DNA of 64,000 nt, from NCBI GenBank assembly GCA_018897555.1, contig JAHIKK010000034.1, positions 4,527-68,526 on the forward strand, read 5' to 3'. A model generated the notes under the pieces. The model had not been told where the DNA came from, did not search any database, and saw nothing but the letters and a program-made list of their open reading frames with translations. Shown here one piece after another: positions 1-64,000 of this stretch; within the stretch, counting starts at the first letter, position 1; each line of letters begins with the position of its first letter. The position numbers were made by a program, and so were the translations under genes. The DNA comes from Candidatus Omnitrophota bacterium (lineage in GTDB: Bacteria > Omnitrophota > Gorgyraeia > Gygaellales > Profunditerraquicolaceae).

Positions 1-812
1 CGCAGCCGTTTAGTAAGATTAAAGAGCAGATGAAGTTAATTAAGTCCGCCCATCTTAAGTTTAGCCGCACGAAAAAGAAATTAGTCGAAGCAAATCTGCG
101 CCTGGTGGTGAGTATTGCCAAAAAATATACTAATCGCGGGCTATCTTTTTTGGATTTAATCCAAGAGGGCAATATTGGCCTGATGCGGGCTGTAGAAAAA
201 TTTGAATATAAGCGCGGCTATAAATTCTCTACTTATGCTACTTGGTGGATCCGTCAGGCGATTACCCGTTCCATCGCGGATCAGGCCCGGACAATCAGAA
301 TACCGGTGCATATGACGGAAACGATCAACAAGATAATCCGTTTTTCCAGGGTTTTTGTCCAGAAAAATGGCCGGGAGCCTACTCCTGAAGAGATCGCGCA
401 TAAAATGCGTTTTCCTCAGGGCAAGATAAAATCTATATTAAAAATTGCCCAGGAGCCTATTTCATTGCAGATGCCTATCGGCGATGAAGGGGATACGCAT
501 TTTGGGGATTTTATCCAGGATAAAAAAGCTGTTTCTCCGGCAAATGAAACTGTGCGTTCAATGTTAAAAGATGAAATGAATTCCGCTTTAGGCACATTAA
601 CCGAAAGGGAGAAGAGGATCCTGGTTTTGCGTTTTGGCATCAATGACGGTTCTGCGCGTACCTTAGAAGAGGTGGGCAATGTCTTTAAGGTCACCCGCGA
701 AAGAGTCAGGCAAATTGAGGCCAAGGCTTTAAAAAAACTTAGGCATCCGTCGCGTTCGCGGCGCTTACGCACTTTTATGGATATGACTTTGGCGTACCAG
801 AGAGAATATTAG
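1..812 (+). CDS. rpoD: RNA polymerase sigma-70 factor RpoD, 3' portion (the gene starts upstream of the window)
   Basis: The frame is open from position 3. The translation carries sigma region 2-4 motifs ([57 protein letters not shown], and an HTH in region 4). Confidence 0.9.
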
Positions 813-861
813 AATATAACCTAAGGGGTTTAGAAATGACTTGTTTAAAAATAAGTCTTTT

Positions 862-894
862 AAGCAGCTTTTTGATAAAGCTGCTTTTTGTTTA
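862..894 (+). terminator. Rho-independent terminator after rpoD
   Basis: Hairpin aagcagcttt-ttgat-aaagctgctt followed by a T-run. Confidence 0.5.
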
Positions 895-911
895 TTAGCT
901 AATCACTGAGC

Positions 912-3200
912 ATGGAAGATTCCAAACAAAATAACTTAGAAATTACAGCCGGCCTGCTGCGGAAAGCAGAGCTTCAGCAGAAGGCTATTCTGGATAATAT
1001 TCCGGATATTGCCTGGCTTAAAGATCTCCAAGGCAGATTTATTGCGGTTAATGAACTCTTTGCTAAGGCTTGCGGCCTTAAAGTTGAGGAAATTATCGGT
1101 AAAACTGATCTGGATATTTGGCCAAAAGAGTTGGCTCTAAGTTATCGCGCTAATGACCAGGAAGTAATCGATAGTAAAAAACGTAAATGTATTCAGGAAA
1201 AATTAGTATATCCTAAGGGCTCTGAACAGTGGATGGAAACGATTAAGGCTCCATTTTTTGATGATTACGGCAAAGTAATCGGCACCACCGGGATTTCCAG
1301 AAATATCACTTTGCATAAGAATGAGGCCGAAAGGTTAAAGGAGATTCGCGCGGAGCTTGACCTGAGGGTTAAAGTCAGGACTTCGGAGTTGGCTAGTTTT
1401 AACGAAGCGCTGCGGAAAGAGGTACGCTTCGCTCAAGAGGCGCAAAAAGAAAATGACGAAAAGTTGGAGGTCTTAGTCCAGCAGCGTACAAAATCATTAG
1501 AGCTGGAAATCGCCGCCAGAAAAGAGGCGGAGGAAAAAGCAAATATTTTGTATCAACAGCTGGAGTTTATCCTGGGAGCAACTAAAACCGGCCTGGATAT
1601 TATCGATAAAGATTATAATCTGCGCTATGTCGATCCGGTGTGGGCGTGTAATTATGGGGATTGGAGGGGCAAAAAATGTTTTGAATACTTTATGGGCCGC
1701 AAAAGTTCCTGTCCTGAATGCGCTATTGAGGAGGCCTTTAGCACAAAAAAAATTGTGATTAGTGAAGAAACCTTAACTAGAGAAGGTGACCGGCCGATAC
1801 AGGTTACGACCATACCTTACCAGGATAAAAATGGCGAATGGTTGGTGGTTGAGGTAAATGTGGATATAACTCAAAAAAAGAAGGTTGATGAAGAACTTAA
1901 GCGTTATCGTAACCACTTAGAGCAGTTGGTTGAGGAGCGCACGCAAGATCTTCTACAGGAGACAGCCCGCTGCAGGAATTCTGAATTCGAAAAAAGTAAA
2001 TTAAACCGCGAGTTGCTTAAAACTAATGAAAAATTAAAAAGTGTTTCGCTTATTGACGCGCATACCGGGTTATATAACTATCGTTATTTGCAGGAGGCCA
2101 TTGAGGTTGAATTCCATCAAGCCAGAAGGTATGCTCAAAACCTGGCAATAATCATGCTGGATATCGATTACTTTAAATCCATCAATGATGTCTATGGAAT
2201 TGTTTTTGGAGATTTAGTTTTAAAGCAGCTAGCCAAACAACTTAAGCGCATGCTGAGGCGTTATGATGTTCTCGTCCGTTATAGCGGAGAGGAGTTTATT
2301 ATCATTTCTCCCCGATTAAACCGTGACACCGCTTTTAATCTGGCCCAGAGGCTGCTGGATACATTGAATTTTATCAACTTTGGGAACAAGGAACATAGCG
2401 TTAAATTAAAAATGAGCCTTTCTGTAGTTTCATTTCCCGAGGATAGGGCAAAAAATGGAATGGATTTAGTTAATCTGGCGGATGTATTGTTGAATAAGGT
2501 CAAAGAAAGCGGAGGTAATCGCGCTTATTCTTCTTTGGATCTTAAAAATCCGCCAAGCAAAGGAACGAAGAATATTCTTAAAGTTACAGGGATAAAAACT
2601 TTAAAAAATACGATTACTAAGCTGCATAAGGAGTCCAGACAGGGCTTAGCGGAATCTATCTTTGCCTTTGCTAAAACTTTGGAATTAAAAGATCATTATA
2701 CCGGTGAACATGTTGAAAACACGGTGCATTTTGCCATGGGAGTAGCCAACGAATTAAACTTACCTAAAGAAGATGTGGAATTAATCAAGCAGGCGGCAAT
2801 GCTGCATGACTTAGGTAAGATTGGCATTAGCGAAAGCATTTTACTTAAAAAAGGCAAGCTTAATAAAAAGGAGTTTGAGGAAATTAAAAAGCATCCCCAA
2901 ATCGGTGCCGATATTATCAGGCCGATTAAGTTTCTACATGATTTGATTCCGTTTATTTTCTATCATCATGAACGCTGGGATGGCAAAGGTTATCCTAGCG
3001 GAATAAGGGGTGAGGATATTCCGCTGGGGGCCAGGGTTATTGCGATTGCGGATGTATATCAAGCCCTAATTAGCGACCGGCCATACCATAAGGCATTTAG
3101 CAAGAGCGCGGCTATAGATATAATCAAAAAATCTTCCGGAACTCAATTTGATCCCAGCATTGTCAGGGCTTTTCTTAAGGTTGTGCATAAGGAAAAGTAG
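912..3200 (+). CDS. Multidomain c-di-GMP signalling protein: N-terminal PAS, coiled coils, a second PAS-like region with a 4-Cys motif, a degenerate GGDEF (RYSGEEF) and a C-terminal HD-GYP
   Basis: The translation shows a PAS fold region, RYSGEEF at 2277-2297 (GGDEF with the first G changed to S), and HD and GYP motifs (MLHDLGK, HHERWDGKGYPSG). Confidence 0.8.
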   Translation: MEDSKQNNLEITAGLLRKAELQQKAILDNIPDIAWLKDLQGRFIAVNELFAKACGLKVEEIIGKTDLDIWPKELALSYRANDQEVIDSKKRKCIQEKLVYPKGSEQWMETIKAPFFDDYGKVIGTTGISRNITLHKNEAERLKEIRAELDLRVKVRTSELASFNEALRKEVRFAQEAQKENDEKLEVLVQQRTKSLELEIAARKEAEEKANILYQQLEFILGATKTGLDIIDKDYNLRYVDPVWACNYGDWRGKKCFEYFMGRKSSCPECAIEEAFSTKKIVISEETLTREGDRPIQVTTIPYQDKNGEWLVVEVNVDITQKKKVDEELKRYRNHLEQLVEERTQDLLQETARCRNSEFEKSKLNRELLKTNEKLKSVSLIDAHTGLYNYRYLQEAIEVEFHQARRYAQNLAIIMLDIDYFKSINDVYGIVFGDLVLKQLAKQLKRMLRRYDVLVRYSGEEFIIISPRLNRDTAFNLAQRLLDTLNFINFGNKEHSVKLKMSLSVVSFPEDRAKNGMDLVNLADVLLNKVKESGGNRAYSSLDLKNPPSKGTKNILKVTGIKTLKNTITKLHKESRQGLAESIFAFAKTLELKDHYTGEHVENTVHFAMGVANELNLPKEDVELIKQAAMLHDLGKIGISESILLKKGKLNKKEFEEIKKHPQIGADIIRPIKFLHDLIPFIFYHHERWDGKGYPSGIRGEDIPLGARVIAIADVYQALISDRPYHKAFSKSAAIDIIKKSSGTQFDPSIVRAFLKVVHKEK

Positions 3201-3276
3201 CCTCCTTATCTTAATTTACATAAGTTTTAACTTGCCAAATATCCCTAAAAATAGTAATATATAGTATTATTTTTGA

Positions 3277-3350
3277 GGGCCCATAGCTCAGTCGGTTAGA
3301 GCAGTTGACTCATAATCAATTGGTCCGGGGTTCGAGTCCCTGTGGGCCCA
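3277..3350 (+). tRNA. tRNA with anticodon CAU (Met elongator or Ile2/lysidine type)
   Basis: Cloverleaf GGGCCCA...TGGGCCC acceptor, D-loop AGTCGGTTAGAGC, anticodon loop CTCATAA, T-loop TTCGAGT. Its architecture resembles E. coli ileX and metT. Confidence 0.85.
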
Positions 3351-3368
3351 GGATATGTTGAGGGGCGC

Positions 3369-3442
3369 GGGCGCATAGCTCAGTTGGTTAGAGCGCTACA
3401 TTCACATTGTAGAAGTCGTAGGTTCGAGTCCTATTGCGCCCA
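3369..3442 (+). tRNA. tRNA-Val (anticodon CAC)
   Basis: Acceptor GGGCGCA/TGCGCCC, anticodon stem CTACA/TGTAG with loop TTCACAT, T-loop TTCGAGT. Confidence 0.8.
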
Positions 3443-3476
3443 ATTAATTAGGCTTAAAGCACATTAAGGAGATAGA

Positions 3477-4196
3477 TTGGCGATCATGGATTTAAAAAAT
3501 CAGATTATCGGCTTAGTAAGGTTACAGGAGTTGGATAGCGAAATTTACGCTTTAGGAAATGAAAGAGCAACCAAGCCTCAAGAGATCAAGGCCATGGAGG
3601 CTGCTTTTGAACTTAAAAAACAGGATCTGGCGGCCCTGGAAAAGAAGTCTTTAGATTTACAAAAACAACGCAAGGAAAAAGAGTTGGAACTTGCCACTAA
3701 TGCCGAAGGGGTTAAAAAACTCTCTAGCCAATTGTTTTCTTTAAAGACGAATAAAGAATTTCAGGTTATGCAACAGCAGATTGCAGATGCCAAGGCTGAT
3801 GGGGCGGTAATTGAGGAAAAAATCCTGATCTCTTTTGAGGAATCGGATAAAATAAAGGCGCAGATTGACTCTGAGAATCTAAAACTAAAATCTGAAGAAA
3901 AGATTTTTCTGCAGCAAAAGAAAGTGGTAGAATTACGCAGCGAAGAAATAGGCGGACGGTTAAGCCAATTGGATGCCCAAAGAAAACAGATTATTCCCGG
4001 TATCGACCTCAAGATGCTGCAGGAGTATGAGAGAATTTTACATAGCCGGGATGGTTTAGCCATTGTTCCGGTTGAGGATAATTCCTGCGGGGGGTGCCAT
4101 ATGTCTGTGCCTCCCCAGGTAATCAATTTAATTAAGATGTATGAACATATTATTACTTGTGAAGTTTGCAATCGTATTCTTTATATTCCTGAGTAA
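3477..4196 (+). CDS. C4-type zinc-ribbon/coiled-coil protein (COG1579-like)
   Basis: Long coiled-coil region with a C-terminal CGGC...CEVC zinc ribbon. This family is commonly found next to an RNase H-like gene. Confidence 0.65.
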   Translation: MAIMDLKNQIIGLVRLQELDSEIYALGNERATKPQEIKAMEAAFELKKQDLAALEKKSLDLQKQRKEKELELATNAEGVKKLSSQLFSLKTNKEFQVMQQQIADAKADGAVIEEKILISFEESDKIKAQIDSENLKLKSEEKIFLQQKKVVELRSEEIGGRLSQLDAQRKQIIPGIDLKMLQEYERILHSRDGLAIVPVEDNSCGGCHMSVPPQVINLIKMYEHIITCEVCNRILYIPE

Positions 4197-4613
4197 ATGA
4201 GTCATTTAGAAATCTATATTGATGGCGCATCCAAGGGTAACCCGGGGCATAGCGGGGTAGGGATTGTAATTTATCGAGACGGTTTACGGATTAAGAATAT
4301 TTCAAATTATATCGGGTCGGCTACGAATAATGTAGCTGAATATACCGCTCTAATTTACGCGCTCGAAGAAGCATTATTATTAAAAGCTAAGAGTTTAAAA
4401 ATTAATACTGATAGCCAGCTTTTAGCCCGGCAATTAAATAAAATTTATAAAGTTAAACATCCGGGTATAATCACCTTATATAATCGAGCCGTGCATCTTT
4501 TGACGGGCTTTGAGAAAGTTTTGATTAATCATATTCCCCGGCAAGAGAATAGCTTGGCGGATAAATTGGCAACGGAAGCGATTAAGTCTATCTTGGTGAA
4601 ATCTTTGATATAA
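4197..4613 (+). CDS. Ribonuclease HI family protein
   Basis: IYIDGASKGNPGHSGVGIVI ... AEYTALIYALEEA is an RNase H fold signature. Confidence 0.7.
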   Translation: MSHLEIYIDGASKGNPGHSGVGIVIYRDGLRIKNISNYIGSATNNVAEYTALIYALEEALLLKAKSLKINTDSQLLARQLNKIYKVKHPGIITLYNRAVHLLTGFEKVLINHIPRQENSLADKLATEAIKSILVKSLI

Positions 4614-5012
4614 ACAGGCAGAATGTGGCTGCCCGCCACGGATTTAGTGGCGGGAGGAAAGTCCGGGCTCCAGAGGATAACGTAACGGGTAATTTCCGTC
4701 CTGTATATGTGATGTATACAGAGGATTTCCGCCAGAAATTGGCGGATCCGCCATAATTTGTGGCGGAAGAGCCACAGAGACGAGTAGTTTCGCAGCTTAG
4801 AAGGTTGCGGGACGAGGTGAAACGCGGCAATCTCTACGTGGAGCAAGGTAGAATAGGAGATGAGCGCTGATCCAGCGCGTTTTCCGTTTTAAGCGGGAAG
4901 CAATCTCGGGTAAACTGCTAAAGTTACCGCGGTAACGCGGGAATTGAGAGGAATAGCCACTAATCGATGCGCGAATTCGCATCAAGACAGAACCCGGCTT
5001 ATTCTGCCTGTT
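4614..5012 (+). ncRNA. rnpB: RNase P RNA (bacterial type A)
   Basis: Contains GGAGGAAAGTCCGGGCTCCA (P4 5' strand) and ACAGAACCCGGCTTA (P4 3' strand). P1 pairing is caggcagaat/attctgcctg. Length is about 400 nt. Confidence 0.9.
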
Positions 5013-5109
5013 TTAAATAATAATAAAGTAAAGTAATGTTCCCCCCTCGCGGGAGCTCGGGGTCAATTTTCCCCAAACGCCGGAGGCTGGGGAAAATTGA
5101 GGAGGAGTT

Positions 5110-5865
5110 ATGTCAGGTCATTCGAAATGGAAAACAAATAAAGGAAAAAAAGGTATCGCTGATGCTAAACGCGGCGCTACCTTTACTAAGATCATTAAGG
5201 AGTTAGTGGTTGTCGCCAGGGATGGCGGAGGAAACCCTGATTCTAACCCCCGGCTGCGGGCCATAATGGAAAAGGCTAAAAAAGCAAATATGCCTTCGGA
5301 TAATGTGAAGATGGCGATTAAGCGGGGAACCGGTGAACTTCCGGGGATAGTCTATGAGGCAGTAATGTATGAGGCTTATGGGCCGGGCGGGGTGGCGATT
5401 TTAATTGATTCGCTTACAGATAATAAAAACCGTACTACTGCTGAGATACGCAACATCATGTCAAAAAAAGGCGGTAATATGGCCGGAGCCGGTTCAGTGA
5501 GCTGGATGTTTGTGCAAAAAGGCTATATCTCCGTGGCTAAAGAAAATATTAAAGAGGATGAGTTGATGAATATTGTCTTAGACGCCGGAGCTGAAGATAT
5601 GAAACATGAAACGGATACCTATGAGATTTTTACTGCCGTTGCGGATTTAGAAAAGGTTAAACAGGCGCTTTCCGATAAAAATATCAAGTGGATTGATGCG
5701 GAATTAACCATGATTCCATCCTCAACGATTAAGGTTACCGGCCATGAAGCAAAACAGGTCTTAGCGCTGGTAGAAACCTTAGAAGACCATGATGATGTGC
5801 AGCAGGTTTATGCCAATTTTGATATTCCGGATGAGATTTTAGATGAGATTGCCGCTGAGGAATGA
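5110..5865 (+). CDS. yebC: YebC/PmpR family DNA-binding transcriptional regulator
   Basis: N-terminal MSGHSKWKTNKGKKGIADAKRG...ARDGGGNPDSNPRLR matches the YebC family. Confidence 0.9.
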   Translation: MSGHSKWKTNKGKKGIADAKRGATFTKIIKELVVVARDGGGNPDSNPRLRAIMEKAKKANMPSDNVKMAIKRGTGELPGIVYEAVMYEAYGPGGVAILIDSLTDNKNRTTAEIRNIMSKKGGNMAGAGSVSWMFVQKGYISVAKENIKEDELMNIVLDAGAEDMKHETDTYEIFTAVADLEKVKQALSDKNIKWIDAELTMIPSSTIKVTGHEAKQVLALVETLEDHDDVQQVYANFDIPDEILDEIAAEE

Positions 5866-6344
5866 TTATCGTAGGGATTGATCCGGCCTTAGCCGTTAGC
5901 GGATATGGCGTTATACGGGTTAATCAAGCATCCCTGGCTTTAATTGAAGCCGGGATAATAAAAACCAGCGTTCAAGAAGCTCTCCCCCGGCGGTTGGATA
6001 AAATATACCGCGGGGTACTTAAATTAATTAGCGATACAAAAGCAGATTGTTTAGTGCTGGAAAAAATATATTCACATTACAAACATCCGGCAACTGCTTG
6101 TATTTTAGGCCAAGCCAGAGGAGTGATTTGTTTGGCGGCATTTACGGCAGGGCTGCCTTTTTTTGAATACTCGGCTACGCGTATTAAGAAAGCCATAGTC
6201 GGCAAAGGCCTGGCTTCTAAAACCCAGGTGCAAAGAATGGTCACCCACACTTTAGGATTAAAAACTTCCGTTCCTTATCTGGATGTTACTGATGCCTTGG
6301 CCTTGGCGATAGCGCATAGTTATATCGTGAAAGTAAAATTATGA
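5862..6344 (+). CDS. ruvC: Holliday junction resolvase RuvC
   Basis: IVGIDPALAVSGYGVI start and a length typical for RuvC. Confidence 0.85.
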   Translation: MIIVGIDPALAVSGYGVIRVNQASLALIEAGIIKTSVQEALPRRLDKIYRGVLKLISDTKADCLVLEKIYSHYKHPATACILGQARGVICLAAFTAGLPFFEYSATRIKKAIVGKGLASKTQVQRMVTHTLGLKTSVPYLDVTDALALAIAHSYIVKVKL

Positions 6345-6964
6345 TTTCCCGAATTACCGGACGCGTTACGGAAAAAGGATCAAATTACCTGGTTTTAGAT
6401 TTAGGAGGGCTAAGTTATGAAGTTTTTATACCCGCCTGCGTGATGTCCGGACTGGATACATCCTTAAGCCCTGATGGCAAAATCTCCCTGCTCACCTACC
6501 ATTATTACCAGGTGGATCAAGCCAAGAACATTCCTATTTTAATCGGTTTCTTAAACAAGGTAGAAAAGGATTTTTTCGAGATATTTATTACGGTTTCAGG
6601 GATTGGGCCGCGGGCTGCCTTGAAGGCTTTGAATAAACCCATTTCTTTAATCGCCAAGGCCATTGATGAGGGGGATTTGGTTTCCCTAAAATCACTTCCC
6701 GGTATCGGTGAGCAAAGAGCAAAAGAGATCGTGGCTAAACTGCAAAATAAAGTAGGTAAATTCGGCCTGATGCAAGACTATATTCCGGAAGAAAAGGCCG
6801 CAGCCAAAAATATATCCGAGGAAGCTTTAGATGTTTTATTGCAGCTGGAGTATAAAAGGAACGAGGCCCTGGGTATGATCAAGAAAGTTTTGAAAATAAA
6901 TTCTCAGGTAAATACTACGGAAGAATTGTTAAATCTGGTCTATAAACAAAAAAGGGGCACCTAG
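6341..6964 (+). CDS. ruvA: Holliday junction branch migration protein RuvA
   Basis: MISRITGRV...LDLGGLSYEVFIP OB domain, HhH motifs LPGIG, and a C-terminal domain. Confidence 0.85.
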   Translation: MISRITGRVTEKGSNYLVLDLGGLSYEVFIPACVMSGLDTSLSPDGKISLLTYHYYQVDQAKNIPILIGFLNKVEKDFFEIFITVSGIGPRAALKALNKPISLIAKAIDEGDLVSLKSLPGIGEQRAKEIVAKLQNKVGKFGLMQDYIPEEKAAAKNISEEALDVLLQLEYKRNEALGMIKKVLKINSQVNTTEELLNLVYKQKRGT

Positions 6965-6971
6965 GCAAACC

Positions 6972-7580
6972 ATGGAAGAGAATAATTTAAAATCAGCGGT
7001 AGAGGCTTTAATCTTTGCATCCGAGAAACCCATCACGGCAGAGCAGATAAAAAAGGTTTTAGGGGATCTGGATAGCTTGAGCATTAATAAAATTATTGCG
7101 GAATTAAAAAATGAATACGCGGCACAGAATCGAGGTATCCGGGTAGTGGAGATTGCCGGCGGATTTCAGATGACGACCTGCAGTAATTTTGCCCCTTTCT
7201 TAAAAAAACTTTTTAAAAACCGCTATAGCGATAAGTTATCCAGGCCTGCCCTTGAATCTCTGGCGATTATTGCCTATAAGCAGCCGCTAACCAAAGCGGA
7301 GATTGAATCTTTGAGAAATGTAAATGTTGATGGCGTAATGAAAAGCCTGGCGGACAAAAATCTAATTCGTATTTGCGGTAGAAAGAAGATTCCCGGCCGG
7401 CCATTTGTCTATGGCACTACCCGGGAATTTCTGGAACATTTTGGTTTGAAATCCCTGCAAGACCTGCCGAAGATGGAGGATTTTACGGTTTTAGCTCAAC
7501 AGCAGGAAGCTGGCGAAACAATTGAACTGATCAGCCAAACAGATCTGGAGGCCAAGAATGAGTCTGGACAAATTGCGTAA
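6972..7580 (+). CDS. scpB: Segregation and condensation protein B
   Basis: EALIFASEKPIT motif and two winged-helix repeats. Confidence 0.85.
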   Translation: MEENNLKSAVEALIFASEKPITAEQIKKVLGDLDSLSINKIIAELKNEYAAQNRGIRVVEIAGGFQMTTCSNFAPFLKKLFKNRYSDKLSRPALESLAIIAYKQPLTKAEIESLRNVNVDGVMKSLADKNLIRICGRKKIPGRPFVYGTTREFLEHFGLKSLQDLPKMEDFTVLAQQQEAGETIELISQTDLEAKNESGQIA

Positions 7581-8613
7581 GAAAATTGATATCCTCGACC
7601 GCAAATTAATTAATTTATTAAATTTACGCGCCGCGGCGACTAAAGATATCGGCAGAATTAAAATTAATGCCGGCAAAAGTATTTACGTGCCGGAAAGAGA
7701 GAGGCAGGTTTTAGACAGGATTTCCGGTTTTAATAAAGGGCCTTTAAAAAAGAGCGCGCTGGAAGCGATTTACCGTGAGGTAATGAGCGCCAGTTTGGCT
7801 TTGGAAAAGCCGTTAAAGATTGCTTATCTTGGCCCGCGGGCAAGTTTCACTAACCTGGCGGCGATTAAAAAATTCGGTTCTTGTGTCAGTTATATTGCCT
7901 GCAATAGTATCGCCGACGTTTTCCTGGAGGTGGAAAAAGATAGCGCCGATTATGGGGTAGTGCCGATAGAAAATTCAATTGAAGGCGCGGTAAGCCATAC
8001 TCTGGATGTTTTTGTGGATTCCGATCTAAAAATTTGTTCACAGGTAATTTTGGAGGTAACGCATAATCTCTTAGCTAACTGTGTAAAGAATAAGATCCGT
8101 AATGTTTATTCCAATCCCCAGGTTTTTGGGCAGTGCCGTATCTGGCTGCAAAAAAATTTGCCCAATGCCCTGCTCGTGGATGTTCCCAGCACTACCCGCG
8201 CAGCCGAAATAGCTAAAAAAGAAAAAAATAGCGCGGCGATTGCTTCGCTTTTGGCTTCTAAGGTTTACGGCCTAAAGGTGCTGGCGGAAGGGATTCAAGA
8301 CTCCGCGCATAATATTACCCGTTTTCTGGTGGTGGGTAAAAATGTCGCTGCCCGGACGGGGAAGGATAAGACCAGCTTGTTTTTTTCAATTAAAGACCGG
8401 GTAGGCGCTTTATATGCCATGCTTTTGCCCTTTCGTAAATACGGGGTCAATCTTACTAAGATTGAATCCCGGCCTTCAAAAAAGAAAGTTTGGGAGTATT
8501 ATTTTTTCATAGATATCCTGGGCCATCAGGAGGATGCCCTAATTAAGAAAGCGCTGCAGGAATTAGAACGCGGGTGTAGTTATTTAAAAATATTAGGTTC
8601 TTATCCTGATTAG
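7558..8613 (+). CDS. pheA: Bifunctional chorismate mutase / prephenate dehydratase (P-protein) with ACT domain
   Basis: N-terminal chorismate mutase helix (LDKLRKKIDILDRKLINLLNLRA), a prephenate dehydratase core and a C-terminal ACT domain. Confidence 0.85.
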   Translation: MSLDKLRKKIDILDRKLINLLNLRAAATKDIGRIKINAGKSIYVPERERQVLDRISGFNKGPLKKSALEAIYREVMSASLALEKPLKIAYLGPRASFTNLAAIKKFGSCVSYIACNSIADVFLEVEKDSADYGVVPIENSIEGAVSHTLDVFVDSDLKICSQVILEVTHNLLANCVKNKIRNVYSNPQVFGQCRIWLQKNLPNALLVDVPSTTRAAEIAKKEKNSAAIASLLASKVYGLKVLAEGIQDSAHNITRFLVVGKNVAARTGKDKTSLFFSIKDRVGALYAMLLPFRKYGVNLTKIESRPSKKKVWEYYFFIDILGHQEDALIKKALQELERGCSYLKILGSYPD

Positions 8614-8628
8614 GAGAATAAACTAAAA

Positions 8629-9729
8629 GTGAAAACATTAATCCGTAAAAGTGTCTTGGCAGTTAATCCCTATATTTCCGGTAAACCCATAGAGGAAACC
8701 AAAAGGCAGCTGGGATTAAAAGAGGTAATTAAGCTGGCTTCTAATGAAAATCCACTGGGCCCGTCACCTAAAGCCTTAAGCGCGATTAAAAGATCCCTAT
8801 CCGGAGTTAACCGTTATCCGGATGCGCAAGGGTATTATTTGAAAAAACGCCTAGCCAAGTTTCTTGGATTGTCCCCTGAAAATTTTGTATTAGGTAATGG
8901 TTCGGATGAATTGATTGATGTTCTGATTAAGACTTTTATGGAGGCGGATGAAAATATCGTTACCTCTGAGGGTACATTCTTGGAATATGAGATTATTGCC
9001 CAGGTTAATGACCGTAAAGTTAAAAAGGCGCCTTTGCGTTATTTTAAATATGATTTAGGGGCAATGTTAAAGTTAGTGGATAAAAAGACCAAATTGATTT
9101 TTATTGCTAATCCCAACAATCCCACCGGAACCTATGTTACTAAATATGAAATTGCGGAATTTATAGACGCGCTGCCGGAAGGAGTGGTAGTAGTTTTTGA
9201 TGAAGCTTATGGTGCATTTATCGATGTAGATGATTATCCGGATTCTTTGAGTTATCTAAGAAAGAAAAAGAAGATTATTATCTTAAGGACATTTTCTAAG
9301 GCCTACGGTTTAGCCGGGTTGCGTTTGGGGTATGCGATTGCCGCGCCGGAATTAGTAACTTATATGGAACGTATCCGGCAGCCGTTTAATGTTAATCTCC
9401 TGGCCCAGGTTGCCGGGTTAGCCGCTTTAGGCGATAATGATTTTCTAAAGAAAACCCGCCGCCTGATTTTAGAAGGCAAAGATTTTATTTACCGGGAATT
9501 GGCAAAAATGGGATTAAGCTACGTGCTTTCAGTGGCGAATTTTATTTTGGTAGATACAGGCAAAGATGGCCGGGAAGTATTCAAATCCATGCTTAAATCC
9601 GGAGTGATTGTTCGGGATATGGAGCAATATGGTTTAAGGAACTTTATCCGCGTAACTATCGGCACGCAAAAAGAAAATAAAAAATTTCTGCGAGTTTTAG
9701 GTAAAGTCTTAACGGAGGACAAGCCATGA
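8629..9729 (+). CDS. hisC: Histidinol-phosphate aminotransferase
   Basis: LASNENPLGPSP motif and a class II aminotransferase fold (FSKAYGLAGLRLGY). GTG start. Confidence 0.85.
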   Translation: MKTLIRKSVLAVNPYISGKPIEETKRQLGLKEVIKLASNENPLGPSPKALSAIKRSLSGVNRYPDAQGYYLKKRLAKFLGLSPENFVLGNGSDELIDVLIKTFMEADENIVTSEGTFLEYEIIAQVNDRKVKKAPLRYFKYDLGAMLKLVDKKTKLIFIANPNNPTGTYVTKYEIAEFIDALPEGVVVVFDEAYGAFIDVDDYPDSLSYLRKKKKIIILRTFSKAYGLAGLRLGYAIAAPELVTYMERIRQPFNVNLLAQVAGLAALGDNDFLKKTRRLILEGKDFIYRELAKMGLSYVLSVANFILVDTGKDGREVFKSMLKSGVIVRDMEQYGLRNFIRVTIGTQKENKKFLRVLGKVLTEDKP

Positions 9730-10745
9730 TCATTGTTTTAAAACCTGATGCCAGCCAGCAGCAAGTTGATCATATCATCGAAAAGGTAAAGGCCCTGGGC
9801 CTGACTCCGCATGTTTCCAAGGGGTCAGAGAGAACAATTATCGGTGTTATTGGGCCGGAGGATGTATTACGCGTTACGCCTTTAGAGGTTTTTCCGGGCG
9901 TAGAAAATGTTATTTCGGTGCTTTCGCCGTTTCGCTTAGTTTCCCGGGAGTTTAAAAAAGAGGATTCAGTAATTGACCTGGGTAAAGGTGTAAAAATCGG
10001 CGGCAAAGAGGTGGTAATTATGGGCGGGCCATGCACCATTGAAAATATCGATAGCTTATTTGAAATTGCCCGCGAAGTTAAAAAAGCCGGCGCAACCGTA
10101 CTGCGCGGAGGCGCTTTTAAACCGCGCACCTCTCCTTATAGTTTTCAGGGTTTAGGTAAGGCCGGCTTGCAGATGCTTAAGCAGGTAGGCAATGAGTTAG
10201 GTTTAGTTACCGTAAGTGAAGTTATGGATAGCCGGGACGTGGATTTGGTTGCCGACTACGTGGATGTCCTGCAAATTGGCTGCCGGAACATGCAGAATTT
10301 CAATCTTTTAAAAGAGGTGGGTGCTACTAAAAAGCCCGTGCTTTTAAAACGGGGGATGGCTTCTACGGTTAAAGATATGCTCATGTCCGCGGAATATATA
10401 TTAAGCGGCGGGAATTTTTCGGTAATTCTTTGCGAGAGAGGAATCCGCACTTTTGAAGATTCCACGCGCAATACTTTAGATATTAGCGCAGTGCCGGTAA
10501 CCAAACAACTTTCGCATTTACCCATCATCGTTGATCCGTCGCATGCTGCCGGAAAATGGAACCTGGTTGGGCCTTTAGCTAAAGCGGCAATTGCCGCCGG
10601 AGCCGACGGTTTAATTATAGAAGTGCATAATCATCCTGAAGAAGCGGTTTCTGACGGAGCGCAATCACTTATTCCGAGCAAATTTTTTAATCTGATGGGT
10701 GAACTTAGAGGCGTGGCTAATTCTGTGGGAAGAAAAATTTTATGA
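9726..10745 (+). CDS. 3-deoxy-7-phosphoheptulonate (DAHP) synthase, type I-beta with N-terminal ferredoxin-like regulatory domain
   Basis: GGPCTIEN...LRGGAFKPRTSPYSFQGLG core, preceded by a ~90-aa regulatory domain as in Thermotoga-type DAHPS. Confidence 0.85.
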   Translation: MIIVLKPDASQQQVDHIIEKVKALGLTPHVSKGSERTIIGVIGPEDVLRVTPLEVFPGVENVISVLSPFRLVSREFKKEDSVIDLGKGVKIGGKEVVIMGGPCTIENIDSLFEIAREVKKAGATVLRGGAFKPRTSPYSFQGLGKAGLQMLKQVGNELGLVTVSEVMDSRDVDLVADYVDVLQIGCRNMQNFNLLKEVGATKKPVLLKRGMASTVKDMLMSAEYILSGGNFSVILCERGIRTFEDSTRNTLDISAVPVTKQLSHLPIIVDPSHAAGKWNLVGPLAKAAIAAGADGLIIEVHNHPEEAVSDGAQSLIPSKFFNLMGELRGVANSVGRKIL

Positions 10746-11572
10746 AAATGTTCAATAAAGCCGTAATTATCGGCACAGGCCTAATCGGAGGGTCAATAGG
10801 CTTAGCTTTAAGAAAACAACATTTAGCCGGCCAAGTAATTGGTTTAAGCCGCCAAGCGAAAAATGCCAGATTAGCTAAAAAGGTTGGTGCCATTGATCAA
10901 GTTGGTTCATCATTAGAGGCGGTGGCGGATGCGGATTTAGTTATCTTAGCCACACCGGTTAATACCATTATTGATCTTGGTTTAGGCATTGTAAAAAAAA
11001 TAAAAAAAGGCTGCATTGTTATTGATGTCGGCAGCACCAAAGAGCGCATTGTTTCTAAATTAAGCGTGCTGATCCCCAACTTTTTGGGTTGTCATCCTTT
11101 GGCCGGATCAGAAAAGAAAGGAATTGCTAATTTAGAAGATAATATTTTTAAAGGCTCAATTTGCATTATTACTCCCACAATTAAAACCAGCCGGCGCACT
11201 TTAAATAAAGTCAAGCTGCTTTGGAAGAAATTGGGCGCGAAGATCGTTATTCTCTCCGCAAAAAAGCACGATCAGGCCCTGGCGTTTACCAGCCACCTGC
11301 CGCATGCCGTAGCTTTTTCCTTGATGAACTCAATTCCGAATTCATGTTTAGGTTTGAGTTCCAGCGGCCTAAGTGATACTACGCGCATCTCTGGTTCTGA
11401 TGCCGGGCTCTGGAGTGAAATATTTCTAAGTAATCGTATTAACTTATTAGCTGACTTATCGATTTTTCAGGCAAAACTTTCCGCTTTAAAGTTTGCTTTA
11501 GAAAGTAAAAATAAGAGACGGCTTAGGAAAATTCTCCTATTGGCCAGGAAAAAAAGAGAGAAACTGGGATGA
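10742..11572 (+). CDS. tyrA: Prephenate dehydrogenase
   Basis: Rossmann IIGTGLIGGSIGLAL and a prephenate dehydrogenase C-terminal domain. It sits in an aromatic amino-acid cluster. Confidence 0.8.
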   Translation: MKMFNKAVIIGTGLIGGSIGLALRKQHLAGQVIGLSRQAKNARLAKKVGAIDQVGSSLEAVADADLVILATPVNTIIDLGLGIVKKIKKGCIVIDVGSTKERIVSKLSVLIPNFLGCHPLAGSEKKGIANLEDNIFKGSICIITPTIKTSRRTLNKVKLLWKKLGAKIVILSAKKHDQALAFTSHLPHAVAFSLMNSIPNSCLGLSSSGLSDTTRISGSDAGLWSEIFLSNRINLLADLSIFQAKLSALKFALESKNKRRLRKILLLARKKREKLG

Positions 11573-12243
11573 TTATTGCTATTGATGGGCCAGCGGGCGC
11601 GGGGAAAAGTACTGTCGCTAAAATTTTAGCTAAAAGGCTGGGTTTTCTTTACATTGATACCGGTGCAATGTATCGGGCTTTAACTTTGAAGGTTTTAGAG
11701 AATAATGTGCCCATCAATGATGAACCGGGTATTATTCAGCTGGCTCAGGGAGTAAAAATAGGCCTGCGCAACAACACAGATGGATCATTAACGGTTATGC
11801 TTGACGGAAAGGATGTTTCTTTGGCTATCCGCCAAGGAAAGGTTACACAATTTGTTTCGGACGTGGCTAAGATTAAAGAGGTGCGTCAGGTATTGGTAAA
11901 GATGCAAAGAGAATTTGGCCAAAAAGGAGATTGTGTTTTAGATGGCAGGGATATCGGCACGGTAGTTTTTCCGCAGGCTGCGAAAAAGTTTTTTATCGAT
12001 GCTTCTATAGGCGTGCGGGTTCAGCGGCGTTTCAAGGAATTAAAAGGTTTAGGCCAAAAGGTTACGGAGGATGAAGTGGCTTTCGATTTAGCTAATCGGG
12101 ATAAAATTGATTCTACCCGCTTAACTTCACCTTTACGCCTTGCTCCTGATGCAATTTATATTGATACCACTGATTTTTCTATAGAGCAGATAGTAGAGAA
12201 GATGTTTAATTTATGTAATATTGAGCCTTCGGTAAATGGATAG
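11569..12243 (+). CDS. cmk: Cytidylate kinase
   Basis: IIAIDGPAGAGKSTVAK P-loop and FLYIDTGAMYRA motif. Confidence 0.9.
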   Translation: MIIAIDGPAGAGKSTVAKILAKRLGFLYIDTGAMYRALTLKVLENNVPINDEPGIIQLAQGVKIGLRNNTDGSLTVMLDGKDVSLAIRQGKVTQFVSDVAKIKEVRQVLVKMQREFGQKGDCVLDGRDIGTVVFPQAAKKFFIDASIGVRVQRRFKELKGLGQKVTEDEVAFDLANRDKIDSTRLTSPLRLAPDAIYIDTTDFSIEQIVEKMFNLCNIEPSVNG

Positions 12244-14035
12244 GACACTGCTTAGGAATTTTTCGATTATTGCGCATATTGACCATGGTAAATCTACTCT
12301 GGCGGACCGGATATTAGAGATTACCGGAGCGGTTGATAAACGGCATAAAGGCGATCAACTTCTGGATGATATGGAATTGGAAAAGGAGCGGGGCATTACG
12401 ATTAAGGCTTCCATGGTCAGGTTGAATTATTTTTCCAAGAAATTTAACCGGGAGTATATTTTAAACCTTATTGATACCCCCGGCCATGTAGATTTTACCT
12501 ATGAAGTATCTAAGTCTTTAGCTGCCTGTGAGGGTGCGGTGTTGATAGTAGATGCCGGCCAGGGGATTGAAGCGCAAACCGTGGCAAATTATTACCTAGC
12601 CTTAGAAAATAATCTGCAGGTTATCCCGGTCATTAATAAGGTGGATTTAATTTCCGCCGATGTGCCCCGGGTAAAAATGCAGGTAGAGACGGTCTTAGGT
12701 TTTAAAGAAGAAGAAATTATTCTGGCTTCCGCTAAAGAAGGCCAGGGGGTTATCGAAATTTTGGATAGGATTATTGAAACAATTCCCAGCCCCGGCGGCC
12801 AATTAGATGGCCCGCTTAAAGCTTTAATTTTCGACTGCCGTTTTGATGCTTTTAAAGGGGTGGTAGTTTTTGTAAAAGTTATTGACGGGATAATTACTCC
12901 TAAAACGCAATTGAAGATGTTTCATGCCGGAAAAGTCTATAAAATCGAAGAGCTGGGTGTTTTTAAAGATTTGAAATACTCGGCTGTGGATGACTTGACT
13001 TGCGGTGAAGTCGGGTATTTTACCGCTAACATGCGTGATCCCCGGGAGGTAATTATCGGAGATACGATTACCGATCCGAAGAATCCCTGTGAGCAGGCTT
13101 TGCCGGGTTACCGCAAAGTAAAACCTCTGGTTTTTTGCGGTATTTATCCGGTTAATCCTGCGGATTTTCCGCAGTTACGCGATGCCCTGGATAAATTAAA
13201 GCTTTCTGATGCCTCCTTTGTCTTTGAGCCGGAAAATTCCCAATCATTCGGAGCAGGTTTTCGTTGCGGCTTTCTGGGCCTTTTGCATATGGAGATTGTT
13301 CAGGAAAGGCTTCAGCGCGAGTATGATTTAAACCTTATTCTTACCGTGCCTAATGTAGTTTACCGCATAAAGACAAAATCCGGGGAACTTATAGAAGTAG
13401 ATACGCCGATGAAGCTGGGTGCGCCTGGCGATATCCAGGAGGCGCAAGAGCCATTTGCCAGCTTGCTGATGATTGTGCCGGTTGATTCTATAGAGGCAAT
13501 TTGCGATTTTACTAAATCCCGCAGAGGAGTATTTGTTTCCAATGAATATTTAGGCGAGGATCGCGTAAAAGTAGTATTTTCGATACCTCTTTCTGAAATC
13601 ATTGTGGATTTTTATGACCGCATGAAATCGATCACCCGGGGTTATGGTTCGATGGATTACGAGGTTAAGGAATATTTGCCGACAAAATTAGTTAAACTGG
13701 ATATATTGCTCAATAGCCAGGTTTGCGATGCCTTTTCATCTTTAATGTTTAAAGAAAAAGCTACCAGCCGGGCGCACCTTTTAGTTTCTAAGCTCAAGGA
13801 GCTGATTCCGCGGCAACTCTTTGAAGTAACGATTCAGGCAGCCATAGGCAGCCAGATTCTGGCGTCGGAAAAAGTGCGTTCAGTCGGTAAAAATGCCACC
13901 AGTAAATGTTCCGGAGGCGATATTACCCGTAAACGTAAACTTTGGGAAACTCAGAAAAAAGGCAAGAAGAGGCTAAAACAGTTTGGCAAGGTGGAGATAC
14001 CCCAAGAGGCTTTTCTGGAGATATTAAAAATATGA
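12236..14035 (+). CDS. lepA: Translation elongation factor 4 (LepA)
   Basis: NFSIIAHIDHGKSTLADRILE GTPase N-terminus and a LepA C-terminal domain. Confidence 0.95.
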   Translation: MDRTLLRNFSIIAHIDHGKSTLADRILEITGAVDKRHKGDQLLDDMELEKERGITIKASMVRLNYFSKKFNREYILNLIDTPGHVDFTYEVSKSLAACEGAVLIVDAGQGIEAQTVANYYLALENNLQVIPVINKVDLISADVPRVKMQVETVLGFKEEEIILASAKEGQGVIEILDRIIETIPSPGGQLDGPLKALIFDCRFDAFKGVVVFVKVIDGIITPKTQLKMFHAGKVYKIEELGVFKDLKYSAVDDLTCGEVGYFTANMRDPREVIIGDTITDPKNPCEQALPGYRKVKPLVFCGIYPVNPADFPQLRDALDKLKLSDASFVFEPENSQSFGAGFRCGFLGLLHMEIVQERLQREYDLNLILTVPNVVYRIKTKSGELIEVDTPMKLGAPGDIQEAQEPFASLLMIVPVDSIEAICDFTKSRRGVFVSNEYLGEDRVKVVFSIPLSEIIVDFYDRMKSITRGYGSMDYEVKEYLPTKLVKLDILLNSQVCDAFSSLMFKEKATSRAHLLVSKLKELIPRQLFEVTIQAAIGSQILASEKVRSVGKNATSKCSGGDITRKRKLWETQKKGKKRLKQFGKVEIPQEAFLEILKI

Positions 14036-14607
14036 GTTTAAACAAGAAGTCCGTAATCCGTGATTGGGCTGAATCAATTATTATCGCCTTTTTATTGGCT
14101 TTAGTCATCCGTACTTTCCTGGTGCAGGCCTTTAAGATCCCTACCGGAAGCATGCGCATGACTTTAATTGAAGGGGACTTGATCCTGGTGAATAAATTTA
14201 TTTATGGGGCAAAAATTCCTTTTACTAACTTGCGCCTGCCCGCGCTCAAGCCTCCCAAAAGAGGGGATGTGATTGTTTTTATTTATCCGGAGGATAAGAG
14301 CAAGGATTTTATTAAAAGGCTGGTGGGGTTTCCCGGAGATGTGGTTGAAATTAAAGGCGGCTCAATTTATATTAATGATAAACCCGCTCCGGAGGCGATA
14401 TTTAACCAGATTTATTATTACAATCGGGGCCAATTGGATGCACCGGGCCAAAAGATGGTTGTGCCTAAAGACAGCTACTTTGTTTTAGGGGATAATTCCG
14501 CTACTTCTAAAGATAGCCGTTATTGGGGGTTTGTGCCCAAAAATAATTTACTTGGGCAGGCGATAATTATCTATTGGCCGCTACAGCGCATAAAATTAAT
14601 TAAATGA
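14032..14607 (+). CDS. lepB: Signal peptidase I
   Basis: GSMRMTLIEGD (Ser box) and GDNSATSKDSRYWGFVP box. The start is set at the internal ATG at 14032 rather than the ORF-track start at 13942, which overlaps lepA. Confidence 0.85.
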   Translation: MSLNKKSVIRDWAESIIIAFLLALVIRTFLVQAFKIPTGSMRMTLIEGDLILVNKFIYGAKIPFTNLRLPALKPPKRGDVIVFIYPEDKSKDFIKRLVGFPGDVVEIKGGSIYINDKPAPEAIFNQIYYYNRGQLDAPGQKMVVPKDSYFVLGDNSATSKDSRYWGFVPKNNLLGQAIIIYWPLQRIKLIK

Positions 14608-15167
14608 ATATTGCCAATAAAATCTCAACCTTTCGCATTTTAAGCGTTCCATTTTTTATTGCTTGCCTATTATATTATGCGCCGGAAAGGGCATATTTAA
14701 AAAATTTGGCTTTGGCTATATTTGTACTGGGGGTTATTTCTGATGGTTTAGACGGCTATATCGCCAGGAAGGCTAAAATGCAATCAACAGCAGGATTAAT
14801 TTTAGACCCCCTGGGAGACAAGCTTTTGTTAATGAGTGCCTTTATATTTTTATCGCCGGTTTGCCGGTTGGGATTAAAATTTCCGCTTTGGGTGAGTTTT
14901 ATCGTGATTTCCCGGGACCTGATTATCATCATTGGGGCGATAGTTATCTACATGGTTAAGCAGAATTTATCTGTGCATCCCACTAAATGGGGTAAACTGA
15001 CCACTACTTTTCAGATGCTTTCGGTGATTAGTGTTTTATTGCAATGGAAGCTGGCGATGTTGGTCTGGTGGCCGGCGGTAATCTTTACGGTTATTTCAGG
15101 GATAGATTATGTAAAGAGAGGGTTCAAAATTTTATATGCTGTTGACAATCGCCGCGCTATTAATTAG
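14604..15167 (+). CDS. pgsA: CDP-alcohol phosphatidyltransferase (CDP-diacylglycerol--glycerol-3-phosphate 3-phosphatidyltransferase-like)
   Basis: DGLDGYIARK...ILDPLGDKLL matches the CDP-OH phosphatidyltransferase motif. Multi-pass membrane protein. Confidence 0.8.
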   Translation: MNIANKISTFRILSVPFFIACLLYYAPERAYLKNLALAIFVLGVISDGLDGYIARKAKMQSTAGLILDPLGDKLLLMSAFIFLSPVCRLGLKFPLWVSFIVISRDLIIIIGAIVIYMVKQNLSVHPTKWGKLTTTFQMLSVISVLLQWKLAMLVWWPAVIFTVISGIDYVKRGFKILYAVDNRRAIN

Positions 15168-15777
15168 CTATCTAATCGGTTCCATTCCTACGGCTTATCT
15201 TTTTGGCAGGGTGTTAAAAGGAATTGATATCCGTAAAGTTGGTTCAGGTAATGTTGGCGCCACTAATGCCTTGCGCGTTTTAGGTAAAGGGCCGGGAATC
15301 ACAGTACTGATTATAGATATACTTAAGGGGTTGATCGTAGTTTCCTTCCTGGGAGATTATTTTAAGTATAAAGAGATTTTATGGCAGGTAGAAAACTTAC
15401 GTATTATCATGGGGTTATGCTGTATTTGTGGCCATAACTGGACGATATTCTTACAGTTTAAGGGTGGCAAAGGGATTGCTACATCTTTAGGGGTACTGCT
15501 GGGGCTGGCTTTGAGAATAAATGGATTAAATATTGTAATTGGTATACTAATTACAATCTGGTTTGCGGTTTTTTTTCTTTTCAGGATTGTCTCATTAGCT
15601 TCGATAATTGCGGCTATAGGACTGCCGGCAGCTTGCATATTTTTTAAGCAGTCGCTTCTTATGATTACTGTATCTTTGGTACTTTGTATTTTAGTAATTA
15701 TCCGTCATAAGGCTAATCTGCTCAGGATCTTCCAAGGTAAAGAACCCCGTCTCAATTTTAAAAAATCCCCTAGTTAA
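15136..15777 (+). CDS. plsY: Glycerol-3-phosphate acyltransferase PlsY
   Basis: GSIPTAYLFGR...GSGNVGATNALRVLG signature. Confidence 0.85.
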   Translation: MLLTIAALLISYLIGSIPTAYLFGRVLKGIDIRKVGSGNVGATNALRVLGKGPGITVLIIDILKGLIVVSFLGDYFKYKEILWQVENLRIIMGLCCICGHNWTIFLQFKGGKGIATSLGVLLGLALRINGLNIVIGILITIWFAVFFLFRIVSLASIIAAIGLPAACIFFKQSLLMITVSLVLCILVIIRHKANLLRIFQGKEPRLNFKKSPS

Positions 15778-15916
15778 GGCTTAAGCAAACGCTTTCTTTT
15801 TAAGGCCAAATCGTATTGATTTAGCCTTTTTTTGCCTGCATACTTGAGTTGATATTAAATAGTTTTAAAAAGGGCCGGATTAATCAACTGTTAATCCGGT
15901 TAATTGCAAGGAAAAG

Positions 15917-16255
15917 ATGAGAAATTTACTCTATAAAAACCTGTCTTTCCCCAATCAGGGCCGTAAAATAATCGCTAGCTCTGAGATAGCTGATAAAGAA
16001 GGTGTGCATAGCGTGGTGCGTAGGCATTTTACTTATATCATCCGATCGATCAAAGGTAGGGGTGTAATTAAACCGCAGCCGTATCTGTATGTTTTAAAGA
16101 GAAGAAATACTAAAGAGAGGCAAGAGCATTTTTTCTGTAAGATTAAAGGCAGTGTTCAGGCAGTAAATAAGGGAAGCTTATTTCAAATTTCATTTGTGCA
16201 CACTTTAAACATTGATCTTACTGTTTCTGCAAAACTAGGCGAGCAGGTCGGATAG
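15917..16255 (+). CDS. Hypothetical protein (doubtful ORF in an AT-rich spacer)
   Basis: Open reading frame only. No recognisable motifs and lysine/arginine-rich low-complexity composition. Confidence 0.2.
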   Translation: MRNLLYKNLSFPNQGRKIIASSEIADKEGVHSVVRRHFTYIIRSIKGRGVIKPQPYLYVLKRRNTKERQEHFFCKIKGSVQAVNKGSLFQISFVHTLNIDLTVSAKLGEQVG

Positions 16256-16265
16256 ATTAAAAACT

Positions 16266-16322
16266 AGGGACCGTTTCTATTTTTCTTTATTAATAAGGTT
16301 CAGAAAAATAGAAACGGTCCCT
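16266..16322. repeat. Palindromic repeat copy A (AGGGACCGTTTCTATTTTTC ... GAAAAATAGAAACGGTCCCT), abutting the stop codon of the 1080-aa minus-strand gene
   Basis: 20-bp perfect inverted repeat. Nearly identical copies occur at 19630-19697 and 25944-25989. Confidence 0.85.
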
Positions 16323-19300
16323 TTATTCTAGATAAATTTCTATCTTCTTAATTTGGCGTGACCTTATTTCCTGGGCATAGGGTGAGGGTATAACTGAGGA
16401 ATTAAACTCTACGGGTTTATCCGGATCCTGGATAATAATTTTTTTAATGCTGGCCGCATTTTTTCCGAAAGTATTTTTCCTTTTAGGATTATGATAGGTT
16501 ACTTGAATTTGGCTTAAGAAATTAAAAGAATACTCTCCGTTTTTATCAAATAACCAACCCGCAAGACTGGGCTTAAAGGTTAAATTAAGCTCGCCGGTTT
16601 CATTCAATGAAAATGGGCTTAGCCCGGTATTCATCAATAGCCAGATATGTACGAATTCCGCGGTTGAACCGGAGAGTCTGGCTACAAAGCCGTTCCCATG
16701 TAATTTCTTATCGGCAAAAGCGCTGCTAACCAGGAAAGAGGAGTTTTCCAATATGCTGCGTCCGTAGTTTTGCGGATTTTGGAAAGGAATAAGTACGTTT
16801 TTAAATTCGGCATAAAACTCTTCCGTCAAGCCGGCTTTAAGCAGTTCCAGGATATACTTATACTCCATATGTAACCAGATGGATTCATTCTCCAGCCAGC
16901 CCGGGCTAAATATCCTGCATCTGCCGATCTCTTCCGGCATGGCATTAAGCGGAGCGGTTACTTTGTACATCTTTAGTTTTTTATCAAAAAGCGCGCTCTG
17001 CTTAGTTGCTTTGTGCAGAGCTAAGCTTTGCTGGTGATCATCAGTGAGCCTTAAGGCATGTACTTGCCCTTCCAGAAACAGAGGGGCGGGCTTTTGATTA
17101 AATCTTTTCGGTTTTAGGTTATGCTCCCCGAGCAGGTCATATTCTGTAACTTCGTTAATAAAGTATGCGTTGTAGAGGCCCTGGGTTTTGTCAAAAGCCT
17201 TATTTAATCCGCAGTCTACTTTTTTTAGTGCCGCATCTAGAAAACTGATAAGTTTATCCGCCGGAAAATTAGTCAGGGCACCGGAAAAACCCAAAAGAGT
17301 ATTATGCCGGTAATTTTCTTTTAGGGTATTGCTTTTATCCCAATAAGAGAATGCGTCTTCTGAAAATAAGCTGGAGAGTTTTTCGATGAAATTAGCTATT
17401 TCTTCGGCAAGCTCGATATCTTTAATTGGGGAGTTTTCTAAAGCCGCCTTTAGCATTTTAAGCAGGCGCTTTAATTCAAAGGTTTCACAGGTGGATGAAC
17501 CAAAAAGGGCAGGCAGCCCGTTGAGTGAATCAAACCAGTTAGGTTTATTGGCTTCCATTTCAATGCCTACGCCGGAGGCATCTAAAGAGGCCAGTTTATT
17601 TACCGCCAAACATAAAAGTTTAGCCGCCAGCGTAGTGTAATGAATTTGGCCTTCCCCGTGAAGTGTCCTTAAAAGATGCGGATTAATCAGGCGTTTGCGC
17701 AGCATTTCTTTTTTATTGCTGTCTAGTGAAAGGGAGTGTAATTGGCGCGCCTGGCCGTTATGCAGGATATATTTTTCACTCCGCGGCTTGACTATTTCCG
17801 CGTTATCGTAAAATGAGAAAACTTTTCTGGCAAAGAAGAGTTCATTGGCCTTCTCCGGATATAACCCCAGGTAACTATCGATTAAATCCAGATTATAAGC
17901 CCAGTGATCTGTCCAAAAACCTTCTCCATGCTCAGCCTCCTGTATTCTTAAAGCGCAAGGCAGGAGGAGATTCAGAAAATTATCAATTGATCCATTAAGC
18001 ATAATTTTGTTTTCTTCAATAAAAAAGATAAGTTCTCCCGGAGTAAAGGGTTTTTTCAGGAAAGGGCTAAGGGTTTCTAAGCCATTTTTTTTAACTACCG
18101 TTTGCAGCAGTTTTTCTAAATCCAGGTTATCGCGGACCAGAAAGCTTTCCGGCTTTACTACCAGTGGATTAAAACCATCCGCCTGGATTAAATTCATAAA
18201 GAAAATAATATTTTCATCCTGGATCTGTGGGTTAAACCAAAGGTCATTGCGGCGGTTTTGATTTGTGTCCCGGTAGTTACCGTTACCCTGGGAAAAATAC
18301 GTGGGTTGCAGCTGAAAGTTGTTATAGTCTCTTTCTAAGTCACCGTGTTTGCGTGAATAAAGATAGAAGATAATCTTGGTGAATTCCGATGCCTCCCCGG
18401 AAGGTTTAAGGGCGGGGCGGGAAAAAACTTCCGGATAGCCGCCGCGCATAATGTTATCTAAATAAGTCTGTCCGGCGTATAAATTAAACTCCGCGGAACT
18501 GCTTTTAGTTAAGATATCATTTTTTAGTTTTTCAATTAACTCTTTGTTTTGGCGCAGCTTATTCTGAATATAGCCTACTGAACTGATTCTTTTAATCGAG
18601 CGATTTAAGGTCTTGCTGTCTCGCGACTGGCCAATCACTGCGTAAAATGTTTTCTGTTGGTTTGGTTTTAGCTTTAGGTCCATTAAGAGTAAGGCGCTGG
18701 GGGTTTTGCTCTGGGTTATTTGCTCAGCCGGGTATAAAAATTTAGGCTTAGCTAAAAATTCAGCCGGATAAGAGAAATCCGTTACCGCGCCGAAAACAAC
18801 CTGCGGATCAACTATGGGTTTAAGCAATTGGGTTTTTTCGCCTTTGAAATGGAACCCCAGATAAAAATTCCCCGCGTCAATATGCACGACTTCGGGCCGG
18901 TCAGCAGGGTCAACCTCAAGCTTATAAAAGGGGACAGAATTTTTTAGGTTATCAATTTTCATCCAGGCCTCAATGGTCCGCCCGAGTTTTTTTAGGAAAA
19001 AATTGTTTACGCCAAAAGGGACAATTTGCGGTAATCCATCAATAAGCTGCAGGGATTTAGGTTTATTGCCGGTATTTTCTATAGTTACTGTCCGGCTTAA
19101 GCCGGCATAAGTATCATTGGGTATGTTAAAGTATTGAATCCGGGTTTTAATTCCCAGCGTGCGATTCTCTTCCTCCAGGATAAGCTCAGCAGAACTTATG
19201 CGCAGAGAATTGATTATTTGGTACTTTAGATTCCCGTAGCCATTATGGAATGGTTCGTAATAAATAGATTTGGATTTACCGGATTTAATCTTGATAAAAG

Positions 19301-19565
19301 TGCGGAATCCATGGCTAGAAACGAACTGCCAGGATTTGTTAGCCGGGAAGAACTCTAAGATAGCGTGGTCTTTATCCTTGGTGCCGAAACTACAGATGCA
19401 TTGCCCGCGATTAACATAGAAAACCCACATGGGGATCCCGTATTTTCCGGCAATCCCCGGGAAGAAATTAGCAAAAGGCTTGGCGTAATTGTAGTTTTCA
19501 ATCACAAATTCGCCTTGTTTATTTAAATAATACTTGGTTTTTAATGGGTCGGTTTTTGTTTTCAT
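16323..19565 (-). CDS. Large (1080 aa) hypothetical protein, possibly a GH94-superfamily-like glycoside phosphorylase/hydrolase
   Basis: Long uninterrupted ORF with its own promoter-like sequence. The motif GNGNYRDTNQN resembles the catalytic G-x-G-D-W-N-D motif region of GH94/GH149-type phosphorylases. The size matches GH149/GH161 enzymes. Only weak motif-level support. Confidence 0.35.
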   Translation of the reverse strand: MKTKTDPLKTKYYLNKQGEFVIENYNYAKPFANFFPGIAGKYGIPMWVFYVNRGQCICSFGTKDKDHAILEFFPANKSWQFVSSHGFRTFIKIKSGKSKSIYYEPFHNGYGNLKYQIINSLRISSAELILEEENRTLGIKTRIQYFNIPNDTYAGLSRTVTIENTGNKPKSLQLIDGLPQIVPFGVNNFFLKKLGRTIEAWMKIDNLKNSVPFYKLEVDPADRPEVVHIDAGNFYLGFHFKGEKTQLLKPIVDPQVVFGAVTDFSYPAEFLAKPKFLYPAEQITQSKTPSALLLMDLKLKPNQQKTFYAVIGQSRDSKTLNRSIKRISSVGYIQNKLRQNKELIEKLKNDILTKSSSAEFNLYAGQTYLDNIMRGGYPEVFSRPALKPSGEASEFTKIIFYLYSRKHGDLERDYNNFQLQPTYFSQGNGNYRDTNQNRRNDLWFNPQIQDENIIFFMNLIQADGFNPLVVKPESFLVRDNLDLEKLLQTVVKKNGLETLSPFLKKPFTPGELIFFIEENKIMLNGSIDNFLNLLLPCALRIQEAEHGEGFWTDHWAYNLDLIDSYLGLYPEKANELFFARKVFSFYDNAEIVKPRSEKYILHNGQARQLHSLSLDSNKKEMLRKRLINPHLLRTLHGEGQIHYTTLAAKLLCLAVNKLASLDASGVGIEMEANKPNWFDSLNGLPALFGSSTCETFELKRLLKMLKAALENSPIKDIELAEEIANFIEKLSSLFSEDAFSYWDKSNTLKENYRHNTLLGFSGALTNFPADKLISFLDAALKKVDCGLNKAFDKTQGLYNAYFINEVTEYDLLGEHNLKPKRFNQKPAPLFLEGQVHALRLTDDHQQSLALHKATKQSALFDKKLKMYKVTAPLNAMPEEIGRCRIFSPGWLENESIWLHMEYKYILELLKAGLTEEFYAEFKNVLIPFQNPQNYGRSILENSSFLVSSAFADKKLHGNGFVARLSGSTAEFVHIWLLMNTGLSPFSLNETGELNLTFKPSLAGWLFDKNGEYSFNFLSQIQVTYHNPKRKNTFGKNAASIKKIIIQDPDKPVEFNSSVIPSPYAQEIRSRQIKKIEIYLE

Positions 19566-19587
19566 TTGTATTAACTTAATTATTAGT

Positions 19588-19615
19588 ATTTTACATATTT
19601 TTCCATATTTGTCAA
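19588..19615 (-). promoter_or_regulatory. Sigma-70-like promoter for the 1080-aa gene (TTGACA-16 nt-TAAAAT on the minus strand)
   Basis: Minus-strand -35 at 19610-19615 and -10 at 19588-19593, about 25 nt upstream of the start codon. Confidence 0.35.
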
Positions 19616-19629
19616 CTTATAACGGATTT

Positions 19630-19697
19630 AAATCCAGGGACCGTTTCTATTTTTCCTGGTTAAATTATAAAGAAAAATAGAAACGGTCCCTGGATTT
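19630..19697. repeat. Palindromic repeat copy B (extended ~26-bp stem) in the divergent promoter region between the 1080-aa gene and gatC
   Basis: AAATCCAGGGACCGTTTCTATTTTT ... AAAAATAGAAACGGTCCCTGGATTT. Confidence 0.85.
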
Positions 19698-19760
19698 TAG
19701 TTTAGCCCTGTTGACTTTTAAGAATAAAGATGTTAAAATAAATAAAATTTTGGAGGGAAA

Positions 19761-20048
19761 ATGTCGATAGATAAAGAAACAATTAAGCATGTTGCGCATT
19801 TAGCGCGTATCGAATTGCAGCCTAATGAGTTAGATAAGCTGTCCGGAGAGCTGGATGAGATATTAGGCTTTATTGATAAGCTTAAGTATTTGAATCTGGA
19901 GCAAGTTAAGCCTGCCAGCCATATTTTACCCATAAATAATGTATTGCGGGAGGATGAGCCGCATGTTTCTTTGACCTCGGAAAAGGCTTTAGAAAATGCC
20001 CCGAGTAAACAGGGAAACTTCTTTAGTGTCCCCAAAATAATAGAATAA
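19761..20048 (+). CDS. gatC: Asp/Glu-tRNA(Asn/Gln) amidotransferase subunit C
   Basis: 95 aa with [12 protein letters not shown] motif, immediately upstream of gatA and gatB. Confidence 0.85.
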
Positions 20049-20050
20049 TC

Positions 20051-21487
20051 ATGGAATTAAATCAACTTACTGCTCACGAATTATTGGAAAAGCTTAACCA
20101 CCAAGAGACGACTCCTGAAGCGATTTTGGATTCGCTCCAAGCGCGTATACGAAAGGTTGAGCCTCAGGTTAAGGCTTATGTCCGAGGGGAACAGGAGGCA
20201 GGAAATCTTACTCTGAATTCCTTTTCTTTAGGCCCGCTTAAAGGATTACCGGTTACGATTAAAGATAATATCTGTACCGAAGGGCTGCCTACTGAATGTT
20301 GTTCGAAAATCCTCCGGGGTTTTCGCCCGCCGTATGACGCCACAGTAATTAGTAAATTAAAAAAAAGCGGTGCCGCAATTTTCCCATTAAAAGCGAACAT
20401 GGATGAGTTTGCTTTTGGTTCATCTTGCGAAAATTCCTATTTTGGGCCAACGCATAATCCCTGGAGTTTAGATTGTGTTCCCGGAGGTTCCTCCGGAGGA
20501 AGCGCCGCTGCCGTAGCCAGTGATGAAGCAATTTGGGCTTTAGGAAGCGATACCGGAGGCTCAATACGCCAGCCGGCATCTTTTTGCGGGGTAGTAGGAT
20601 TAAAACCGACATATGGCCGGGTTTCGCGTTTTGGATTAATTGCTTTTGCTTCCAGCCTGGATCAGATTGGCCCGATTACCAAGGATGTCCAGGATGCGGC
20701 AATTTTAACCGGTTTGATCTGCGGTTATGACCCTCGTGATTCAACTTCCGTAAATCAGGATGTTCCGGATTACACAAAAAGCCTCTCTGGTGATATCAGG
20801 GGGTTAAAGATCGGTATACCCAAAGAATATTTTGTCGCGGGTCTGGATTCGGAAATCAAAACGATTATTCAGGAGGCGGTAAACAAACTCCAAAACTTAG
20901 GCGCAGTTATTCATCAGGTATCCTTGCCGCATACAGAGTACGCTGTGCCGGTTTACTACATTATCGCGACCGCCGAAGCCAGCTCAAATTTGGCCAGGTT
21001 TGATGGAGTGCAGTATGGATACCGGGCACAATCAGATAATCTGATGCAAATGTATAAGTTGACTCGCGCGCAAGGTTTTGGCCAGGAGGCCAAACGCAGA
21101 ATCATCTTAGGAACCTTTGTTCTATCGCATGGATATTATGACGCGTATTATTTACGCGCCCTAAAGGTGCGCACGCTGATTAAGCAGGATTTTGATCAAG
21201 TTTTTGGGGATTTTGATTGTATCGTTGCTCCCACCTCCCCCACCAGCGCCTTTAAAATTGGTGAAAAGGCACTTGACCCTTTGAAGATGTATCTTTCCGA
21301 TATCTATACGATATCCGTAAATTTAGCAGGAATTCCGGCGATATCTATTCCTTGCGGCTTTACCAAAAAAGGATTGCCCGTAGGCCTGCAGATTATGGCC
21401 AAACCCTTTAATGAAGAGATGCTTTTTAGGGTAGCGCATACTTTTGAACAGAATACAGATTGGCATAAAATTAAACCCCGGCTATGA
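20051..21487 (+). CDS. gatA: Asp/Glu-tRNA amidotransferase subunit A
   Basis: Amidase signature [12 protein letters not shown]...[12 protein letters not shown]. Confidence 0.9.
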
Positions 21488-22917
21488 AATATCAAACCGT
21501 TATCGGCTTAGAAGTTCATCTGCAGCTAAATACCAAAACCAAGGCTTTTTGTGGCTGCTCTACGGATTTTGGGAAAGCCCCTAATTCCAACGTCTGCCCG
21601 GTATGCTTGGGATTTCCCGGAGCGCTTCCGGTTTATAATCACCAGGCGTTGAATTCCGCCATTAAGTTAGCCCTGGCTTTTGGCTGTCAGATTCAAGAGC
21701 ATACTAAATTTGACCGGAAGAATTATTTCTACCCGGATTTACCAAAAAATTACCAGATTTCACAATTTGATCTGCCCTTATCCCGGAACGGATATTTGGA
21801 TATCTATAGTCAGGATAAACCTAAGCGCATCGGGATTACCCGGGTACACTTAGAAGAAGATGCCGGTAAGCTCATCCATGAAACAGGGGTAAGCCTGGTG
21901 GATTTTAATCGCACCGGGATCCCCCTGCTTGAAATCGTCAGTGAGCCGGATTTATTCAGCCCGCAAGAAGCTTTCGATTACCTGACGAGTTTAAAAAGTA
22001 TTATCGAATATCTGGATGTGTCAGATTGCGATATGGAAAAAGGTTCTTTGCGCTGCGATGCTAATATTTCTTTACGGCTAGAAGGGGCTAAAGAACTGGG
22101 TGTGAAAACCGAACTAAAGAATATGAATTCTTTTAAAGGGGTAAAAGATGCCTTAACCTTTGAGGTAGAGCGCCAAACCCTGCTTTTGGAAGCAAACCAG
22201 AAGTTGGTTCAGGAAACCCGGCTTTGGGATGTGGAAAAGGGGGTTACTGTAGCCATGCGTACCAAGGAGGGGGCAAAAGATTACCGGTATTTTCCGGATC
22301 CGGATTTAACTGTCTTTATTATTGATGCGTCTATAATTTCTCAGATTAAGGCGCAGTTACCGGAACTGCCCCCGGAAAAAATGCGCCGTTTCGTTAAAGA
22401 ATACGGATTAACTGAATACGATGCCAAGATTTTAGTGAGCTCTAAAAATGATGCGGAGTTTTCCGAAAGCTGTATCCGGGATTACCCGGGAAAAGACAAA
22501 AAGGAATTGGTCAATTGGTTAATTGGCCCGTTATTGTCTGAAGCTAACTTTAGGAAAATAAAATTACATGAGTTAAATCTTAATAAGAATGAATTAATCA
22601 GTTTAATTGGTTTTGTGGAAAGGCAGGATATCTCTCATCTTTCGGCCAAGAGCGTATTAAGCCAATTGCTGGATACCGGGAAATCCGCGCGGGATTTGAT
22701 TGAGGAAGGTAATCTTAAGCAGATATCTAACGCGGAAGCGCTCCTGGAGGTAATGGAAACGGTTATTCAGGAAAATGCGAAATCAGTGAGTGATTTTAAG
22801 GCGGGAAAGACTAACGCGTTGATGTATTTGGTCGGACAGGTAATGAAGAAAAGTTCCGGCAAGGCTAACCCTAAGGTAGTCGGAGAATTAATAAGACGGA
22901 GGCTTACGGATGCGTAA
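21484..22917 (+). CDS. gatB: Asp/Glu-tRNA amidotransferase subunit B
   Basis: [15 protein letters not shown] start and a GatB/YqeY C-terminal domain. Confidence 0.9.
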
Positions 22918-24184
22918 AAAAATATTTTTTGTTTCTTTGTTAATCGCGCTGGTATTTATCAGCGTCAGGCTGGGTTTTTCCGATAATAAAAGGAAGAATA
23001 ATGATGCGTTATATAAACAGGTTGAATTATTCTCCAATACCCTGGCAATTATTCAAAAAGAATATGTTGATGACACAAAAACTAAAGATTTAATCTATGG
23101 GGCATTAAAAGGCATGTTGGTCTCTTTAGACCCACATAGCCAATTCATGGATCCGGAGACCTACGAGGAATTAAAAGTAGATACCCAGGGTAAATTCGGC
23201 GGCCTGGGTATTGAGATCACCATAAAAGATGGTTTGTTAACCGTAATTACGCCGATTGAAGATACTCCTGCCTGGAAAGCCGGGATAAAAGCTAATGACC
23301 ATATTGTAAAAATTAATGATGCTCTTACCCGTGAGATCTCCCTTACGGATGCGGTTAAAAAAATGCGCGGGAAGCCCGGTGAAGCCGTTAACCTTACCAT
23401 CTTAAGGGATTCTGAAAAAAAACTATTAGATTTTAAAATCACCAGAGGTATGATTAAGATTACAGATATAAAATATGCGCGTATCCTGGAAGAGGGGATT
23501 GGTTATATCCGGCTAAGTGAATTCCGTGAAAATACCTTCCCGGAATTAAATAAGGCCTTGGGTATCCTTACCAAACAGGGAATGCAGGCATTGATTATTG
23601 ATTTGCGCAATAATCCCGGCGGGCTTCTGGATGTTGCGGTTAAAGTGACCGGAAAGTTTCTGGGGCCGAATAAACTGGTTGCCTATACCAAAAGCAGGCA
23701 GAAGGCTCAAGAGCTGGAATTTTTTTCCGAGGCTAAAAATACAAGCTTAGAGTTACCGCTGGTGATTTTGATTAACGAAGGCTCGGCTTCCGGAAGCGAG
23801 ATTGTTGCCGGAGCCCTGCAGGATTATAAGCGGGCAATCATTATCGGGAAAAAGTCTTTTGGTAAAGGCTCCGTACAGACAGTTATTCCCCTGGCTGATG
23901 GTTCAGCCTTACGTTTAACTACGAGTCATTATTTTACTCCCTCCGGAAAAATAATCCAGGACAAGGGGATTACTCCGGATATCCTGGTAGAAGAAAAGAA
24001 AGTTCCGGATAACAAAATTGATGCGGTGGCTGATAAAAAGGCTGACGAGATATTTGATGAAATCCAGAATGGCCAGCAAACAAATAAACCGGCCAAAGAT
24101 GCTTTTAATTATAAGGCTGATCCGCAGCTGATGCGCGCTGTAGACGCTTTAAAAGTAATCCGGATTTATAAACAGGTCAAGTAA
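22910..24184 (+). CDS. ctpA: Carboxy-terminal processing protease (S41 family) with PDZ domain
   Basis: N-terminal signal/TM, a PDZ region, and LIIDLRNNPGGLLD and GSASGSEI motifs. Confidence 0.85.
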   Translation: MRKKIFFVSLLIALVFISVRLGFSDNKRKNNDALYKQVELFSNTLAIIQKEYVDDTKTKDLIYGALKGMLVSLDPHSQFMDPETYEELKVDTQGKFGGLGIEITIKDGLLTVITPIEDTPAWKAGIKANDHIVKINDALTREISLTDAVKKMRGKPGEAVNLTILRDSEKKLLDFKITRGMIKITDIKYARILEEGIGYIRLSEFRENTFPELNKALGILTKQGMQALIIDLRNNPGGLLDVAVKVTGKFLGPNKLVAYTKSRQKAQELEFFSEAKNTSLELPLVILINEGSASGSEIVAGALQDYKRAIIIGKKSFGKGSVQTVIPLADGSALRLTTSHYFTPSGKIIQDKGITPDILVEEKKVPDNKIDAVADKKADEIFDEIQNGQQTNKPAKDAFNYKADPQLMRAVDALKVIRIYKQVK

Positions 24185-24212
24185 TTTAAGCGCCAATTAA
24201 TATTATCAGCGA

Positions 24213-24983
24213 ATGAAAAACAAAACCTTTAAAGTTGCCTGGATTATATTACTTTTGTTTGTATTTATCGCGCTCATTTTGAGCCCGCTTCATAAAAAAG
24301 CCGCGCTTAGGAAAGCACCAAAGCGGCCCGGCCGGATTGCTATTGTCATTGATGATTGGGGATATAGCTTGAACAATCTTTGGATTATCGAGCAAATAAA
24401 ACAACCTTTAACCTGCGCGATTTTACCCGGTTTAAAAAATTCAAATCCGGTTATGCAAAAATTAAATAGTTTAGGTTTTGAAATAATTTTACATTTACCC
24501 ATGGAGCCAAAAGAAAAGTATCGTTTAGAGAACAATACGATTACCCTGGGGATGAATGCCGGAGAAATCGAAAATATTTTTGAGAAAGATTTATCCAGCA
24601 TTGCTTTGGCCAAGGGTATATCCAATCATATGGGGTCGCGGATCACTGAAGATAAAAAAGCCAGCGCCATGGTCATGGCCGAAGCAAAAAAACGTAAGCT
24701 ATACTTTTTCGATAGTTTTGTAACGAACAAATCCGTTTGCCCGGCTTTGGCTAAACAAATAAAGATCCGGTTTGCTAAAAGGGATGTTTTTTTGGATAAT
24801 CAGAATGATTTTGAATATATCAAAAGACAGCTGATAAAATTAAAGCATTTAGCCGGAAGGCAAGGCAGGGCCATTGGTATCGGCCATGACCGTCAAAACA
24901 CCCTGCTGGTATTAAAGGAGATGCTTCCGTTACTGGAAAGGGAAGGTTATAAATTTGTTTTTCTTTCGCAGGTGGTAGAATGA
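24213..24983 (+). CDS. Divergent polysaccharide deacetylase family protein (YibQ-like)
   Basis: N-terminal TM followed by IAIVIDDWGY motif. Confidence 0.7.
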   Translation: MKNKTFKVAWIILLLFVFIALILSPLHKKAALRKAPKRPGRIAIVIDDWGYSLNNLWIIEQIKQPLTCAILPGLKNSNPVMQKLNSLGFEIILHLPMEPKEKYRLENNTITLGMNAGEIENIFEKDLSSIALAKGISNHMGSRITEDKKASAMVMAEAKKRKLYFFDSFVTNKSVCPALAKQIKIRFAKRDVFLDNQNDFEYIKRQLIKLKHLAGRQGRAIGIGHDRQNTLLVLKEMLPLLEREGYKFVFLSQVVE

Positions 24984-25945
24984 TTGTTTTAGGAATTGAG
25001 AGCTCTTGCGATGAAACCGGGGTGGCTGTGGTTAAGAATGAAAGAAAAATTTTAGCGAATGTCATTGCCTCTAGCCTAAAATTACATAGCCGCCATGGCG
25101 GGGTGGTTCCGGAGATTGCCTCGCGTATGCAGTTGGAAAGTATCGCCGGCATATTTACTGAGGCAATGCAGATCGCTAAAATTAAGCCTGCGCAGATTGA
25201 CCTGGTTGCGGTTACCACTCATCCGGGTTTACCCGGGTCACTGATAACGGGGATCGCATTTGCCAAAGCACTGGCTTTAAGCTTAGGCAAGCCGATACTG
25301 GGGGTTAATCATATTCATAGCCATATTTATGCCAATCTTCTTTACCCTGAGAAGATTAAATTGCCGGCTGTAGCTTTAGTAGTTTCCGGTGGACATACCT
25401 CTCTTTTTTATCTAAAGGATTTTTCTAAAATCCAGGTATTGGGGCAAACCCGCGATGACGCCTGCGGTGAGGCTTTTGATAAGGTAGCCAAGATTATGGG
25501 GTTGGGTTATCCCGGAGGGCCGTTAATTGAAAAAATAGCTCGAGGTGGAAATGAGCATAAAATTAAGTTTGCTTGTTGGGGAAATACTGAGCTGGATTTT
25601 AGTTTCAGTGGTATAAAAACCGCGGTTTTATATTATTTAAAGGATAAAAAACCCGGCAGTAAATTGCTCAAAGACCTGGCTGCTTCTTTTCAAGAGAGTG
25701 CCGTCAATGTTTTAGTAAAAAAATCCCTGCTTGCCTGTAAACGAAAAAAGGTTAAGCATCTTTTAATCGGCGGCGGGGTGGCGGCCAACGGAGTTTTGCG
25801 TCAAAAATTAATGGCAAGCGCTAAAGCTGCAGGAATTAACTGTTTTTTTCCGAATATTGATCTGTGCATGGATAATGCGGCGATGGTTGCCGGCCTGGGA
25901 GGTTATCTTTATAAGCGCGGCGCAAGGAACGATTTTAAAAACTAG
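24980..25945 (+). CDS. tsaD: tRNA N6-adenosine threonylcarbamoyltransferase
   Basis: MIVLGIESSCDETGVAVV start and HSHIYA metal site. Confidence 0.9.
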   Translation: MIVLGIESSCDETGVAVVKNERKILANVIASSLKLHSRHGGVVPEIASRMQLESIAGIFTEAMQIAKIKPAQIDLVAVTTHPGLPGSLITGIAFAKALALSLGKPILGVNHIHSHIYANLLYPEKIKLPAVALVVSGGHTSLFYLKDFSKIQVLGQTRDDACGEAFDKVAKIMGLGYPGGPLIEKIARGGNEHKIKFACWGNTELDFSFSGIKTAVLYYLKDKKPGSKLLKDLAASFQESAVNVLVKKSLLACKRKKVKHLLIGGGVAANGVLRQKLMASAKAAGINCFFPNIDLCMDNAAMVAGLGGYLYKRGARNDFKN

Positions 25946-25989
25946 GGACCGTTTCTATTTTTCTTTTTAGAAAAATAGAAACGGTCCCT
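25944..25989. repeat. Palindromic repeat copy C, starting at the tsaD stop codon
   Basis: TAGGGACCGTTTCTATTTTTCT-tttt-AGAAAAATAGAAACGGTCCCT. Confidence 0.85.
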
Positions 25990-26009
25990 GATTCAAAAAA
26001 GGAGAATGT

Positions 26010-26456
26010 ATGCCTACGGACGGACAAATGATTGTACGTTTATTATTAACTTTGGTTTTAAGCGGTTTAATCGGCCTGGAAAGGCAGGTGCACCGCAGAG
26101 ATGCCGGCCTGCGCACGCATATATTAGTCGCTTTAGGTAGCTGCCTTATCATGTTGACATCTCTGTATGTTTTTGATATATATAAAGCTCAGGTGGCCTT
26201 AGACCCCGTACGTATTGCTGCGGGAGTAGTTACCGGTATTGGTTTTCTTGGCGCCGGTACAATCATCCGTGAATCCGATGGAGTTAAGGGCTTGACCACG
26301 GCGGCTAGCCTATGGGTGGTTGCGGGTATTGGTTTAGCGGTGGGGGTGGGTTTTAATAAAATCGCACTTTATACCACAATTTTGGTTTTAATTGTTTTAC
26401 ATTTTTTACGCTTTGTAGAAGTGCCACTTTCAAAGGAGGGTAAACATGGCCTTTAA
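26010..26456 (+). CDS. MgtC/SapB family membrane protein
   Basis: LSGLIGLERQ...AGLRTHILVALGSCLIM motif with 4-5 predicted TM helices. Confidence 0.75.
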   Translation: MPTDGQMIVRLLLTLVLSGLIGLERQVHRRDAGLRTHILVALGSCLIMLTSLYVFDIYKAQVALDPVRIAAGVVTGIGFLGAGTIIRESDGVKGLTTAASLWVVAGIGLAVGVGFNKIALYTTILVLIVLHFLRFVEVPLSKEGKHGL

Positions 26457-26949
26457 AAAGAACCTGGAGGAAAAAACGCTGGATGTCGATGCCGCAATGC
26501 AAGGGACCTTAAGCTTTAAGGATCCGGTTAATCTGCGGATTAACGGAAAATTTGAAGGCCATCTGGATACCCGGGGAAATTTGACTATCGGCACTTCGGC
26601 GGTAATCAACGCGGATATCGTGGGAGATAATATTATTATTGGCGGCCGGGTTACGGGCAAGATTACGGCTAAAGAAAGGCTTACCTTGCTTCCGCAGGCG
26701 ATAGTAGAAGGGCATATCTATCCGGCAAAACTTAATATTACCGAAGGCGCGGTTTTCCAGGGACAGTGCACAATGCTGCATGATTTTCTTAATTCGGAAC
26801 AACTGGCTAAATACCTGGAGGTAGAATTAGGCTCGGTCATGGAATGGGCTAATTCCGGAAAAGTGCCGGCAAGTAAAGAAAATAACGACTGGAAATTTGA
26901 ACGTAAAGCCATAGATTCCTGGGTAGCAACAGGCAAAATCGCAAAATAA
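26446..26949 (+). CDS. Bactofilin-domain protein with C-terminal excisionase-type helix-turn-helix extension
   Basis: Beta-helical bactofilin repeats (NLTIGTSAVINADIVGDNIIIGGRVTGKITAKERLTLLPQAIVEGHI...), then LNSEQLAKYLEVELGSVMEWANSGKVPASKENNDWKFERKAIDSWV, which resembles HTH_17. Confidence 0.65.
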   Translation: MAFKKNLEEKTLDVDAAMQGTLSFKDPVNLRINGKFEGHLDTRGNLTIGTSAVINADIVGDNIIIGGRVTGKITAKERLTLLPQAIVEGHIYPAKLNITEGAVFQGQCTMLHDFLNSEQLAKYLEVELGSVMEWANSGKVPASKENNDWKFERKAIDSWVATGKIAK

Positions 26950-26964
26950 AGTTTTGTTAAAAAA

Positions 26965-27276
26965 ATGACTGAAGAAAAAATGCTTACTGTTAGAGATGTA
27001 GCCACTATGTTAGGAGTCTCAGAAAAAGATGTTTTGGATCTGACTGAGAATGGGACGATTCCGGGTTATAAGGTAGGAGGCGTATATCTAAGATTTAAGA
27101 AGGAGCAGGTTGAACAATATAAGAAGAATCAAAGTCATCTGGCGCCTAAGGCGGCTAAAGGAGAATCCGAAGGCTTAGGCAGCAGGATCCATGACTTCTT
27201 TTATTTCAATGATTTTTATATCTTTGCCCTGATCCTCATCGTCCTTTTAGGATATCTGGTTTACCGGGGCCTTTAG
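26965..27276 (+). CDS. Excisionase-family HTH DNA-binding protein with C-terminal transmembrane anchor
   Basis: [49 protein letters not shown], and a hydrophobic C-terminus ([17 protein letters not shown]). Confidence 0.6.
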
Positions 27277-27280
27277 AGCG

Positions 27281-27952
27281 ATGACTGCGGGTAAGGGGTT
27301 TTGTGATTTAGGGTTTGCCAAAATTGATACCGCCAGAAAGAAACGAAAAGGATTCGCGGAAGTTATTTATTGCCCGGGAAAAAATCGCCTGCACTTAAAG
27401 GAAATTGCTAAAAAAATAATTGCTTCCCGGGAAGACCTGCTTTTAACCAAACTGGATAAAACTACATTCTCCTTCTTAAAGAAAAAAATCCCTGTTTTAA
27501 AATATAATCCTTTGGCAAAAATCGGTTATTATTTAACCAAACCCAAAACCCTCTCTAAAGGTTTAGTGCTGGTGGTTTCTGCCGGAACAGCGGATATTCC
27601 GATAGCTGAAGAAGCGGTGCAAACCCTGCTGGTTATGGGTAATCGGGTCGAGAGGCTCTATGATGTAGGCGTAGCCGGAGTGCACCGCCTGATGAATAAT
27701 ATTGATAAATTAAGAAAGGCGCAAGTCATTGTGGTAGTGGCAGGCATGGAAGGAGCTTTAGCCAGTTTAGTCAGCGGATTAGTCAAGGCGCCGATTGTGG
27801 CTGTACCGACTAGCTGTGGATATGGATCCAGCTTTTCCGGGCTGGCCGCGCTGCTCACCATGCTCAATGGCTGCTCGCCGGGAGTAAGCGTAGTAAATAT
27901 TGATAACGGATTTGGGGCAGGTTATTTTGCCAGCTTAATCAACAGGAAATAA
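27281..27952 (+). CDS. larB: LarB-like (PurE-like) nickel-pincer cofactor biosynthesis carboxylase
   Basis: [19 protein letters not shown] matches the LarB-type N-terminal motif. The C-terminal domain is PurE-like ([10 protein letters not shown]). Confidence 0.55.
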
Positions 27953-27954
27953 TT

Positions 27955-29286
27955 ATGGCGCTTTCGGGTCTGGATATTTATAAATTATTGCCTAAAACAA
28001 ATTGCCGCCAGTGTGGTTTTGCCACCTGCCTGGCTTTTGCCATGCAGCTGGCCAAGAAAACAGTGGCGATTGAAAAATGCCCTTTTATTTCGCCGGAGGC
28101 TAAAAGTATTTTGGAAGCCCAGGCATTGCCGGCGATTAAATTAATTACTTTAGGCAGCCAGGAATCGAAATTTGATATTGGTAATGAAACGGTAATGTTC
28201 AGGCACGAAGAGAAATTCCGTAATCCGGCGGGAGTTGGTTTTATTATTGAGGATGGCCTAAGCGACACCGAAATAAGAGAGCGGCTTAGGAAAATTAATC
28301 AATTAAAATTCGAACGCGTAGGCCAACAGCTAAGCGTTAATCTGGTTGCCCTAAAGCAAAATAAGGATGCCTCCAGGTACCTGGAGGCGGTGAAATTGCT
28401 TCTGGATAATACAACTTTGCCGATGATGCTGATGAGCAAGGATTTGGCTGCTTTAAAACAAGCGGTAATTATCAGCCAAGAGCGTAAGCCGCTGCTTTAT
28501 TCCGCGCAACAGGAAAATTTCGCGCAAATCGGTGCTTTAGCTAAAGAATTTCAGCTGCCTTTGGTAGTAATGGCGCAGGATATTGACCAACTCCGCCGGC
28601 TGACCAAAGAACTTAACGGCTTAGGAGTAAACGAACTGATTTTAGATACCGGAATAAAGCCTTTGGCGGATAAAATCTGGGATTTAACCCAACTCCGCCG
28701 GCAGGCGCTGAAGAGATCAAATCGCGCATTGGGTTATCCCACCCTGGCCATCGTTGAGCAAACTGACCCTTATCTAGAGGCAATGGAGGCAGGCGCTTAT
28801 ATCGCTAAATATGCGGGATTAGTTTTGATTAAGGGATGGTCTAGTTGGGAAGTCCTTTCAATTTTGACCTTGCGGCAAAATATTTATACTGATCCGCAGA
28901 AACCTTTACAGATTGATCCTAAGCTTTACTCCGTTGGGCAGGTAAACCGGGATTCTCCGGTTCTGGTTACCACTAACTTTTCTTTAAGTTATTATACTGT
29001 TTTAGGAGAGGTAGAGGCCAGTAAAATACCCGCATACATCTTAAGCGTCGATACCCAGGGCATGTCTGTGCTTACGGCCTGGGCCGCGGAAAAATTTAAT
29101 GCCGAGGCAATTACAAAATCATTAGAAACCTGCGGGGTAAAAGAGGTAATCCGGCATAAGGATTTAATTATTCCCGGTTATGTTGCCATGATCAGCGGAG
29201 ACCTCCAAGATCAATCAGGGTTTAGAATAATTGTCGGCCCTAAAGAAGCAGCCGGGATCCCCGCGTTTTTAAAAAAACTTAATTAA
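27955..29286 (+). CDS. acsC: Corrinoid iron-sulfur protein large subunit (acetyl-CoA decarbonylase/synthase gamma subunit)
   Basis: N-terminal LDIYKLLPKTNCRQCGFATCLAFAMQLAK [4Fe-4S] motif, a TIM-barrel domain and a C-terminal corrinoid-binding domain. About 443 aa. Confidence 0.85.
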   Translation: MALSGLDIYKLLPKTNCRQCGFATCLAFAMQLAKKTVAIEKCPFISPEAKSILEAQALPAIKLITLGSQESKFDIGNETVMFRHEEKFRNPAGVGFIIEDGLSDTEIRERLRKINQLKFERVGQQLSVNLVALKQNKDASRYLEAVKLLLDNTTLPMMLMSKDLAALKQAVIISQERKPLLYSAQQENFAQIGALAKEFQLPLVVMAQDIDQLRRLTKELNGLGVNELILDTGIKPLADKIWDLTQLRRQALKRSNRALGYPTLAIVEQTDPYLEAMEAGAYIAKYAGLVLIKGWSSWEVLSILTLRQNIYTDPQKPLQIDPKLYSVGQVNRDSPVLVTTNFSLSYYTVLGEVEASKIPAYILSVDTQGMSVLTAWAAEKFNAEAITKSLETCGVKEVIRHKDLIIPGYVAMISGDLQDQSGFRIIVGPKEAAGIPAFLKKLN

Positions 29287-29302
29287 AGTTAAATTTTAAT
29301 TT

Positions 29303-30931
29303 ATGCAAAAATTTAAGGTTACATTTCTTCCTGATCATTTAACGATTACTGCGGAAAAGGATAGCTCCATTCTTACCGCGGCTATCTCCGCGGGGATTTA
29401 TCTTAATTCTAACTGCGCCGGAGATGGAACTTGCGGCGGATGCAAGGTGATCGTTAATCAGGGGCAAGTCAAAAGCCAACCCAACGGAATAATCACCGCG
29501 CAAGAGAAAAAAAATAATCTCTATTTGGCCTGTTTGACCGCTATCCAGAGTGATTTAGAGATTTTAATACCGGATAGTTCACGGATGGATAAAGATATCC
29601 AAACCGATAACTTAGGAGGCGATGCTACGATTGAACCCGGGGATACTCTAGGTAAAAACTTCGGGCTTTGTTTTGATATCGGCACGACGACAATTTCCGG
29701 ACAGCTGGTAAATCTGAATTCAAAAAAAATCCTGGGAACCAAAACCGCTTATAACCGGCAGGCTGCTTTTGGCAGTGATGTAATTACGCGGATTGTCTAT
29801 GCGGCTAAAACCGGCGGTTTAGAAAAATTACATAACGCCCTTAGCGGTACGATGAATCAAATTATCCGGGAGTTAGTCAGCGAGCATAAGGTTGATCTTA
29901 ATGCTGTTAACTGTATTGTTTGTTCGGGAAATACGACGATGATGCATCTGCTTTTAAGCCTGGATCCGGCGCATATCCGCCGGCAGCCGTATGTTCCTCC
30001 GGCAAATTTTCCGTCGGTTTTGCGCGCCGCGGAAGCAGGGATACAGATTAGCCCTCAAGGACTGCTCAGTTGCGTTCCCGGAGTTTCCGGTTATCTGGGC
30101 GGGGATGCAATCGCCGGAGTCTTATCCAGCGGCATATATCAAAAAGAAGAGACCTGTATTTTAATTGATATCGGGACAAACGGAGAGATTGTCTTAGGTA
30201 ATCGGGATTTTCTGGTCGCCTGCGCGGGATCGGCCGGGCCGGCTTTTGAAGGCAGCGGGGTAACCAGCGGCATGCGCGCCTCCAGCGGGGCAATTCAAAA
30301 AGTAAGTATCAATAAAAATGATTTTAGCGTTAAGTATTCGACGATTCAGGATAAAATACCCCGGGGGATTTGCGGATCAGGTTATATTGATTTACTCAGC
30401 GAAATGTTAACCTCCGGAATAATCGATAAAAGTGGAAAGATCAAGGTTACGGGTAAACGCATCCGCTCTAGCGATAATGGCCGGGAATTTGTGGTTTGTT
30501 TTAAAGAAGAGATCCGGGCGCAAGCGGATATTGTGATTAACGAGGCAGACATTGAAAATCTTAAGCGTTCTAAGGGAGCGATATATTCAGCTTGCGCTAT
30601 TTTAGTTAAACATTTAGCTTTGGAATTTTCTGCTATCTCGAAGATATTTATTGCCGGTGGGTTCGGTACCTACCTGGATATCGAAAAAGCAATCCGCATC
30701 GGATTATTGCCGGATTTAGAGCGTTCTAAATTTATTTTTATCGGGAATAGTTCTTTGGCCGGCTCCCGGGAAATACTTTTATCCAGCCAGGCTCAGGCGA
30801 TGGCGGAGGCGCTTGCTTTAAAGATTACTTATTTTGAATTATCGATGGACTCAGACTATATGGAAGAATATAGCCAGGCGTTATTTTTCCCGCATACAGA
30901 TTTGACTAAGTTTCCTACGGTGAAATTTTAA
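29303..30931 (+). CDS. Reductive activase of corrinoid iron-sulfur protein (RACo; 2Fe-2S ferredoxin + ASKHA ATPase)
   Basis: N-terminal plant-type ferredoxin (CAGDGTCGGCKV) followed by an ASKHA-fold domain. Conserved position between acsC and acsD. Confidence 0.75.
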   Translation: MQKFKVTFLPDHLTITAEKDSSILTAAISAGIYLNSNCAGDGTCGGCKVIVNQGQVKSQPNGIITAQEKKNNLYLACLTAIQSDLEILIPDSSRMDKDIQTDNLGGDATIEPGDTLGKNFGLCFDIGTTTISGQLVNLNSKKILGTKTAYNRQAAFGSDVITRIVYAAKTGGLEKLHNALSGTMNQIIRELVSEHKVDLNAVNCIVCSGNTTMMHLLLSLDPAHIRRQPYVPPANFPSVLRAAEAGIQISPQGLLSCVPGVSGYLGGDAIAGVLSSGIYQKEETCILIDIGTNGEIVLGNRDFLVACAGSAGPAFEGSGVTSGMRASSGAIQKVSINKNDFSVKYSTIQDKIPRGICGSGYIDLLSEMLTSGIIDKSGKIKVTGKRIRSSDNGREFVVCFKEEIRAQADIVINEADIENLKRSKGAIYSACAILVKHLALEFSAISKIFIAGGFGTYLDIEKAIRIGLLPDLERSKFIFIGNSSLAGSREILLSSQAQAMAEALALKITYFELSMDSDYMEEYSQALFFPHTDLTKFPTVKF

Positions 30932-30945
30932 AGGGGAGAGCAAAT

Positions 30946-31887
30946 ATGGAAACACAATTAGTGCTGGAGAAATGGCCGGGAGTAGTTTCGACGGTAGTTA
31001 TCGGAGCGAAAAAAGAAGCGGGTGGTTCGCGCGGCAATACTGTAACCATTGGCGGGCAAAACAGTTTACCTTTATTATTTAAAGAGGGAGCTATTCCCCA
31101 TAAACCCATAATTGCTTTTGAAATCTGGGATATTGCCCCGCAAGACTGGCCGGATGAGCTGATTTCTGCTTACGGAAAAGCCATAAATGACCCCTTGGCC
31201 TGGGCGGAAAAATGCGTAAATGAATTTAAAGCAGAATTACTCTGCGTAAAAATGCAGGGAACGCATCCTGATTTTGGCAATAAAAGCCCTGAAAAAGCGG
31301 CAAAGTTTATTTCTTTATTATTAAGTAAGGTTAGGGTTCCTTTAATTATTATCGGAAGCGGGGATGACGCCAAAGATAACCTGATTCTGCCGGCTTGTTC
31401 AGAGGCAGCCAGGGGAGAGCGTTGCCTGATAGGTTGCGCGGTACAAGATAATTATAAAACTTTAGTGGCCAGCGTATTAGCTGACGGCCATAGTATTATT
31501 GCTGAAAGCCCGATAGATATTAATATTGCCAAACAGTTAAATATTTTAATCTCCGACATGGGATTAAGCTTGGAGCGCATTGTAATTAATCCGACGATCG
31601 GAGCATTAGGGTATGGCCTGGAATACGCTTATTCCATTATGGAGAGGGCCAGGCTGGCTGCTTTGTCCGGAGATAAAACTTTAGCTTCACCGTTTATTTG
31701 TTTTATCGGCCAGGAGGCCTGGAAGTCCAAAGAGGCAAGAGTCAGTGTTGAACAGGGAATTATCTGGGAAGCGCTTACCGCCACCAGCCTGATTCAATCC
31801 GGAACGGACCTTTTGATTATGCGCCACCCTCAAGCCGCGCAAAAAGTAAATAATTATATAGAAAATTTATTCAAGGACAAGGAGTAG
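30946..31887 (+). CDS. acsD: Corrinoid iron-sulfur protein small subunit (ACDS delta subunit)
   Basis: 313-aa TIM-barrel protein in the acsC-acsD-acsE gene order. Confidence 0.8.
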   Translation: METQLVLEKWPGVVSTVVIGAKKEAGGSRGNTVTIGGQNSLPLLFKEGAIPHKPIIAFEIWDIAPQDWPDELISAYGKAINDPLAWAEKCVNEFKAELLCVKMQGTHPDFGNKSPEKAAKFISLLLSKVRVPLIIIGSGDDAKDNLILPACSEAARGERCLIGCAVQDNYKTLVASVLADGHSIIAESPIDINIAKQLNILISDMGLSLERIVINPTIGALGYGLEYAYSIMERARLAALSGDKTLASPFICFIGQEAWKSKEARVSVEQGIIWEALTATSLIQSGTDLLIMRHPQAAQKVNNYIENLFKDKE

Positions 31888-31889
31888 AG

Positions 31890-32678
31890 ATGTTTATCAT
31901 TGGTGAGTTAATTAACGGAATGTACACGAATATCGCTTTGGCGCTTAAGGATCACGACAAAAAAATCGTGCAGACTTGCGCGTTAGAACAAATTGCCAGT
32001 GGCGCGGATGCCCTGGATGTATGCTGCGGGCCGGCTTCCCAAAATCCCTTAATCGATATGCCCTGGCTGGTGGAGGTAATTCAGGAGGTAACCGATAAAC
32101 CGCTTTGCCTGGATTCCAGTAAGCCTAAAGTTATTGCCGAAGGCCTAAAAGCTGCTAAAAATAAAACGATAATTAATTCTACGACCGCCGATGCGGAAAA
32201 GTTAGAGATACTTATTCCGCTGGCTAAAAAATATAAATCTAAGCTCATCGGAATAACCATCAGCGCCGCAGGTATACCCCAGAATAAAGATCAACGCCTG
32301 GAGTTAGCGGCAATAATCCTTACGCATGCCACTGATGGAGAATTTCCCATTACCGATTTGTATCTTGACCCAATCGTTATGCCGGTGAATGTAGCTCAAG
32401 GCCAAATTAAAGATATCCTGTTAACCATTGCTGAGCTTAAAATAATCTCCGAGCCTAGCCCGAAAACAATTATCGGCTTAAGCAATATTTCTCAAGGCGC
32501 GAAAGTGCGCAGCCTGATTAACCGCACATTTTTGACAATGGCAGTTGCATCCGGATTAGATTCTGCTATACTTGACCCTAAAGATAAAGAGCTGATGGAC
32601 ACCTTAATTACCGCAGAGCTTATCTTAAATAAAAATATTTATTGCGATTCGTATTTAGAGGCTTATCGAAAAAAGTAA
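31890..32678 (+). CDS. acsE: Methyltetrahydrofolate:corrinoid/iron-sulfur protein methyltransferase (pterin-binding)
   Basis: Pterin-binding fold (IIGELINGMY...LDVCCGPA...). 262 aa. Confidence 0.8.
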   Translation: MFIIGELINGMYTNIALALKDHDKKIVQTCALEQIASGADALDVCCGPASQNPLIDMPWLVEVIQEVTDKPLCLDSSKPKVIAEGLKAAKNKTIINSTTADAEKLEILIPLAKKYKSKLIGITISAAGIPQNKDQRLELAAIILTHATDGEFPITDLYLDPIVMPVNVAQGQIKDILLTIAELKIISEPSPKTIIGLSNISQGAKVRSLINRTFLTMAVASGLDSAILDPKDKELMDTLITAELILNKNIYCDSYLEAYRKK

Positions 32679-32687
32679 GAGAAGTTT

Positions 32688-32761
32688 GACGGCGTAGCTC
32701 AGCCTGGTAGAGCAAGCGGCTCATACCCGCTCGGTCAGTGGTCCAACTCCACTCGCCGTCA
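32688..32761 (+). tRNA. tRNA with anticodon CAU and non-canonical T-loop (TCCAACT, C at position 55)
   Basis: Perfect 7-bp acceptor GACGGCG/CGCCGTC, canonical D-arm, anticodon loop CTCATAC. The T-loop departs from the T-Psi-C consensus. Followed by a T-run. Confidence 0.65.
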
Positions 32762-33001
32762 CTTTTTTATTTTGGATATTGTGTTTTAGAGTAATTGGGG
32801 CTAGTAAAATTAAACAGAAGAGGATAAGCCATAAAAAATTCAATATAAAATAATATCTAACTTATTGTAATACAACAAGTTACAATCCTTCCGAAAAAGA
32901 ATTTCTCTCCGTACTTGAAAAGCCCTCCGGGATATGTTACATTTAATCTTAATGTGTTTTACAGCCAGTAATACAAAATATCTATTGCAAGGAGAAGGTA
33001 A

Positions 33002-33565
33002 ATGCTAAAAAACATATTTTTGTCGCAAGTTACTAAACACTTTGTAAAAGTATTTAAGTTAGCTTTGCTAATACTGCCTATTTTCTTTGTCCCTATCTTT
33101 ATTTACCGGTTGTCTTTTGCCTTTATCGATTTCAAGGCAATACTGCCGGCTGCGCCTGCATACGCGATGATAGAGATTAGGCCGGAATTACTTGAAGCTC
33201 TTATTCAGGTAGAGAGCTCAAATAACCCCCGCGCCTATAACCACCACACCAAAGCCAGGGGGCTTACCCAGATTACGCCGATTACCTGGAGAGAACTGCG
33301 TAAGCAGTATAGTTCTAAATACGCTAATCTTAACTTCTGGGAGGATATGCCTAAAGCGCAGGTAGCCAGGGAAGCCGGAACAGACTATCTTTATCTCCTG
33401 CAGAAGATTTTAAAAGCCAAGGGCATTCCGGTAACCCTGGATAATTTGCTTGCCGCTTATGTCTGGGGGCCGAACAACCTGGCAAAAAACGGCCTGCACA
33501 ACGCCCCCCGGGTCGTCAAAAATTACGTATCCAAGGTTAAAAGGCTAGCCCAAGCCAGCGATTAA
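33002..33565 (+). CDS. Lytic transglycosylase (SLT/GH23 domain) with N-terminal membrane anchor
   Basis: IQVESSNNPRAYNHHTKARGLTQITPITW matches the SLT motif (ES..N..A.S..GA.GLMQ). Confidence 0.75.
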   Translation: MLKNIFLSQVTKHFVKVFKLALLILPIFFVPIFIYRLSFAFIDFKAILPAAPAYAMIEIRPELLEALIQVESSNNPRAYNHHTKARGLTQITPITWRELRKQYSSKYANLNFWEDMPKAQVAREAGTDYLYLLQKILKAKGIPVTLDNLLAAYVWGPNNLAKNGLHNAPRVVKNYVSKVKRLAQASD

Positions 33566-33577
33566 ACCAGCTGGATT

Positions 33578-34855
33578 TTAATTACTTTTTAAGATTTTCT
33601 TGGCGAGTTTTTCGATAATCAAAGAGGTAAGAATAAATACGCCTGCTTCAGTAAACACCGTGGCTAAAGCTGCCCCTACGTAAGAGAATTGGTGTATAAG
33701 TATAAATATAAGCGGTAAGCCGGTGAGCGCGGCGGCAATATGAATCTTGGCGTAGAGATCCTGTTTACCGCAGACAAGCAGAAACTGCACTTTAAAGTTA
33801 TTCGCCCCCACAAAAAATACCGCGGCTAACAAAAGGCGCAAAGCAAACACTACTTCTTTATAAGCAACTCCGCAAGCAATCTGAATAATCCAGGGAGCAA
33901 TAAAATAAGCAATCGGCAGGCTGACCACAAAGCCCAGGGTTATGCCATCCTGGATCCTGAACATTATCGCTACTGCCCGCTGCTTATTTTTTGCGAAAAC
34001 ATTGCTGATCCGGGGATATACTGCCCGAGTAAATGAATCCATGGGAAAGGTCTGAATAATATTGGCGATTCTTTCGGCAAGAGAATAGTATCCGGTAATC
34101 ACGTTATTGGTAAGTAACCCCACCGCAAAAATCCGGGTAGTGGTGTAGGCATTAACCGCTAAAATAGAAATAAAAATATCCCAGCCCGTTCTCAGCTCCC
34201 TTTTTATATCCACATATTTCTGTAAAATAAATTCCAGGCGAAATTTCCTAAAAGCAATATAGAGCCCGAGTATCCCGCTGATTATAGAGAGGATTGAGTT
34301 TAATAGCGGCACCAGGAGAAAATCTCCCGGACCCTTTATAAAAATAAAAATACAAATCGCGTAGGCTAAGCCGCTGATTACGTTCACCACGGCAATATAA
34401 CTCATTTTTTCTTTCCCCTGAAAAAACCAGACCGGAAATAAAGTACTGCCGACTACGGCGCCAAAGCTATAGATATACACCAGCCAATCGTTTCTGAATT
34501 TCGGCACAAAATAGAGAATCGCGCAAAGGATGATAAGGCTTATCCCGGCAAAGATCAACTTTACCGTCATTACCGATGAAAATATCGCGCTGGTCTTTCC
34601 CTTGTGTTCTCCGATCAGGGAAATTGTTTTGGTTGCCGAAAGGCTAAAACCGTAGTCGGTTAAGATCAGGAAATATTGCACCAGGCTCTGGGCAAAAGCA
34701 ATCAGGCCGAATTTTTCCATGCCGATTACCCGGATCAGATACGGAAGGACAACTAAAGGCAGGATATAACTAATACTCTGGAGAGTGGTAAGGGAAATAA
34801 AATTTCCCAGGACAATTTTTCTTTCTTTGTGGGTGACGATTTTTTTCTGAGCCAT
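33578..34855 (-). CDS. Polysaccharide biosynthesis flippase (Wzx-like, MOP superfamily)
   Basis: 425 aa with about 12 predicted TM helices, an N-terminal pattern typical of O-unit flippases. Confidence 0.65.
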   Translation of the reverse strand: MAQKKIVTHKERKIVLGNFISLTTLQSISYILPLVVLPYLIRVIGMEKFGLIAFAQSLVQYFLILTDYGFSLSATKTISLIGEHKGKTSAIFSSVMTVKLIFAGISLIILCAILYFVPKFRNDWLVYIYSFGAVVGSTLFPVWFFQGKEKMSYIAVVNVISGLAYAICIFIFIKGPGDFLLVPLLNSILSIISGILGLYIAFRKFRLEFILQKYVDIKRELRTGWDIFISILAVNAYTTTRIFAVGLLTNNVITGYYSLAERIANIIQTFPMDSFTRAVYPRISNVFAKNKQRAVAIMFRIQDGITLGFVVSLPIAYFIAPWIIQIACGVAYKEVVFALRLLLAAVFFVGANNFKVQFLLVCGKQDLYAKIHIAAALTGLPLIFILIHQFSYVGAALATVFTEAGVFILTSLIIEKLAKKILKSN

Positions 34856-34900
34856 TATTCATAATTTACACTTTAAGCCGAATAAAGTCAATAAAAACTA

Positions 34901-34943
34901 GGGGACGGTTACAGTAGGGGAGGTTTAAACCTCCCCTACTGTT
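34901..34943. repeat. Hairpin element sharing the AAAAACTAGGGGACGGTT flank motif with the palindromic repeat family (13-bp stem ACAGTAGGGGAGG/CCTCCCCTACTGT)
   Basis: Flank motif identical to copies A and C. The palindrome body is different. Confidence 0.6.
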
Positions 34944-35002
34944 GAAAATCAACAAGAATTTAAAAATGAGACTTTCGGTGTTTTTATGGTAAAATAATTC
35001 CC

Positions 35003-35962
35003 ATGAACAAATTCATGGAAACAATTAAAAAATACAACCTGATCCAACCAGGGGATAAAATCCTGATCGGAGTTTCCGGAGGGCCGGATTCACTGGCGTT
35101 ACTCTTGAAACTTTTTAGCCTGAAATCCAAGTTCGGCTTAACTTTACATATCGCGCATTTGGATCATGGTTTACGTAAGGACTCCGGCGCGGATGCGCTT
35201 TTTGTAAAACGCTGGGGCCAAAAGCTTAACCTCCCCGTAACCATAAAACAGCTGCCTTACCCGCTGGTTAAAGCCAAAGGCTCTTTAGAAGAATTCTTCC
35301 GGGAAGAAAGATTAAAATTTTTTAGGCAAACTGCAAAAACCATAAAAGCGGATAAGATTGCCTTGGGGCACAATCTTGACGATCAAGCCGAAACGGTGTT
35401 GATGCGCCTGTTACGCGGTACCGGTTTATCCGGTTTATCCGGAATATCCGCCAAAAGAGAGATCCGGGGTGTAGTGTTTATCCGGCCATTCCTGGAAACC
35501 CCGCGCCGCCAAATCGATAAATTTTTAAAGAACAGGGGGATAAAACCACGCCTTGACTCTACTAACCGGGAAGATATCTTCCTGCGCAACAAGATCCGTC
35601 ATCAATTAATTCCTTTGCTTAAGGCTAAATATAATATTAACATCCTAAAGGTATTGGCTAACCTGGCCCAAAGTGTTTCCTATGATTATGAATATCTGGA
35701 TCAGGCTGCTAAACGCGCCTTAAAAGGCAACCCCTCGCGGCTTAATCTTAAAAAAATCATGAAATTGCATCCGGCAATCCTGCGCCTCAAACTGCGCCAA
35801 TCCATATCTTCTATCCAGGGAGATACGCGCAGAATAAGCTTTCAGCATATCAAAGAGCTTGAGGATTTAATTTTTGCCCGTCCGCGCGGTTCAATTGTGG
35901 ATTTGCCCAAAGGAATATTTGTGCAAAAATCCCGCAACAGCCTGCTTTTCTTAAAGCGCTAA
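35003..35962 (+). CDS. tilS: tRNA(Ile)-lysidine synthetase
   Basis: ILIGVSGGPDSLALL PP-loop motif. Confidence 0.85.
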   Translation: MNKFMETIKKYNLIQPGDKILIGVSGGPDSLALLLKLFSLKSKFGLTLHIAHLDHGLRKDSGADALFVKRWGQKLNLPVTIKQLPYPLVKAKGSLEEFFREERLKFFRQTAKTIKADKIALGHNLDDQAETVLMRLLRGTGLSGLSGISAKREIRGVVFIRPFLETPRRQIDKFLKNRGIKPRLDSTNREDIFLRNKIRHQLIPLLKAKYNINILKVLANLAQSVSYDYEYLDQAAKRALKGNPSRLNLKKIMKLHPAILRLKLRQSISSIQGDTRRISFQHIKELEDLIFARPRGSIVDLPKGIFVQKSRNSLLFLKR

Positions 35963-36058
35963 ATCTATAAAATACTTGATTTTACACATTTTTCAGGATA
36001 CAATAATAATCTAAATTCACTAATCGTTTAAGCGATTTTTTAAACCCGGAGAAATTAA

Positions 36059-37915
36059 ATGGCGAATCAAAAAAAACCCAAACCCAATAAAACCAACACC
36101 TTCAAACGTTTTCCTTTTGGTTGGTTGTTAGTTTTTTTCCTGCTGATTATGTTGATAAATTCTTTTAATAATCTTCCCGTGGCCGGTATTCCTAAAGAGA
36201 TTACCTATAGCCAGTTTTATCAAACTCTAAAAAATAACCCGGAGACCATAAAAAAGGTGAGCAAGACTGAAAACCTGCTTCAGGGGGACTTTTTAGATAA
36301 TTCCAAATTTTTTGTGAATATCCCGGAGAATGACCCGGAGATGCTTAGCCTGATGCGGCAGAATTTAAAGAATTTTGAGATTAAACCGGCGCGGACATTT
36401 TGGATCAGTTTACTCTTTAATTTAGGGCCGATAATCTTGCTTATTTTCTTCTGGTGGATGATGGCGGCCCGCGGAGAACAGTTAGGCTCTAGAATTATGT
36501 CTTTTGGAAAAGTTAAGTCTAAAATTCAAAGCAATAACGAAAAGGCTACTTTTGATGATGTGGCGGGCGTGGATGAGGCAAAAGAAGAATTAAAAGAAGT
36601 AATTGAATTCCTTAAAGACCCTAAAAAATTCCAGAAATTAGGCGGTAAGATTCCCAAAGGCGTGCTTTTAGTCGGCCCGCCGGGATGCGGTAAAACATTG
36701 ATTGCCCGGGCAGTTGCCGGAGAAGCCAATGTGCCTTTTTTCAGCATATCCGGCTCTAATTTTGTCGAGATGTTTGTAGGGGTGGGGGCTAGCCGGGTAA
36801 GAGATTTGTTTGATCAGGGGCGTAAGGCCGGGGTAGTCTCAGGAAAAGGCGCAATAATTTTTATTGATGAAATTGATGCCGTCGGCCGCCTGCGTTTTTC
36901 CGGAATTGGCGGAGGCAATGATGAACGTGAACAAACCCTTAATCAGCTGTTAGTAGAGATGGATGGGTTTGACGGCCAGCAAGGCCTCATCCTGATTGCT
37001 GCCACTAATCGTCCGGATACACTGGACCCGGCACTCCTGCGTCCGGGAAGGTTTGACCGCACCATTATTATTAATCTGCCGGATATTAAAGGGCGTGAAG
37101 AGATACTCAAAGTGCATACACGCAAAATTAAGCTTGCCGAATCCGTTAATTTAAAATCTGTGGCCAGCCAAACCCCGGGTTTTTCCGGAGCGGACCTGGC
37201 TAATCTCTGTAATGAAGCGGCGTTGATGGCTGCCCGTAATAATAAAGAAGCAGTGGAAGAGATTGATTTGGATAAATCCGTAGAAAGAGTGCTCATGGGC
37301 CCGGAAAAGAAAAGCCATATTATGTCCAAGAAAGAAAAGGAGATTACTTCTTTGCATGAATCCGGGCATGCCCTGCTTTCTTTACTGTTACCGGAAGTCA
37401 ACCCTTTAAAGAAAGTTTCCATTATTCCGCGCGGTCTGGCCGGGGGGTATACCTTTACTCCGCCGTTAGAAGACCGGCATTATTGGACGAAGAAAGAACT
37501 GCTGGCGGAGATTACCATGATCCTGGGAGGCAGGGCTTCCGAAGAGCTAAACTTAAGCGAAGTGACTACCGGAGCGCAAAATGATTTGGAGATGGCTACC
37601 GGTATGGCCAGGCGTATGGTTACGCAATTCGGTATGTCTGAGCGGCTGGGGAATTTGACTCTCGGCAGGAGGGAAGGGCTGGTATTTTTAGGCCGCGATA
37701 TTATGGAGGAAAAAAACTATAGCGAACAGACTGCGCACATCATTGATGAAGAGGTAAAGAAAATAACCGATGATGCTTATCATAAAGCGATAGAATTATT
37801 AAAAAGTAATCAGGTTAAGCTTAAGCTTCTTTCAAATTCTCTTTTAGAAAAAGAGGTCTTAAGCGGTGAAGAAGTGAAAAAAATACTGGGGATTGAGAAA
37901 AGCGACCTGGTTTAA
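36059..37915 (+). CDS. ftsH: ATP-dependent zinc metalloprotease FtsH
   Basis: Two N-terminal TMs, AAA motif [17 protein letters not shown], and HESGHAL zinc site. Confidence 0.95.
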
Positions 37916-37940
37916 AATTTAGCCGGTTGGGATTACAAGA

Positions 37941-39143
37941 ATGCGTATTTTCCGATTTAGCTGCTCAGAGGAAGTAAGTAAAATTATGCGTGAGATTGGT
38001 GTTGATCCTTACGGGATCAAGATCATGCTGCCCAAGGCGAGTACCTTTTTAATCCGCGCCAACGCCGTTAATAACATCGCGGCGAATATCCTTAAGCAAG
38101 AGATGCTTTCTTTGGGAGCAGACGCGGCAATTGCCAGAGGCGCGCTTACCGGTAAAACTAAAAAAACCGATGTTCTTTTGATCGGAGAACTTACCCAGTT
38201 TGTTGCTTTGGCCAATAAATTAAAAATTCAGCCATTTGGCCTGCAAAAGCTGGCGGGAGAGTTAGACGAAAATATCAAAAATTTTACTAAAGACGATTTT
38301 ATCCTATCTTTAAGAAAAGGTTATTTGAATCTTAGTAAAAAAACTCAAATAATGGGTATTATTAATTTAACGCCTGACTCATTCAGCGATGACGGCCTAT
38401 ATCGAAAGTTTAGTAATAACTATCCGGATCTGGCTTTAAAGAAAGCGCGGGCATTAGTGGCTGACGGAGCAGATATTCTTGATCTCGGCGGCCAATCCAG
38501 CCGTCCGGGAGCAAAAAACATCAGCGTAAAAGAAGAATTATGCCGCACTATACCGGTAGTCAAACTGTTGGCAAAAAAAATCAATACGCCGATTTCTATT
38601 GATACGACTAAACCCGAAGTAGCCAAGGCGGCTTTAGATGCCGGCGCGCAAATCATTAATGATATCTGCGGATTAAGTGACAAACGTATGATTAAAGTGG
38701 CTGCCCGATATAAAGCCGCGGTGGTAATTATGCACATGCTGGGAAAACCCGCAAATATGCAAAAAATAATTGCTTATGAATCTTTGATCGAAGATATTGC
38801 TACATACCTTAAGAATGCTATTGCTTCTGCGCAGGCAGGCGGAATTAGCCCGGATAAAATTATTATTGATCCGGGTATAGGTTTTGGTAAAACCCCGGAT
38901 GATAATCTTAAAATCATCAAACACCTGGCAGATTTTAGGGCCTTAGGCAAGCCCATACTTATCGGCCCTTCCAGGAAATCTTTTATCGGGGAAGTTCTAA
39001 AATTAAATTCGCCAAGCCGGATTAACGGCACTTTGGCTGCCTGCGTAATGGCTGCCGAACGCGGCGTAAATATCCTGCGCGTGCATGATGTAAAAGAAGT
39101 AAGCCAATCCTTAAAAATGGCGGAGGCGGTAAAAAAATGTTAG
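37941..39143 (+). CDS. folP: Dihydropteroate synthase with ~120-aa N-terminal extension of unknown function
   Basis: C-terminal 270 aa is a pterin-binding DHPS (INLTPDSFSDDG...LDLGGQSSRPG...IIDPGIGFGK). The N-terminal extension is not a recognisable FolK or FolB. Confidence 0.8.
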   Translation: MRIFRFSCSEEVSKIMREIGVDPYGIKIMLPKASTFLIRANAVNNIAANILKQEMLSLGADAAIARGALTGKTKKTDVLLIGELTQFVALANKLKIQPFGLQKLAGELDENIKNFTKDDFILSLRKGYLNLSKKTQIMGIINLTPDSFSDDGLYRKFSNNYPDLALKKARALVADGADILDLGGQSSRPGAKNISVKEELCRTIPVVKLLAKKINTPISIDTTKPEVAKAALDAGAQIINDICGLSDKRMIKVAARYKAAVVIMHMLGKPANMQKIIAYESLIEDIATYLKNAIASAQAGGISPDKIIIDPGIGFGKTPDDNLKIIKHLADFRALGKPILIGPSRKSFIGEVLKLNSPSRINGTLAACVMAAERGVNILRVHDVKEVSQSLKMAEAVKKC

Positions 39144-39904
39144 CGCATAATTTAATCCTCTACTGGAAACCGGCAATTGAAATTACTATTCTTTGGTTCT
39201 TTATCTACCGGATCATGCTCTTTTTTGAAGGTACCCGCGCCCTGCAAGCTTTACGCGGGATAATCATACTCCTGCTTGCTTTTTTAATTTTTAAAAAAAT
39301 TGATTTTCTGGTCTTAAGCTGGTTATTTGAAAAACTTTTTGGAATATCCGTTATTGCGATATTAATTATATTTCATCCGGAAATAAGAATGGGACTGGCG
39401 CAGATAGGTAAACGTCAAATCTTTAAAAATAATCTAAAAGATGAGGAGATTATTCTGCTTAGCCAGATTATCGCAGAGGCCTGCGAAAATCTGGCTAAAA
39501 ATAAATTAGGGGCTTTAATTGCCATCGAAAAAAATGACTCCCTGATTGGCTATATTCAAAGTGGAGAGGCGATTGATGCACGGGTTTGCTCAGATTTGAT
39601 CGAGGCAATTTTTACGCCGAATAATCCGCTGCATGACGGCGGCCTGATCATTAGCCAAGGAAGAATTGCTGCCGCAGGATGTATTTTCCCTTTAGCGGTA
39701 AATCAGGAATTAAGCAGGGTCTTCGGGACACGGCACCGGGCAGCCTTGGGCTTAAGTGAAGAGACCGATGCGATATTAATTGTAGTTTCTGAAGAAAGGC
39801 ACGATATATCCATTATTTACCGAAAGAAATTTTATAAAGATTTAGGCGCTGCGCAGTTAGAGGCAAAAATTAAAGAACTGCTTCAAACAAAAGAAGATGC
39901 ATAA
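39137..39904 (+). CDS. cdaA: Diadenylate cyclase CdaA (c-di-AMP synthase)
   Basis: Three N-terminal TMs and a DAC domain (NPLHDGGLII...GTRHRAALGLSEETDA). Confidence 0.9.
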   Translation: MLAHNLILYWKPAIEITILWFFIYRIMLFFEGTRALQALRGIIILLLAFLIFKKIDFLVLSWLFEKLFGISVIAILIIFHPEIRMGLAQIGKRQIFKNNLKDEEIILLSQIIAEACENLAKNKLGALIAIEKNDSLIGYIQSGEAIDARVCSDLIEAIFTPNNPLHDGGLIISQGRIAAAGCIFPLAVNQELSRVFGTRHRAALGLSEETDAILIVVSEERHDISIIYRKKFYKDLGAAQLEAKIKELLQTKEDA

Positions 39905-40019
39905 AAAACAGAAAAATATTTTTTTGCGGATTATTGGCTTAATCTCTCACCACCCGTGGTTGAAACTTATTTCTTTATTCCTGGCGGTGATTATTTGGTT
40001 TTATGTAAAAGGGGTATAA
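39897..40019 (+). CDS. 40-aa microORF encoding a CdaR (YbbR)-like N-terminal transmembrane anchor only. Truncated cdaR remnant or microprotein
   Basis: ATG at 39897 overlaps the cdaA stop. MHKKQKNIFLRIIGLISHHPWLKLISLFLAVIIWFYVKGV resembles the CdaR N-terminal TM. The stop TAA overlaps the pdxJ ATG. The ORF is not in the track because it is under 60 aa. Confidence 0.4.
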   Translation: MHKKQKNIFLRIIGLISHHPWLKLISLFLAVIIWFYVKGV

Positions 40020-40733
40020 ATGCCGCGATTAGGAGTAAATATCGATCATGTGGCCACTTTACGCCAGGCCCGCGGCGGAAATCTGCCTGATCCTGTTTAT
40101 GCGGCGTTTTTAGCTGAACAGGCCGGTGCCCAGAGCATCGTGGCGCATTTAAGAGAAGACCGCCGGCATATTCAAGAGCAGGATATTAAGCTTCTGCGGA
40201 AAAAAATTAGCACTAAACTTAACCTGGAGATGTCCGTGGCGCCGGAGATTTTAAATATTGCCTGTGCGATCAGGCCTGACCAGGCAACCCTGGTGCCGGA
40301 AAGAAGGAAGGAATTAACTACCGAGGGCGGATTAAACGTAGCCGCTAACCTTAAAATTATTTCCGGGGCAGTAAAGAAATTAAAGGCATCTAATATCCGG
40401 GTAAGTTTATTTATTGACCCGGATAAAAAACAGGTTAATGCTGCCAGAAAAACCGGCGCTGAGATTATTGAGTTCCACACCGGCCGCTATGCGTTGGCAA
40501 AAAATTCCAGGGAAAAAGAAAAATTTTTTAACGAGCTTAAGCGCGCTGTGGATTTTGCCCGGACTCAAGGAATAACCGTGGGAGCCGGACACGGCCTGGA
40601 TTATGCCAATGTCAGGCGCATTGCCGGAATCAAGGGAATAGAAGAACTTAATATCGGTTATTCTATTATCGCTAAAGCCTTATATGTGGGATTATTTGCG
40701 GCAGTTAAAGAAATGCGGGAGTTAGTCAGGTAA
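40020..40733 (+). CDS. pdxJ: Pyridoxine 5'-phosphate synthase
   Basis: MPRLGVNIDHVATLRQARGG start. Confidence 0.9.
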   Translation: MPRLGVNIDHVATLRQARGGNLPDPVYAAFLAEQAGAQSIVAHLREDRRHIQEQDIKLLRKKISTKLNLEMSVAPEILNIACAIRPDQATLVPERRKELTTEGGLNVAANLKIISGAVKKLKASNIRVSLFIDPDKKQVNAARKTGAEIIEFHTGRYALAKNSREKEKFFNELKRAVDFARTQGITVGAGHGLDYANVRRIAGIKGIEELNIGYSIIAKALYVGLFAAVKEMRELVR

Positions 40734-41089
40734 TGGTAATCGGGACAGGGGTAGATATTACTGAGGTGCGCCGCATCCGTCAAGCAGTTGAAAAATGGGG
40801 GGAGGATTTTCTAAAACGCGTTTTTACGAAAGCGGAGATAGAAAACGCCAAAACCAAAACTTCTTTTTATCAGCATCTGGCCGGAAGATTCGCCGCCAAA
40901 GAGGCAATTTTTAAGGCAGTAGGAGATAACCGGCTTTCCTGGCAGGATATTCAAATACATAATGACCCGGAGGGTAAACCGGTTTGTCTTTTCTTAAACG
41001 GCAGAGGTAAAAATATTAACGTACATATTTCTATTTCGCATGTTAAAACTTATGCGGTTGCCAACGCAGTTGTTACGAAGAAAAATTGA
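40733..41089 (+). CDS. acpS: Holo-[acyl-carrier-protein] synthase
   Basis: IGTGVDITEVRRI...FAAKEAIFKA motif. Confidence 0.85.
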   Translation: MVIGTGVDITEVRRIRQAVEKWGEDFLKRVFTKAEIENAKTKTSFYQHLAGRFAAKEAIFKAVGDNRLSWQDIQIHNDPEGKPVCLFLNGRGKNINVHISISHVKTYAVANAVVTKKN

Positions 41090-41936
41090 TTCCCACAAGG
41101 GAGACTACGGGAGCATTTTGATTTTAGCCGGTTCAAACAGGTATTCCGGCGCAGCCTTGCTTTGCGCTGAATCAACTTTGCGCTCCGGAGCAGGAGCCGT
41201 CACCGTAGGTCTACCGGCAAGCATCAATTCGGCTTTAATTAAAAACAAAACAAAAGAAGTAATGACTTTGCCGTTGCCGGAGACCAAAACAGGAACATTA
41301 AGTTTAGCGGCATTTTCTAAAATCAAACCTTTTCTTAAAAATACGGACGTCTTAATCATCGGCCCGGGATTGGGCCGGGATAAATCGACTTTTACCCTGG
41401 TCAGAAAAGTAATCCGGGCATCAAGCCTGCCCATGGTGATTGATGCTGATGCGCTTTTAGCTTTAAAGCAGCATTTGGTAATTCTTAAACAGCACAAAGG
41501 AAAAGTTATCTTAACTCCACACACTAAAGAAATGGCCGGCCTTTTCGGAATAGATATTGATTTTATAAAGAAAAATAGAAAATTGGTTGCGAAAAAGTAT
41601 GCGCAATATTATAATATTATAATTATCCTTAAGGGGCACCGGAGCATTATCACTGATGGTGTTAAAAAGTTTTATATAAATAAGACCGGTAACCCCGGAA
41701 TGGCAACTGCCGGAAGCGGAGATGTGCTTAGCGGTATTGTGGGCGCGTTTTTAGCCCAGGGATTAGATGCTTTTAGCGCGGCAAAATATGCAACACATGT
41801 TCACGGCTTAGCCGGGGACATCGCCGCTTTGGATAAAACGCAAATGGGTTTAATCGCATCGGACATTATCAGCCGGATTCCGGATGCGCTAAAGATTTGT
41901 AGCTTCCGCCACAAAGCGTGGCGGGCCCGCCAATAA
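41040..41936 (+). CDS. nnrD: ADP-dependent NAD(P)H-hydrate dehydratase (YjeF C-terminal domain family)
   Basis: HKGDYGSILILAGS...GSGDVLSGI motifs. Confidence 0.8.
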   Translation: MLKLMRLPTQLLRRKIDSHKGDYGSILILAGSNRYSGAALLCAESTLRSGAGAVTVGLPASINSALIKNKTKEVMTLPLPETKTGTLSLAAFSKIKPFLKNTDVLIIGPGLGRDKSTFTLVRKVIRASSLPMVIDADALLALKQHLVILKQHKGKVILTPHTKEMAGLFGIDIDFIKKNRKLVAKKYAQYYNIIIILKGHRSIITDGVKKFYINKTGNPGMATAGSGDVLSGIVGAFLAQGLDAFSAAKYATHVHGLAGDIAALDKTQMGLIASDIISRIPDALKICSFRHKAWRARQ

Positions 41937-41949
41937 ATATGGCGGGAGT

Positions 41950-42022
41950 GCCGACGTAGCTCAGTTGGTAGAGCGGCTGTTTTGTAAACAGCGGGTCGGG
42001 GGTTCAAATCCTCTCGTCGGCT
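41950..42022 (+). tRNA. tRNA-Thr (anticodon UGU)
   Basis: Acceptor GCCGACG/CGTCGGC, anticodon stem GCTGT/ACAGC with loop TTTGTAA, T-loop TTCAAAT. Confidence 0.85.
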
Positions 42023-42136
42023 TAAATTGAGATACCCGACCCGAAGGGGGCGTGGGGGAAAACTTCCCCCACGTATTCGGGGTAACAGCGACGAACGTAA
42101 GTGAGGAGCGCCATAGGGGCAGAGCCCCTTTGGTAC

Positions 42137-42170
42137 CGGGTCGGGGGTTCAAATCCTCTCGTCGGCTTAA
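42137..42170 (+). repeat. 34-nt direct repeat of the 3' half of tRNA-Thr (T-arm + acceptor 3' strand), 115 nt downstream of the intact gene
   Basis: CGGGTCGGGGGTTCAAATCCTCTCGTCGGCTTAA is identical at 41992-42025. No matching 5' half upstream. Confidence 0.8.
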
Positions 42171-42180
42171 TAAAATTTTA

Positions 42181-42263
42181 GGGCAGGTACCCAAGTGGTC
42201 AAAGGGGACAGACTGTAAATCTGTTGCACTTGTGCTTCAAAGGTTCGAATCCTTTCCTGCCCA
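42181..42263 (+). tRNA. tRNA-Tyr (anticodon GUA, long variable arm)
   Basis: Acceptor GGGCAGG/CCTGCCC, anticodon loop CTGTAAA, long variable arm, T-loop TTCGAAT. Confidence 0.85.
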
Positions 42264-42315
42264 AATTATATTTTGCGGGTACTCCCGCAGAAGCCCTGGT
42301 AAAAATATAAATTTT

Positions 42316-42386
42316 GCGGGAGTAGTTCAGTGGTAGAACAATAGCCTTCCAAGCTATGAATGGGGGTTCGATTCCCCTCTCCCGCT
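42316..42386 (+). tRNA. tRNA-Gly (anticodon UCC)
   Basis: Acceptor GCGGGAG/CTCCCGC with U73 discriminator, anticodon loop CTTCCAA, T-loop TTCGATT. Confidence 0.85.
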
Positions 42387-42411
42387 AGTGACACTTAAAA
42401 GGCAGTGCTTA

Positions 42412-43170
42412 ATGAGCGAAGAATTTTTAAAACCGGTTTTTATTGACGCCTTTGATCTTGATGATGCCTGGTTTCAATGCTTATGTGCGATTTTGGATCA
42501 AGGGCATATTTATACGATTACCCGCGGCAGCTATGCAGGGCAAAAGAGGCTGGAATTTGATTTTATTTCCATTCGGGTACGTAAACCCAGCCATCAAATT
42601 ATCCCGATAATTCCGGAAGGCATGAGTATTCCTGCCCCGACAGATATGGATTATATCCAGGGATATTTAAGTTATCTGCTTACCGGGGCCAAGACGGAAA
42701 CCGAGGATTATACTTATGGGGAAAGGTTAGTGGATCCTAAAGTTAAGATTAAACAAGTTTTAAATGGAGAGGAACTGATTTCGGATATGCCTTTAAATGT
42801 GAATCAAATCGAAGAAGTAATTAAAATGTACAAAGAAAATGGGCCGGGGACTAATCAAGCGACCATGGAAATCGGTATGCCTTCAGATATAAAGTTAATT
42901 GATCCGCCTTGCCTAAGATTGATTGATACACGGCTGCGTTATGGTAAATTGCATTTTGTGCTTTATTTTCGTTCCTGGGATCTTTGGGGCGGTTTTCCCT
43001 CGAATCTGGGTGGTTTACAACTGGTAAAACAATATATGGCCCAAGAGATCGGGGCCGAAGACGGAGAAATTATTGCCGTAAGCAAAGGCTTGCATCTTTA
43101 TGATTATGCCTGGGAGCTGGCAATGTTAAGAACAAATAAAAAGAAAGATTTTAAATTAAACCATGCCTAA
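42412..43170 (+). CDS. Divergent thymidylate synthase (ThyA) family protein
   Basis: C-terminal half aligns by eye to ThyA (DPPCLRLIDTRLRYGKLHFVLYFRSWDLWGGFPSNLGGLQLVKQYMAQEIG...GLHLYD vs E. coli [47 protein letters not shown]...HLY), including the catalytic Cys. The N-terminal half is highly divergent and lacks the RTGTGT motif. The start is chosen at ATG 42412 rather than the GTG at 42388, which abuts the tRNA. Confidence 0.55.
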   Translation: MSEEFLKPVFIDAFDLDDAWFQCLCAILDQGHIYTITRGSYAGQKRLEFDFISIRVRKPSHQIIPIIPEGMSIPAPTDMDYIQGYLSYLLTGAKTETEDYTYGERLVDPKVKIKQVLNGEELISDMPLNVNQIEEVIKMYKENGPGTNQATMEIGMPSDIKLIDPPCLRLIDTRLRYGKLHFVLYFRSWDLWGGFPSNLGGLQLVKQYMAQEIGAEDGEIIAVSKGLHLYDYAWELAMLRTNKKKDFKLNHA

Positions 43171-44158
43171 GCAGCGCATTGCGATACTGGGAGATGGGGG
43201 CTGGGGAACGACACTGGCGGTATTGCTCTGTAATAAAGGTTATCCTATTACGCTTTGGGGCGCCTTTGCCGGCTACACGGAAACAATGGTTAAAACGCGG
43301 CGAAATCCTAAGTTTTTACCGGGAATAAAAATTCCGCGCTCTATTAAAATTACTAGCGATATAAAAAGCGCGGTGGAAGATAAAGAAATTGTCGTGTTGG
43401 CAGTTCCTTCTCAATATGCCAGATCGGTGTTAAGAAAGATTAAAGGTTACTTCGCCAAAAAAACTATTTTTTTAAGTGTGGCCAAGGGGATTGAAATCAG
43501 CTCTTCTAAAAGAATATCTGAAGTAATTCGCGCCGAGCTGGGGCAGGTAAGGCTAGCCGTCTTATCCGGGCCAACCATTGCCAGCGAAGTAGCTAAGGGG
43601 GTTCCCACTACTGCCGTGGTGGTCTCAACTGATAAACGAATACGCAAAACTATTCAAGAAATATTTAGCACGCAAAGATTCCGCGTGTATACTAACCCGG
43701 ATGTAATTGGCGTAGAATTAGGGGGCAGTTTAAAAAACGTAATTGCCATTGCCTGCGGCGTATCTGATGGGTTAGGTTTTGGCACTAACACTAAAGCCGC
43801 TATTCTTACCCGGGGGCTTGCCGAGATTTCCAGATTAGGTAAGGCGATGGGTGCAAAAGCAGAGACCTTCAGCGGGGTAAGCGGATTGGGAGATCTGGTT
43901 ACTACCTGTATCAGTAAACAGAGCCGTAATCGCAGGGTGGGAGAACTGATCGGAAAAGGTAAGCACCTGAAAGAAATTTGCCAACACATGCAGATGATTG
44001 CTGAGGGGGTACCCACAGCAAAATCCGCCTATGCTTTAAGTTTGAAACATAAGATCGATATGCCGATCATCAGAGAGGTGTATCATTTACTGTATAAACA
44101 TAAATCTCCCGCTCAAGCGGTAGAAGATCTGATGATGAGAAAAAGCAAAGAAGAATAG
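43163..44158 (+). CDS. gpsA: NAD(P)H-dependent glycerol-3-phosphate dehydrogenase
   Basis: RIAILGDGGWGTTLA Rossmann start and a GpsA C-terminal domain. Confidence 0.9.
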   Translation: MPKQRIAILGDGGWGTTLAVLLCNKGYPITLWGAFAGYTETMVKTRRNPKFLPGIKIPRSIKITSDIKSAVEDKEIVVLAVPSQYARSVLRKIKGYFAKKTIFLSVAKGIEISSSKRISEVIRAELGQVRLAVLSGPTIASEVAKGVPTTAVVVSTDKRIRKTIQEIFSTQRFRVYTNPDVIGVELGGSLKNVIAIACGVSDGLGFGTNTKAAILTRGLAEISRLGKAMGAKAETFSGVSGLGDLVTTCISKQSRNRRVGELIGKGKHLKEICQHMQMIAEGVPTAKSAYALSLKHKIDMPIIREVYHLLYKHKSPAQAVEDLMMRKSKEE

Positions 44159-44164
44159 TAGTAG

Positions 44165-44238
44165 CGGGGCGTGGCTCAGCTTGGTAGAGCGCTTGAATGG
44201 GGTTCAAGAGGTCACAGGTTCAAGTCCTGTCGCCCCGA
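44165..44238 (+). tRNA. tRNA-Pro (anticodon GGG)
   Basis: Acceptor CGGGGCG/CGCCCCG, anticodon loop ATGGGGT, T-loop TTCAAGT. Confidence 0.8.
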
Positions 44239-44255
44239 CAAATTTAGAGGTGATT

Positions 44256-44588
44256 ATGCAAGAGAAAAGAAAAACCGTCCGGATTGAAAAAACATTGATT
44301 ATCCAATATGCGCAAATTACACCGGAACCACTGTGCTGGGATTCTTCAACCATTAAGAATATCAGTATCGAAGGGGTTTTATTTAATTCCAATAAAATTT
44401 TCACCAACAACGCAAAGTTGCAATTACGTTTTACAATACCCACGGATCCTTATAACCGCCTGGAAGCAACAGGCGAAGTAGTGGAGTCTTTTGCCAATAG
44501 AACGCGTATAAAGTTTATCGATCTGGGAGAGCATGAGAAGAAGATGATCAGCGATTATATGCAGAGCTTATTAAAAAGTAATAAATAG
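44256..44588 (+). CDS. PilZ domain protein (c-di-GMP receptor), paralog 1
   Basis: RKTVR (RxxxR) and NISIEG (D/NxSxxG) motifs. The start is set at the internal ATG, because the ORF-track start at 44181 lies inside tRNA-Pro. Confidence 0.7.
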   Translation: MQEKRKTVRIEKTLIIQYAQITPEPLCWDSSTIKNISIEGVLFNSNKIFTNNAKLQLRFTIPTDPYNRLEATGEVVESFANRTRIKFIDLGEHEKKMISDYMQSLLKSNK

Positions 44589-44610
44589 GGGCAGGTCAAA
44601 AGGAGGGTCT

Positions 44611-44973
44611 ATGCCAAAAGAATTCGATGGGCAGGAAAAAAGAAAGTATCCCCGCGCAAAAGGCAGATTTATTATTTCCTACAGGGTTATTCCAAGTAAC
44701 AGCAACATCGATATTTCACAGACTAAAAATTTAAGTTTAGGCGGAATGCTTTTAACCACCAATTGTCAGTTTGCGGAAGGAACGAATTTGGCGCTGGAGA
44801 TTCGCCTGCCCTTTGATCCTGATCCGATTGTGACTATCGCTAAGGTCCTGGAATCAAAAGAAATTACTAAAGGCGTGATCTATGATACGCGCCTTGCTTT
44901 CTTAGCGGTAGATGAAAAACATCGCGAGATAATCGGTGAAACGGTGGGTTATTATCTTAAGAAAGGTTACTAA
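44611..44973 (+). CDS. PilZ domain protein (c-di-GMP receptor), paralog 2
   Basis: RKYPR and NLSLGG motifs. It shares the QEKRK N-terminus with paralog 1. Confidence 0.7.
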   Translation: MPKEFDGQEKRKYPRAKGRFIISYRVIPSNSNIDISQTKNLSLGGMLLTTNCQFAEGTNLALEIRLPFDPDPIVTIAKVLESKEITKGVIYDTRLAFLAVDEKHREIIGETVGYYLKKGY

Positions 44974-44976
44974 TCT

Positions 44977-46272
44977 ATGAGAAAAATCAATATCGGTATT
45001 ATCGGTTTCGGCAATATCGGATGCGGAGTGGTTAAGATCCTTAATTCCAGGAAATCATTACTGGCGCAAAAAATAGAAACCGAAATCGTAATTAAGAAAA
45101 TATGCGATAAGGATCTGGCCAAAAAAAGAAATGTTACCGTGGATAAAGCCTTACTCACGCCCGATGCCTACGAAATTATTAATGATCCCGGAATTGACAT
45201 TGTTGTGGAATTAATCGGCGGGATTAATCCGGCCCAGGAGTTTATTTTAGCGGCTTTAAAAAAAGGAAAACACGTGGTCACTGCCAATAAAGCCCTGTTG
45301 GCTGAACATGGTAATGCGTTATTCAAAGAGGCTAATGCGCGGGGGAAAAATATTTATTTTGAAGCCTCTGTAGGCGCGGGCATCCCCATTATCAAAGCCA
45401 TTAAAGAAGGGTTGGTCGCCAACAAATTCAACAGTATTTTTGGTATTGTAAATGGCACATCAAATTATGTGCTTACGCAGATGTCTAAAGAAAACTGCTC
45501 TTTTGTTAATGCCTTAAGCAGCGCTAAGCTCAAAGGCTTTGCCGAGAATGACCCCACTTTCGATATTCAGGGTATTGATTCAGCGCATAAGCTGGTGTTG
45601 CTTACTTATCTGGCTTTTGGAAAAATTGTTAACCTGAAAGATATTTTTATTGAAGGCATAACCCACATATCTGCTGCTGATATTGCTTATGCTCAAGAAT
45701 TGGGATATACCATAAAATTATTGGCCGTTGCCAAGAAGAGAATCAATGAGTTGGAAGTAAGGGTCCATCCAACCCTTTTACCGAGCGAACATTTGCTTTC
45801 TTCGGTAGACGGGGTTTTTAATGCTATTTATGTCTCCAGCGACCTGGCCGGAGAGCTTATGTTTTACGGCCCGGGGGCAGGGCAATTACCCGCTGCCTCG
45901 GCAGTTGTCTCTGATATTGTTGATCTGGCCCAGGATATTAAAGCCGGATTGTTTAGGCCAACTTTAAATTCCAGGGAAGATAACTCCATTAAAGGTTTAC
46001 GTAAAATAGATGAATTTAAAAATAAACATTACATCCGGATTACGGCAGTAGATAAACCGGGAGTGTTGGCAAAAATATCCGGAATCCTGGCAAAATTCGG
46101 TATTAGCATTGCTTCCGTCACTCAAAAGGAGAAGTTAAAATCTCATATCGTTCCGGTAGTGATGGTTACGCATGAAATAAAAGAAAAAAATCTGCGGGGT
46201 GCCTTGAAAATGATTGATAAATTAACAGAAATTAAAGCTAAATCTGTCGCCATTCGGATCGAGGGTGTTTAA
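44977..46272 (+). CDS. hom: Homoserine dehydrogenase with C-terminal ACT domain
   Basis: INIGIIGFGNIGCGV Rossmann motif, a catalytic domain and an ACT domain. Confidence 0.9.
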   Translation: MRKINIGIIGFGNIGCGVVKILNSRKSLLAQKIETEIVIKKICDKDLAKKRNVTVDKALLTPDAYEIINDPGIDIVVELIGGINPAQEFILAALKKGKHVVTANKALLAEHGNALFKEANARGKNIYFEASVGAGIPIIKAIKEGLVANKFNSIFGIVNGTSNYVLTQMSKENCSFVNALSSAKLKGFAENDPTFDIQGIDSAHKLVLLTYLAFGKIVNLKDIFIEGITHISAADIAYAQELGYTIKLLAVAKKRINELEVRVHPTLLPSEHLLSSVDGVFNAIYVSSDLAGELMFYGPGAGQLPAASAVVSDIVDLAQDIKAGLFRPTLNSREDNSIKGLRKIDEFKNKHYIRITAVDKPGVLAKISGILAKFGISIASVTQKEKLKSHIVPVVMVTHEIKEKNLRGALKMIDKLTEIKAKSVAIRIEGV

Positions 46273-47354
46273 TGAACGGGCAAAAATATAAGGGAATAAT
46301 TCAGAAATACAGGCGATTTTTACCGGTGAGCGAGAAAACTCCGGTGATTACTTTAAATGAAGGAAATACCCCCTTGATTTATGCCGGCTATTTAAGCGGG
46401 CTGGTAGGAAAAAATTGCGAAGTTTATTTAAAGTACGAAGGCCTCAATCCCACCGGTTCTTTTAAAGACAGGGGAATGACTCTGGCTATTTCCAAAGCCT
46501 GCGAAGCAAAGGCTACCGCGGTAATCTGCGCTTCAACCGGAAACACTTCAGCCTCTGCCGCTGCTTACGCCGCCGTCGCCGGAATTAAATGCATCGTGCT
46601 TATTCCCGGCGGAGCAATTGCTCTGGGAAAACTTAGCCAGGCGTTAATTCACGGGGCAAAGGTTTTAGCAATTAAAGGGAATTTTGATGCTGCTTTAGGC
46701 CTGGTTAAAGAAATTACTCAAGCGTTTCCCATTACGCTGGTGAATTCTATAAATCCTTACCGTATCCAGGGACAAAAAACTGCCAGCTTTGAAATATGCG
46801 ATTACCTGGGGGATGCTCCGGATTTTCAGATTATGCCGGTGGGAAACGCCGGAAACATTACTGCTTACTGGAAAGGTTATAAAGAATATCAGAGCCAGGC
46901 TTTAAGTAAAAAACTTCCGGTAATGTTAGGTTTTCAGGCTCAAGGAGCTGCTCCGATTGTAAGAAATAAGCCTATCCTTAACCCGGAAACAATTGCCACC
47001 GCCATCCGGATCGGAAACCCGGCCAGCTGGTCAAGCGCGATAGATGCCCGCGATGAATCGGGCGGATTAATTGACCTGGTTTCAGACACGCAAATACTTA
47101 CTGCTTACAAAATGCTCGCGGAAAAAGAAGGTATATTTGCTGAGCCGGCTTCGGCCGCTTCCATTGCCGGCCTGTTAAAATTAATTAAAAAGGGATACTT
47201 TAAAAAATACAATTTAAATAATAAGAAATTCTCGATTGTGTGTATCTTAACTGGGCATGGCTTAAAAGACCCGGAGCGGGCGATTAAGACGATTTCACCG
47301 CCAAAGCTGATGCGCGCAGACTTAAAAACAATTATTAAAGAAATTGGCTACTAG
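46272..47354 (+). CDS. thrC: Threonine synthase
   Basis: YEGLNPTGSFKDRGM PLP-lysine motif. Confidence 0.9.
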   Translation: MNGQKYKGIIQKYRRFLPVSEKTPVITLNEGNTPLIYAGYLSGLVGKNCEVYLKYEGLNPTGSFKDRGMTLAISKACEAKATAVICASTGNTSASAAAYAAVAGIKCIVLIPGGAIALGKLSQALIHGAKVLAIKGNFDAALGLVKEITQAFPITLVNSINPYRIQGQKTASFEICDYLGDAPDFQIMPVGNAGNITAYWKGYKEYQSQALSKKLPVMLGFQAQGAAPIVRNKPILNPETIATAIRIGNPASWSSAIDARDESGGLIDLVSDTQILTAYKMLAEKEGIFAEPASAASIAGLLKLIKKGYFKKYNLNNKKFSIVCILTGHGLKDPERAIKTISPPKLMRADLKTIIKEIGY

Positions 47355-47982
47355 AAAAAGGATTCTGATTACTGCCGGCCCCACCTGGGTAGCGCTTGAC
47401 CGGGTGCGGGTAATAAGTAATTTGGCTACGGGAGAAACCGGAATTATCCTGGCAGATAAATTTAAAAAACTTGGGTTCAAAGTTACGCTGTTGCTTGGGC
47501 CGGGAAATTTCTGCCGAGCCGGCCAAGCAGGCATTCAGCTAATACGGTTTAAATATTTTTCTGAATTAGCGCAGCTCTTAGATAAAGAATTGAAAAATCA
47601 AAAATTTGCGGCGGTTATTCATGCGGCGGCGGTGGCAGATTATGAGCCTAAAGATATAATTCAGCATAAGGTCAGTTCACAACGCAAGAGCTGGAAAATA
47701 AATTTAGTTCCCACGAAGAAACTGATCCAGAGCTTAAAAATTCATCAACCGGATTTATTTACTGTGGGTTTTAAGTTCCAACCGGACGCAGGTAAGGATA
47801 TGCTGATAAAAAGAGGCAGGAGGCTCCTGGAAACGGCAAATTTAGATTTAGTGGTAGCTAATTCTAATAAAAACAGGGGTTATCAAGCCTATATTTTAGA
47901 CAGCCAGAATAAATACGGGCCTTTCTTAAGTAAAACAAAAATGGCTATTTATTTATCCGGATTAATGGAGAATCAACTATGA
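47344..47982 (+). CDS. coaB: Phosphopantothenate--cysteine ligase (CoaB domain only)
   Basis: ILITAGPT...ISNLATGETG matches the CoaB/DFP C-terminal domain pattern. Probable TTG start. Confidence 0.6.
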   Translation: MATRKRILITAGPTWVALDRVRVISNLATGETGIILADKFKKLGFKVTLLLGPGNFCRAGQAGIQLIRFKYFSELAQLLDKELKNQKFAAVIHAAAVADYEPKDIIQHKVSSQRKSWKINLVPTKKLIQSLKIHQPDLFTVGFKFQPDAGKDMLIKRGRRLLETANLDLVVANSNKNRGYQAYILDSQNKYGPFLSKTKMAIYLSGLMENQL

Positions 47983-49193
47983 CAAAATATATTGTACTGG
48001 TTGGTGATGGTATGGCAGATTACCCCCTAGAAGAGCTGGGCATGCGCACTCCTTTAGAGGCGGCCCGCACACCGAATATGGATTTTATCGCTAAAAATGG
48101 ATGCCTGGGGCAGGCTAAGACCATTCCGGATAAAATGACTCCGGCATCCGATGTCGCTAATCTTTCAATATTAGGATATGACCCAAAAAAATATTATTCC
48201 GGAAGAGGGCCTTTAGAAGCGGCCAACCTGGGTATTGAACTGGAAGATGACGATGTTGCTTTTCGTTGCAACTTAATCACCACCGGAGGCGATAAGTTAC
48301 TCGATTATAGCGCCGGGCATATTAAGTCCACAGAGGCGCGCACCCTGATTAAATTTATTGATCAAAAGCTGGGAAATAATAAACTGCGATTTTTCTCAGG
48401 CGTAAGTTACAGGCACCTGCTTTTAGTTAAGCGTGGAGCGGAATTAAAACTGCAAAATTTGAAATGCTGGGCGCCGCATGATATTGCCGGCCGGAGCATT
48501 AACCGGCACCTGCCTAAAGGGGAAAACGCGGATATAATTGTTAAACTTATGCTGGATTCCAAAGAAATTCTGGGGCCACATGAAATTAATCATGTCCGGC
48601 TGGATTTGAAAGAAAACCCGGCAAATATGATCTGGCTTTGGGGCCAGGGGGTCAAACCCAATATGCCTAAATTTATGGAAAAATTCAATTTATCCGGAAG
48701 CGTAATTTCTGCGGTAGACCTGATTAAAGGGTTAGGGCGCATCCTGGGACTGGAGGTAATTAATGTTCCCGGGGCAACCGGTTATTATGATACGGATTAC
48801 GCGGGCAAGGCCCAGGCAGCAATCGAGTCTTTAAAGAAAAACGATTTTGTTTTTGTGCATGTTGAGGCTCCGGATGAAGCCGGGCATAACGGTGATCTGC
48901 GGGAAAAACTTACTGCCATTGAGCGTTTTGATCAATTAGTGGTCGGCTCTTTGCTGGAATATTGTAAGGACAAGGATGATTTCCGGATTATGGTCTTACC
49001 GGATCATGCCACTCCGCTGTCTTTAAAAACCCATACCGCGGAAGCCATTCCTTTTGCGATTTACGGCAAAGGCATACCCAAGGGAGAATTTCTTAATTAC
49101 TGCGAAAAAGAAGCGCAAAAATCAAAACTTTATTTTGAGAACGGTTATCAACTTATGGAATATTTTATTTTAAACACCCGGAGCGGAGATTAA
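47979..49193 (+). CDS. Cofactor-independent phosphoglycerate mutase, archaeal-type family (ApgM-like); probable alternative homoserine kinase given its thr-operon context
   Basis: YIVLVGDGMADYP...RTPNMD alkaline-phosphatase-superfamily N-terminus typical of COG3635. It sits between thrC/coaB and lysC. Confidence 0.7.
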   Translation: MTKYIVLVGDGMADYPLEELGMRTPLEAARTPNMDFIAKNGCLGQAKTIPDKMTPASDVANLSILGYDPKKYYSGRGPLEAANLGIELEDDDVAFRCNLITTGGDKLLDYSAGHIKSTEARTLIKFIDQKLGNNKLRFFSGVSYRHLLLVKRGAELKLQNLKCWAPHDIAGRSINRHLPKGENADIIVKLMLDSKEILGPHEINHVRLDLKENPANMIWLWGQGVKPNMPKFMEKFNLSGSVISAVDLIKGLGRILGLEVINVPGATGYYDTDYAGKAQAAIESLKKNDFVFVHVEAPDEAGHNGDLREKLTAIERFDQLVVGSLLEYCKDKDDFRIMVLPDHATPLSLKTHTAEAIPFAIYGKGIPKGEFLNYCEKEAQKSKLYFENGYQLMEYFILNTRSGD

Positions 49194-49196
49194 AGA

Positions 49197-50423
49197 ATGC
49201 CTAAAGGTTTAGTCGTGCAAAAATACGGCGGCTCTTCCGTCGCTAATGTCGAGCGTATTAAAAGAGTAGCGCAAAGGGTGGTAGGGTATAGTAAAAGAGG
49301 CTGCCAGCTGGTGGTAGTCGTTTCGGCTTTAGGAGATACTACCGACGAATTAGTGGAACTGGCTGATAAAATCAATCCTGATCCTTCGGAACGGGAAATG
49401 GATATGCTCTTATCTACCGGAGAACAGATCTCGGTTGCGCTTTTGGCGATGGCTATCCAAAAGTTAGGATTCCCGGCTATTTCATTTACCGGCGCTCAGG
49501 TCGGGATCATTACTGATAGCAGCCATACCCGGGCTAGAATTATCAAAATAAACGTAGATAAAATTAAAGCGGAATTAAAAAAGGGCAGGATCGTTATCGT
49601 TGCCGGTTTTCAGGGAGTAACCTTAAATCAGGATATTACCACTTTAGGCCGGGGCGGCTCAGATTTAACCGCGGTAGCTTTAGCTAAAGAACTCCAAGCG
49701 GATACCTGCGAGATTTACACAGACGTCATGGGTATTTATACTACTGACCCGCGCATTGAACCCAAAGCTAAAAAGATCAAAGAGATTACTTATGACGAAA
49801 TGCTGGAGATGGCTTCCTTAGGGGCTCAGGTAATGCAGCCGCGTTCTATCGAAGTAGCTAAAAAATTTAATGTCCCTTTGCATGTGCGTTCTTCATTTAA
49901 TACCAAAAGCGGAACCATGATTATTAAGGAGGTTAGAAAGATGGAAGATGTCTTAGTCAGCGGGGTAATTTTAAATAAAAATGAAGCAAAAATTACTCTC
50001 TGCGGGGTTACGGATAAACCCGGAGTGGCAGTAAAATTATTTAAAGATCTGGCGGCCTCCGGAGTAAGCGTGGATATGATCGTGCAAAACGTAAGCCATA
50101 CCCGCCAAACAGATATATCTTTTACCGTGGCTAAAGCCGATTGCGCCAAAGCCAATAAGATCACTAAAATGGTCGCTAAAAAAATCGGCGCCGGAGATGT
50201 TTTACTGGACGAAGATATCGCCCGGGTTTCGATTGTCGGGGTAGGCATGAAATCTCATCATGGTGTTGCGGCAAAAATGTTCGGGGTCCTGGCGGACAAT
50301 AAAATCAATATTGGCATGATCTCTACTTCGGATATCAGCATTTCTTGCATTATCAAGAAGAAAGACGCTGAAATAGCGGTAAAAAAATTACACGCTGATT
50401 TCGGGCTAAGTAAACCCCGCTAG
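49197..50423 (+). CDS. lysC: Aspartate kinase with two ACT domains
   Basis: [10 protein letters not shown] kinase start and tandem C-terminal ACT domains. Confidence 0.9.
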
Positions 50424-50427
50424 AGGC

Positions 50428-50452
50428 GGCGCCCCGCGGCGCGGGGCTTTTA
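50428..50452 (+). terminator. Rho-independent terminator after lysC
   Basis: GCCCCGC-GGC-GCGGGGC hairpin followed by TTTT. Confidence 0.7.
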
Positions 50453-50479
50453 ACCGGGTAAATAAACAAGAGGTAATTT

Positions 50480-52045
50480 ATGACAACGGTAAAATTATAC
50501 GATACCACCTTACGGGACGGTTCACAGGCAGAAGGCATATCTTATTCGGTAATGGATAAAATCCGCATTGCTGAAGAGCTGGATAAGATCGGCATACATT
50601 TTATTGAGGGGGGTTGGCCGGGTTCAAATCCTAAGGACCGGGAATTCTTTGAGAAAATAAGCCGGTCTAAACTTAAAAATTCTAAAATTGCTGCTTTTAG
50701 CATGACCCGTAGACCGAACATCCCGGCTGACCAGGATAGTAATTTATTAGCCCTGCTAAAATCTAAAGCCCAAGTAATTACCATCGTCGGTAAAACCTGG
50801 GATTTTCATGTGCTTGAGGTTTTAAAAACTACGCTGGATGAGAATCTGGCGATGATTTTTGACAGTATTGATTTCCTGGTTAAAAAAGGATTCGTAGTAT
50901 TTTATGACGCTGAGCATTTTTTTGATGCCTACCGCGCTAATCAAGATTACGCTTTAAAAACTTTAATCGCCGCCCAAGATGCCGGTTGTTCGGCAGTTTG
51001 TCTTTGCGATACTAACGGCGGGTCTTTAACCAGCCAGATCAGTTCTACGATTAAAGAAATTAAAGGAAAGATCAAGGTGGATTTAGGAATTCATTGCCAT
51101 AATGACGCCGGAGTGGCGATTGCTAATTCCCTGGCCGCGGTAGAGGCCGGAGCAAGCATAGTGCAAGGGACGATTAATGGCTACGGGGAACGCTGCGGAA
51201 ATGCCGACCTAATCCCGATTATTGCGAATTTAAAAATTAAATTAGAGATCGATTGTATCCCGGATGCGCAATTAGAACAGCTGACGCACCTTTCACATTT
51301 TGTTAGTGAAATCAGCAATATGCGTCTAAAGAATGAGCAGCCTTTTGTGGGTGATTCGGCATTCGCGCATAAGGGCGGAATGCATATTAACGCCATAATG
51401 AAAAACCCCAAAACCTACGAACATATTGATCCCTCTTTAGTCGGAAATCATCGCCGGGTTTTAGTTTCCGAACTGGGGGGTAAAACCGGAATCTTATTAA
51501 GGGCCAAAGATTTAAACTACGACCTAACCAAGACCGATCCGCAAACAAAAAAGATTCTGGAATTAGTTCAGGCTTTGGAGCATAAGGGTTTTCAATTTGA
51601 AGCTGCCGAGGCGTCTTTTCAAATATTAATGCAAAGATCTTTAAAGAAATTTAAAAAATTCTTTGAATTAGAAGGATTTAAGGTGGTTATAGAAAAAGGT
51701 AAAGATAAGAAGATTACCTCTGAAGCCATCATCAAGTTAAAGGTCAACGGGGTTAAAGAGCATACTGCCGCTGAAGGAGATGGCCCGATCAACGCATTAG
51801 ACAATGCCCTGCGCAAGGCGTTGAAGGATTTTTACCCGACTTTAGCCAAAATGCATCTGTCCGATTTTAAAGTGCGCGTTCTGGATGAAAAAGCAGGCAC
51901 TGCCGCCCGGGTGCGCGTATTAATCCAATCTCAGGATGGGAAGGACATCTGGAATACAATCGGAGTCCATGAAAATATTATTGAGGCCAGTTGGCAGGCT
52001 CTGGTTGACAGTGTAGAGTATAAGCTCCTAAAGGATAAGCAGTAA
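50480..52045 (+). CDS. 2-isopropylmalate synthase / (R)-citramalate synthase family enzyme (CimA-like)
   Basis: LYDTTLRDGSQAEG HMGL-like TIM-barrel and a LeuA-dimer C-terminal domain. About 521 aa. Confidence 0.8.
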   Translation: MTTVKLYDTTLRDGSQAEGISYSVMDKIRIAEELDKIGIHFIEGGWPGSNPKDREFFEKISRSKLKNSKIAAFSMTRRPNIPADQDSNLLALLKSKAQVITIVGKTWDFHVLEVLKTTLDENLAMIFDSIDFLVKKGFVVFYDAEHFFDAYRANQDYALKTLIAAQDAGCSAVCLCDTNGGSLTSQISSTIKEIKGKIKVDLGIHCHNDAGVAIANSLAAVEAGASIVQGTINGYGERCGNADLIPIIANLKIKLEIDCIPDAQLEQLTHLSHFVSEISNMRLKNEQPFVGDSAFAHKGGMHINAIMKNPKTYEHIDPSLVGNHRRVLVSELGGKTGILLRAKDLNYDLTKTDPQTKKILELVQALEHKGFQFEAAEASFQILMQRSLKKFKKFFELEGFKVVIEKGKDKKITSEAIIKLKVNGVKEHTAAEGDGPINALDNALRKALKDFYPTLAKMHLSDFKVRVLDEKAGTAARVRVLIQSQDGKDIWNTIGVHENIIEASWQALVDSVEYKLLKDKQ

Positions 52046-54810
52046 TGGCGCAAGAGCTTAGTAAGCAGTATAACCCCCAAGATACCGAAAGTAAGTGGTA
52101 TAAAGTTTGGGAGCAAAATAATCTTTTTTCCGCTAAACCCTCCCCGGATAAATTACCCTATTGCATCGTTATTCCGCCGCCTAATGTCACCGGAATCCTG
52201 CACATGGGGCATGCCTTAAATAACACTATTCAAGATATCTTAATCCGTTACAAAAAAATGCGGGGTTTTGCGGCCCTGTGGATGCCGGGAGTGGATCATG
52301 CCGGAATCGCCACGCAAAATGTTGTCGAAAAAGCCCTGGCTAAAGAGGGGCTCAAGCGGCAAGATCTCGGCCGGGAAAAATTCCTGGAGAAAGTCTGGGA
52401 ATGGAAACAACTCTACGGCTCAACCATCATTAACCAGCTTAAAAAACTCGGCTGCGCCTGCGATTGGGAGCGGGCGCGTTTTACCATGGATCAAGAGTAT
52501 TCTTTAGCCGTCACCGAAGTTTTTGTCAGGCTTTATGAAAAAAAACTTATTTACCAAGGCCACTATATTATCAACTGGTGCCCGCGCTGCCAGACGGCGT
52601 TAAGTGATGAAGAGGCAGCGCGCGCGGAATTACAGGGAAGCCTTTATTATTTAAAGTATCCGTTTAAAATACTTGGGGACAGTCCCCAAAAAACGGGGAC
52701 AGTCCCCAAGTATACTGACGAGTTTATTATTGTTGCCACAACCCGGCCAGAAACTATGTTTGGAGATACTGCCGTAGCCGTAAATCCAAAAGACAAGCGC
52801 TATAAAAAATATATCGGAAAAACATTGATCCTTCCGCTAATTAAACGGGAAATAAAAATTATTGCCGATTCCTCCGTTGATATGGAATTTGGAACGGGGG
52901 CCGTCAAGGTCACTCCCGCGCATGACCCCAATGATTATGTTTTGGGCAAAAAACATAATTTGGAATTCATCAAGATAATGCATCCTGACGGCTCGATGAA
53001 TGAAATTGCAGAGAAATACTCCGGGCTGGACCGCTTCAAAGCAAGAGAAGCGGTATTGGAAGATTTAAAACAATTGGGGTTACTTGAAAAGATCATTGCC
53101 CACACGTTTTCTGCCGGCCACTGTTACCGTTGCCAAACCATTGTCGAGCCCTATTTATCCCAACAATGGTTTATAAAAATGAAACCGTTGGCCAAGCCGG
53201 CCATTAAAGCAGTAAAAAAAGGAGAGATTAAATTTTACCCCGATCGTTGGACTAAGGTTTATTTAAACTGGATGGATAATATCCAGGACTGGTGTATCTC
53301 CCGGCAGATCTGGTGGGGACACCGGATGCCGGTTTATTACTGTAAAAATTGCCAGGAGAAAAATCCAAAAGCTGGGATCATCGTATCCAGGATTAAGCCT
53401 TCTAAATGCCCGAAATGCGCATCCGAGAGCCTAACGCAAGAAGAAGATGTCCTGGACACCTGGTTTTCCAGCTGGCTTTGGCCGTTTGCCACCTTCTATT
53501 GGCCTAAAGAAAATGCCGACTTAAAATATTTTTATCCTACTGCAACCCTGGTTACTGCTCCGGAGATTATCTTTTTTTGGGTAGCGCGCATGATTATGGC
53601 GGGTTTTGAATTTAAACAACAAATCCCTTTTAAAAATGTTTATATCCACGGCACGGTGCGCGACAGCCAGGGAAAAAAGATGTCCAAATCCTTAGGTAAT
53701 GCGCTTGACCCCCTGGAGGTCATCGCGGAGTATGGAACAGATGCTTTACGTTTCAGCCTTATCTCGATAACTTCCCAGGGCCAGGATGTATATTTGTCCA
53801 AAGACAGATTTGAACAAGGCAGGAACTTTGCCAATAAAATCTGGAACGCCTCACGCTTTATTCTCATTAACCTTAAGCCTGAAGATGTAAATGTAGATTT
53901 ATGCGTTTTCTTTAAACGCGAACAACTGGATATTGTTAACCGCTGGATCTTAAGCCGTTTTTATACAACTCTGGAGAAAGTAGGCAAAGAATTAGATAAT
54001 TTTAAATTCAATGAAGCTGCCAGTAGCCTGTATGCATTTTTCTGGCATGAATTCTGTGATTGGTACCTGGAATTAATTAAACCTCAAATCGGAGAAAAGC
54101 AAACCCAAATAGTGATGTATAAAGTTTTAGAAAAATACCTCAGGCTGATTCATCCGTTTATGCCTTTTATCTCCGAGGAGATTTGGCAGCGCCTTCCCGG
54201 CGCCAAAGATTCAACCCCTTCGACGCACCCCGGGCTAAAGCCCGGGGTTTGCTCAGGGTTGATGGTGAGCAAAGTCGAACCATCAATTATGCAGCAAAAC
54301 TGGCCGCATTTACAGAGCGAGCTGATCAATAAGCAAGATGAATTACAGATGGAGTTGGCTTTTGAGGTGATTAATGTAATCAGAAATATGCGCGCAGAGT
54401 TGGAGGTTAACCCTGCCAGCCGTATTGACATCCAAATAAGCGCCATGAGTAAACTTACTCAAAAATCTCTGGAGCAGCTTTTAAGCTACATAAAAAATTT
54501 GGCTAAAGTTAACGCTTTAACACTGACCGAGAAATATATCGCCCAAAATAACCAATACGCGGTTGTTTTTAAAGATCTGCATATTGTCATGCCGCTTGAG
54601 GGAGTCGCCGATGCCGCCCAGCAGATTAATAAAACTAATCTAAAAATTGATAAATTAAAATCCGAGATTAAAAATAAAGAGGCAATGCTGGCAAATAAAA
54701 ATTTTACCCTGCGTGCCCCCGAAGAAATTGTAGAAGCAGAAAAAAATAAATTAATCGATATGCGTGAGCAGGTAAAAAAACTGGAGGCAATCAAAAATGG
54801 CTTACGCTAA
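52045..54810 (+). CDS. valS: Valine--tRNA ligase
   Basis: HMGH and KMSKS motifs, a CP1 editing domain and a C-terminal coiled coil. Contains two in-frame GC-rich palindromic insertions (see findings). Confidence 0.95.
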   Translation: MAQELSKQYNPQDTESKWYKVWEQNNLFSAKPSPDKLPYCIVIPPPNVTGILHMGHALNNTIQDILIRYKKMRGFAALWMPGVDHAGIATQNVVEKALAKEGLKRQDLGREKFLEKVWEWKQLYGSTIINQLKKLGCACDWERARFTMDQEYSLAVTEVFVRLYEKKLIYQGHYIINWCPRCQTALSDEEAARAELQGSLYYLKYPFKILGDSPQKTGTVPKYTDEFIIVATTRPETMFGDTAVAVNPKDKRYKKYIGKTLILPLIKREIKIIADSSVDMEFGTGAVKVTPAHDPNDYVLGKKHNLEFIKIMHPDGSMNEIAEKYSGLDRFKAREAVLEDLKQLGLLEKIIAHTFSAGHCYRCQTIVEPYLSQQWFIKMKPLAKPAIKAVKKGEIKFYPDRWTKVYLNWMDNIQDWCISRQIWWGHRMPVYYCKNCQEKNPKAGIIVSRIKPSKCPKCASESLTQEEDVLDTWFSSWLWPFATFYWPKENADLKYFYPTATLVTAPEIIFFWVARMIMAGFEFKQQIPFKNVYIHGTVRDSQGKKMSKSLGNALDPLEVIAEYGTDALRFSLISITSQGQDVYLSKDRFEQGRNFANKIWNASRFILINLKPEDVNVDLCVFFKREQLDIVNRWILSRFYTTLEKVGKELDNFKFNEAASSLYAFFWHEFCDWYLELIKPQIGEKQTQIVMYKVLEKYLRLIHPFMPFISEEIWQRLPGAKDSTPSTHPGLKPGVCSGLMVSKVEPSIMQQNWPHLQSELINKQDELQMELAFEVINVIRNMRAELEVNPASRIDIQISAMSKLTQKSLEQLLSYIKNLAKVNALTLTEKYIAQNNQYAVVFKDLHIVMPLEGVADAAQQINKTNLKIDKLKSEIKNKEAMLANKNFTLRAPEEIVEAEKNKLIDMREQVKKLEAIKNGLR

Positions 54811-55678
54811 ATATTTCTTGTCTGAAACCAAACCTAAGCTTAACCCCGGGGAACTAAAATCAATCATTAAGCGCGCGCTTACGGAAGATATCGGCCGGGG
54901 TGATATTACCACACAGCTAAATATCCCCAAAGACATCTGTATCCGGGCTGAAATTATCGCCCAAGAAGATTTCTTGCTTTGCGGCATTGATCTGGCGGGC
55001 GATGTATTTAAAACCGTAGACCCGGGCTTAAAATTCGCCCCAAAGATCAAAGAGGGCAGGAGAGCCCGCAATAAGGATACTCTGGCGATTATCTCAGGAA
55101 AGGCGGGCAGTATTCTTACGGCGGAGCGCGTGGCCTTAAATTTATTATCATTACTTTCCGGGATTGCCACCAAAACATTTAAGTTTGTTAAACGGATAGA
55201 GCCCTTTAAATCCAAAATTACCGATACGCGTAAAACTTTTCCCGGCTTAAGGGCCCTGGAGAAATATGCGGTTAGAATCGGCTCAGGCTATAATCACCGC
55301 ATGCGCCTGGATGAAATGGTGCTGATTAAAGATAATCATTTAAAAATTATGGGAGGGTATTCTCAACTGCTCAAGGTGCCCAAAGGATGTAAAATTGAAA
55401 TCGAAACTCAAAACTTAAAAGAATTTTTACGAGCTTTAAGTTTTAGGCCGGATATCATTATGCTGGATAACATGAAGATTCGGGATATTCAAAAGGCGGT
55501 AAACATTAGGAATAATCTTAAATTTAATGGCCGACGCTGCCCTACCTTACTCGAGGCAAGCGGAGGCATACACCTGGGCAACGTAAGAAAATACGCCGCA
55601 ACCGGAGTGGAAATAATTTCAATCGGAGAACTAACCGATTCGATAGAATCCGTGGATATCAGCTTAGCCGTAGTCTAA
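54797..55678 (+). CDS. nadC: Nicotinate-nucleotide pyrophosphorylase (carboxylating)
   Basis: ALTEDIGRGDITT motif and a QPRTase fold. Confidence 0.85.
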   Translation: MAYAKYFLSETKPKLNPGELKSIIKRALTEDIGRGDITTQLNIPKDICIRAEIIAQEDFLLCGIDLAGDVFKTVDPGLKFAPKIKEGRRARNKDTLAIISGKAGSILTAERVALNLLSLLSGIATKTFKFVKRIEPFKSKITDTRKTFPGLRALEKYAVRIGSGYNHRMRLDEMVLIKDNHLKIMGGYSQLLKVPKGCKIEIETQNLKEFLRALSFRPDIIMLDNMKIRDIQKAVNIRNNLKFNGRRCPTLLEASGGIHLGNVRKYAATGVEIISIGELTDSIESVDISLAVV

Positions 55679-55687
55679 AATGTTCTG

Positions 55688-57661
55688 ATGAATAAGTTTA
55701 AACTTGTTTCTAGTTTCTCACCCTGCGGCGACCAGCCTAAAGCAATACAAGCACTCTCTAAATCCATCCTGGCTAAGCAGCGTTATTTAACGCTTTTGGG
55801 GGTTACCGGCAGCGGTAAAACCTTTACCCTGGCTAATGTTATCGCCAAAGTAAACTTGCCGACGCTGATCATCTCGCACAATAAAACCTTAGCCGCCCAG
55901 CTTTATGCTGAATTTAAAGAATTTTTCCCGCATAATGCGGTTGAATATTTCGTAAGTTACTACGATTACTACCAGCCGGAAGCCTATATCCCTTCTACGG
56001 ACACTTACATCGAAAAGGATTCTTCAATTAATGAACGCCTGGACCGTTTGCGGCTTTCCGCGACTACCTCCTTAATCAGCCGGCCGGATGTGATTGTCGT
56101 GGCTTCCGTTTCCTGTATTTATAATTTAGGCTCACCGCAGGACTACCAAGAAATGCTGGTAATTTTAAATAAGGGCACCTCTATCTTGCGGGATGAATTA
56201 ATCGCTAAACTCATTCAGATTCAATATGAACGTAATGATTATGAATTTAAGCGGGGAAAAATCAGGGTGCGCGGAGATACCGTGGAAATATTCCCAGCTT
56301 ACAGCCAACAAGCGCTGCGCCTGGAATTAACCCAAGACAAAATATCTCAAATTTCAGTAATCGACCCGGTATCGGCAAAAATAATCAACCGGATCAATCG
56401 GGTAGCTATTTATCCGGCCAAGCATTTTATCGCCTCCGGGAATAGAATCCAGGCGGCGATAAGTTCGATAAAAGAAGAGCTGGCTGCCCGGTTAAAAGAA
56501 TTACGGGAAGAAAATAAATTATTGGCGGCCCAGCGCCTGGAGTCGCGCACAAACTATGATTTGGAGATGCTTAAAGAAATCGGATATTGTCACGGAATAG
56601 AAAATTATTCGCGCCATTTGAATGGTTCTGTAGCCGGATCCCGGCCGTCGACAATGATGGATTATTTCGGCGGAGATTTCTTAACAATTATTGATGAATC
56701 ACATGCCACTCTCCCGCAAATAAGAGGGATGTATGCCGGTGACCGGGCCAGAAAAGAGACGCTCGTAAATTACGGATTCAGGCTGCCTTCATGCCTGGAT
56801 AACCGTCCGCTAAAATTTAATGAATTTAACCGCCTGGTAAAACAATTAATCTTTGTTTCCGCTACCCCTGATGAATATGAATTAACCTTAAGTACCAATA
56901 AAATTACTGAGCAGATTATCCGCCCTACCGGGTTAATTGATCCGGAGATCATCGTTAAGCCTACAGCCGGGCAAATTGAAGATTTGATTCTACAGATAAA
57001 GCAGCGGGCAAAAAATAATCAACGCGTCCTGGTAACCACATTAACCAAAAGGTCAAGCGAAGACCTGGCCCATTATCTTACGGAGCAGGGAATAAGAGTA
57101 AAATATTTACATTCTGAAATACAAACCATCCAACGCTCGGTGATCCTTAAAGAACTGCGCGAAAAAAAATTTGACTGCCTGGTAGGAATTAACCTTCTCC
57201 GAGAAGGCCTGGATTTACCGGAAGTTTCATTAGTGGCCATTCTGGATGCCGATAAAGAAGGGTTCTTGCGCAGTGCTACCGCGCTTATTCAGGTAGGTGG
57301 CCGCGCTGCCCGCAACTTAAACGGCACGGTAATCATGTATGCCGATACGATCACCAAATCGATGAAAAAAGCAATTGACGAAAGCAAACGGCGCAGAATC
57401 ATACAGATGAAATTTAACCGGAAAAATAAAATTACCCCGCGTTCTATTCGTACGGCCATCAAAAAAGGTATCCAAGATTCAAACGAAACCCAGGAGTTTG
57501 TGCAAGGGCTAACCGGAGAACCACTCGAGCAATACCAGTTGCATAAATATATTACTGAGTTAGAATATGAAATGGAGTTGGCCGCCCGGAACTTACAATT
57601 TGAAAAAGCCGCCGGCTTAAGGGATAAAGTTAAGGAGTTACGCGATGCTACTGGCCATTGA
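55688..57661 (+). CDS. uvrB: Excinuclease ABC subunit B
   Basis: [10 protein letters not shown] Walker A, a helicase domain and a C-terminal UVR domain. Confidence 0.95.
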
Positions 57662-58415
57662 TATCGGCAATACGAATATATCCGGCGGAATATTCTCCGG
57701 AGAAAAACTAAAGCACCAGTTTGATATCGCCACTAAAAGTTATAAAAAAACAGCGTTGGCAAAAAAATTAAAAGCTTATCCTGGAATATCCGCCAGTATT
57801 ATCTGCAGCGTTGTCCCTAAGCTAACCCGAGTTATCCAACGTGACTTAAAGCTCCTTTATCGCCGAAACCCCTATATAATAGGTAAGGACTTACTCGTCC
57901 CCCTAGAAAATCGTTACCGCCTACCGCAACAAGTTGGCCAGGACCGGCTGGTAAATGCTTATGCTGCCAGCAGCTTTTATACCGGCCCTCTGATTGTTAT
58001 AGATTCCGGCACGGCCATTACCTTTGATGTAATCTCTAAAGACCGGGCATATTTAGGAGGTTTAATTTTCCCGGGAATGAATATCTCTCTGGAGGCCTTA
58101 AAAGAGAAAACCGCATTATTACCTCAAGTAAAATTAGAACAGCCGAAAATGCTTATTGGCCGGGATACCAAAAATAGCATCTTAAGCGGAGTTGTTTTTG
58201 GCACTGCCGCCTTAAGTAAAGAGTTGGCCGCAAGAATTAAACAGTATCTTGGTAAAAACGCTAAAATTATCGGCACCGGCGGCAATATTTCTTTAATCAA
58301 AAAATATTCCGGTATGAAAATAAAAATCCATAAAGACCTGACTTTAATCGGAATTAAACTTATCTATGAAAATGAAATAGCCAAAGAGAAAGCCGGATTT
58401 AGAAAAAACTCTTGA
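57645..58415 (+). CDS. coaX: Type III pantothenate kinase
   Basis: [11 protein letters not shown] start and an ASKHA fold. Confidence 0.85.
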
Positions 58416-58465
58416 CAAGAAATTTTTTTTCTATATAATTAGCACTCTAGAGAAAAGAGTGCCAA
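58412..58465 (+). promoter_or_regulatory. groESL promoter (TTGACA-16-TATAAT) overlapping a CIRCE/HrcA operator (TTAGCACTC-N9-GAGTGCCAA)
   Basis: -35 at 58412-58417 and -10 at 58434-58439. CIRCE inverted repeat at 58439-58465, with one mismatch to the consensus. Confidence 0.8.
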
Positions 58466-58545
58466 GTGCAAATTAATAACTGGGCAACACCCCGCGCTAA
58501 TTGGTATTGCGCGGGTGTTATGTAACTACATAAGGAGGTAACAAG

Positions 58546-58836
58546 ATGGAGATTAAACCATTGGGTGATCGCATTGTCGTTAAACCTTTAGAGGCAGAGA
58601 ATAAAAGTAAGGGCGGTATTGTCCTGCCGGATTCTGCCAAGGAAAAACCGCAAGAGGCCAAAGTGGTGGCTGTAGGCAAAGGCAAGATATTAGAGAGTGG
58701 TGCCGTTTGTGCCCCTGAAGTAAAAGTCGGAGATAAGGTAATCTTTGGAAAATATTCCGGCAATGAGTTTATTACCAAAGAAGGCGAAGAGTTGCTTATT
58801 CTGCGTGAGGAAGATATTTTAGCGATTATTAAATAA
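58546..58836 (+). CDS. groES: Co-chaperonin GroES
   Basis: [14 protein letters not shown] start. Confidence 0.95.
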
Positions 58837-58870
58837 GAAAAGAGGCACCTGCCTCAAATAAGGAGGATTT

Positions 58871-60508
58871 ATGGCAAAGCAATTATTGTACAGCGACGAT
58901 GCCCGTCGTAAGATTTTAAGGGGCGTAGAACAGCTGGCCGCTGCGGTAAAAGTAACTTTAGGCCCTAAGGGACGGAACGTAATCATCGACAAAAAATTTG
59001 GTTCCCCGACCATCACTAAAGATGGTGTGACTGTAGCCAAGGAAATTGATTTAGAGGATGCCTTTGAAAATATGGGCGCGCAGATGGTTAAAGAAGTTGC
59101 CGAAAAAACCTCTGACAACGCCGGTGATGGCACCACTACCGCTACCGTCTTAGCCGAAGCGATCTATCGCGAAGGTTTAAAGAACGTTACTGCCGGATCA
59201 AACCCTATGGCATTAAAACGCGGGATTGAAAAAGCAGTCATAAAAGTAGTTGAGGAACTTGGAAAGCTCTCTACTCCGATCAAAGATAAAAAAGAAATTG
59301 CTCAGGTTGCCAGCATTGCGGCTAACTCTGATACCAATATTGGAGAATTAATTGCCGAGGCCATGGATAAAGTAGGTAAGGACGGCGTAATTACCGTGGA
59401 AGAAGCAAAATCTACCGCCACTACTTTAGATGTGGTGGAAGGAATGCAGTTTGATCAGGGCTATTTATCGCCCTACTTTGTAACCGATGCCGAGAGAATG
59501 GAAGTGCTCTTAGAAGATGCCTACATTCTTATCTATGAGAAAAAGATATCTGCAATTAAAGATATCCTGCCTTTATTAGAAAAGATTGCCCGTGTAAGCA
59601 AGCCGCTTTTGATCCTTGCCGAAGAAGTTGACGGGGAAGCTTTAGCCACTTTAGTCGTTAACAAGATTCGGGGCACCTTTGTTGCCTGCGCAGTGAAAGC
59701 TCCGGGTTATGGCGACAGGCGTAAAGCCATGCTTGAAGATATCGCTATTTTAACCGGCGGTAAAGCCTTGACGGAAGATCTAGGTATCAAGCTGGAAAAT
59801 ATCGATATTGAAGACTTAGGCCGCGCTAAAAAAATAAAAATCGACAAAGAAAACACAACTATTGTTGAAGGTGCGGGTAAGAAGGCAGTGATCAATGCCA
59901 GGATCAGCCAGCTAAAGAAGCAAATTGAAGATACGGATTCAGATTATGATAAAGAGAAGCTGCAGGAACGCCTGGCTAAATTGGCCGGTGGAGTTGCCGT
60001 AATCAATGTAGGCGCAGCCACAGAAACAGAGATGAAGGAAAAAAAGGCTCGCGTTGAAGATGCCTTGCATGCAACCCGCGCAGCTACTCAGGAAGGTATT
60101 GTTCCCGGAGGCGGCGTAGCGTTTATCCGCACTATTGCGGCTTTAGATAAACTAAAGCTGGAAGGTGACGAGAAGATTGGCGTTGATATTGTAAAACGCG
60201 CTATCGAGGAACCCTTAAGACAGATCGCGCAAAACGCCGGTTTGGAAGGCTCGGTAGTAGTGCAAAGAATCAAACAAGAAAAAACCAATATCGGTTATGA
60301 TGTCAGCCAGGATGCTTATGTGGATATGATTGAAGCCGGTGTAATCGATCCTACAAAAGTAACCCGTTCAGCTTTACAGAATGCTGCCAGTATTGCCGCG
60401 TTATTACTTACCACTGAGGTTTTAATTGTAGATAAGCCTGAAAAAGATGATAAGATGCCTGGGGGTATGGGCGGAATGGGTGGCATGGGTGGTGGAGGAA
60501 TGTATTAA
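58871..60508 (+). CDS. groEL: Chaperonin GroEL
   Basis: [12 protein letters not shown] start and a C-terminal GGM repeat tail. Confidence 0.95.
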
Positions 60509-60545
60509 ACAGCTGTAAGCCATAAGTTGTAAGCTGTAAAATAAA

Positions 60546-60606
60546 GGGGACGGTTCTATTTTTTCGAGTTTAATTCCAGATAAATAGAACCGTCCCCGTG
60601 TTTTTT
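60546..60606 (+). terminator. Rho-independent terminator after groEL. Its stem (GGGGACGGTTCTATTT/AAATAGAACCGTCCCC) is a variant of the palindromic repeat family
   Basis: 16-bp stem followed by GTGTTTTTT. Confidence 0.75.
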
Positions 60607-60737
60607 AAATATATCTTGACAAATACCTCAGTTTAATATAAAATTATTAATCCTTTCAGCGATAATCCCAAGGTGAGGCAAATATTCATAACTTATTGCA
60701 AAACAAGGGTTTAATATCATAATAAGGAGAATTTAAG

Positions 60738-61898
60738 ATGGCGGAATGGATCGGTATAAACAGGCGCGCAAGAAGATGTTATGGCTTTGATGAGGTAGCC
60801 TTAGTTCCCGGAAGCCAAACCGTTAATCCTAATGAGGTAGACACGAGTTTTAAATTTAATGGAAAAAAAATTAAAATACCCATCTTAGCCGCAGCCATGG
60901 ATGGAGTGGTAGATGTAAAGTTTGCTATTGAAATGTCGCGTTTAGGCGGGATTGCGGTTTTAAACCTCGATGGTATACAGACCCGTTATGAAAATCCGGA
61001 TGAAGTACTCAAAGAAATATCCCAAGCTACTCCCCAAAAAGCTACAGAATTAATTCAAGCGGTTTATTCCACGCCCATCAAAGAAAAGCTGGTCACTAAA
61101 AGAGTCGCCCAAATTAAAAAAGCCGGAGCGATGGCGGTGGTTAGCTGTATTCCGGCTAATGCCGAAAAATTTTCGAAATTAACCATTGCTGCCGGGGTAG
61201 ATATTTTTATCATCCAGTCCACCGTGGCCACACTTAAGCATCTCTCTAAAGAATATAAAACATTGGATCTGGTCAAGTTTTGTAAGTCTGTAAAAATTCC
61301 GGTCATCCTGGGAAATTGCGTAACCTATGAAACAACCCTGGAACTTATGGGAACAGGGGCCAGCGGCTTACTCGTCGGAATAGGTCCGGGTGCTGCCTGC
61401 ACTACGCGCGGCGTATTAGGTATCGGAGTCCCCCAGGTTACAGCTACCGTGGATGCCGCGGGAGCACGCGATTTTTATTTTAAACGCACGGGAAAATATG
61501 TTTCGATTATTACTGACGGCGGAATGAACCGCGGCGGAGATATCTGTAAGGCCTTTGCCTGCGGAGCAGATGCCGTAATGATCGGCTCAAGTTTTGCCCG
61601 CGCCAAAGAAGCTCCCGGAAGAGGATTTCATTGGGGCATGGCTACTTCCCATGTTAATTTACCCCGCGGAACCCGGATTCAAGTGGGTACCACCGGCGCG
61701 TTAAAAGATATTTTACTCGGGCCGGCAAAAGTTGATGACGGCTCGCAGAACCTCCTGGGCGCTTTGAAAACTTCCATGGGTTCATTGGGAGCATCAAACA
61801 TAAAAGAAATGCATGATGTAGAGATAATCATTGCTCCTTCAATCCAAACTGAAGGCAAAATTTTCCAGGTAGGCCAAAGAGTAGGAATGGGGAAATAA
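60738..61898 (+). CDS. guaB: IMP dehydrogenase family protein lacking the CBS subdomain (GuaB3-like)
   Basis: IMPDH TIM-barrel with catalytic-Cys loop [11 protein letters not shown]. Only 386 aa, with no CBS pair. Immediately upstream of guaA. Confidence 0.65.
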
Positions 61899-61899
61899 A

Positions 61900-63489
61900 A
61901 TGAAGAAAAAAGTCAAGTTAAAAAAACCACAGGAAAAGAAGAACGGAATGACCAGGCAAATAATAGTAATTTTGGATTTTGGTTCGCAATATACGCAATT
62001 AATCGCCCGCCGTGTAAGAGAAAATAAAGTTTTCTCAATAATTATTCCTTACAATACCCCGGCCAAAGAGATTGCCGTGTTAAATCCAAAAGGGATCATT
62101 CTCTCCGGCGGCCCGGCTTCAGTGATCGATAAGAAATCACCTTATCCTGACCTGGGTATCTTTAAGTTAGGTGTACCGATATTGGGTATCTGCTACGGAA
62201 TGCAGGTTATCTGCGAGCTGTTAGGAGGCAAGGTCAGGCATACCCGCGAGCGTGAATATGGAAAAGTAGAATTATTTATTGATGACAACCGGGATCTTTT
62301 CAGCCACCTGCCGGGTAATTTTACCTGCTGGGCCAGCCATGGGGATTATGTAACCAAAATGCCCTCCGGATTCCACACCATCGGGCATACTACCAATACC
62401 CCGATTGCGGCAATCTCTAACCAAAAAAGAAAAATATTTGCCGTGCAGTTCCATCCGGAAGTAACGCATACGGAAAAAGGCAATCAGATCTTAAGTAATT
62501 TTTTATTTAAAGCTTGCGGCGCCTCCAGTAGATGGACGATGCAATCCTTTATTAAAGAATCGATTGAGAATATTAAAAAAATCATCGGCAAAGATAGAGT
62601 AGTTTTGGGTTTAAGCGGCGGGGTGGATTCATCTGTGGCGGCTTTGTTAATTCACAAAGCCATCGGTAAAAATTTACGCTGTATTTTTATCGATAACGGA
62701 CTGCTCAGAAAAGGTGAAGCCGCGCAGGTCAAGAGCGTTTTTAAAGACTTCTACCATCTTAATTTAAGCTATGTTGACAGAAGCAAAAGATTCCTTGAAC
62801 GCTTAAAAGGGATAACGGATCCGGAGGAAAAAAGAAAGATCATCGGAGATGAATTCATTAAAGTATTTGAAGAAGAGGCAAAAAAAACCAAAGGGGTAAA
62901 GTTTTTGGGCCAAGGCACTCTTTATCCGGATGTAATCGAATCTATCTCACCTACGGGCGGGCCAAGCAGAAAAATTAAAAGCCATCACAATGTCGGAGGC
63001 TTACCTGCGCAGATGAAGCTTAAACTTATTGAGCCTTTACGGGAATTATTTAAAGACGAAGCGCGTCAAATCGGCAGTCAGTTAGGATTACCGGAAAATA
63101 TCATTCAGCGTCAGCCGTTTCCCGGCCCGGGGCTGGCGGTAAGAATTATCGGAGAAATTAATCTTAGCCGGCTTGAGCTTCTGCGCGAAGCAGATAAACG
63201 CGTGATTGAAGAAATTTCAAAAGCCGGGCTATATGATCAAATCTGGCAGTCCTTCGCCGTATTACTCCCCATTAAAAGCGTGGGAATAATGGGTGATGAG
63301 CGCACCTATGAAAATGTCTGCGCCTTACGCTGCGTATCCAGTTTTGACGGTATGACTGCGGATTGGGTAAAACTTCCTTATGAAGTTATGGAAAAGATCT
63401 CCAATCGTATCATCAATGAAGTAAAAGGAATCAACCGGGTAGTTTACGATATAAGCTCTAAGCCTCCGGCAACCATAGAGTGGGAATAA
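61900..63489 (+). CDS. guaA: GMP synthase (glutamine-hydrolysing)
   Basis: Class I glutamine amidotransferase domain plus ATP pyrophosphatase SGGVDSSV motif. Confidence 0.95.
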
Positions 63490-63507
63490 ATTAGCTAAGT
63501 ACCTGCA

Positions 63508-64000
63508 ATGCCACACTCTGAATTCGTCCACCTCCACCTGCACACGCAATACAGCCTTCTTGATGGAGCCTGCCGTATACCGGAGATACTCGCCATTGCT
63601 AAAAGTTTCAAAATGGATTCTTTGGCCATCACCGATCATGGCAGCATGTTCGGGGCTATTGATTTCTATCTCGAAGCGCAAAAAACAGGAATCAAACCCA
63701 TCATTGGCTGTGAAGTTTACGTTGCCCCGCAAAGCCGCTTGGAGAAAAAAAGCGGCGGCATAGAAGATGCCGCTAATCACCTAATTCTTTTAGCCCGCAA
63801 TGAAGAGGGGTATCATAATCTGATGAAGCTGGTCTCCATCGGTTATCTGGAAGGATTCTATTACCGGCCGCGGATTGATAAAGAGGTTCTCGCCCAACAT
63901 TCCGCCGGATTGATCGGCTTATCTGCCTGCCTTAAAGGAGAAATTCCCTGCTTGATACTGCAAAAACGTTTTAACGACGCAATAAAAGCCGCGGACACTT
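63508..64000 (+). CDS. dnaE: DNA polymerase III alpha subunit, N-terminal PHP domain (runs off the window end)
   Basis: FVHLHLHTQYSLLDGA PHP motif. The frame is open to the window edge. Confidence 0.85.
   Translation, partial: MPHSEFVHLHLHTQYSLLDGACRIPEILAIAKSFKMDSLAITDHGSMFGAIDFYLEAQKTGIKPIIGCEVYVAPQSRLEKKSGGIEDAANHLILLARNEEGYHNLMKLVSIGYLEGFYYRPRIDKEVLAQHSAGLIGLSACLKGEIPCLILQKRFNDAIKAADT

Follow-up and report, generated by a model that had tools for sequence, protein, structure and literature searches.

The long perfect hairpins in the window (the whole 64,000-nucleotide stretch of Omnitrophota DNA that was analysed) are very probably REPINs, inverted doublets of a REP unit, and non-autonomous derivatives of a unit that carries a RAYT, a REP-associated Y1/HUH tyrosine transposase related to IS200 transposases. 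An earlier note on this DNA had suggested a REP/MITE-like mobile palindromic family, which is upheld by exact arms in many Omnitrophota genomes, an arm-flanked RAYT-type gene, and the presence or absence of one copy among relatives. REP/REPIN-RAYT systems have been described in Pseudomonas, Enterobacteria, and Neisseria, with a structure for TnpArep, 4ER8 (Bertels & Rainey 2011, PMC3116915; Bertels et al. 2017, PMC5581495). A literature search found no paper connecting such systems with the uncultured Omnitrophota, a new host phylum for them.

Anatomy and spread of the hairpin family

The 20-mer AGGGACCGTTTCTATTTTTC has six exact matches in the window, against 0.02 expected by chance, and 0 of 100 shuffles gave six. 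The matches form three hairpins (copies A, B, and C; Table 1), which the earlier note had correctly placed and described as near-identical and perfect. Their perfect stems measure 21, 26, and 21 bp, with predicted RNA hairpin energies of -32.8, -44.0, and -34.8 kcal/mol, respectively (z -7.3 to -11 relative to shuffles). Copy A, with an A-rich left flank (AAAAACTA), sits between the stop codons of a 112-aa ORF (16253-16255) and of a 1080-aa gene on the minus strand (16323-16325). Copy B, with a 16-nt spacer (CTGGTTAAATTATAAA) and the 3' tail TAGTTTAGCCC, is placed between promoter-like hexamers of the divergent 1080-aa gene and gatC. The left arm of copy C overlaps the TAG stop codon of tsaD (25943-25945), with the start of an mgtC-like ORF 21 nt downstream. 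In L028, the orthologue of copy C has an inverted loop and a single mismatch in an arm.

A second subfamily, 1b, accounts for the sequence variant that had been noticed after groEL, downstream of which lies GTGTTTTTT. A flank motif reported to recur beside a different palindrome does so, as a truncated 1b singlet abutting a GTAG-type palindrome. The latter is also nested within 1a REPIN spacers of L029, L119, and L110, and adjoins REPINs in L025 and L036. The related doublet within valS encodes the peptide ...LGDSPQKTGTVPK..., at a place where Thermus thermophilus ValRS (1GAX) lacks about 13-15 residues.

Table 1. Features of the hairpin family and its context in the window
Feature	Position	Strand	Details
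AGGGACCGTTTCTATTTTTC, exact matches	16266-16285, 16303-16322, 19636-19655, 19672-19691, 25944-25963, 25970-25989	+, -, +, -, +, -
REPIN copy A, subfamily 1a	16258..16330	.	arms 16266-16286 / 16302-16322, spacer 15 nt
1080-aa gene	16323..19565	-	context only, outside the element; 'cellobiose phosphorylase' per NCBI in relatives
Inserted segment with REPIN copy B	19618..19704	.	arms 19630-19655 / 19672-19697
REPIN copy C, subfamily 1a	25936..25996	.	arms 25944-25964 / 25969-25989, 4-nt loop
Truncated REP singlet, subfamily 1b, AAAAACTAGGGGACGGTT	34893..34910	+	half motif
GTAG-type perfect palindrome, ACAGTAGGGGAGGTTT/AAACCTCCCCTACTGT	34911..34942	.	distinct from 1a/1b; abuts 1b singlet
Related palindrome-family doublet, ATACTTGGGGACAGTCCCC / GGGGACAGTCCCCAAGTAT	52669..52713	+	in frame within valS (52045-54810)
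REPIN, subfamily 1b, GGGGACGGTTCTATTT / AAATAGAACCGTCCCC	60538..60605	.	arms 60546-60561 / 60582-60597, after groEL

Exact copies of the arm 19-mer are found in 40 stretches of species-representative genomes, corresponding to about 14 other Omnitrophota MAGs, and in 83 metagenome stretches; none of the viral contigs searched for it matched. Copy number is modest: the two MAGs that were sampled best have about a dozen exact loci apiece, and the window has six half-sites in its 64 kb. The family consists mostly of inverted doublets of about 45-70 nt, in which perfect stems of 19-26 bp and conserved arm sequences enclose spacers that vary in sequence and peak in length at 15-17 nt and 4-6 nt. The REP unit spans ~26 nt (RAAWMAW-GGGACCGTTTCTATTTTTC), and the outer flanks are A-rich, with about 90% A at positions -6 and -5. 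An inverted partner is present for 95 of the 158 distinct half-sites; many of the 63 single arms are RAYT gene ends or carry long nested insertions. Most copies in other genomes, like A, C, and the groEL copy, are located 0-50 nt past stop codons. Copies also occur in frame within essential genes and between divergent promoter-like sites. The in-frame copies in priA (L023, L017), purL (L006), and rsmE (L034) encode GTVSIF...RKIETVP in PriA and PurL, and GDGSIF...KIEPSP in RsmE.

A Y1/HUH transposase gene between the arms

Seven copies of a gene for a 225-aa Y1/HUH transposase lie against these arms on six related contigs. Both arms are present, inverted, wherever the contig includes both gene ends, and the stop codon of the gene lies inside one of them. 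In L058, the gene at 1036-1713 (minus strand) is flanked by arms at 1016-1042 and 1780-1806, with the stop within the arm (GAA AAA TAG); arm positions are the same in L058b, L091, and L053, and in L101, L118, and L068 an arm is seen at the single gene end available or matched. The L058 protein matches Pfam Y1_Tnp PF01797 (E = 6e-16, 59 bits, cut-off 23), and its top NCBIfam match is REP_Tyr_transpos at 60.5, below the curated cut-off of 80. A profile of nine proteins ranks E. coli TnpArep (4ER8), the closest solved structure, first (E = 3.5e-7), with ISDra2 TnpA at 0.0027. At E <= 1e-20 there are 1833 homologues; the best ones listed all match PF01797, those with an organism name belong to Omnitrophota, and many come from contigs about 1 kb long, which is what repeats at both ends of a gene would lead one to expect. 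L058 holds two RAYT copies 3 kb apart, though RAYTs are said to be single-copy. A search of the 64-kb window found no RAYT gene, and the REPINs there may be relics.

Every RAYT lineage has flanking arms of its own variant, and both variants of the window, 1a and 1b, are among these. The RAYTs of L135 and L136, 60-63% identical to the L058 type, are flanked by 1b arms (GGGGACGGTTCT...), a second RAYT in L135 by GGGGTCAGAATT..., that of L097 by GGGGACGGTTCTC, and that of L020 by TTGGGGACGCTCCCCAA, which resembles the arms of the valS palindrome family. Inverted arms with a Y1/HUH gene between them constitute the REP/REPIN-RAYT architecture, and this gene is the likely transposase of the family. 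The short non-autonomous derivatives appear to arise via internal deletion, as their spacers retain TTAGATT, a motif upstream of RAYT genes, in 7 of 26 cases with at most one mismatch (shuffles gave a mean of 1.4 and never more than 5 in 1000 trials).

The arms might instead be DNA uptake sequences or sites for a host DNA- or RNA-binding protein, selected for recognition, with a secondary link to the transposase. In Neisseria and Pasteurellaceae, DUS-type inverted pairs form terminators at gene ends, and the family shares with them identical short words in inverted pairs just past genes; single arms are common, and arms are conserved across species while spacers are not. However, arm variants that co-vary with RAYT lineages would not be expected with a single host receptor, the arms are much longer than uptake sequences, six half-sites in 64 kb fall far below their density, and many partnerless arms have the other origins given above, which makes this reading very unlikely. 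Less probable still are MITEs of a DDE-type insertion sequence, with terminal inverted repeats and target-site duplication, or attC-like sites of the integron type. Short inverted-repeat elements with variable centres would suit either, as would the decayed RAYT locus of the related species L018 and L024, where two hairpins bracket differing, swappable cargo genes, with a direct repeat (CGGTAATGTAAACCGTTA) outside the pair in L018. Yet the junctions of copy B show no target-site duplication, the stems are perfect whereas attC sites need extrahelical bases, and copies are scattered singly by housekeeping genes rather than in arrays. Among the genes neighbouring the copies, only the Y1 transposase is recurrent; neither a DDE transposase nor an integron integrase is.

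Turnover of copies and the gene between copies A and B

Copy B is an insertion with an empty site in two related species; the site is empty in L046/L028 (GTCAACTCCAGATGTTGAC) and in L050. The evidence for movement comes from comparing relatives, with one clean filled/empty pair, whose inserted segment exceeds the REPIN in length. Window positions 19630-19712 (83 nt) are 95% identical to L010 6721-6803, where the L046 species has its groEL terminator. The A site is occupied in L047/L048 by a 1b hairpin and in L046 by a 1a hairpin whose spacer differs; L049 and L050 have unrelated GC-rich hairpins there, with T runs after them. At the groEL site, L010 has a 1a REPIN, and L008 has one into which a further hairpin is nested. 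One subfamily has taken the place of another at the A and groEL sites, and copies have been gained, lost, and replaced among related species.

The unrelated hairpins suggest that the A site needs a terminator, and the gene-end positions of A, C, the groEL copy, and most copies elsewhere, like the A-rich and T-rich flanks, speak for terminators. That the hairpins are ordinary intrinsic terminators, independently evolved and alike through similar composition, is nevertheless highly improbable. Convergence cannot account for 19-20 nt of identity shared by the three copies of the window, about 14 species, and 83 metagenome stretches, stems of 21-26 bp far exceed the needs of a terminator, and neither the in-frame copies nor the arm-flanked transposase gene fits. 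As the earlier note had argued, copy B is inexplicable as a terminator, given its location between divergent promoter-like sites, and it is missing in relatives. The hairpins may well act secondarily as terminators, but this does not account for the family.

The proposal that A and B are the ends of a horizontally acquired cassette, with an orphan 1080-aa gene captured or inserted through repeat recombination, follows the second idea of the earlier note and is scarcely credible, even though the gene enclosed by the two copies is the one long minus-strand gene within a plus-strand run and the L018 and L024 hairpins bracket different cargo. The gene is not an orphan but a conserved, syntenic Omnitrophota gene, and repeat-mediated acquisition is therefore refuted. 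Its protein has more than 6800 homologues (a Pfam search found no match) and is 76-95% identical in relatives, with the same neighbours and orientation (lepA-lepB-pgsA-plsY-112aa-[1080aa on opposite strand]-gatCAB-ctpA). L046 and L050 have the gene at this locus without a B-site hairpin, and L049 and L050 without a family member at A. The supposedly precise flanking holds only at the stop codon, against which copy A lies directly; copy B starts 65 nt upstream of the start codon.

Relation to known systems and proposed mechanism

The Omnitrophota elements share with REP/REPIN-RAYT systems two conserved inverted repeats around a less conserved spacer that form a hairpin, singlets that are likely decayed remnants, mostly extragenic copies, inverted repeats flanking a Y1/HUH transposase gene, and the coexistence in one lineage of several families of repeats with a separate transposase for each. 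They differ in that a lone arm, unlike classical REPs, is not self-palindromic, so that folding needs the doublet, and the 5' GTAG/GTGG tetranucleotide of studied REPs is missing, the foot here being GGGAC after the A-rich flank. The elements are also shorter with perfect stems, the RAYT stop codon lies inside an arm, copy number looks lower, and some copies are translated within essential genes. With IS200/IS605 they share the PF01797 superfamily, hairpin-forming ends, short derivatives, and the lack of a visible target-site duplication, but the profile is nearer to TnpArep than to ISDra2 TnpA, no tnpB partner is seen with the RAYT, and the ends are exact inverted copies where the left and right hairpins of IS200/IS605 differ. 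Rickettsia palindromic elements (RPEs), of 100-150 bp, reportedly lie in frame in conserved protein-coding genes, and here too an in-frame insertion adds a short peptide without destroying the gene (PriA, PurL, RsmE, and the related doublet in ValS). There is no sequence relationship; RPEs have no known transposase, whereas a candidate is identified here and copies are mostly extragenic.

A unit with the RAYT gene in its middle would give rise to REPINs as non-autonomous derivatives. By analogy with known RAYTs and IS200/IS605 transposases, the RAYT may recognise the hairpin formed by the doublet in single-stranded DNA at replication forks, cut beside the hairpin foot, and re-insert the element elsewhere without target-site duplication. 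Its activity, or gene conversion among copies, could hold the arms identical while spacers drift. Copy B would simply be a selfish insertion. A stable stem between A-rich and T-rich flanks would have the shape of a two-way terminator, although copy C lacks a U-tract in the direction of transcription; given this shape and their position, the gene-end copies (A, C, and the one after groEL) are probably retained because they terminate transcription or protect mRNA 3' ends.

The repeats and their distribution

REP/REPIN-RAYT systems are defined by inverted doublets of a conserved repeat around a variable spacer, remnant singlets, and a Y1 transposase flanked by the repeat (Bertels and Rainey; PMC3116915; PMC5581495). 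An inverted REP doublet with its spacer is termed a REPIN, and the REP-associated Y1/HUH tyrosine transposase a RAYT. With high confidence, such a system is the best explanation of the hairpins in the window together with a transposase encoded on related Omnitrophota contigs (L numbers denote contigs or stretches retrieved from genome and metagenome collections).

The 20-mer AGGGACCGTTTCTATTTTTC has six exact matches in the window, pairing as three perfect hairpins (copies A, B and C; Table), against an average expectation of 0.02 matches; none of 100 dinucleotide-preserving shuffles of the window reached six. The coordinates and sequences given for these repeats and their variants in the earlier note prove accurate. 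The predicted RNA folding energies of A, B and C are -32.8, -44.0 and -34.8 kcal/mol (z-scores -7 to -11), and those of all REPIN hairpins tested range from -31 to -44 kcal/mol. An Rfam search of the hairpins yielded no match at the gathering score, the weak matches to generic miRNA-precursor-type families lying far under threshold. Two subfamilies of the arm occur in the window, 1a in copies A, B and C, and 1b in the groEL copy and a truncated singlet. The palindrome adjoining this singlet is of a GTAG type and belongs to a separate family, which elsewhere is nested within REPIN spacers. Yet another repeat lies beside the RNase P RNA gene, where an 83-nt stretch is 88% identical to positions 3501-3583 of L026, from a different Omnitrophota MAG.

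Table. Repeat elements and associated genes in the window and on related contigs
Feature	Source	Position	Stem	Between arms	Remarks
Copy A	window	16266-16322	21 bp	15 nt	subfamily 1a
Copy B	window	19630-19697	26 bp	16 nt	subfamily 1a
Copy C	window	25944-25989	21 bp	4 nt	subfamily 1a
groEL copy	window	60546-60597			3' of groEL; GGGGACGGTTCTATTT / AAATAGAACCGTCCCC; subfamily 1b
Truncated copy of groEL-type variant	window	34893-34910			adjoins unlike perfect palindrome 34911-34942; subfamily 1b
Related doublet in ValRS gene (valS, 52045-54810)	window	52669-52713			ATACTTGGGGACAGTCCCC / GGGGACAGTCCCCAAGTAT; encodes LGDSPQKTGTVPK; gap of ~13-15 residues in T. thermophilus ValRS (1GAX)
Second perfect palindrome in valS	window	54227-54248			ACCCCGGGCT aa AGCCCGGGGT
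Repeat directly 3' of RNase P RNA (4614-5015)	window	5022-5104			hairpin 5063-5100, TCAATTTTCCCCA...TGGGGAAAATTGA
112-aa ORF	window	15917-16255 (+)			ahead of copy A
1080-aa gene	window	16323-19565 (-)			bracketed by copies A and B
Element in PriA	L023				encodes ...KIN-GTVSIFPQSSSRKIETVP-SFVQ...; half retained in orthologue L017
Elements in PurL	L006				two elements; ~43 extra residues around one versus structure 3VIU
Element in RsmE	L034				encodes GDGSIF...SRKIEPSP; subfamily 1b
Arms flanking RAYT gene	L058	1016-1042, 1780-1806			inverted; 225-aa ORF between

A scan for exact matches to the 19-mer, covering one genome per species (596 Gb, with about four chance matches expected), returned 40 stretches. 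Some 14 distinct Omnitrophota MAGs account for 36 of these, a few with mislabelled titles. The other four comprise two from Paraburkholderia, one from Cohnella and one labelled "Woesearchaeota", which may be genuine because several partial arms are present there. The same exact search found 83 further stretches in metagenomes and none in a viral collection, leaving carriage of the repeats by phages unsupported.

The pooled half-site continues for 7 nt beyond the arm (RAAWMAW; A at about 90% at positions -6 and -5), and the arm begins with GGGAC after this A-rich flank. The single 19-nt arm is not self-complementary. An inverted partner is present for 95 of the 158 distinct half-sites. The arms are exact while the spacers vary in sequence and in length, with clusters at 15-17 nt and 4-6 nt; longer "spacers" hold nested palindromes of other families (GTAG...GTTTAAAC...CTAC, GTAGTTGCCCGATTTATCGGGCAACTAC and GGGGACACTTTCC hairpins). 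Most copies lie 0-50 nt downstream of a stop codon. The repeats also appear to break metagenome assemblies: L042 and L043, two contigs encoding an identical GatC, both end 64 nt past the stop codon of the 1080-aa gene, i.e. at copy A.

A Y1 transposase gene between the arms

Neither clustering of ORFs at the 40 genome loci, which revealed no recurrent neighbour, nor Pfam searches of nine ORFs beside or between hairpins, which identified pilins, a YhcG nuclease, ETF and an ORF6N protein, detected a transposase, and the window itself contains no RAYT gene. The transposase surfaced only in the larger metagenome sample, where a shared sequence recurs next to arms that lack a partner; the two recurrent contexts of these arms are the two ends of one gene. 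On L058, this gene is a 225-aa ORF (MPKIRRIIPVNAAMHLINRGNN...MDNHSHLIV...GHLWQGRFKS...YIELNPVRA) with its stop codon inside the arm (CCC GAA AAA TAG). The protein matches Pfam Y1_Tnp (PF01797) at E = 6e-16; its best NCBIfam match is REP_Tyr_transpos, "REP-associated tyrosine transposase", at 60.5 bits, under the cut-off of 80, with IS200 at 20 bits. A single-sequence search of solved structures gave no match. A nine-sequence profile ranks E. coli TnpArep (4ER8) first, at E = 3.5e-7, with the IS200/IS605 TnpA of ISDra2 at 0.0027; the alignment covers the HUH motif and the Y-x-x-x-N-P helix, and neither the HUH histidines nor two candidate tyrosines vary. The protein is thus a candidate member of the RAYT branch as opposed to IS200 TnpA.

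Arms occupy the same positions on both sides of the gene in L091, L053 and both copies on L058, which are 96% identical and 2983 nt apart. In L101, L118 and L068 an arm is present at the single gene end that is available or matched, and L018 carries a decayed version. The family comprises 1833 members at E <= 1e-20; among the best matches listed, those with an organism name are from Omnitrophota. Many members reside on contigs only about 1 kb long, in keeping with genes whose bounding repeats break assemblies.

The surroundings of two of these loci are also of note. In L058 (1-6480), neighbouring ORFs include glycine-rich proteins, one with an RHS-like motif recognised by eye (YGARYMDPQLGRF...NPINYTDPTGH), and the RAYT units may therefore sit within a polymorphic-toxin cassette region. 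At the decayed locus, which is bracketed by two hairpins, the cargo differs between related species: L018 (3373-4765) holds a YhcG/DUF1016 nuclease gene and a remnant of the RAYT C-terminus, with a direct repeat CGGTAATGTAAACCGTTA outside the hairpin pair, and L024 (5183-5885) holds about 680 nt of unrelated sequence.

The arm variants 1a, 1b, GGGGTCAGAATT, GGGGACGGTTCTC and TTGGGGACGCTCCCCAA each flank a different RAYT lineage. The RAYTs of L135 and L136, which share 60-63% identity with the first, lie between GGGGACGGTTCTAWTTTTTC / GAAAAATAGAACCGTCCCC arms, the 1b subfamily of the window, and their stop codon is again within the arm. L135 encodes two different RAYTs, the second flanked by GGGGTCAGAATTATTTTT / GAAAAATAATTCTGACCCC. 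More distant RAYTs have GGGGACGGTTCTCTCTAAC arms in L097 and TTGGGGACGCTCCCCAA arms in L020, the latter resembling the doublet in the valS gene of the window. That each lineage has its own arm variant matches the prediction of cognate recognition.

The short elements look like internally deleted RAYT units, as judged from their spacers. The heptamer TTAGATT, located just inside the upstream arm in RAYT units, is enriched in REPIN spacers (7 of 26 with at most one mismatch; mean 1.4 and maximum 5 in 1000 shuffles), and many spacers end in CGA, like the RAYT 3' end. By analogy with the E. coli RAYT and IS200/IS605 enzymes, the transposase would recognise the hairpin in single-stranded DNA and cleave at its foot, and the element would re-insert without target duplication.

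Tandem expansions or stuttered partial arms are seen at the edges of several elements (the copy B site of L047, L120 545-658, L091 397-475 and L102 ~8860-8926), and may mark the point of cleavage or re-joining. They include TTTTTAGTCTTTAG repeats in the tail of the copy B orthologue, GTCCCCGCGAGAAAAAT repeats within a spacer, and the partial arms AACAATGAGACCGTTTCC and GAAATAATGGGACCGTTT in tandem.

Site turnover around the 1080-aa gene

Copies A and B bracket the 1080-aa gene, and the earlier note proposed, as one of two readings, that the repeats had mediated its acquisition. The protein has no Pfam match and more than 6800 homologues at E <= 1e-10, the best of which carry the NCBI name "cellobiose phosphorylase [Candidatus Omnitrophota]". 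The gene order is lepA, lepB, a CDP-alcohol phosphatidyltransferase gene, plsY, the 112-aa ORF, the 1080-aa gene and gatCAB, followed by genes for a tail-specific protease and a polysaccharide deacetylase, tsaD and an mgtC-like gene. Contig JAKLQW010000079.1, from a Candidatus Omnitrophota MAG (GCA_022013145.1), carries a gene for an identical GatC in the same gene neighbourhood. In relatives with 95, 84, 79 and 76% identity in the 1080-aa protein, neighbours and orientation are kept wherever the contig reaches. The comparison around plsY-gatC thus reveals no insertion of the gene, even where the copy B site is empty (79 and 76% relatives). Acquisition via the repeats is refuted, and the gene is native rather than imported. 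Pfam gives no match for the neighbouring 112-aa ORF, yet a counterpart is called at the matching position in relatives (112 aa in L047-L051, 88 aa in L046), which makes a genuine small conserved gene probable.

Both intergenic regions flanking the 1080-aa gene were compared in the syntenic loci of relatives. The B site, which separates the 1080-aa gene from gatC, is filled in the window and in the 95% relative L047, where the left arm is decayed, the spacer holds a nested palindrome and the tail is expanded to tandem repeats. The site is empty in the 79% relative L050 and in the 76% relative L046/L028, and in L046/L028 the two promoter-like -35 boxes nearly touch (GTCAACTCCAGATGTTGAC). In the 84% relative L049, almost the same position is taken by a hairpin of the other subfamily. 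The putative insertion at B includes extra tail sequence beyond the REPIN, and the 83-nt unit of hairpin, spacer and 3' tail (19630-19712) shares 95% identity with the groEL terminator in the 76% relative. The junctions of copy B show no target-site duplication. Among contigs encoding the identical GatC, the spacing between the 1080-aa gene and gatC is constant in all, with no presence/absence difference.

At the A site, between the convergent ends of the 112-aa ORF and the 1080-aa gene, a 1a element is present in the window, a 1b element in the 95% relative, and a 1a element with a different spacer and an additional partial arm in the 76% relative; the hairpins found there in the 84 and 79% relatives are GC-rich, unrelated to the family and trailed by T runs. 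At the groEL site the window carries a 1b element, and both L010 and L008 carry a 1a element, in L008 with a nested hairpin. Sites at gene ends thus always hold some hairpin, but the identity of the hairpin turns over fast. Copy B appears to be an insertion specific to its lineage, in a position that makes no sense for a terminator. Taken together, the filled and empty B sites, the occurrence of the 83-nt unit elsewhere, and the subfamily replacement at the A and groEL sites suggest movement of the elements. The mobile palindromic family suspected in the earlier note is supported and made specific, as REPINs with a RAYT that turn over among relatives.

Copy C has an orthologue in the 76% relative (L028), with one arm mismatch and an inverted loop; the region is 94% identical overall, so the alignment has no power to contrast element and flanks. 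The hexamer at the hairpin tip of copy C (loop 25965-25968) is reverse-complemented in L028 (TTTTTA vs TAAAAA) with the arms unchanged, and the whole element would have flipped or been re-inserted in the opposite orientation.

Classification, possible host roles and significance

The Omnitrophota system resembles known REP/REPIN-RAYT systems in that the repeat occurs far above chance and mostly outside genes, forms inverted hairpin doublets with a less conserved spacer as well as singlets, flanks a Y1/HUH gene on related contigs, and has arm variants each matched to a RAYT lineage. In contrast to studied REPs, which are small imperfect palindromes with a 5' GTAG/GTGG, the single arm is not palindromic and has GGGAC at its foot. 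The location of the transposase stop codon within the arm and the translation of some copies also set the system apart, and the host phylum is new. Known RAYTs are described as vertically inherited, with one copy in each genome; here L058 holds two near-identical copies and L135 two different RAYTs.

In an intrinsic terminator, the transcription unit ends with a stable stem-loop that has a U-tract behind it. Copy A, on both strands, and the groEL copy fit this shape. Copy C has a T run on the non-transcribed strand only and no U-tract in the direction of transcription. From position, shape and the presence of other hairpins at these sites in relatives, we infer that copies A, C and the groEL copy probably act as terminators. 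Copy B lies upstream of both neighbouring genes and would be pointless in this role, as the earlier note held.

Some family members are in frame within PriA, PurL and RsmE, and a related doublet lies within the window's ValRS. On one strand, all frames of the arm are free of stop codons; on the other, only one frame contains a stop. A further stretch of ValRS, at the second palindrome (...STPSTHPGLKPGVCSGLMVSKVEPS...), falls between two blocks aligned to T. thermophilus ValRS and has about 27 residues more in the query; this palindrome may be another in-frame element. In-frame insertion in conserved genes is shared with the Rickettsia palindromic elements, a functional likeness only and not a sequence-based or taxonomic membership.

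Other kinds of mobile or dispersed repeat are rejected as identities. DDE-type MITEs have terminal inverted repeats, a target-site duplication and a related DDE transposase; the copy B junctions have no duplication, and no DDE transposase recurs near the copies. DNA uptake sequences are found at very high density, about one per kb, also inside genes, and the window has six arms in 64 kb. Integron attC sites, which form cassette arrays beside an integrase and have imperfect stems with extrahelical bases, are dismissed as the copies are dispersed singly, with perfect stems and no integrase nearby.

For the window, these results explain a conspicuous feature and remove the false lead of an imported minus-strand gene. 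In practice, the breakage of assemblies leaves RAYT genes on short contigs and some contigs ending at a hairpin, and the repeats could be used as binning or strain-typing markers in Omnitrophota. For researchers of such elements, the stop codon in the repeat, the unusual foot motif and the translation inside essential genes are of interest.

The Omnitrophota are an uncultured phylum with very small cells, and to our knowledge work on REPIN-RAYT systems has been confined almost entirely to Proteobacteria. A literature search for Omnitrophota with palindromic repeats or RAYTs returned nothing relevant, and the system is undescribed in the literature searched. The findings provide a clear set of REPIN-RAYT systems, with several co-varying pairs of arm and transposase, in this phylum. 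A wider reading, offered tentatively and judged rather unlikely, is that the set is old, phylum-wide, different in kind from its proteobacterial counterparts and co-opted twice by the host. Its distinguishing marks would be the GGGAC foot in place of GTAG, the non-palindromic arms and a transposase gene that ends in its own repeat. The elements would be the standard two-way terminator at gene ends on the one hand, and short peptide insertions in the essential enzymes ValRS, PriA, PurL and RsmE on the other. If true, this reading would join the world of REPs and RAYTs to the in-frame elements of Rickettsia, for which we know of no transposase so far.

Follow-up and report, generated by a model that had tools for sequence, protein, structure and literature searches.

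Described systems related to the locus

Bactofilins are widespread scaffolds, and little is understood about how they interact with client proteins. In M. xanthus, the BacNOP bactofilin polymer is reportedly linked to chromosome organisation through PadC and ParB/ParA, a link to DNA that is indirect, via PadC and ParB. RacA of B. subtilis has a MerR-like winged helix-turn-helix (wHTH) at its N-terminus and, after it, a coiled coil for binding DivIVA, an example of a wHTH combined with a part that self-associates or attaches to a scaffold. Domains of the HTH_17 family are overwhelmingly DNA binders. A MerR-like fold that binds protein is known from CbpM, which recognises the CbpA J-domain. Many Omnitrophota are ultra-small cells, and their division and chromosome-organisation machinery is not known.

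Canonical bactofilins, such as C. crescentus BacA and T. thermophilus TtBac, have a beta-helix domain with an interface Phe and a short basic N-terminal peptide. Their C-terminal tails are short or disordered, the global consensus of the bactofilin membrane-targeting sequence (MTS) is MFSKKKK, and the F130R mutation abolishes polymerisation of BacA (PMC12448750). BldC, RdfS and Xis are free, basic proteins that form DNA-dependent oligomers, head-to-tail on DNA. Contacts of BldC with DNA are made by K26, T27, T29, R30, W31, K33, H46, R47 and R48; R30A and H46E each abolish DNA binding, and RacA uses the Arg equivalent to R30 (PMC5859096). In B. subtilis, BacR (YhbD), an HTH protein encoded beside the bactofilin genes, physically binds bactofilins, which recruit it to the membrane and hold it there, and in this bound state it no longer binds DNA (PMC13649987).

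Arrangement of the locus

The locus compared here with these systems lies in a 64,000-nucleotide stretch of Omnitrophota DNA (the window). It comprises three open reading frames on the + strand, at the positions given in a preliminary description of this DNA, with the following features.

26010..26456, + strand: gene for a short integral membrane protein of the MgtC/SapB family, 148 aa (Pfam MgtC)
26446..26949, + strand: gene for the bactofilin-wHTH fusion, 167 aa, core gene of the module (Pfam Bactofilin and HTH_17)
26446..26469, + strand: disordered N-terminal peptide MAFKKNLE of the fusion, residues 1-8, candidate MTS (pLDDT, conservation)
26476..26769, + strand: bactofilin beta-helix of the fusion, residues 11-108 (AF2, Foldseek)
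26755-26757, + strand: F104, conserved Phe of the C-terminal polymerisation interface (phmmer alignment)
26785..26949, + strand: C-terminal MerR/Xis-type wHTH (HTH_17) of the fusion, residues 114-167 (Pfam, AF2)
26842-26844, + strand: E133 of the fusion, at the position of BldC R30, within recognition helix 128-137
26965..27276, + strand: gene for the tail-anchored wHTH partner, 103 aa, second core gene (Pfam HTH_17)
26980..27126, + strand: wHTH of the partner, residues 6-54, with an acidic recognition helix (AF2)
27193..27267, + strand: aromatic juxtamembrane motif of the partner (residues 77-86), running into the C-terminal TM helix (residues 83-101)

The MgtC stop overlaps the fusion start, as first described, here by 11 nt and by 11-14 nt in 31/50 close loci. 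Between the fusion stop and the partner start lie 15 nt, a gap that is mostly 1-18 nt among relatives. The module is flanked by housekeeping genes (GatB, CtpA, a deacetylase, TsaD, LarB and CdhD), and the window holds no further bactofilin or wHTH paralogue. Fusion and partner are in the same frame in the window, separated by TAA and five codons; stop-codon read-through joining them was rejected because the spacing in relatives (e.g. L002) is not a multiple of three. A 271-aa frame joining fusion and partner at L044 is spurious and stems from masking by a run of N.

The bactofilin part of the fusion

The beta-helix recognised in the preliminary description is indeed that of a canonical bactofilin. 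Residues 12-108 match Pfam Bactofilin (PF04519) with 85.5 bits (cut-off 27.9), and the AF2 model (pLDDT 87) forms a beta-helix at 11-108 for which Foldseek finds BacA (2n3d; TM 0.84, rmsd 2.1 Å) and also TtBac (6rib). In phmmer alignments, F104 corresponds to BacA F130 and TtBac F105, and distant fusions have F or another hydrophobic residue there. Residues 1-8 have pLDDT < 50, with M1, F3, K4 and K5 at least 90% conserved among close orthologues; the peptide is similar to the MTS consensus, yet does not match it, and distant fusions have different short basic N-termini. What sets the fusion apart from canonical bactofilins is a folded, highly conserved wHTH, together with an obligate tail-anchored partner gene. 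Between beta-helix and wHTH the linker is short here; distant members have a variable one that exceeds it by 10-25 residues.

Family and fold of the two wHTH domains

The C-terminal ~50 residues of the fusion had been read as an excisionase-type HTH, and both profile and structure bear this out. Residues 114-162 match Pfam HTH_17 (PF12728) with 36.1 bits (E 7.9e-9), and residues 6-56 of the partner with 45.2 bits (E 1.2e-11), against a cut-off of 27. The TIGR01764 'excise' model (cut-off 28.8) is passed by the partner (42.8 bits), the fusion scoring below it (18.7). In the AF2 models, fusion residues 117-161 adopt an alpha1-alpha2-beta-beta-alpha3 arrangement (H117-124, H128-137, E143-145, E148-152, H153-161), and the partner domain comprises E6-8, H9-16, H20-28, E35-37, E41-45 and H46-54. 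The partner domain had been called a paralogue of that in the fusion. Common family membership stands, but the two are only 17% identical and BLASTP detects no similarity; judged by sequence, they are members of one family and not close paralogues.

Foldseek superposes the wHTH of the fusion on BldC, RdfS, RacA and Xis at 1.2-2.8 Å, with 1.2-1.5 Å for BldC and RdfS and an rmsd of 2.4-2.8 Å for RacA. It also matches the protein-binding CbpM (3ucs), to which no sequence relationship is detectable and whose biological setting is a different one. Single wHTH domains gave zero phmmer matches in the PDB; the profile search alone gave matches, the closest solved relatives being Pukovnik Xis, RacA and BldC (E ~1e-5), all DNA-bound proteins.

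Phage excisionase PHROGs are matched weakly (best 9.9e-9), as is MAD1 (NCBIfam 38-41 bits; PADLOC 6.8e-7), which is what leftovers of a mobile element or defence system might give, the HTH_17 domains then being excisionase/recombination-directionality factors or MADS-type HTHs that lie beside a bactofilin by accident. The MAD1 scores, however, are far under the cut-off of 80, the block contains neither integrase nor defence genes, its flanks are housekeeping genes, and the module does not stand out in GC content (0.439 vs 0.428 for the window). The synteny of the block holds across the Omnitrophota, with the fusion its best conserved gene. Such an origin is effectively refuted, the searches having returned generic HTH matches only.

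The preliminary description proposed a DNA- or nucleoid-anchoring apparatus. The filament would array DNA-binding wHTHs, the tail-anchored wHTH would bind DNA too, and the chromosome would be tethered or positioned at the membrane. This is possible, although rather unlikely; such an apparatus would correspond to RacA-DivIVA or BacNOP-PadC-ParB, but with the link made covalently within one protein. The HTH_17 threshold passed by both domains, and that of TIGR01764 by the partner, speak for it, as do the fold matches to DNA-bound proteins and the rank of RacA, itself a chromosome anchor, as second-best PDB sequence match (5.7e-6). Such wHTH proteins typically oligomerise head-to-tail on DNA (PMC5859096), which suits display on a polymer. 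Also in its favour are the basic wing residues and W31 that are retained, and a DNA polymerase I gene that comes next at L059 and L061.

Loss of the DNA-contact residues

The positions that contact DNA in BldC were surveyed in 70 fusions and 55 partners, and the outcome speaks against anchoring. The base-reading Arg of BldC and RacA (R30) is E in 59/70 fusions and D in 46/55 partners. The position of H46 is D/E in 43/70 fusions and V/L in 49/55 partners, that of K33 is N or E (E in 49/55 partners), that of R47 is W or L, and that of T27 is D/E in partners. Among the basic contacts K26, R30, K33, H46, R47 and R48, only R48 is retained in both proteins (K/R in 59/70 fusions, R in 55/55 partners) and K26 in the partner, which keeps the equivalents of K26, R41, R48 and R50. 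HMMER alignments reveal the same divergence: the KTV.R(W/Y) motif is common to Xis, RacA and BldC, and the fusion and partner domains differ there. Four acidic residues occupy the recognition helix of the partner, and the net charges of the two module domains are -1.3 and +0.2, vs +5 for BldC.

The surface implicated in head-to-tail contacts fares otherwise. The hydrophobic 'head' patch of BldC (F21, V23, W31) corresponds to L124, V126 and W134 of the fusion, kept in 69, 64 and 68 of 70 sequences, and the 'tail' positions L7, Y35 and G39 of the partner are conserved. The acidic alpha2 of the partner is complementary to the basic wing of the fusion (K139, K144, K150). The module domains share the fold of BldC, RdfS and Xis, and the fusion their 'head' patch, but they are attached to a polymer or membrane-anchored, neutral or acidic, and devoid of R30, H46, K33 and R47. 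RacA, close to both wHTHs and likewise a MerR-like wHTH joined to a scaffold-associated part, differs in that the fusion carries its wHTH C-terminal to the bactofilin, lacks a coiled coil and has Glu/Asp in place of the base-contact Arg.

Because the basic DNA-reading residues are exchanged for conserved acidic or aromatic ones, the wHTHs may act mainly as protein-protein adaptors, a use of this fold for which CbpM is a precedent. A MerR/Xis-type wHTH has apparently been re-used away from canonical DNA reading. The earlier term 'DNA-binding module' follows from HTH_17 membership only and does not extend to the contact residues, now acidic or neutral, or to the charge, which is not net positive. 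By the same token, the architecture on which nucleoid anchoring was based is upheld, and neither condition named as refuting it (failure of the C-terminal extension in HTH profile and structure tests, lack of co-conservation) applies, but with the contact residues replaced and no net positive charge it is no longer the best-supported reading. Nor were ParB, PadC or parS-like elements found linked to the module in the window or at close and divergent loci, and the absence of linked ParB-like or ParA genes distinguishes it from the M. xanthus system.

The retained wing basics (the R48 equivalents) and the W31 equivalent of the fusion make non-canonical or non-specific DNA binding possible. The bactofilin filament could then be a chromosome-binding cytoskeleton, with a non-canonical DNA-binding wHTH on each subunit and the tail-anchored wHTH co-assembling on DNA, forming a nucleoid-membrane tether universal to Omnitrophota for which ParB-type adaptors would be unneeded. 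This version is unlikely. If DNA binding does survive, the fusion would be the first bactofilin to contact DNA directly.

Conservation of the gene pair

Fusion and partner are adjacent in ~50 close Omnitrophota genomes and in 9/9 divergent lineages (40-55% identity), with the partner directly downstream. Three of the nine divergent contexts have altered flanks, on both sides at L054 and L065 and in the upstream genes at L056. The pairing is not chance adjacency. In 6/9 divergent contexts MgtC lies directly upstream of the fusion, among them L056 despite its different genes beyond MgtC; at L052, L054, L065 and L019 MgtC is missing. Of the three-gene module initially proposed, the fusion-partner pair is thus invariant and MgtC is not a fixed member: the unit consists of two genes, fusion and tail-anchored wHTH partner, with MgtC frequent but dispensable. 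LarB and CdhD are mere neighbours, since other lineages have PolA, SNase, GreA, ACPS, DUF6485 or PDZ genes instead.

Among 25 close relatives having all ten genes of the block, the fusion is on average the best conserved (mean identity 85.3%; first of the 10 in 18/25 loci). It exceeds even GatB and TsaD, which fits the expectation for a multi-interface polymer. Homologues of the fusion form 1728 clusters and those of the partner 754, all named ones belonging to Omnitrophota. A profile built from distant fusions retrieves 421 proteins, and both domains are present in all of the best 120 of these 421. No description of the pair was found in the searchable literature, in agreement with the preliminary description, which had not recognised the system.

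An HTH gene that invariably adjoins a bactofilin gene recalls BacR, itself genetically linked to BacE and BacF. One or both wHTH proteins could be transcription regulators, perhaps of their own operon, whose access to DNA is controlled by sequestration on the polymer or at the membrane. This is improbable. Besides the loss of the DNA-contact residues, a permanent TM anchor and a covalent fusion offer no obvious release step, and neither protein matches DUF4004 (PF13171) at E up to 1. BacR is, unlike the partner, a soluble DUF4004 protein of ~210 aa from Firmicutes, unfused, without a TM helix and with DNA binding shown. A conserved operator was not found either. The palindrome with a 20-bp stem upstream of mgtC (25945-25988), considered as an operator or riboswitch of the module, is instead a REP-like insertion: it has no Rfam family, occurs in 3 copies in the window and is missing from most relatives, where tsaD and mgtC are just 10-25 nt apart.

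Membrane proteins of the module

The AF2 model of the partner (pLDDT 71; 103 residues) consists of the wHTH (6-54), a disordered segment (55-70) and two helices (71-81 and 83-101) with pLDDT 85-93. The best 19-residue Kyte-Doolittle window reaches 2.16 at residues 81-99. The C-terminal helix and this hydrophobic window identify the partner as tail-anchored, with the single TM helix noted from the start. Close orthologues conserve the juxtamembrane motif (77-86) to at least 90% and vary in the linker before it; all divergent partners have variants of the motif followed by a terminal hydrophobic helix.

The assignment of the upstream protein to the MgtC/SapB type was likewise sound. Residues 11-137 match Pfam MgtC (PF02308) with 138.4 bits (cut-off 31.4, E 1.9e-40), and several hydrophobic segments are present. 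The NCBIfam MgtC equivalogs score below their cut-offs (149.5 vs 214 and 99.8 vs 255), and the protein covers just positions 4-136 of a 215-position profile. It is a membrane domain only, without the C-terminal soluble domain of full-length MgtC equivalogs (~215-231 aa). Some distant loci encode forms of 218-222 aa.

Proposed function

What is established is the domain architecture, the folds, a polymerisation Phe that is kept, DNA-contact residues that are lost, and a tight, conserved gene pairing. Taken together, these features favour, tentatively and as a serious possibility short of a probable one, a bactofilin scaffold at the membrane, with its wHTH paired to that of a tail-anchored partner. 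The locus would encode a phylum-wide membrane-cytoskeleton module of Omnitrophota with an invariant core of two proteins. The fusion would polymerise via its beta-helix, probably held on the inner membrane face by its basic N-terminal peptide, and every filament subunit would bear a flexibly tethered MerR/Xis-type wHTH. The partner would display another wHTH, divergent from the first, at the end of a disordered tether, with an aromatic juxtamembrane helix beside the single C-terminal TM helix. Binding of the polymer-borne to the membrane-borne wHTH, possibly head-to-tail as in BldC and RdfS, would tie the filament to one specific protein in the membrane. The MgtC-like protein, translationally coupled, would be a frequent third component. 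The cellular role may lie in shape, division or membrane organisation.

Several points sit against the scaffold-adaptor pairing: a bactofilin with a putative MTS of its own has no obvious need for a membrane adaptor, HTH_17 domains mostly bind DNA, the closest solved relatives are DNA-bound, and some wing basics and W31 are retained.

The Omnitrophota, a mostly uncultured phylum, retain throughout a bactofilin that carries a folded adaptor domain, along with a membrane partner dedicated to it, and the module is likely a core component of their cell biology. Fusion and partner make up a defined, testable bactofilin-client pair.

A distant group of fusions (25% identity) is encoded near a gene for a ParA/MinD-like ATPase (L058).

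Gene organization and predicted folds

The module comprises three ORFs lying exactly where the preliminary description had placed them, and all their Pfam domain calls exceed the curated thresholds:

26010-26456, + strand, mgtC-like gene (Pfam MgtC, 138 bits)
26446-26949, + strand, bactofilin-HTH fusion gene (Pfam Bactofilin and HTH_17)
26965-27276, + strand, HTH-TM partner gene (Pfam HTH_17)

The start of the fusion gene (ATG) and the end of mgtC share 11 nt, and the partner starts 15 nt past the fusion TAA stop. The fusion and partner ORFs share a reading frame, with a single TAA and five codons between them (26446-27276); this is probably coincidental, since relatives do not keep the arrangement.

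In the fusion (167 aa), Pfam Bactofilin covers residues 12-108 (85.5 bits) and HTH_17 residues 114-162 (36.1 bits). Its AF2 model (32-sequence alignment, pLDDT 87, pTM 0.65) has a disordered N-terminal octapeptide, a beta-helix (residues 11-108) and a winged HTH (wHTH) built of helices 117-124 and 128-137, a beta-hairpin (143-152) and helix 153-161; given the pTM, how the two domains are oriented to each other is uncertain. In the partner (103 aa), HTH_17 covers residues 6-56 (45.2 bits) and the NCBIfam TIGR01764 'excise' threshold is also passed. The partner model (pLDDT 71) consists of a wHTH (6-54), a disordered stretch (55-70), a helix (71-81) and a confident C-terminal helix (83-101). This last helix and the top Kyte-Doolittle window (2.16, residues 81-99) predict a tail-anchored protein. 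The domain composition, the single C-terminal TM helix and the overlapping MgtC-type gene, all proposed from sequence, are thus borne out. The two HTHs had also been called paralogous; they do belong to the same HTH_17 family, but close paralogy does not hold, with 17% identity and no BLASTP match.

Conservation of the gene pair

The fusion has 1728 homologue clusters. Among the best 120, identity is 84-95% and all named homologues are from Omnitrophota, by source-given names that a minority of the proteins carry. Several genome records with near-identical modules (L005, L008, L011, L021, L023 and others) bear the name 'uncultured Planctomycetales' or 'Candidatus Pacebacteria'; their sequences fall inside the Omnitrophota set, and coarse or wrong labels or bin contamination are likely.

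The block gatB-ctpA-deacetylase-tsaD-mgtC-fusion-partner-larB-cdhD is collinear in 51 GTDB species genomes, which by itself says little about function, the relatives being close. More telling is the identity ranking inside the block: in the 25 loci holding all ten genes, mean identity is 85.3% for the fusion (the top gene in 18 loci), 77.9% for GatB, 73.4% for TsaD and 71.6% for the partner.

When 1.8 billion cluster representatives were scanned exhaustively with HMMER, ∼25 more clusters (at 50% identity) of full-length fusions emerged; these share 25-55% identity with the query and vary in linker length. A profile of these distant fusions matched 421 proteins; both domains occur in all of the best 120, and the named members among these are again all Omnitrophota. 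In each of nine sampled divergent contexts, a small HTH_17 gene lies directly 3' of the fusion; its product runs from a wHTH through a variable linker and an aromatic motif (LAYNDFY is one variant) to a terminal hydrophobic helix. The pair is kept in L054 and L065 although both flanks are unrelated to those of the window, and in L056 although the upstream genes differ. MgtC is directly 5' in six of the nine, L056 included, and is missing in L052, L054, L065 and the close relative L019. What follows the pair differs between lineages (LarB/LarC, PolA, SNase, GreA, ACPS, DUF6485 or PDZ). Therefore, what stays constant is the pair of genes, and of the three-gene module first proposed, co-conservation holds for fusion and partner. 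MgtC, whose gene overlaps the fusion by 11-14 nt in 31 of 50 close loci, is a frequent accessory, translationally coupled by the overlap; LarB and CdhD are bystanders.

The MgtC adjoining the fusion in L061 (3317-3973) and L064 (3226-3894) is a long form (218-222 aa), extended at the C-terminus by a soluble part; in the window and most relatives it has 145-160 aa and the membrane domain only. Directly downstream of the module, 27281-32678 holds larB, which scores 280 bits in NCBIfam and belongs to nickel-pincer cofactor biosynthesis, together with a CO dehydrogenase/acetyl-CoA synthase cluster that has a CdhD/AcsD-type delta subunit and further ORFs. LarB with LarC adjoins the module again in L062 and L064, not in other lineages.

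The wHTH domains and DNA contact

By Foldseek, the fusion wHTH superimposes on DNA-bound BldC (1.5 A) and the RdfS excisionase (1.2-1.4 A); other matches are DNA-bound RacA, Pukovnik Xis, Tn916 Xis, MerR-family regulators and CbpM, a protein-binding MerR-like fold. A profile of both wHTH families finds Pukovnik Xis (4.8e-6), RacA (5.7e-6) and BldC (1.2e-5) by sequence. The assignment to this family is therefore firm. In BldC, K26 and R30 read bases, T27, T29, W31 and K33 contact phosphates, and binding is lost with either R30A or H46E; the Arg equivalent to R30 is in use in RacA too (PMC5859096). BldC, its sequence checked against 21 residue numbers in PMC5859096 and agreeing with the HMMER output, was aligned with 70 fusions and 55 partners.

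Residues at BldC positions in fusions and partners
R30: fusions E 59/70; partners D 46/55
H46: fusions D/E 43/70; partners V/L 49/55
K33: fusions N 51/70; partners E 49/55
R47: fusions W 60/70; partners L 54/55
T27: fusions S 48/70; partners D/E 53/55
W31: fusions W 68/70 (kept); partners L 54/55
R48: fusions K/R 59/70 (kept); partners R 55/55 (kept)

The partner also keeps K26 (52/55) and a basic residue at R41 and at R50 (54/55 each). BldC has a net charge of +5; the fusion wHTH averages -1.3 and the partner wHTH +0.2. Given the acidic and aromatic replacements, the face that contacts DNA in relatives is conserved here with other chemistry, a pattern more in keeping with a protein interface than with one to the DNA backbone. 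The DNA or nucleoid tether of the preliminary description, favoured by the usual function of the family, the resemblance to RacA and the wing residues that are kept, is thus rather unlikely: the DNA-binding module stands as to family and fold, but its DNA-contact residues are mostly replaced, its charge is near zero or negative, and the contact feature of the wHTH group is absent. The hydrophobic 'head' patch of BldC head-to-tail contacts (F21, V23, W31) seems retained in the fusion (L124, V126, W134), and the acidic recognition helix of the partner may be charge-complementary to the fusion's basic wing (K139, K144, K150).

The bactofilin half and a possible mechanism

The beta-helix matches BacA (2n3d, TM 0.84) and TtBac (6rib) in Foldseek. 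In the phmmer alignment, F104 corresponds to BacA F130 and TtBac F105, the Phe that is conserved in the C-terminal polymerisation interface; BacA F130R neither polymerises nor binds membranes (PMC12448750). The conserved N-terminus MAFKKN is similar to the global membrane-targeting consensus MFSKKKK, as a resemblance only. In distant fusions the linker to the wHTH is variable and 10-25 residues longer, which argues that the wHTH would be a tethered module and would not cap the polymerisation interface.

The best reading, held tentatively, is that the fusion forms a membrane-associated bactofilin polymer displaying wHTH adaptors, which would dock onto the wHTH of the tail-anchored protein, with the MgtC-like protein often joining as a third membrane component; candidate roles in the cell lie in morphogenesis, division or membrane organisation. 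A sequestration switch like that of B. subtilis BacR with BacE/BacF (PMC13649987) is improbable, as an operator was not found and a release step is not evident. Gene context and scores contradict a mobile-element or defence origin, which is very improbable indeed. The remaining probability goes to other, unlisted functions.

Relation to known systems

By profile and fold, the module belongs to the bactofilin and HTH_17 families. Its way of working comes closest to that of a bactofilin scaffold that has its client-binding domain built in, and it is distinct from the RacA, BacR, PadC/ParB, excisionase and MAD1 systems. Full-text literature searches turned up no account of bactofilins in Omnitrophota or of a bactofilin-HTH fusion, in line with the preliminary description, which recognised no described system here; the proteins' database labels do not go beyond 'polymer-forming cytoskeletal protein', 'CcmA' or 'excisionase family DNA binding protein'. 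The module is of interest as phylum-wide, extremely conserved and directly testable.

A distant fusion group (P0217 and P0289, ∼25% identity) differs in context (L058 1-5850, JGI 3300009777 Ga0105164_10002154). These fusions sit 3' of two genes, one actin-like and of the Volactin family, the other for a ParA/MinD-like ATPase that carries an AMPK1_CBM domain, and are followed by a different small membrane protein, not a tail-anchored wHTH. They may represent a separate cytoskeletal or positioning cluster.

A palindromic repeat

The window holds three copies of a perfect palindrome, GGGACCGTTTCTATTTTTC / GAAAAATAGAAACGGTCCC, each with both arms exact (16267-16321, 19637-19690 and 25945-25988; chance expectation 0.02 matches). 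No Rfam family corresponds to it. It is also found in L002, L010 and L029, and as a variant in L011. The third copy sits between tsaD and mgtC, a gap of only 10-25 nt in most relatives; the palindrome thus looks like a sub-lineage-specific REP-like intergenic repeat or a terminator-like insertion.

Follow-up and report, generated by a model that had tools for sequence, protein, structure and literature searches.

A corrinoid methyl-transfer module of Omnitrophota detached from CODH/ACS and located behind larB

The window (the whole 64-kb stretch of Omnitrophota DNA that was analyzed) encodes the corrinoid iron-sulfur protein (CFeSP), its reductive activator, and its methyltransferase in a tight co-directional array, larB-acsC-RACo-acsD-acsE, which spans positions 27281 to 32678 and has a tRNA(CAU) at its end. 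We consider the best explanation, at a probability of about 0.5, to be that this module was detached from an ancestral operon and fixed behind larB, so that the pathway is split, with ACS encoded at another locus. The features concerned are as follows.

25944 to 25989, no strand assigned: perfect hairpin with a 20-bp stem between tsaD and mgtC, kept in relatives
26010 to 26456, forward strand: mgtC-family gene (PF02308), with which the tight co-directional array opens
26446 to 26949, forward strand: bactofilin and HTH_17 fusion protein (PF04519 and PF12728), a possible regulator judging from its domains
26965 to 27276, forward strand: HTH_17 (excisionase/MerR-like) putative DNA-binding protein (PF12728, TIGR01764)
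27281 to 27952, forward strand: larB (223 aa; NF033503)
27955 to 29286, forward strand: acsC, CFeSP large subunit (443 aa; NF003195)
29303 to 30931, forward strand: RACo, the ATP-dependent reductive activator of the corrinoid protein, acsV/orf7 type, short form (542 aa; Pfam)
30946 to 31887, forward strand: acsD, CFeSP small subunit (313 aa; NF003376)
31890 to 32678, forward strand: acsE, methyl-H4folate:corrinoid/iron-sulfur protein methyltransferase (262 aa; PRK07535)
32688 to 32762, forward strand: tRNA with a CAU anticodon, which marks the conserved 3' end of the cluster (ARAGORN, Rfam)

The five open reading frames lie exactly where the initial annotation had placed them, and family models match the identities that it had given; its description of a cluster that begins after a LarB-type gene and ends at a tRNA likewise agrees with the tRNA found at 32688 to 32762. 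This tRNA follows acsE in 22 of 24 related loci and is not an initiator tRNA, since it has a G1-C72 pair. At the 5' side, the mgtC-family gene, which is conserved in the block, overlaps the bactofilin/HTH_17 gene by 11 nt; the latter is kept in all LarB-type loci, and the HTH_17 gene that follows ends 4 nt before larB starts (in relative L055, the two overlap by 4 nt instead). The hairpin is retained in three relatives (L005, L006, and L112), in which both of its arms have changed, and it is possibly the 5' boundary of the transcription unit. Promoter and terminator scans gave background levels only, and no riboswitch or other known RNA control was recovered at Rfam gathering thresholds.

Curated model cut-offs are passed by all of the encoded proteins except RACo. 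AcsC scored 554 bits against NF003195 (cut-off, 306) and aligned over its full length, including the C-terminal B12 domain, to 2H9A (E = 7.5e-132), with the [4Fe-4S] motif (Cys17/20/25/42) in register; from this sequence, we infer that it binds the corrinoid and accepts the methyl group. AcsD scored 385 bits against NF003376 (cut-off, 280), and the sequences of AcsC and AcsD are those of canonical CFeSP subunits. AcsE scored 301 bits against PRK07535 (cut-off, 259) and matched 2YCI and 2E7F at about E = 2e-75. Its residues Asp75, Asn96, Asp160, and Asn199 (which we take to be the pterin-binding residues of AcsE/MeTr, in Moorella numbering) and Arg207 could be read off a gap-free alignment, so that the predicted pterin-binding and catalytic residue set is retained in full. 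RACo contains Fer2 (PF00111), Raco_middle (PF17651), and RACo_C_ter (PF14574) domains and thus keeps the 2Fe-2S and ASKHA portions; it aligned to residues 1 to 104 and 196 to 630 of 3ZYY (E = 2.3e-144), and the linker of ~91 residues (105 to 195) has no counterpart. Its score of 573 bits against the NCBIfam AcsV model falls under the cut-off of 800 because this linker domain (PF17650) is missing; the RACo proteins of relatives are 640 to 645 aa long, and those of L085, L088, and L179 carry PF17650.

The first gene of the five encodes a true LarB, which scored 280 bits against NF033503 (cut-off, 175) and only 29 bits against the PurE model (cut-off, 150). It aligned to Lactiplantibacillus plantarum LarB (7MJ0; E = 6e-65), with Cys198 opposite the catalytic Cys221, and this cysteine is invariant in 66 relatives. 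An ordinary PurE paralog, which the initial annotation had named as an outcome that would refute it, is ruled out by these scores and by the aligned cysteine. The PP-loop gene at 35003 to 35962 is TilS, not LarE.

The loss of acsF, of the FmdE/LarC gene, and of the RACo linker in steps in this lineage might suggest that the genes are decaying remains of a Wood-Ljungdahl pathway, now lost, and no longer have a function. We regard this as scarcely credible, since all five genes are intact, with cofactor and catalytic residues retained, and all are under purifying selection, with dN/dS values (larB, 0.08 versus L005; acsC, 0.19; RACo gene, 0.17; acsD, 0.18; acsE, 0.11) equal to or below that of tsaD; moreover, three MAGs and Logan assemblies contain identical proteins.

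CODH/ACS genes were sought in the window with Pfam on all large open reading frames, with tblastn using Omnitrophota AcsB and CODH as queries, and with profile HMMs on the six-frame translation, the last of which also took in 10 kb upstream (L094) and 1.9 kb downstream (~76 kb in total). No AcsB, CODH, AcsF, LarC, MTHFR, or FolD was found in this span, and the earlier observation that acsA and acsB are missing from the 64-kb window holds in all three kinds of search. Over 10 kb upstream and 1.9 kb downstream, a CODH/ACS cluster just outside the window is ruled out by the negative HMM scans and by the content of the flanks: LptD, UDP-glucose dehydrogenases, epimerases, CvpA, NIF3, DnaG, and RpoD upstream and GuaA, followed by DnaE, downstream. 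The position upstream of CDP-OH transferase/PlsY, where other Omnitrophota have their CODH-AcsB-AcsC locus, is occupied in the window by LepA-LepB. Between RACo and acsD, a 14-nt gap leaves no room for acsF, of which neither tblastn nor the HMMs gave a match.

Gene neighborhood comparisons placed the window in a widespread arrangement. The layout LarB(+FmdE or LarC)-AcsC-RACo-(AcsF)-AcsD-AcsE recurs in ~58 loci, 47 of them from species-representative genomes, within one housekeeping block (GatCAB-CtpB-TsaD-MgtC-...-TilS-FtsH), and the 10-kb flanks of all 58 loci are free of CODH/ACS. Sister Omnitrophota retain a canonical FolD-MTHFR-CODH-AcsB-AcsC-RACo-AcsF-AcsD-AcsE operon, and neighbor joining of 118 AcsC sequences grouped those of the LarB-type loci into a single clade, 77 strong, inside the AcsB-linked Omnitrophota, with similar branch lengths (0.236 versus 0.21) and no clade-specific fixed substitutions. 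The LarB-type acs layout is thus a lineage trait of Omnitrophota, probably of the order Gygaellales. Most of its lineages with a covered RACo-AcsD junction keep a CooC-type ATPase at the AcsF position that is conserved to an extent like AcsC; it is absent in seven, including that of the window. The only known role of CooC-type AcsF is to insert nickel into ACS. Reduction has gone furthest in the window copy, with no AcsF, no FmdE-domain protein or LarC in the slot between larB and acsC, and no RACo linker. Other departures are also seen: L014 has the CFeSP genes, RACo, and AcsF but no acsE at the locus; the five-gene module of L143 (a 1.87-Mb contig) sits inside a trp operon without larB or CODH/AcsB; in L035 and L045, it is likewise relocated without either; L049 has lost larB in situ; and another split form, found elsewhere in the phylum, has CODH-AcsB-AcsC with no nearby RACo, AcsD, or AcsE.

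By analogy with the Moorella and Carboxydothermus enzymes, AcsE would move the methyl group of methyl-H4folate onto the Co(I) of CFeSP, and RACo would spend ATP to re-reduce Co(II) formed by accident. The clade ancestor would have had the canonical CODH-AcsB-AcsC-RACo-AcsF-AcsD-AcsE operon, from which the module was inherited; it would then have been cut off from CODH/AcsB and fixed in the housekeeping array directly behind larB, and the window lineage has further shed acsF, the FmdE/LarC gene, and the RACo linker. The most likely partner would be an acetyl-CoA synthase whose gene lies at another locus; the pathway would then be split rather than lost and could run towards acetyl-CoA or in reverse.

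Four observations favor such an ACS elsewhere in the genome: (i) AcsF is kept in most relatives; (ii) the CFeSP of L014 would have no known methyl donor if ACS were absent, since acsE is missing there; (iii) other split acs forms exist in the phylum; and (iv) a supplementary note describes the carbonyl branch of Profunditerraquicolaceae and related families as truncated, without AcsA and CooS/F, and as working via "AcsB-E" (Seymour et al. 2023, PMC10066038). The split-pathway reading is weakened by the want of AcsB and CODH within 10 kb of the 58 loci and in the ~76 kb here, by the loss of acsF in seven lineages, including this one, and by Williams et al. (2021), who list no Wood-Ljungdahl pathway for Gygaella obscura. 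Two AcsB searches of a 5.8-billion-protein collection returned the same ~129 clusters, in lists that miss clades, some Omnitrophota AcsB being only 62 to 65% identical to the queries. AcsC directly follows AcsB in all six independently sampled AcsB contexts. No Omnitrophota-type AcsB was found apart from AcsC or on any long module-bearing contig, which favors the absence of ACS: none of the ~129 clusters has a longest contig that equals in length a module-bearing contig of 100 to 704 kb or one of 1.87 Mb, against ~4 such matches expected for random placement of AcsB in those genomes. No assembly occurs more than once among the 80 genome loci listed, which is weak evidence against a second, AcsB-linked acs locus in the same genomes.

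The same negative AcsB evidence speaks for the other reading raised by the initial annotation, a stand-alone module, which we consider possible but do not favor, namely, that the clade has no acetyl-CoA synthase and that AcsE, CFeSP, and RACo stand alone as a shuttle passing the methyl group from methyl-H4folate via the corrinoid protein to another acceptor. That acceptor would most plausibly be a methionine synthase of the MesB/core-MetE type, making the system a multipart equivalent of MetH. Consistent with this are the movement of the five-gene module as a unit without CODH/AcsB (L143, L035, and L045), the repeated loss of acsF while the CFeSP genes remain constrained, the Gygaella obscura listing, and the published prediction that MesB/MesC core methionine synthases receive methyl groups from CoFeSP (PMC7857596, PMC7005905). 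However, no MesB or other methyl acceptor was seen in the window, MesB has so far been found only in organisms with acsBCD (PMC7857596), and the retention of AcsF in most relatives would go unexplained. The missing acsE of L014, the ascription of AcsB-E to the family (PMC10066038), and the AcsB clades missed by our lists also argue against it.

The initial annotation had called the juxtaposition of larB with acs genes unusual. The adjacency itself stands, yet it is conserved in a large Omnitrophota clade and, because the whole GatCAB-to-FtsH block is conserved, may be inherited synteny. We considered whether LarB (with LarC in basal lineages) might be functionally tied to the module, via a nickel-pincer enzyme in methyl chemistry or via co-regulated nickel functions. 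In favor of such a tie, larB immediately precedes acsC in 58 loci and is under the strongest constraint in the array; the slot between them otherwise holds an FmdE-domain protein, of a family that binds Zn/Ni and adjoins metal transporters; and new nickel-pincer enzymes are now being discovered through lar-gene adjacency (PMC13524815). LarC adjoins larB only in basal lineages, where the larB-larC-acsC genes overlap: the closest relatives of L056 LarC among the contexts examined, P0122 (59% identity) and P0132 (47%), are both in larB-larC-acsC-RACo-acsF-acsD-acsE arrays whose genes overlap at their stop and start codons. Nevertheless, gene overlaps are common throughout the conserved block, which makes adjacency weak evidence; the module was relocated without larB in three loci and lost it in place in L049; larE and larA were not found in any locus; AcsC has no clade-specific substitutions; and we found no paper linking CFeSP with LarB. 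LarC likewise gave no contig-length match to the long module-bearing contigs, though its rapid divergence (L056 and L059 share 43% identity) limits what this negative says. The larB-acs linkage is real synteny, most simply inherited together with nickel-cofactor genes; a functional link is unproven, and we hold it to be improbable. Still less probable would be Gygaellales Omnitrophota without any acetyl-CoA synthase in which CFeSP, AcsE, and RACo pass the methyl group to another nickel-dependent acceptor built or matured by LarB/LarC, FmdE, and CooC-like proteins; such a route of organometallic methyl transfer would be new.

For the abundant, ultra-small, uncultured Omnitrophota, energy metabolism has been deduced from gene lists. 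Published surveys credit Profunditerraquicolaceae with a "partial Wood-Ljungdahl pathway." In the largest order of the phylum, the corrinoid module is physically detached from CODH/ACS, lies behind nickel-cofactor genes, and shrinks stepwise. If ACS is encoded elsewhere, this is merely a split operon, and pathway calls are unchanged; if ACS is absent, acetogenesis predictions for the order are wrong, and CFeSP has an ACS-independent job, such as the so-far only predicted feeding of a core methionine synthase. The larB-larC-acsC linkage is also a concrete lead for finding new users of the nickel-pincer cofactor.

Among known systems, the acsA-acsB-acsC-orf7/RACo-acsF-acsD-acsE cluster of Moorella thermoacetica and Carboxydothermus hydrogenoformans shares four proteins with the window in unchanged order; the window differs in lacking acsA, acsB, acsF, and the 91-residue RACo linker and in its placement in a housekeeping array behind larB. 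For the stand-alone modules that the initial annotation ascribed to a few anaerobes, the nearest documented parallel is Dehalococcoides mccartyi, which keeps AcsB, whereas the window locus keeps AcsE, with no AcsB located there. The likeness lies in a truncated pathway whose CFeSP has been suggested to work in methyl-group metabolism, feeding MesB, instead of in acetogenesis; the organism lacks MetF and AcsE (PMC7857596). With the larA-larB-larC-larE genes of L. plantarum, the window shares a similar LarB with a conserved catalytic cysteine, and basal relatives also have an adjoining LarC; however, no locus has larE or larA, the window has no larC, and the neighbors are acs genes. AcsE is homologous to the pterin-binding module of MetH and its split forms, whose corrinoid and reactivation functions would here fall to CFeSP and RACo, but no homocysteine-binding component was found here, and the likeness is one of functional analogy only. 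The closest AcsB-linked relatives are the full operons of other Omnitrophota, Fhs-FchA-FolD-MetF-CooC-CODH-Fdx-oxidoreductase-AcsB-AcsC-RACo-AcsF-AcsD-AcsE (L060, L085, and L088), in which AcsC is 52 to 56% identical to that of the window; compared with these, the window clade keeps only the part from AcsC onwards, in another genomic neighborhood.

We found larB, acsC, RACo, acsD and acsE on the + strand of the window, with intergenic gaps of 2, 16, 14 and 2 nt and a tRNA(CAU) 10 nt beyond acsE. The ORFs match exactly the coordinates of the initial annotation. The cluster and its upstream flank comprise the following:

25944-25989: perfect hairpin with a 20-bp stem, between tsaD and mgtC
26446-26949: fusion of a bactofilin domain to an HTH_17 DNA-binding domain
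26965-27276: second small HTH_17 protein
27281-27952, +: larB
27955-29286, +: acsC, corrinoid iron-sulfur protein (CFeSP) subunit
29303-30931, +: RACo, reductive activator of CFeSP (AcsV type)
30946-31887, +: acsD, CFeSP subunit
31890-32678, +: acsE, methyl-H4folate:CFeSP methyltransferase
32688-32762, +: tRNA labelled Met (CAU)

The identities first proposed for these genes (LarB type, acsC, RACo, acsD and acsE) are backed by curated models and, for all but AcsD, by structure alignments. AcsC (554 bits; cut-off, 306), AcsD (385; 280), AcsE (301; 259) and LarB (NF033503, 280; 175) exceed the cut-offs of their curated models, and RACo matches three Pfam domains while scoring below the AcsV cut-off. 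When aligned with solved structures, LarB has Cys198 at the position of the catalytic Cys221, AcsC retains the four-Cys cluster motif, and AcsE retains all of Asp75, Asn96, Asp160, Asn199 and Arg207. The sole part missing from RACo is a linker of about 91 residues between the ferredoxin and the middle domain; such a short form also occurs in three related loci (L006, L009 and L049). The possibility that LarB is a PurE paralog was rejected, as the PurE model scores only 29 bits against the 280 bits of the LarB model. The cluster is real, correctly read, and built from ordinary, well-understood proteins.

A scan with one genome per species recovered at least 80 related loci. AcsC is identical in three groundwater MAGs (GCA_022013145.1, GCA_018897095.1 and GCA_018895635.1) and in Logan assemblies. 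The closest relatives among the matches listed are all from Candidatus Omnitrophota (AcsC identity, 87 to 53%); two of them, UBA1562 and GWF2_43_52, are placed in Velamenicoccia/Gygaellales (GTDB Koll11/GIF10) by Seymour et al. (PMC10066038). Judged by its similarity to these, the window organism probably belongs to the same order. Upstream of larB in the window, mgtC, the bactofilin-HTH fusion and the HTH_17 protein are closely packed, either overlapping or no more than 15 nt apart, and the block Sld-TsaD-MgtC-bactofilinHTH-HTH-LarB-AcsC-RACo-AcsD-AcsE-tRNA is found in at least 47 species genomes and many metagenome contigs. Among all loci whose upstream side is covered, the gene directly upstream of AcsC is LarB in 29, LarB plus an FmdE-domain protein in 23, LarB plus LarC in 6, AcsB in 30, and something else in 6. 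AcsB and CODH are missing from the 10-kb surroundings of every LarB-type locus. A CooC-type ATPase occupies the acsF position, at the RACo/AcsD junction, in the majority of these loci; it is missing from seven lineages of the clade (the window, L020, L022, L033, L039, L048 and L049), and the FmdE/LarC gene, too, is absent from the window subclade. The arrangement is conserved lineage-wide, with the window as its most reduced version, and we found no description of it in the literature searched.

Several flanking features are also shared. The bactofilin-HTH_17 fusion and the small HTH_17 protein lie directly 5' of larB wherever a LarB-type locus covers that side. The hairpin is kept in the closest relatives (L005, L006 and L112), with bases changed on both arms, and is missing from more distant ones. 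The tRNA, upstream of tilS, is conserved 3' of acsE in 22 of 24 loci; its G1-C72 pair indicates that it is not an initiator, and it could be a tRNA-Ile2 whose CAU anticodon is modified by TilS.

In a neighbor-joining tree of 118 AcsC sequences, those of Omnitrophota form a clade of 102, in which the LarB-type loci constitute a single clade of 77 nested among the AcsB-linked loci. Four loci without LarB (L143, L035, L045 and L049) fall within the LarB-type clade and thus reflect secondary events. Mean branch lengths are alike (0.236 versus 0.21). AcsC has no fixed substitutions specific to the clade and, of the 84 positions with at least 95% conservation in the other sequences, retains 69. With L005, the closest relative, as the reference, dN/dS is 0.08 for LarB, 0.19 for AcsC, 0.17 for RACo, 0.18 for AcsD and 0.11 for AcsE, with 0.21 for the comparison gene TsaD. 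These values and the AcsC comparison indicate that the genes are functional and that their role has not visibly changed.

The absence of acsA and acsB from the 64 kb, claimed at the outset, held up in both tblastn and profile searches. Searches by tblastn with Omnitrophota queries gave no match in the window for AcsB, CODH, AcsF, MTHFR or FolD, and profile HMMs, with 6 to 114 sequences as seeds, recovered nothing (best, <8 bits) in six-frame translations of the window and of its flanks (10 kb on the upstream side, 1.9 kb on the downstream side), so a CODH/ACS operon in these flanks was rejected. The remainder of the window consists of housekeeping genes: RpoD, RNase P RNA, RuvABC, aromatic amino acid genes, LepA, GatCAB, TsaD, TilS, FtsH, FolP, threonine-pathway genes, LeuA, a ValS/IleS-type synthetase, UvrB, GroEL and GuaAB. 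Its individual features include:

4614-5015: bacterial class A RNase P RNA (Rfam, 154 bits)
16323-19565, -: 1,080-aa ORF with no Pfam match, also annotated as a gene in MAG records
37941-39143: dihydropteroate synthase, of which about 130 residues at the N terminus extend beyond the DHPS model

We give roughly even odds (about 0.5) to acetyl-CoA synthase (ACS) being encoded elsewhere in the genome. AcsF is kept in most LarB-type lineages with AcsC-like conservation, and split forms are known elsewhere in the phylum. One locus (L014:13999-15206) has lost acsE from its place between acsD and tRNA; no methyl donor other than ACS is known for the CFeSP in that case. Furthermore, Seymour et al. (PMC10066038) describe the carbonyl branch of these families as lacking AcsA and CooS/F and working through "AcsB-E." Against this, two AcsB database searches returned largely the same matches (111 of 120 in common; about 129 clusters altogether among the matches listed), none of those listed lies on a contig equal in length to a long module-bearing one, AcsC is immediately 3' of AcsB in 6 of 6 independently sampled contexts, and the description of Gygaella obscura (Williams et al. 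2021) includes no Wood-Ljungdahl pathway. This negative evidence is weakened by the AcsB proteins of L058, L156 and L162 to L165, whose identity to the queries is just 62 to 65%, indicating that AcsB clades beyond the lists exist. An ACS-independent function of the module is possible, with the odds against it. CoFeSP has been predicted to donate methyl groups to the core methionine synthases MesB/MesC (Price et al., PMC7857596), and such an enzyme has been characterized with methylcobalamin as the donor (Deobald et al., PMC7005905); AcsE, CFeSP, RACo and MesB would then be the equivalent of a multipart MetH. The window contains no MesB.

LarB is a genuine member of its family and under strong constraint. 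Among the relatives of the L056 LarC whose contexts were examined, the two closest, P0122 (59% identity) and P0132 (47%), belong to larB-larC-acsC arrays in which stop and start codons overlap. In the middle lineages, the slot between larB and acsC is taken by a protein that has an FmdE domain and a conserved HxH...C motif, from a family that binds Zn/Ni and usually neighbors metal transporters. Together with AcsF, this LarC/FmdE slot points to a nickel-handling theme in the ancestral cluster. Several observations speak against an obligatory functional tie between LarB and the acs module: the entire surrounding block is equally conserved, with frequent gene overlaps; the module has been relocated without larB, which in another case was itself lost in place; neither larE nor larA is nearby; and no paper joining the two systems was found in the literature searched. 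We regard a tie as a lead, since adjacency to lar genes is now bringing new nickel-pincer enzymes to light (PMC13524815). LarB residue 104 (27590-27592), equivalent to Ser127 of Lactiplantibacillus plantarum LarB, is Ala; across the clade, 66 sequences have 32 Ala, 33 Ser and a single Cys at this position. The engineered S127A LarB is reported to yield the dicarboxylated product in preference to side products of hydrolysis (PMC13524815).

Other Omnitrophota carry the full operon FolD-MTHFR-(CooC)-CODH-Fdx-oxidoreductase-AcsB-AcsC-RACo-AcsF-AcsD-AcsE. Several Omnitrophota AcsB proteins bear an intein of about 549 aa (L053:6164-9991, L052 and L068; clusters P0029, P0035, P0040, P0046, P0052, P0056, P0057, P0079, P0087 and P0095), and in most cases, L053 included, a LAGLIDADG homing endonuclease domain as well; the L053 intein splits the A-cluster cysteine motif between ..FYSCTLC and CQSFAPNHVC... 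On a 1.87-Mb JGI contig (Ga0209340_1000001; L143:5724-11769), acsC-RACo-acsF-acsD-acsE is inserted within the tryptophan operon, between TrpG-TrpD-TrpC-TrpF-PsbP-like and TrpB-TrpA, with neither larB nor CODH/ACS within 10 kb. In a third layout (L074, L078, L079, L081, L082 and L097), FolD-MTHFR-CooC-CODH-...-AcsB-AcsC runs directly into a CDP-OH transferase, (Der), PlsY and a helicase. With no RACo, AcsD or AcsE within 10 kb, the pathway is split there too, at a different point. The homologous CDP-OH transferase/PlsY pair of the window (14604-15777) has LepA-LepB in front of it instead of CODH-AcsB-AcsC.

Follow-up and report, generated by a model that had tools for sequence, protein, structure and literature searches.

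The valS gene of the window, by which the whole stretch of 64 kb is meant here, carries an in-frame insertion that is almost certainly a mobile element tolerated as a loop of the encoded valine--tRNA ligase (ValRS). As a whole, the results are probably explained by a short-form, non-autonomous, structured mobile DNA, which would move by a guided mechanism similar to that of the IS200/IS605 family and would be translated and tolerated within ValRS. Under this explanation, a 24-residue oddity in an essential enzyme would represent selfish DNA rather than an adaptation.

The ORF list and its translation place valS (921 aa) at 52045-54810 on the forward strand, and the Pfam domains tRNA-synt_1, Anticodon_1 and Val_tRNA-synt_C identify it as a complete ValRS whose reading frame is kept, as the earlier note had stated. 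The protein is 100% identical to an Omnitrophica MAG protein at NCBI, the host belonging to the Omnitrophota, and its length compares with a modal ortholog length of 884 aa. Codon alignment with the empty-site orthologs L002, L003 and L004 revealed exactly 72 extra bases (54211-54282, equivalently 54215-54286), which add 24 codons and encode residues 723-746 (STPSTHPGLKPGVCSGLMVSKVEP). The nearest orthologs (L004, 90% identity; L002, 86%; others of lower identity) lack precisely these 72 nt. TCAA marks both junctions, and the empty sites contain it once, that of L002 reading AAT-TCAA-TT; the complete element including both TCAA copies, also delimited by the match of a family covariance model (R1), is 76 nt long (54211-54286, forward strand). 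These boundaries replace those of the earlier note, which had placed an insert of about 80 nt and 26 aa at 54196-54285 and had taken VEP for native sequence: by codon alignment PGAKD is native, VEP is insert-encoded and the native sequence restarts at SIMQQ. The ortholog alignment had been named beforehand as a test, and it showed precise empty sites and no same-length segment in the nearest orthologs. The remark that the block is more GC-rich than the surrounding gene was also confirmed, with a G+C peak of 0.64, whereas most of the valS sequence on either side lies at about 0.31-0.39 and the window averages 0.43. In addition, large indels were restricted to valS over 22 kb of synteny with L002, which ruled out pervasive in-frame indels among the neighbouring genes. 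As judged by these alignments, the valS block is an insertion.

The element begins with the 5' TCAA (54211-54214), the counterpart of the pre-existing target according to the L002 empty site and the family 5'-flank consensus (A)AA-TCAACCC. The outer stem P1 is an inverted repeat formed by the 5' arm TTCGAC (54219-54224), scored as family-invariant, and the 3' arm GTCGAA (54274-54279); across the family it is 94% paired, with 5 of 6 pairs changed on both sides. Hairpin A (ACCCCGGGCT-AA-AGCCCGGGGT; 54227-54248) has a perfect 10-bp stem (arms 54227-54236 and 54239-54248), of variable sequence but maintained pairing among the family, and helix 2 shows compensatory changes in 6 of 6 pairs. Hairpin B (54248-54273) is composed of the stem TTTGCTCA/TGAGCAAA (arms 54248-54255 and 54266-54273), whose core GCTCA/TGAGC is nearly invariant across the family, and of the guide-like loop GGGTTGATGG (54256-54265), complementary to both the 5' junction TCAACCC (54211-54217) and the 3' terminus CCATCAA (54280-54286). 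This terminus ends in the second TCAA, corresponds to the family consensus GTATCAA and is followed by native valS, which restarts with TTATG; all these features are given on the forward strand. Two overlapping inverted repeats reflect the complementarity, TCAACCC/GGGTTGA (54211-54217 and 54256-54262) and TTGATGGT/ACCATCAA (54259-54266 and 54279-54286). The three inverted repeats originally named at the site (TTCGAC/GTCGAA and the arms of hairpins A and B) are all real, but the element is built as a three-way junction, in which one loop is complementary to each of the two termini, and not as simply nested palindromes. Chance palindromes, which had been considered as a possible refutation, do not account for the structure: folded as RNA (z = -3.0) or as single-stranded DNA (-20.7 kcal/mol, z = -4.7), the insert was matched by 0 of 200 shuffles in each case, and it has relatives elsewhere.

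An exact-pattern scan of species-representative genomes, in which a hand estimate gives fewer than one match by chance, revealed at least 118 loci from roughly ten phyla. The family comprises a short form of 76 nt and a long form of about 112 nt (net lengths 72-108 nt), with the outer stem TTCGAC/GTCGAA enclosing two or three hairpins and hence a three- or four-way junction. The R1 model, built from 62 long-form copies only, matched the window at 54209-54286 on the forward strand over its full length with hairpin C deleted (65.9 bits, E = 5.9e-16), while the runner-up in the window (19.6 bits) lay at this site too, on the reverse strand. The absence of exactly 72 nt from the orthologs, together with more than 100 related copies, upheld the central proposal of an in-frame palindromic element in an essential gene. 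The accompanying expectation of further genomic copies failed within the window, where neither a core search with 3 mismatches nor the covariance model with filters off found another one, and was borne out elsewhere, with 24 of 104 copies lying inside long ORFs.

The termini follow the rule (A)TCAACCC ... NNATCAA, with a hairpin-B loop GGGTTGATNN complementary to both, and the window copy (TCAACCC / GGGTTGATGG / CCATCAA) fits this rule, to which its GG/CC pair also conforms. Flanking sequence is conserved on the 5' side ((A)AATCAA) and random on the 3' side. The ends TCAACCC... and ...GTATCAA are direct and not inverted repeats, the flanking repeat being of fixed sequence, and according to alignments A1/A2 and the stem counts the hairpins are subterminal; apart from the internal P1, terminal inverted repeats are lacking. 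As flank and end have one motif in common (ATCAA), a target-site duplication of 4-5 bp is indistinguishable from insertion beside the target. Some copies are arranged in tandem with one TCAA common to neighbours, as would follow if the right end also served as a target.

Judged by genome labels, this multi-copy family spans several phyla; these labels are those of metagenome bins, some from the same samples, and part of the spread could be binning error, although the interrupted housekeeping genes described below argue against this as a general explanation. Rickettsiales were represented by 0 of the labelled loci of the genome scan. Phage or plasmid carriers were discarded after 0 matches to the element in viral contigs and 0 in plasmids. 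Literature searches by sequence string and by topic returned no description of the family, which is apparently undescribed so far. An origin from a tRNA or tmRNA fragment was also rejected, the minus strand being slightly T-arm-like and ARAGORN finding nothing at the site, and an integron attC-like reading was provisionally set aside, since by the R''/R' consensus the inner boxes appear unpaired.

On the evidence of the family alignment, the stems are maintained by compensatory changes. Paired cells amount to 91%, and 27 of 30 pairs are changed on both sides; compensatory cells numbered 177 in the alignment and 42 in shuffles, with 0 of 500 shuffles reaching the observed count. Sliding the pairing partners made the signal collapse. 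The same holds for the loop-to-end pairings: pk1 is 98.5% paired, and two-sided changes in pk2 number 14 cells, compared with 2.2 in shuffles. In 97 of 104 copies, the two loop bases that vary are complementary to the dinucleotide preceding ATCAA, the pairs being of four types (AC/GT 85, GC/GC 5, CC/GG 4, GG/CC 3), and coordinated triple variants occur in L008 (TAAA/TTTA/TAAA) and in L001 (TCGA/TCGA/TCGA), triple covariation of loop, 5' junction and 3' end being confined to a handful of copies. Across the aligned copies, 5' junction and 3' terminus alike are complementary to the hairpin loop and covary with it. Reading the active strand from the stem mismatches was abandoned as uninformative, since G.U-type (88) and A.C-type (100) mismatches are equally frequent and indicate neither the active strand nor the single-strandedness of the active form.

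Among the copies within long ORFs, eight of the element-carrying ORFs are real genes with Pfam domains flanking or spanning the insert, and PurL, IleRS, HisRS, Lnt and CoaX are interrupted in frame. With respect to the host genes, copies face either way and use several reading frames, and others are intergenic. The gene-internal ones are almost all multiples of three and stop-free; 14 are read through in frame and 2 would need removal to restore the ORF, a ratio which favours translation over removal. Searches of protein databases with the canonical element peptide matched only unnamed ORFs of 40-70 aa, so the number of interrupted genes is not estimable from a protein search. In the predicted structure of ValRS, on which the earlier note had suggested placing the loop, residues 723-744 have pLDDT values below 50 and lie between confident helices. 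The insertion site follows residue ~700 of the solved ValRS of T. thermophilus, and in other orthologs the loop accommodates short inserts of four further kinds. Most likely, as far as the model indicates, the insert is tolerated as a disordered surface loop at a permissive position where the anticodon-binding helix bundle ends. Spurious "hypothetical proteins" are a further product of the family, as are differences in length between housekeeping genes of uncultured lineages.

The insert is patchily distributed among ValRS orthologs and the empty sites are precise, which fits scarless excision or recent insertion. Between the window and L102, the element shows 0 differences in 76 nt, compared to 13 differences in 240 nt of flanks. 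The ValRS of L001 carries an insert at the same site with a diverged peptide and a decayed hairpin. Common ancestry of this insert and that of the window was rejected: the two ValRS are not sisters, the nearest relatives of each are empty, and the window copy resembles a purL copy from another phylum (91% identity) more than the valS copy of L001 (75%). The two inserts are read, from these comparisons, as independent insertions at one permissive codon.

With regard to how the element moves, a single-strand, guide-directed mechanism is suggested by analogy; we regard it as a serious candidate, without calling it probable. One DNA strand would fold and be cleaved twice, on the left behind the flanking (A)TCAA and on the right behind the terminal ...ATCAA, the element would leave scarlessly as a small single-stranded circle, and it would re-insert 3' of another (A)TCAA, recognised through base pairing with the internal TTGAT loop and not by protein alone. 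The window copy would be a short 76-nt form that entered valS at a TCAA before the window organism and a sister species diverged, and the ribosome would read through it, adding a disordered loop of 24 residues. The mobilising enzyme would act in trans. Clustering of 2,045 ORFs from the 8-kb flanks of the copies revealed no recurrent transposase, only ABC ATPases and response regulators, for which reason an adjoining transposase was dismissed as the mobiliser; no long autonomous version was found among the matched loci. Both absences count against this mechanism.

A bolder reading, offered tentatively, is that of a natural programmable mini-transposon, single-stranded and of 72-108 nt, whose own 7-10-nt guide loop sets both the cut and the landing sites. 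Changing the loop from TTGA to TCGA or TTTA would then retarget it to TCGA or TAAA, the trans-acting enzyme would be common enough for spread over about ten phyla, and master copies kept at multiples of three and largely stop-free would persist inside essential genes. If the guide loop does act in this way, the family would be the smallest known element with its own target specifier and common to very distant bacteria, and it would become testable how far nucleic-acid-guided targeting extends below IS200/IS605 size and how such an element crosses phylum boundaries. A target rule so strict, short and reprogrammable in appearance could also interest engineers of single-strand transposases.

Movement as double-stranded DNA is an unlikely alternative, in which a cut-and-paste MITE duplicates TCAA or ATCAA, or a tiny recombinase cassette uses TCAA as its crossover core, the internal TTGAT being a protein-binding repeat instead of a guide. 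Identical TCAA copies on both sides of the insert, with one in the empty site, are what a duplication or a crossover core would leave, and the tandem copies with one common TCAA and the lack of strand bias in the stem mismatches are equally compatible with it. Such an element would, however, have no terminal inverted repeats beyond the internal P1 and a target preference of a strictness unusual for DDE MITEs, and it would leave unexplained both the loop changing together with the two flanking copies and its covariation with two bases beyond the 3' ATCAA. A double-stranded DNA circle of 72-108 bp is too stiff to be a plausible intermediate.

An element acting at the RNA level, either a self-excising mini-intron whose loop aligns the junctions while the mRNA is resealed or a structured RNA functional within transcripts, is considered very unlikely. 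The loop is complementary to the joint of the 3' to the 5' end (GTATCAACCC), single-base variants in the 5' TCAA give G.U-compatible loop pairs (UG 4), and the strong compensatory changes and the RNA fold reported above would suit it, but the plus strand shows no excess of G.U over A.C, copies lie in both orientations relative to host genes, and the conserved bases are in helices, whereas known small ribozymes conserve junctions. A known RNA family or ribozyme was discounted after Rfam 15 gave nothing credible: there was no gathering-level match in 12 loci, matches at E <= 10 on the window copy and the canonical long form were at chance level only, and the best (twister-P5) reached 17.7 bits against a threshold of 37.6. 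Moreover, splicing-out would impose no constraint on frame or stops, so the read-through copies, nearly all stop-free multiples of three, count against RNA excision. That the insert is an adaptive loop, a functional extension of ValRS specific to this lineage whose DNA is palindromic by coincidence, is highly improbable. The identity of the element in the window and L102 over diverged flanks, the kept frame and the intact valS would agree with it; it is largely refuted by the family comparison, as the same family is intergenic and in unrelated genes, in several frames and both orientations, the peptide is predicted to be disordered, the nearest relative lacks the insert, and in the same-site copy of L001 the peptide has diverged and the hairpin has decayed.

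The preferred reading, a guided single-strand element, draws on the IS200/IS605 family, of which ISDra2 inserts 3' of TTGAT and is excised precisely (PMC2806898); target and end motifs are read by DNA guides, and gene-less derivatives known as PATEs exist (PMC10055086). The valS family resembles these elements in its subterminal hairpins without terminal inverted repeats, its conserved short motif at the left flank and right terminus (ATCAA, the reverse complement of the ISDra2 target TTGAT), the complementarity of this motif to sequence inside the element, here with covariation, its precise empty sites, and its short, non-autonomous nature. It differs in that each end hairpin of IS608 has a tetranucleotide guide at its 5' foot, whereas one hairpin loop of 7-10 nt with Watson-Crick pairing would serve both ends in the valS family, which is not the known architecture and counts against the guided reading; in addition, the outer stem joins the two ends of the element by pairing, no cognate TnpA came to light in the 8-kb flanks of the copies, and near-identical copies occur across phyla. 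To our knowledge, the described PATEs are all far larger than 72-108 nt net.

Classical bacterial MITEs such as Correia/NEMIS and Nezha, the subject of a review (PMC10969869), are likewise non-autonomous, multi-copy, foldable and sometimes located within genes, but they are defined by terminal inverted repeats and DDE-made target-site duplications, and in the valS family no clear terminal inverted repeats are present and no duplication of arbitrary sequence can be demonstrated. The REP/REPIN sequences (PMC3733652) share with it short GC-rich hairpins, a conserved short motif beside the stem and a presumed mobilisation in trans by an IS200-like enzyme (RAYT, a Y1 HUH protein, for REPs); REPs are 20-40 nt long, extragenic, species-specific and tagged by GTAG or CGTC, while the valS family is larger, multi-hairpin, often intragenic and common to several phyla.

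The Rickettsia palindromic elements (RPE), reportedly introduced by Ogata et al. in 2000, are the system with which the block had been compared at the outset. They are also mentioned in PMC1779305. Both are short palindromic repeats (about 100-150 nt) found in intergenic regions and within protein-coding genes, essential ones included, where the frame is maintained and the protein gains a segment at a position that tolerates it, and in this behaviour the comparison was sound. Membership in the RPE families is unlikely: no sequence relationship is known, RPEs are confined to Rickettsia, in contrast to about ten phylum labels for the valS family, and a strict (A)TCAA site, a defined three- or four-way junction and an end-complementary loop are not described RPE features. 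The valS element may thus be regarded as an analogue of the RPEs and not as one of them.

The region 54196-54285, which the earlier note had described as a GC-rich palindromic insertion of ~26 aa in valS, lies within a 2,766-nt open reading frame (52045-54810, + strand; ORF list and translation). The product was identified by Pfam as a complete valyl-tRNA synthetase (ValRS) with catalytic domain, anticodon-binding domain and C-terminal arm; it matches an NCBI Candidatus Omnitrophica MAG entry at 100% identity and has 921 aa, against a modal 884 aa in the best 120 orthologs. Codon alignment with the valS DNA of four relatives revealed exactly 72 extra bases (54211-54282) in the window as compared to L004, the closest relative (90% ValRS amino acid identity), and L002 (86% identity, synteny over 22 kb). 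The insertion is thus inside the claimed region and keeps the frame, but it is shorter than proposed, encoding 24 residues (723-746; STPSTHPGLKPGVCSGLMVSKVEP): PGAKD, previously counted as inserted, is native, while VEP, previously counted as native, is encoded by the insert. The empty site of L002 reads ...AAA AAT/TCA ATT ATG and the filled site ...AAA GAT/TCAA CCC...CCA/TCAA TT ATG, and hence the empty site has a single TCAA and the insert has one TCAA at each junction.

All the inverted repeats named in the earlier note were found, together with two more (TCAACCC/GGGTTGA and TTGATGGT/ACCATCAA), and the contrast in composition also held, with a G+C peak of 0.64 as compared to ~0.31-0.39 in most of the flanking valS. 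The RNA fold of the segment was better than that of shuffled sequences (z = -3.0), and its single-stranded DNA fold was a three-way junction of -20.7 kcal/mol (z = -4.7). On the solved T. thermophilus ValRS, the insertion site maps after residue ~700, which we take to be where the anticodon-binding helix bundle ends. An AlphaFold model of moderate overall quality (mean pLDDT 65), but good in the domain holding the insert, allowed the extra loop to be placed: residues 723-744 form a coil of pLDDT below 50 with confident helices on either side.

Other copies of the element do exist. The pattern TTCGAC-N20-34-CTCAGGGTYGATNNTGAGC, which combines features common to the window copy and the valS copy of the relative L001, matched at least 118 loci in a collection of species-representative genomes, where a back-of-envelope estimate gives fewer than one chance match; two loci (L033 and L044) were judged from sequence context to be chance matches and were excluded from the model search. 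According to record titles, the loci belong to Omnitrophota, Thermodesulfobacteriota/Syntrophaceae, Aminicenantes, NC10, Patescibacteria (Parcubacteria, Sungbacteria, Saccharibacteria), Planctomycetota (Scalindua, Brocadiaceae), Nitrospirota, Elusimicrobia, Binatia and Proteobacteria bins, with several copies per genome and sub-variants specific to single genomes, such as the Aminicenantia OBJ_0618 set. The canonical long form has ~112 nt, (A)ATCAACCC-A-TTCGAC-[hairpin A]-TAT-GCTCAG-GGTTGATA-CTGAGC-[hairpin C]-GTCGAA-C-GTATCAA, while the short form, to which the window copy belongs, has 76 nt and lacks hairpin C. With a covariance model (R1) built from 62 long-form copies, the window copy scored 65.9 bits (E = 5.9e-16), and no second convincing copy was detected in the 64 kb. 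No Rfam family matched the element, no copies were found in plasmids or viral contigs, and protein database matches were only unnamed ORFs of 40-70 aa over intergenic copies, without Pfam domain. The signature strings and description of the family were not found in openly accessible literature; an earlier description may exist in subscription literature, ISfinder or Dfam. A smaller repeat of ~26 nt, TCC-TTCGAC-TGCGCTCAGGACAAGCG, which includes a TTCGAC of its own and a hairpin of 5 bp, sits in the hairpin A loop of several members (L032:3300-3476, L046:4717-4854, L036:4657-4794, L115:3116-3253, L119:1-108, L026, L061 and L087), and hairpin C of L011, L019 and L087 holds additional nested pieces; members of the family seem to serve each other as targets.

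Among the 104 delimited copies, 24 are inside long open frames, in both orientations and several frames. Eight of the interrupted genes were confirmed as genuine by Pfam domains that lie on both sides of the insert or span it; they encode PurL (L093, whose copy is 91% identical to the window element), IleRS (L034), Lnt (L088), HisRS of a Saccharibacteria bin (L045), a metallophosphoesterase (L067), CoaX (L049), SpoIID (L053) and a spermidine-synthase-like protein (L022). Fourteen copies read through in frame, and only two further cases gained a long ORF when the element was cleanly removed, which indicates that gene-internal copies are translated rather than spliced out. In 65/104 copies (43/80 outside ORFs) the net length is divisible by three, which is suggestive only, the copies being non-independent. 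The element in valS is selfish DNA; the palindromic, in-frame insertion into an essential gene proposed earlier is borne out, its likeness to RPE holding as an analogy only.

Base pairing was conserved across the family. In 112 model-aligned copies, 91% of cells were paired, 27 of 30 pairs had changes on both sides, and compensatory cells numbered 177 as compared to 42 in shuffles (0/500 as high); fitting the alignment to a model biases it toward structure, but bias alone hardly explains the number of pair types or the loss of signal when partners were shifted by one to three columns. These data indicate that the structure of the family is kept by selection. The hairpin B loop, GGGTTGATNN, has complementarity with the 5' junction (A)TCAACCC, paired in 98.5% of cells, and also with the 3' end NNATCAA, with both-side changes in 14 cells against 2.2 in shuffles; the model treats these loop and 3'-end columns as unpaired, and this second pairing was therefore not imposed on the alignment. 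Two variable loop bases complement the two bases preceding ATCAA in 97/104 copies, with four pair types. Alteration of the TTGA loop core was accompanied by a matching change in both flanking copies in L008 (loop TTTA, flanks TAAA and TAAA) and L001 (TCGA in all three places), and by a partial match in L059. Since one of the two flanking TCAA was already in the target, the insertion site matches the internal loop of the element.

Regarding the history of the valS insertion, L102, another Omnitrophota bin with ~93% nucleotide identity to the window, has an identical element at this site: none of its 76 nt differ, as compared to 13 of 240 nt in the flanks. As L102 is filled and L004 empty, the insertion is older than the split between window and L102 and younger than that from L004. 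Zero change (L102:2589-2666 versus 54209-54286) has a chance probability of ~0.015 and might be explained by constraint acting on the element, by gene conversion or by chance. In L001 the codon is interrupted by a related insert, also of 72 nt. Common inheritance is argued against by its ValRS, which is not sister to that of the window and whose nearest relative, L003, is empty at the site, and by the copy itself, which is only 75% identical, has a decayed hairpin A and uses TCGA in all three places. We read these sequences as two independent insertions at one permissive position, and the ortholog alignment revealed unrelated short inserts at this position in other ValRS.

Further inserts and hairpins were observed. 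Window valS has a second, different in-frame insertion of 39 extra nt (52669-52719; peptide ..ILGDSPQKTGTVPKYTD), which holds the perfect palindrome GGGGACAGTCCCC twice (52675-52687 and 52695-52707, 7 nt between) and which the AlphaFold model places at residues 211-222, in a beta-hairpin loop of low confidence. L102, L004, L002 and L001 lack this insertion, which is thus younger than the 72-nt element, and its motif was not found in 873 kb of other loci; inserts of the 'GTVP' type are present in other Omnitrophota ValRS, at other positions. In the alignment of orthologs P0001-P0120, Omnitrophota ValRS is a hotspot of short lineage-specific inserts, at ~20 loop positions, including peptide types that recur from ortholog to ortholog at differing sites (GLSPKGTVPE; QPSAVSLQP, at two sites; VNPVRSGAPRRGISN; VIARTASAAKQDE along with RCHCEPKA and SDCFVADAPRNDNL), which suggests several additional repeat families inserting in frame. 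Elsewhere in the window are a perfect 21-bp stem with TTTT loop (AGGGACCGTTTCTATTTTTCT/AGAAAAATAGAAACGGTCCCT; 25944-25989), much longer than an ordinary terminator stem, in the 49 nt that separate two + strand ORFs; a perfect 32-nt palindrome (ACAGTAGGGGAGGTTT/AAACCTCCCCTACTGT; 34911-34942) between divergent ORFs, possibly an operator; and perfect intergenic hairpins of 13 bp (TCAATTTTCCCCA; 5063-5100), immediately upstream of an ORF, and 10 bp (CGTGGGGGAA; 42051-42073), ~30 nt downstream of tRNA-Thr and before tRNA-Tyr. Upstream of valS, the leuA-like gene, a single 521-aa gene in the window and L002, is called as two ORFs (134 and 382 aa) in L003:351-1916, which could be a frameshift, pseudogene or assembly error.

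The 5' flank of the copies is conserved, with A at -1 and -2 in ~85%, and beyond the 3' ATCAA the sequence is random. When metagenomes were scanned for the junction predicted between right end and left end, five contigs had tandem copies with one common TCAA, the units of each pair differing at several positions. The complementarity of one loop to target and both ends, and the spread across phyla, merit more study. The element might move by "peel-and-paste", as IS200/IS605 elements and their gene-less derivatives (PATE) do. This mechanism is proposed tentatively, at somewhat less than even probability, because a single long loop serves both ends, unlike the two tetranucleotide guides of IS200/IS605, an outer stem joins the two ends, neither a transposase in the flanks of family copies nor an autonomous version among the family matches was found, and the mismatch spectrum points to no active strand. 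In IS200/IS605 and PATE, DNA guides read flank and end motifs, and excision is scarless (PMC10055086). The family resembles them in the absence of terminal inverted repeats, the subterminal hairpins, a conserved flank motif that recurs at the right terminus and is complementary to internal sequence, the precise empty sites, the tandem copies with the motif in common and the very small size; moreover, the target of ISDra2, of the IS200/IS605 family, is TTGAT (PMC2806898), the reverse complement of the family motif ATCAA.
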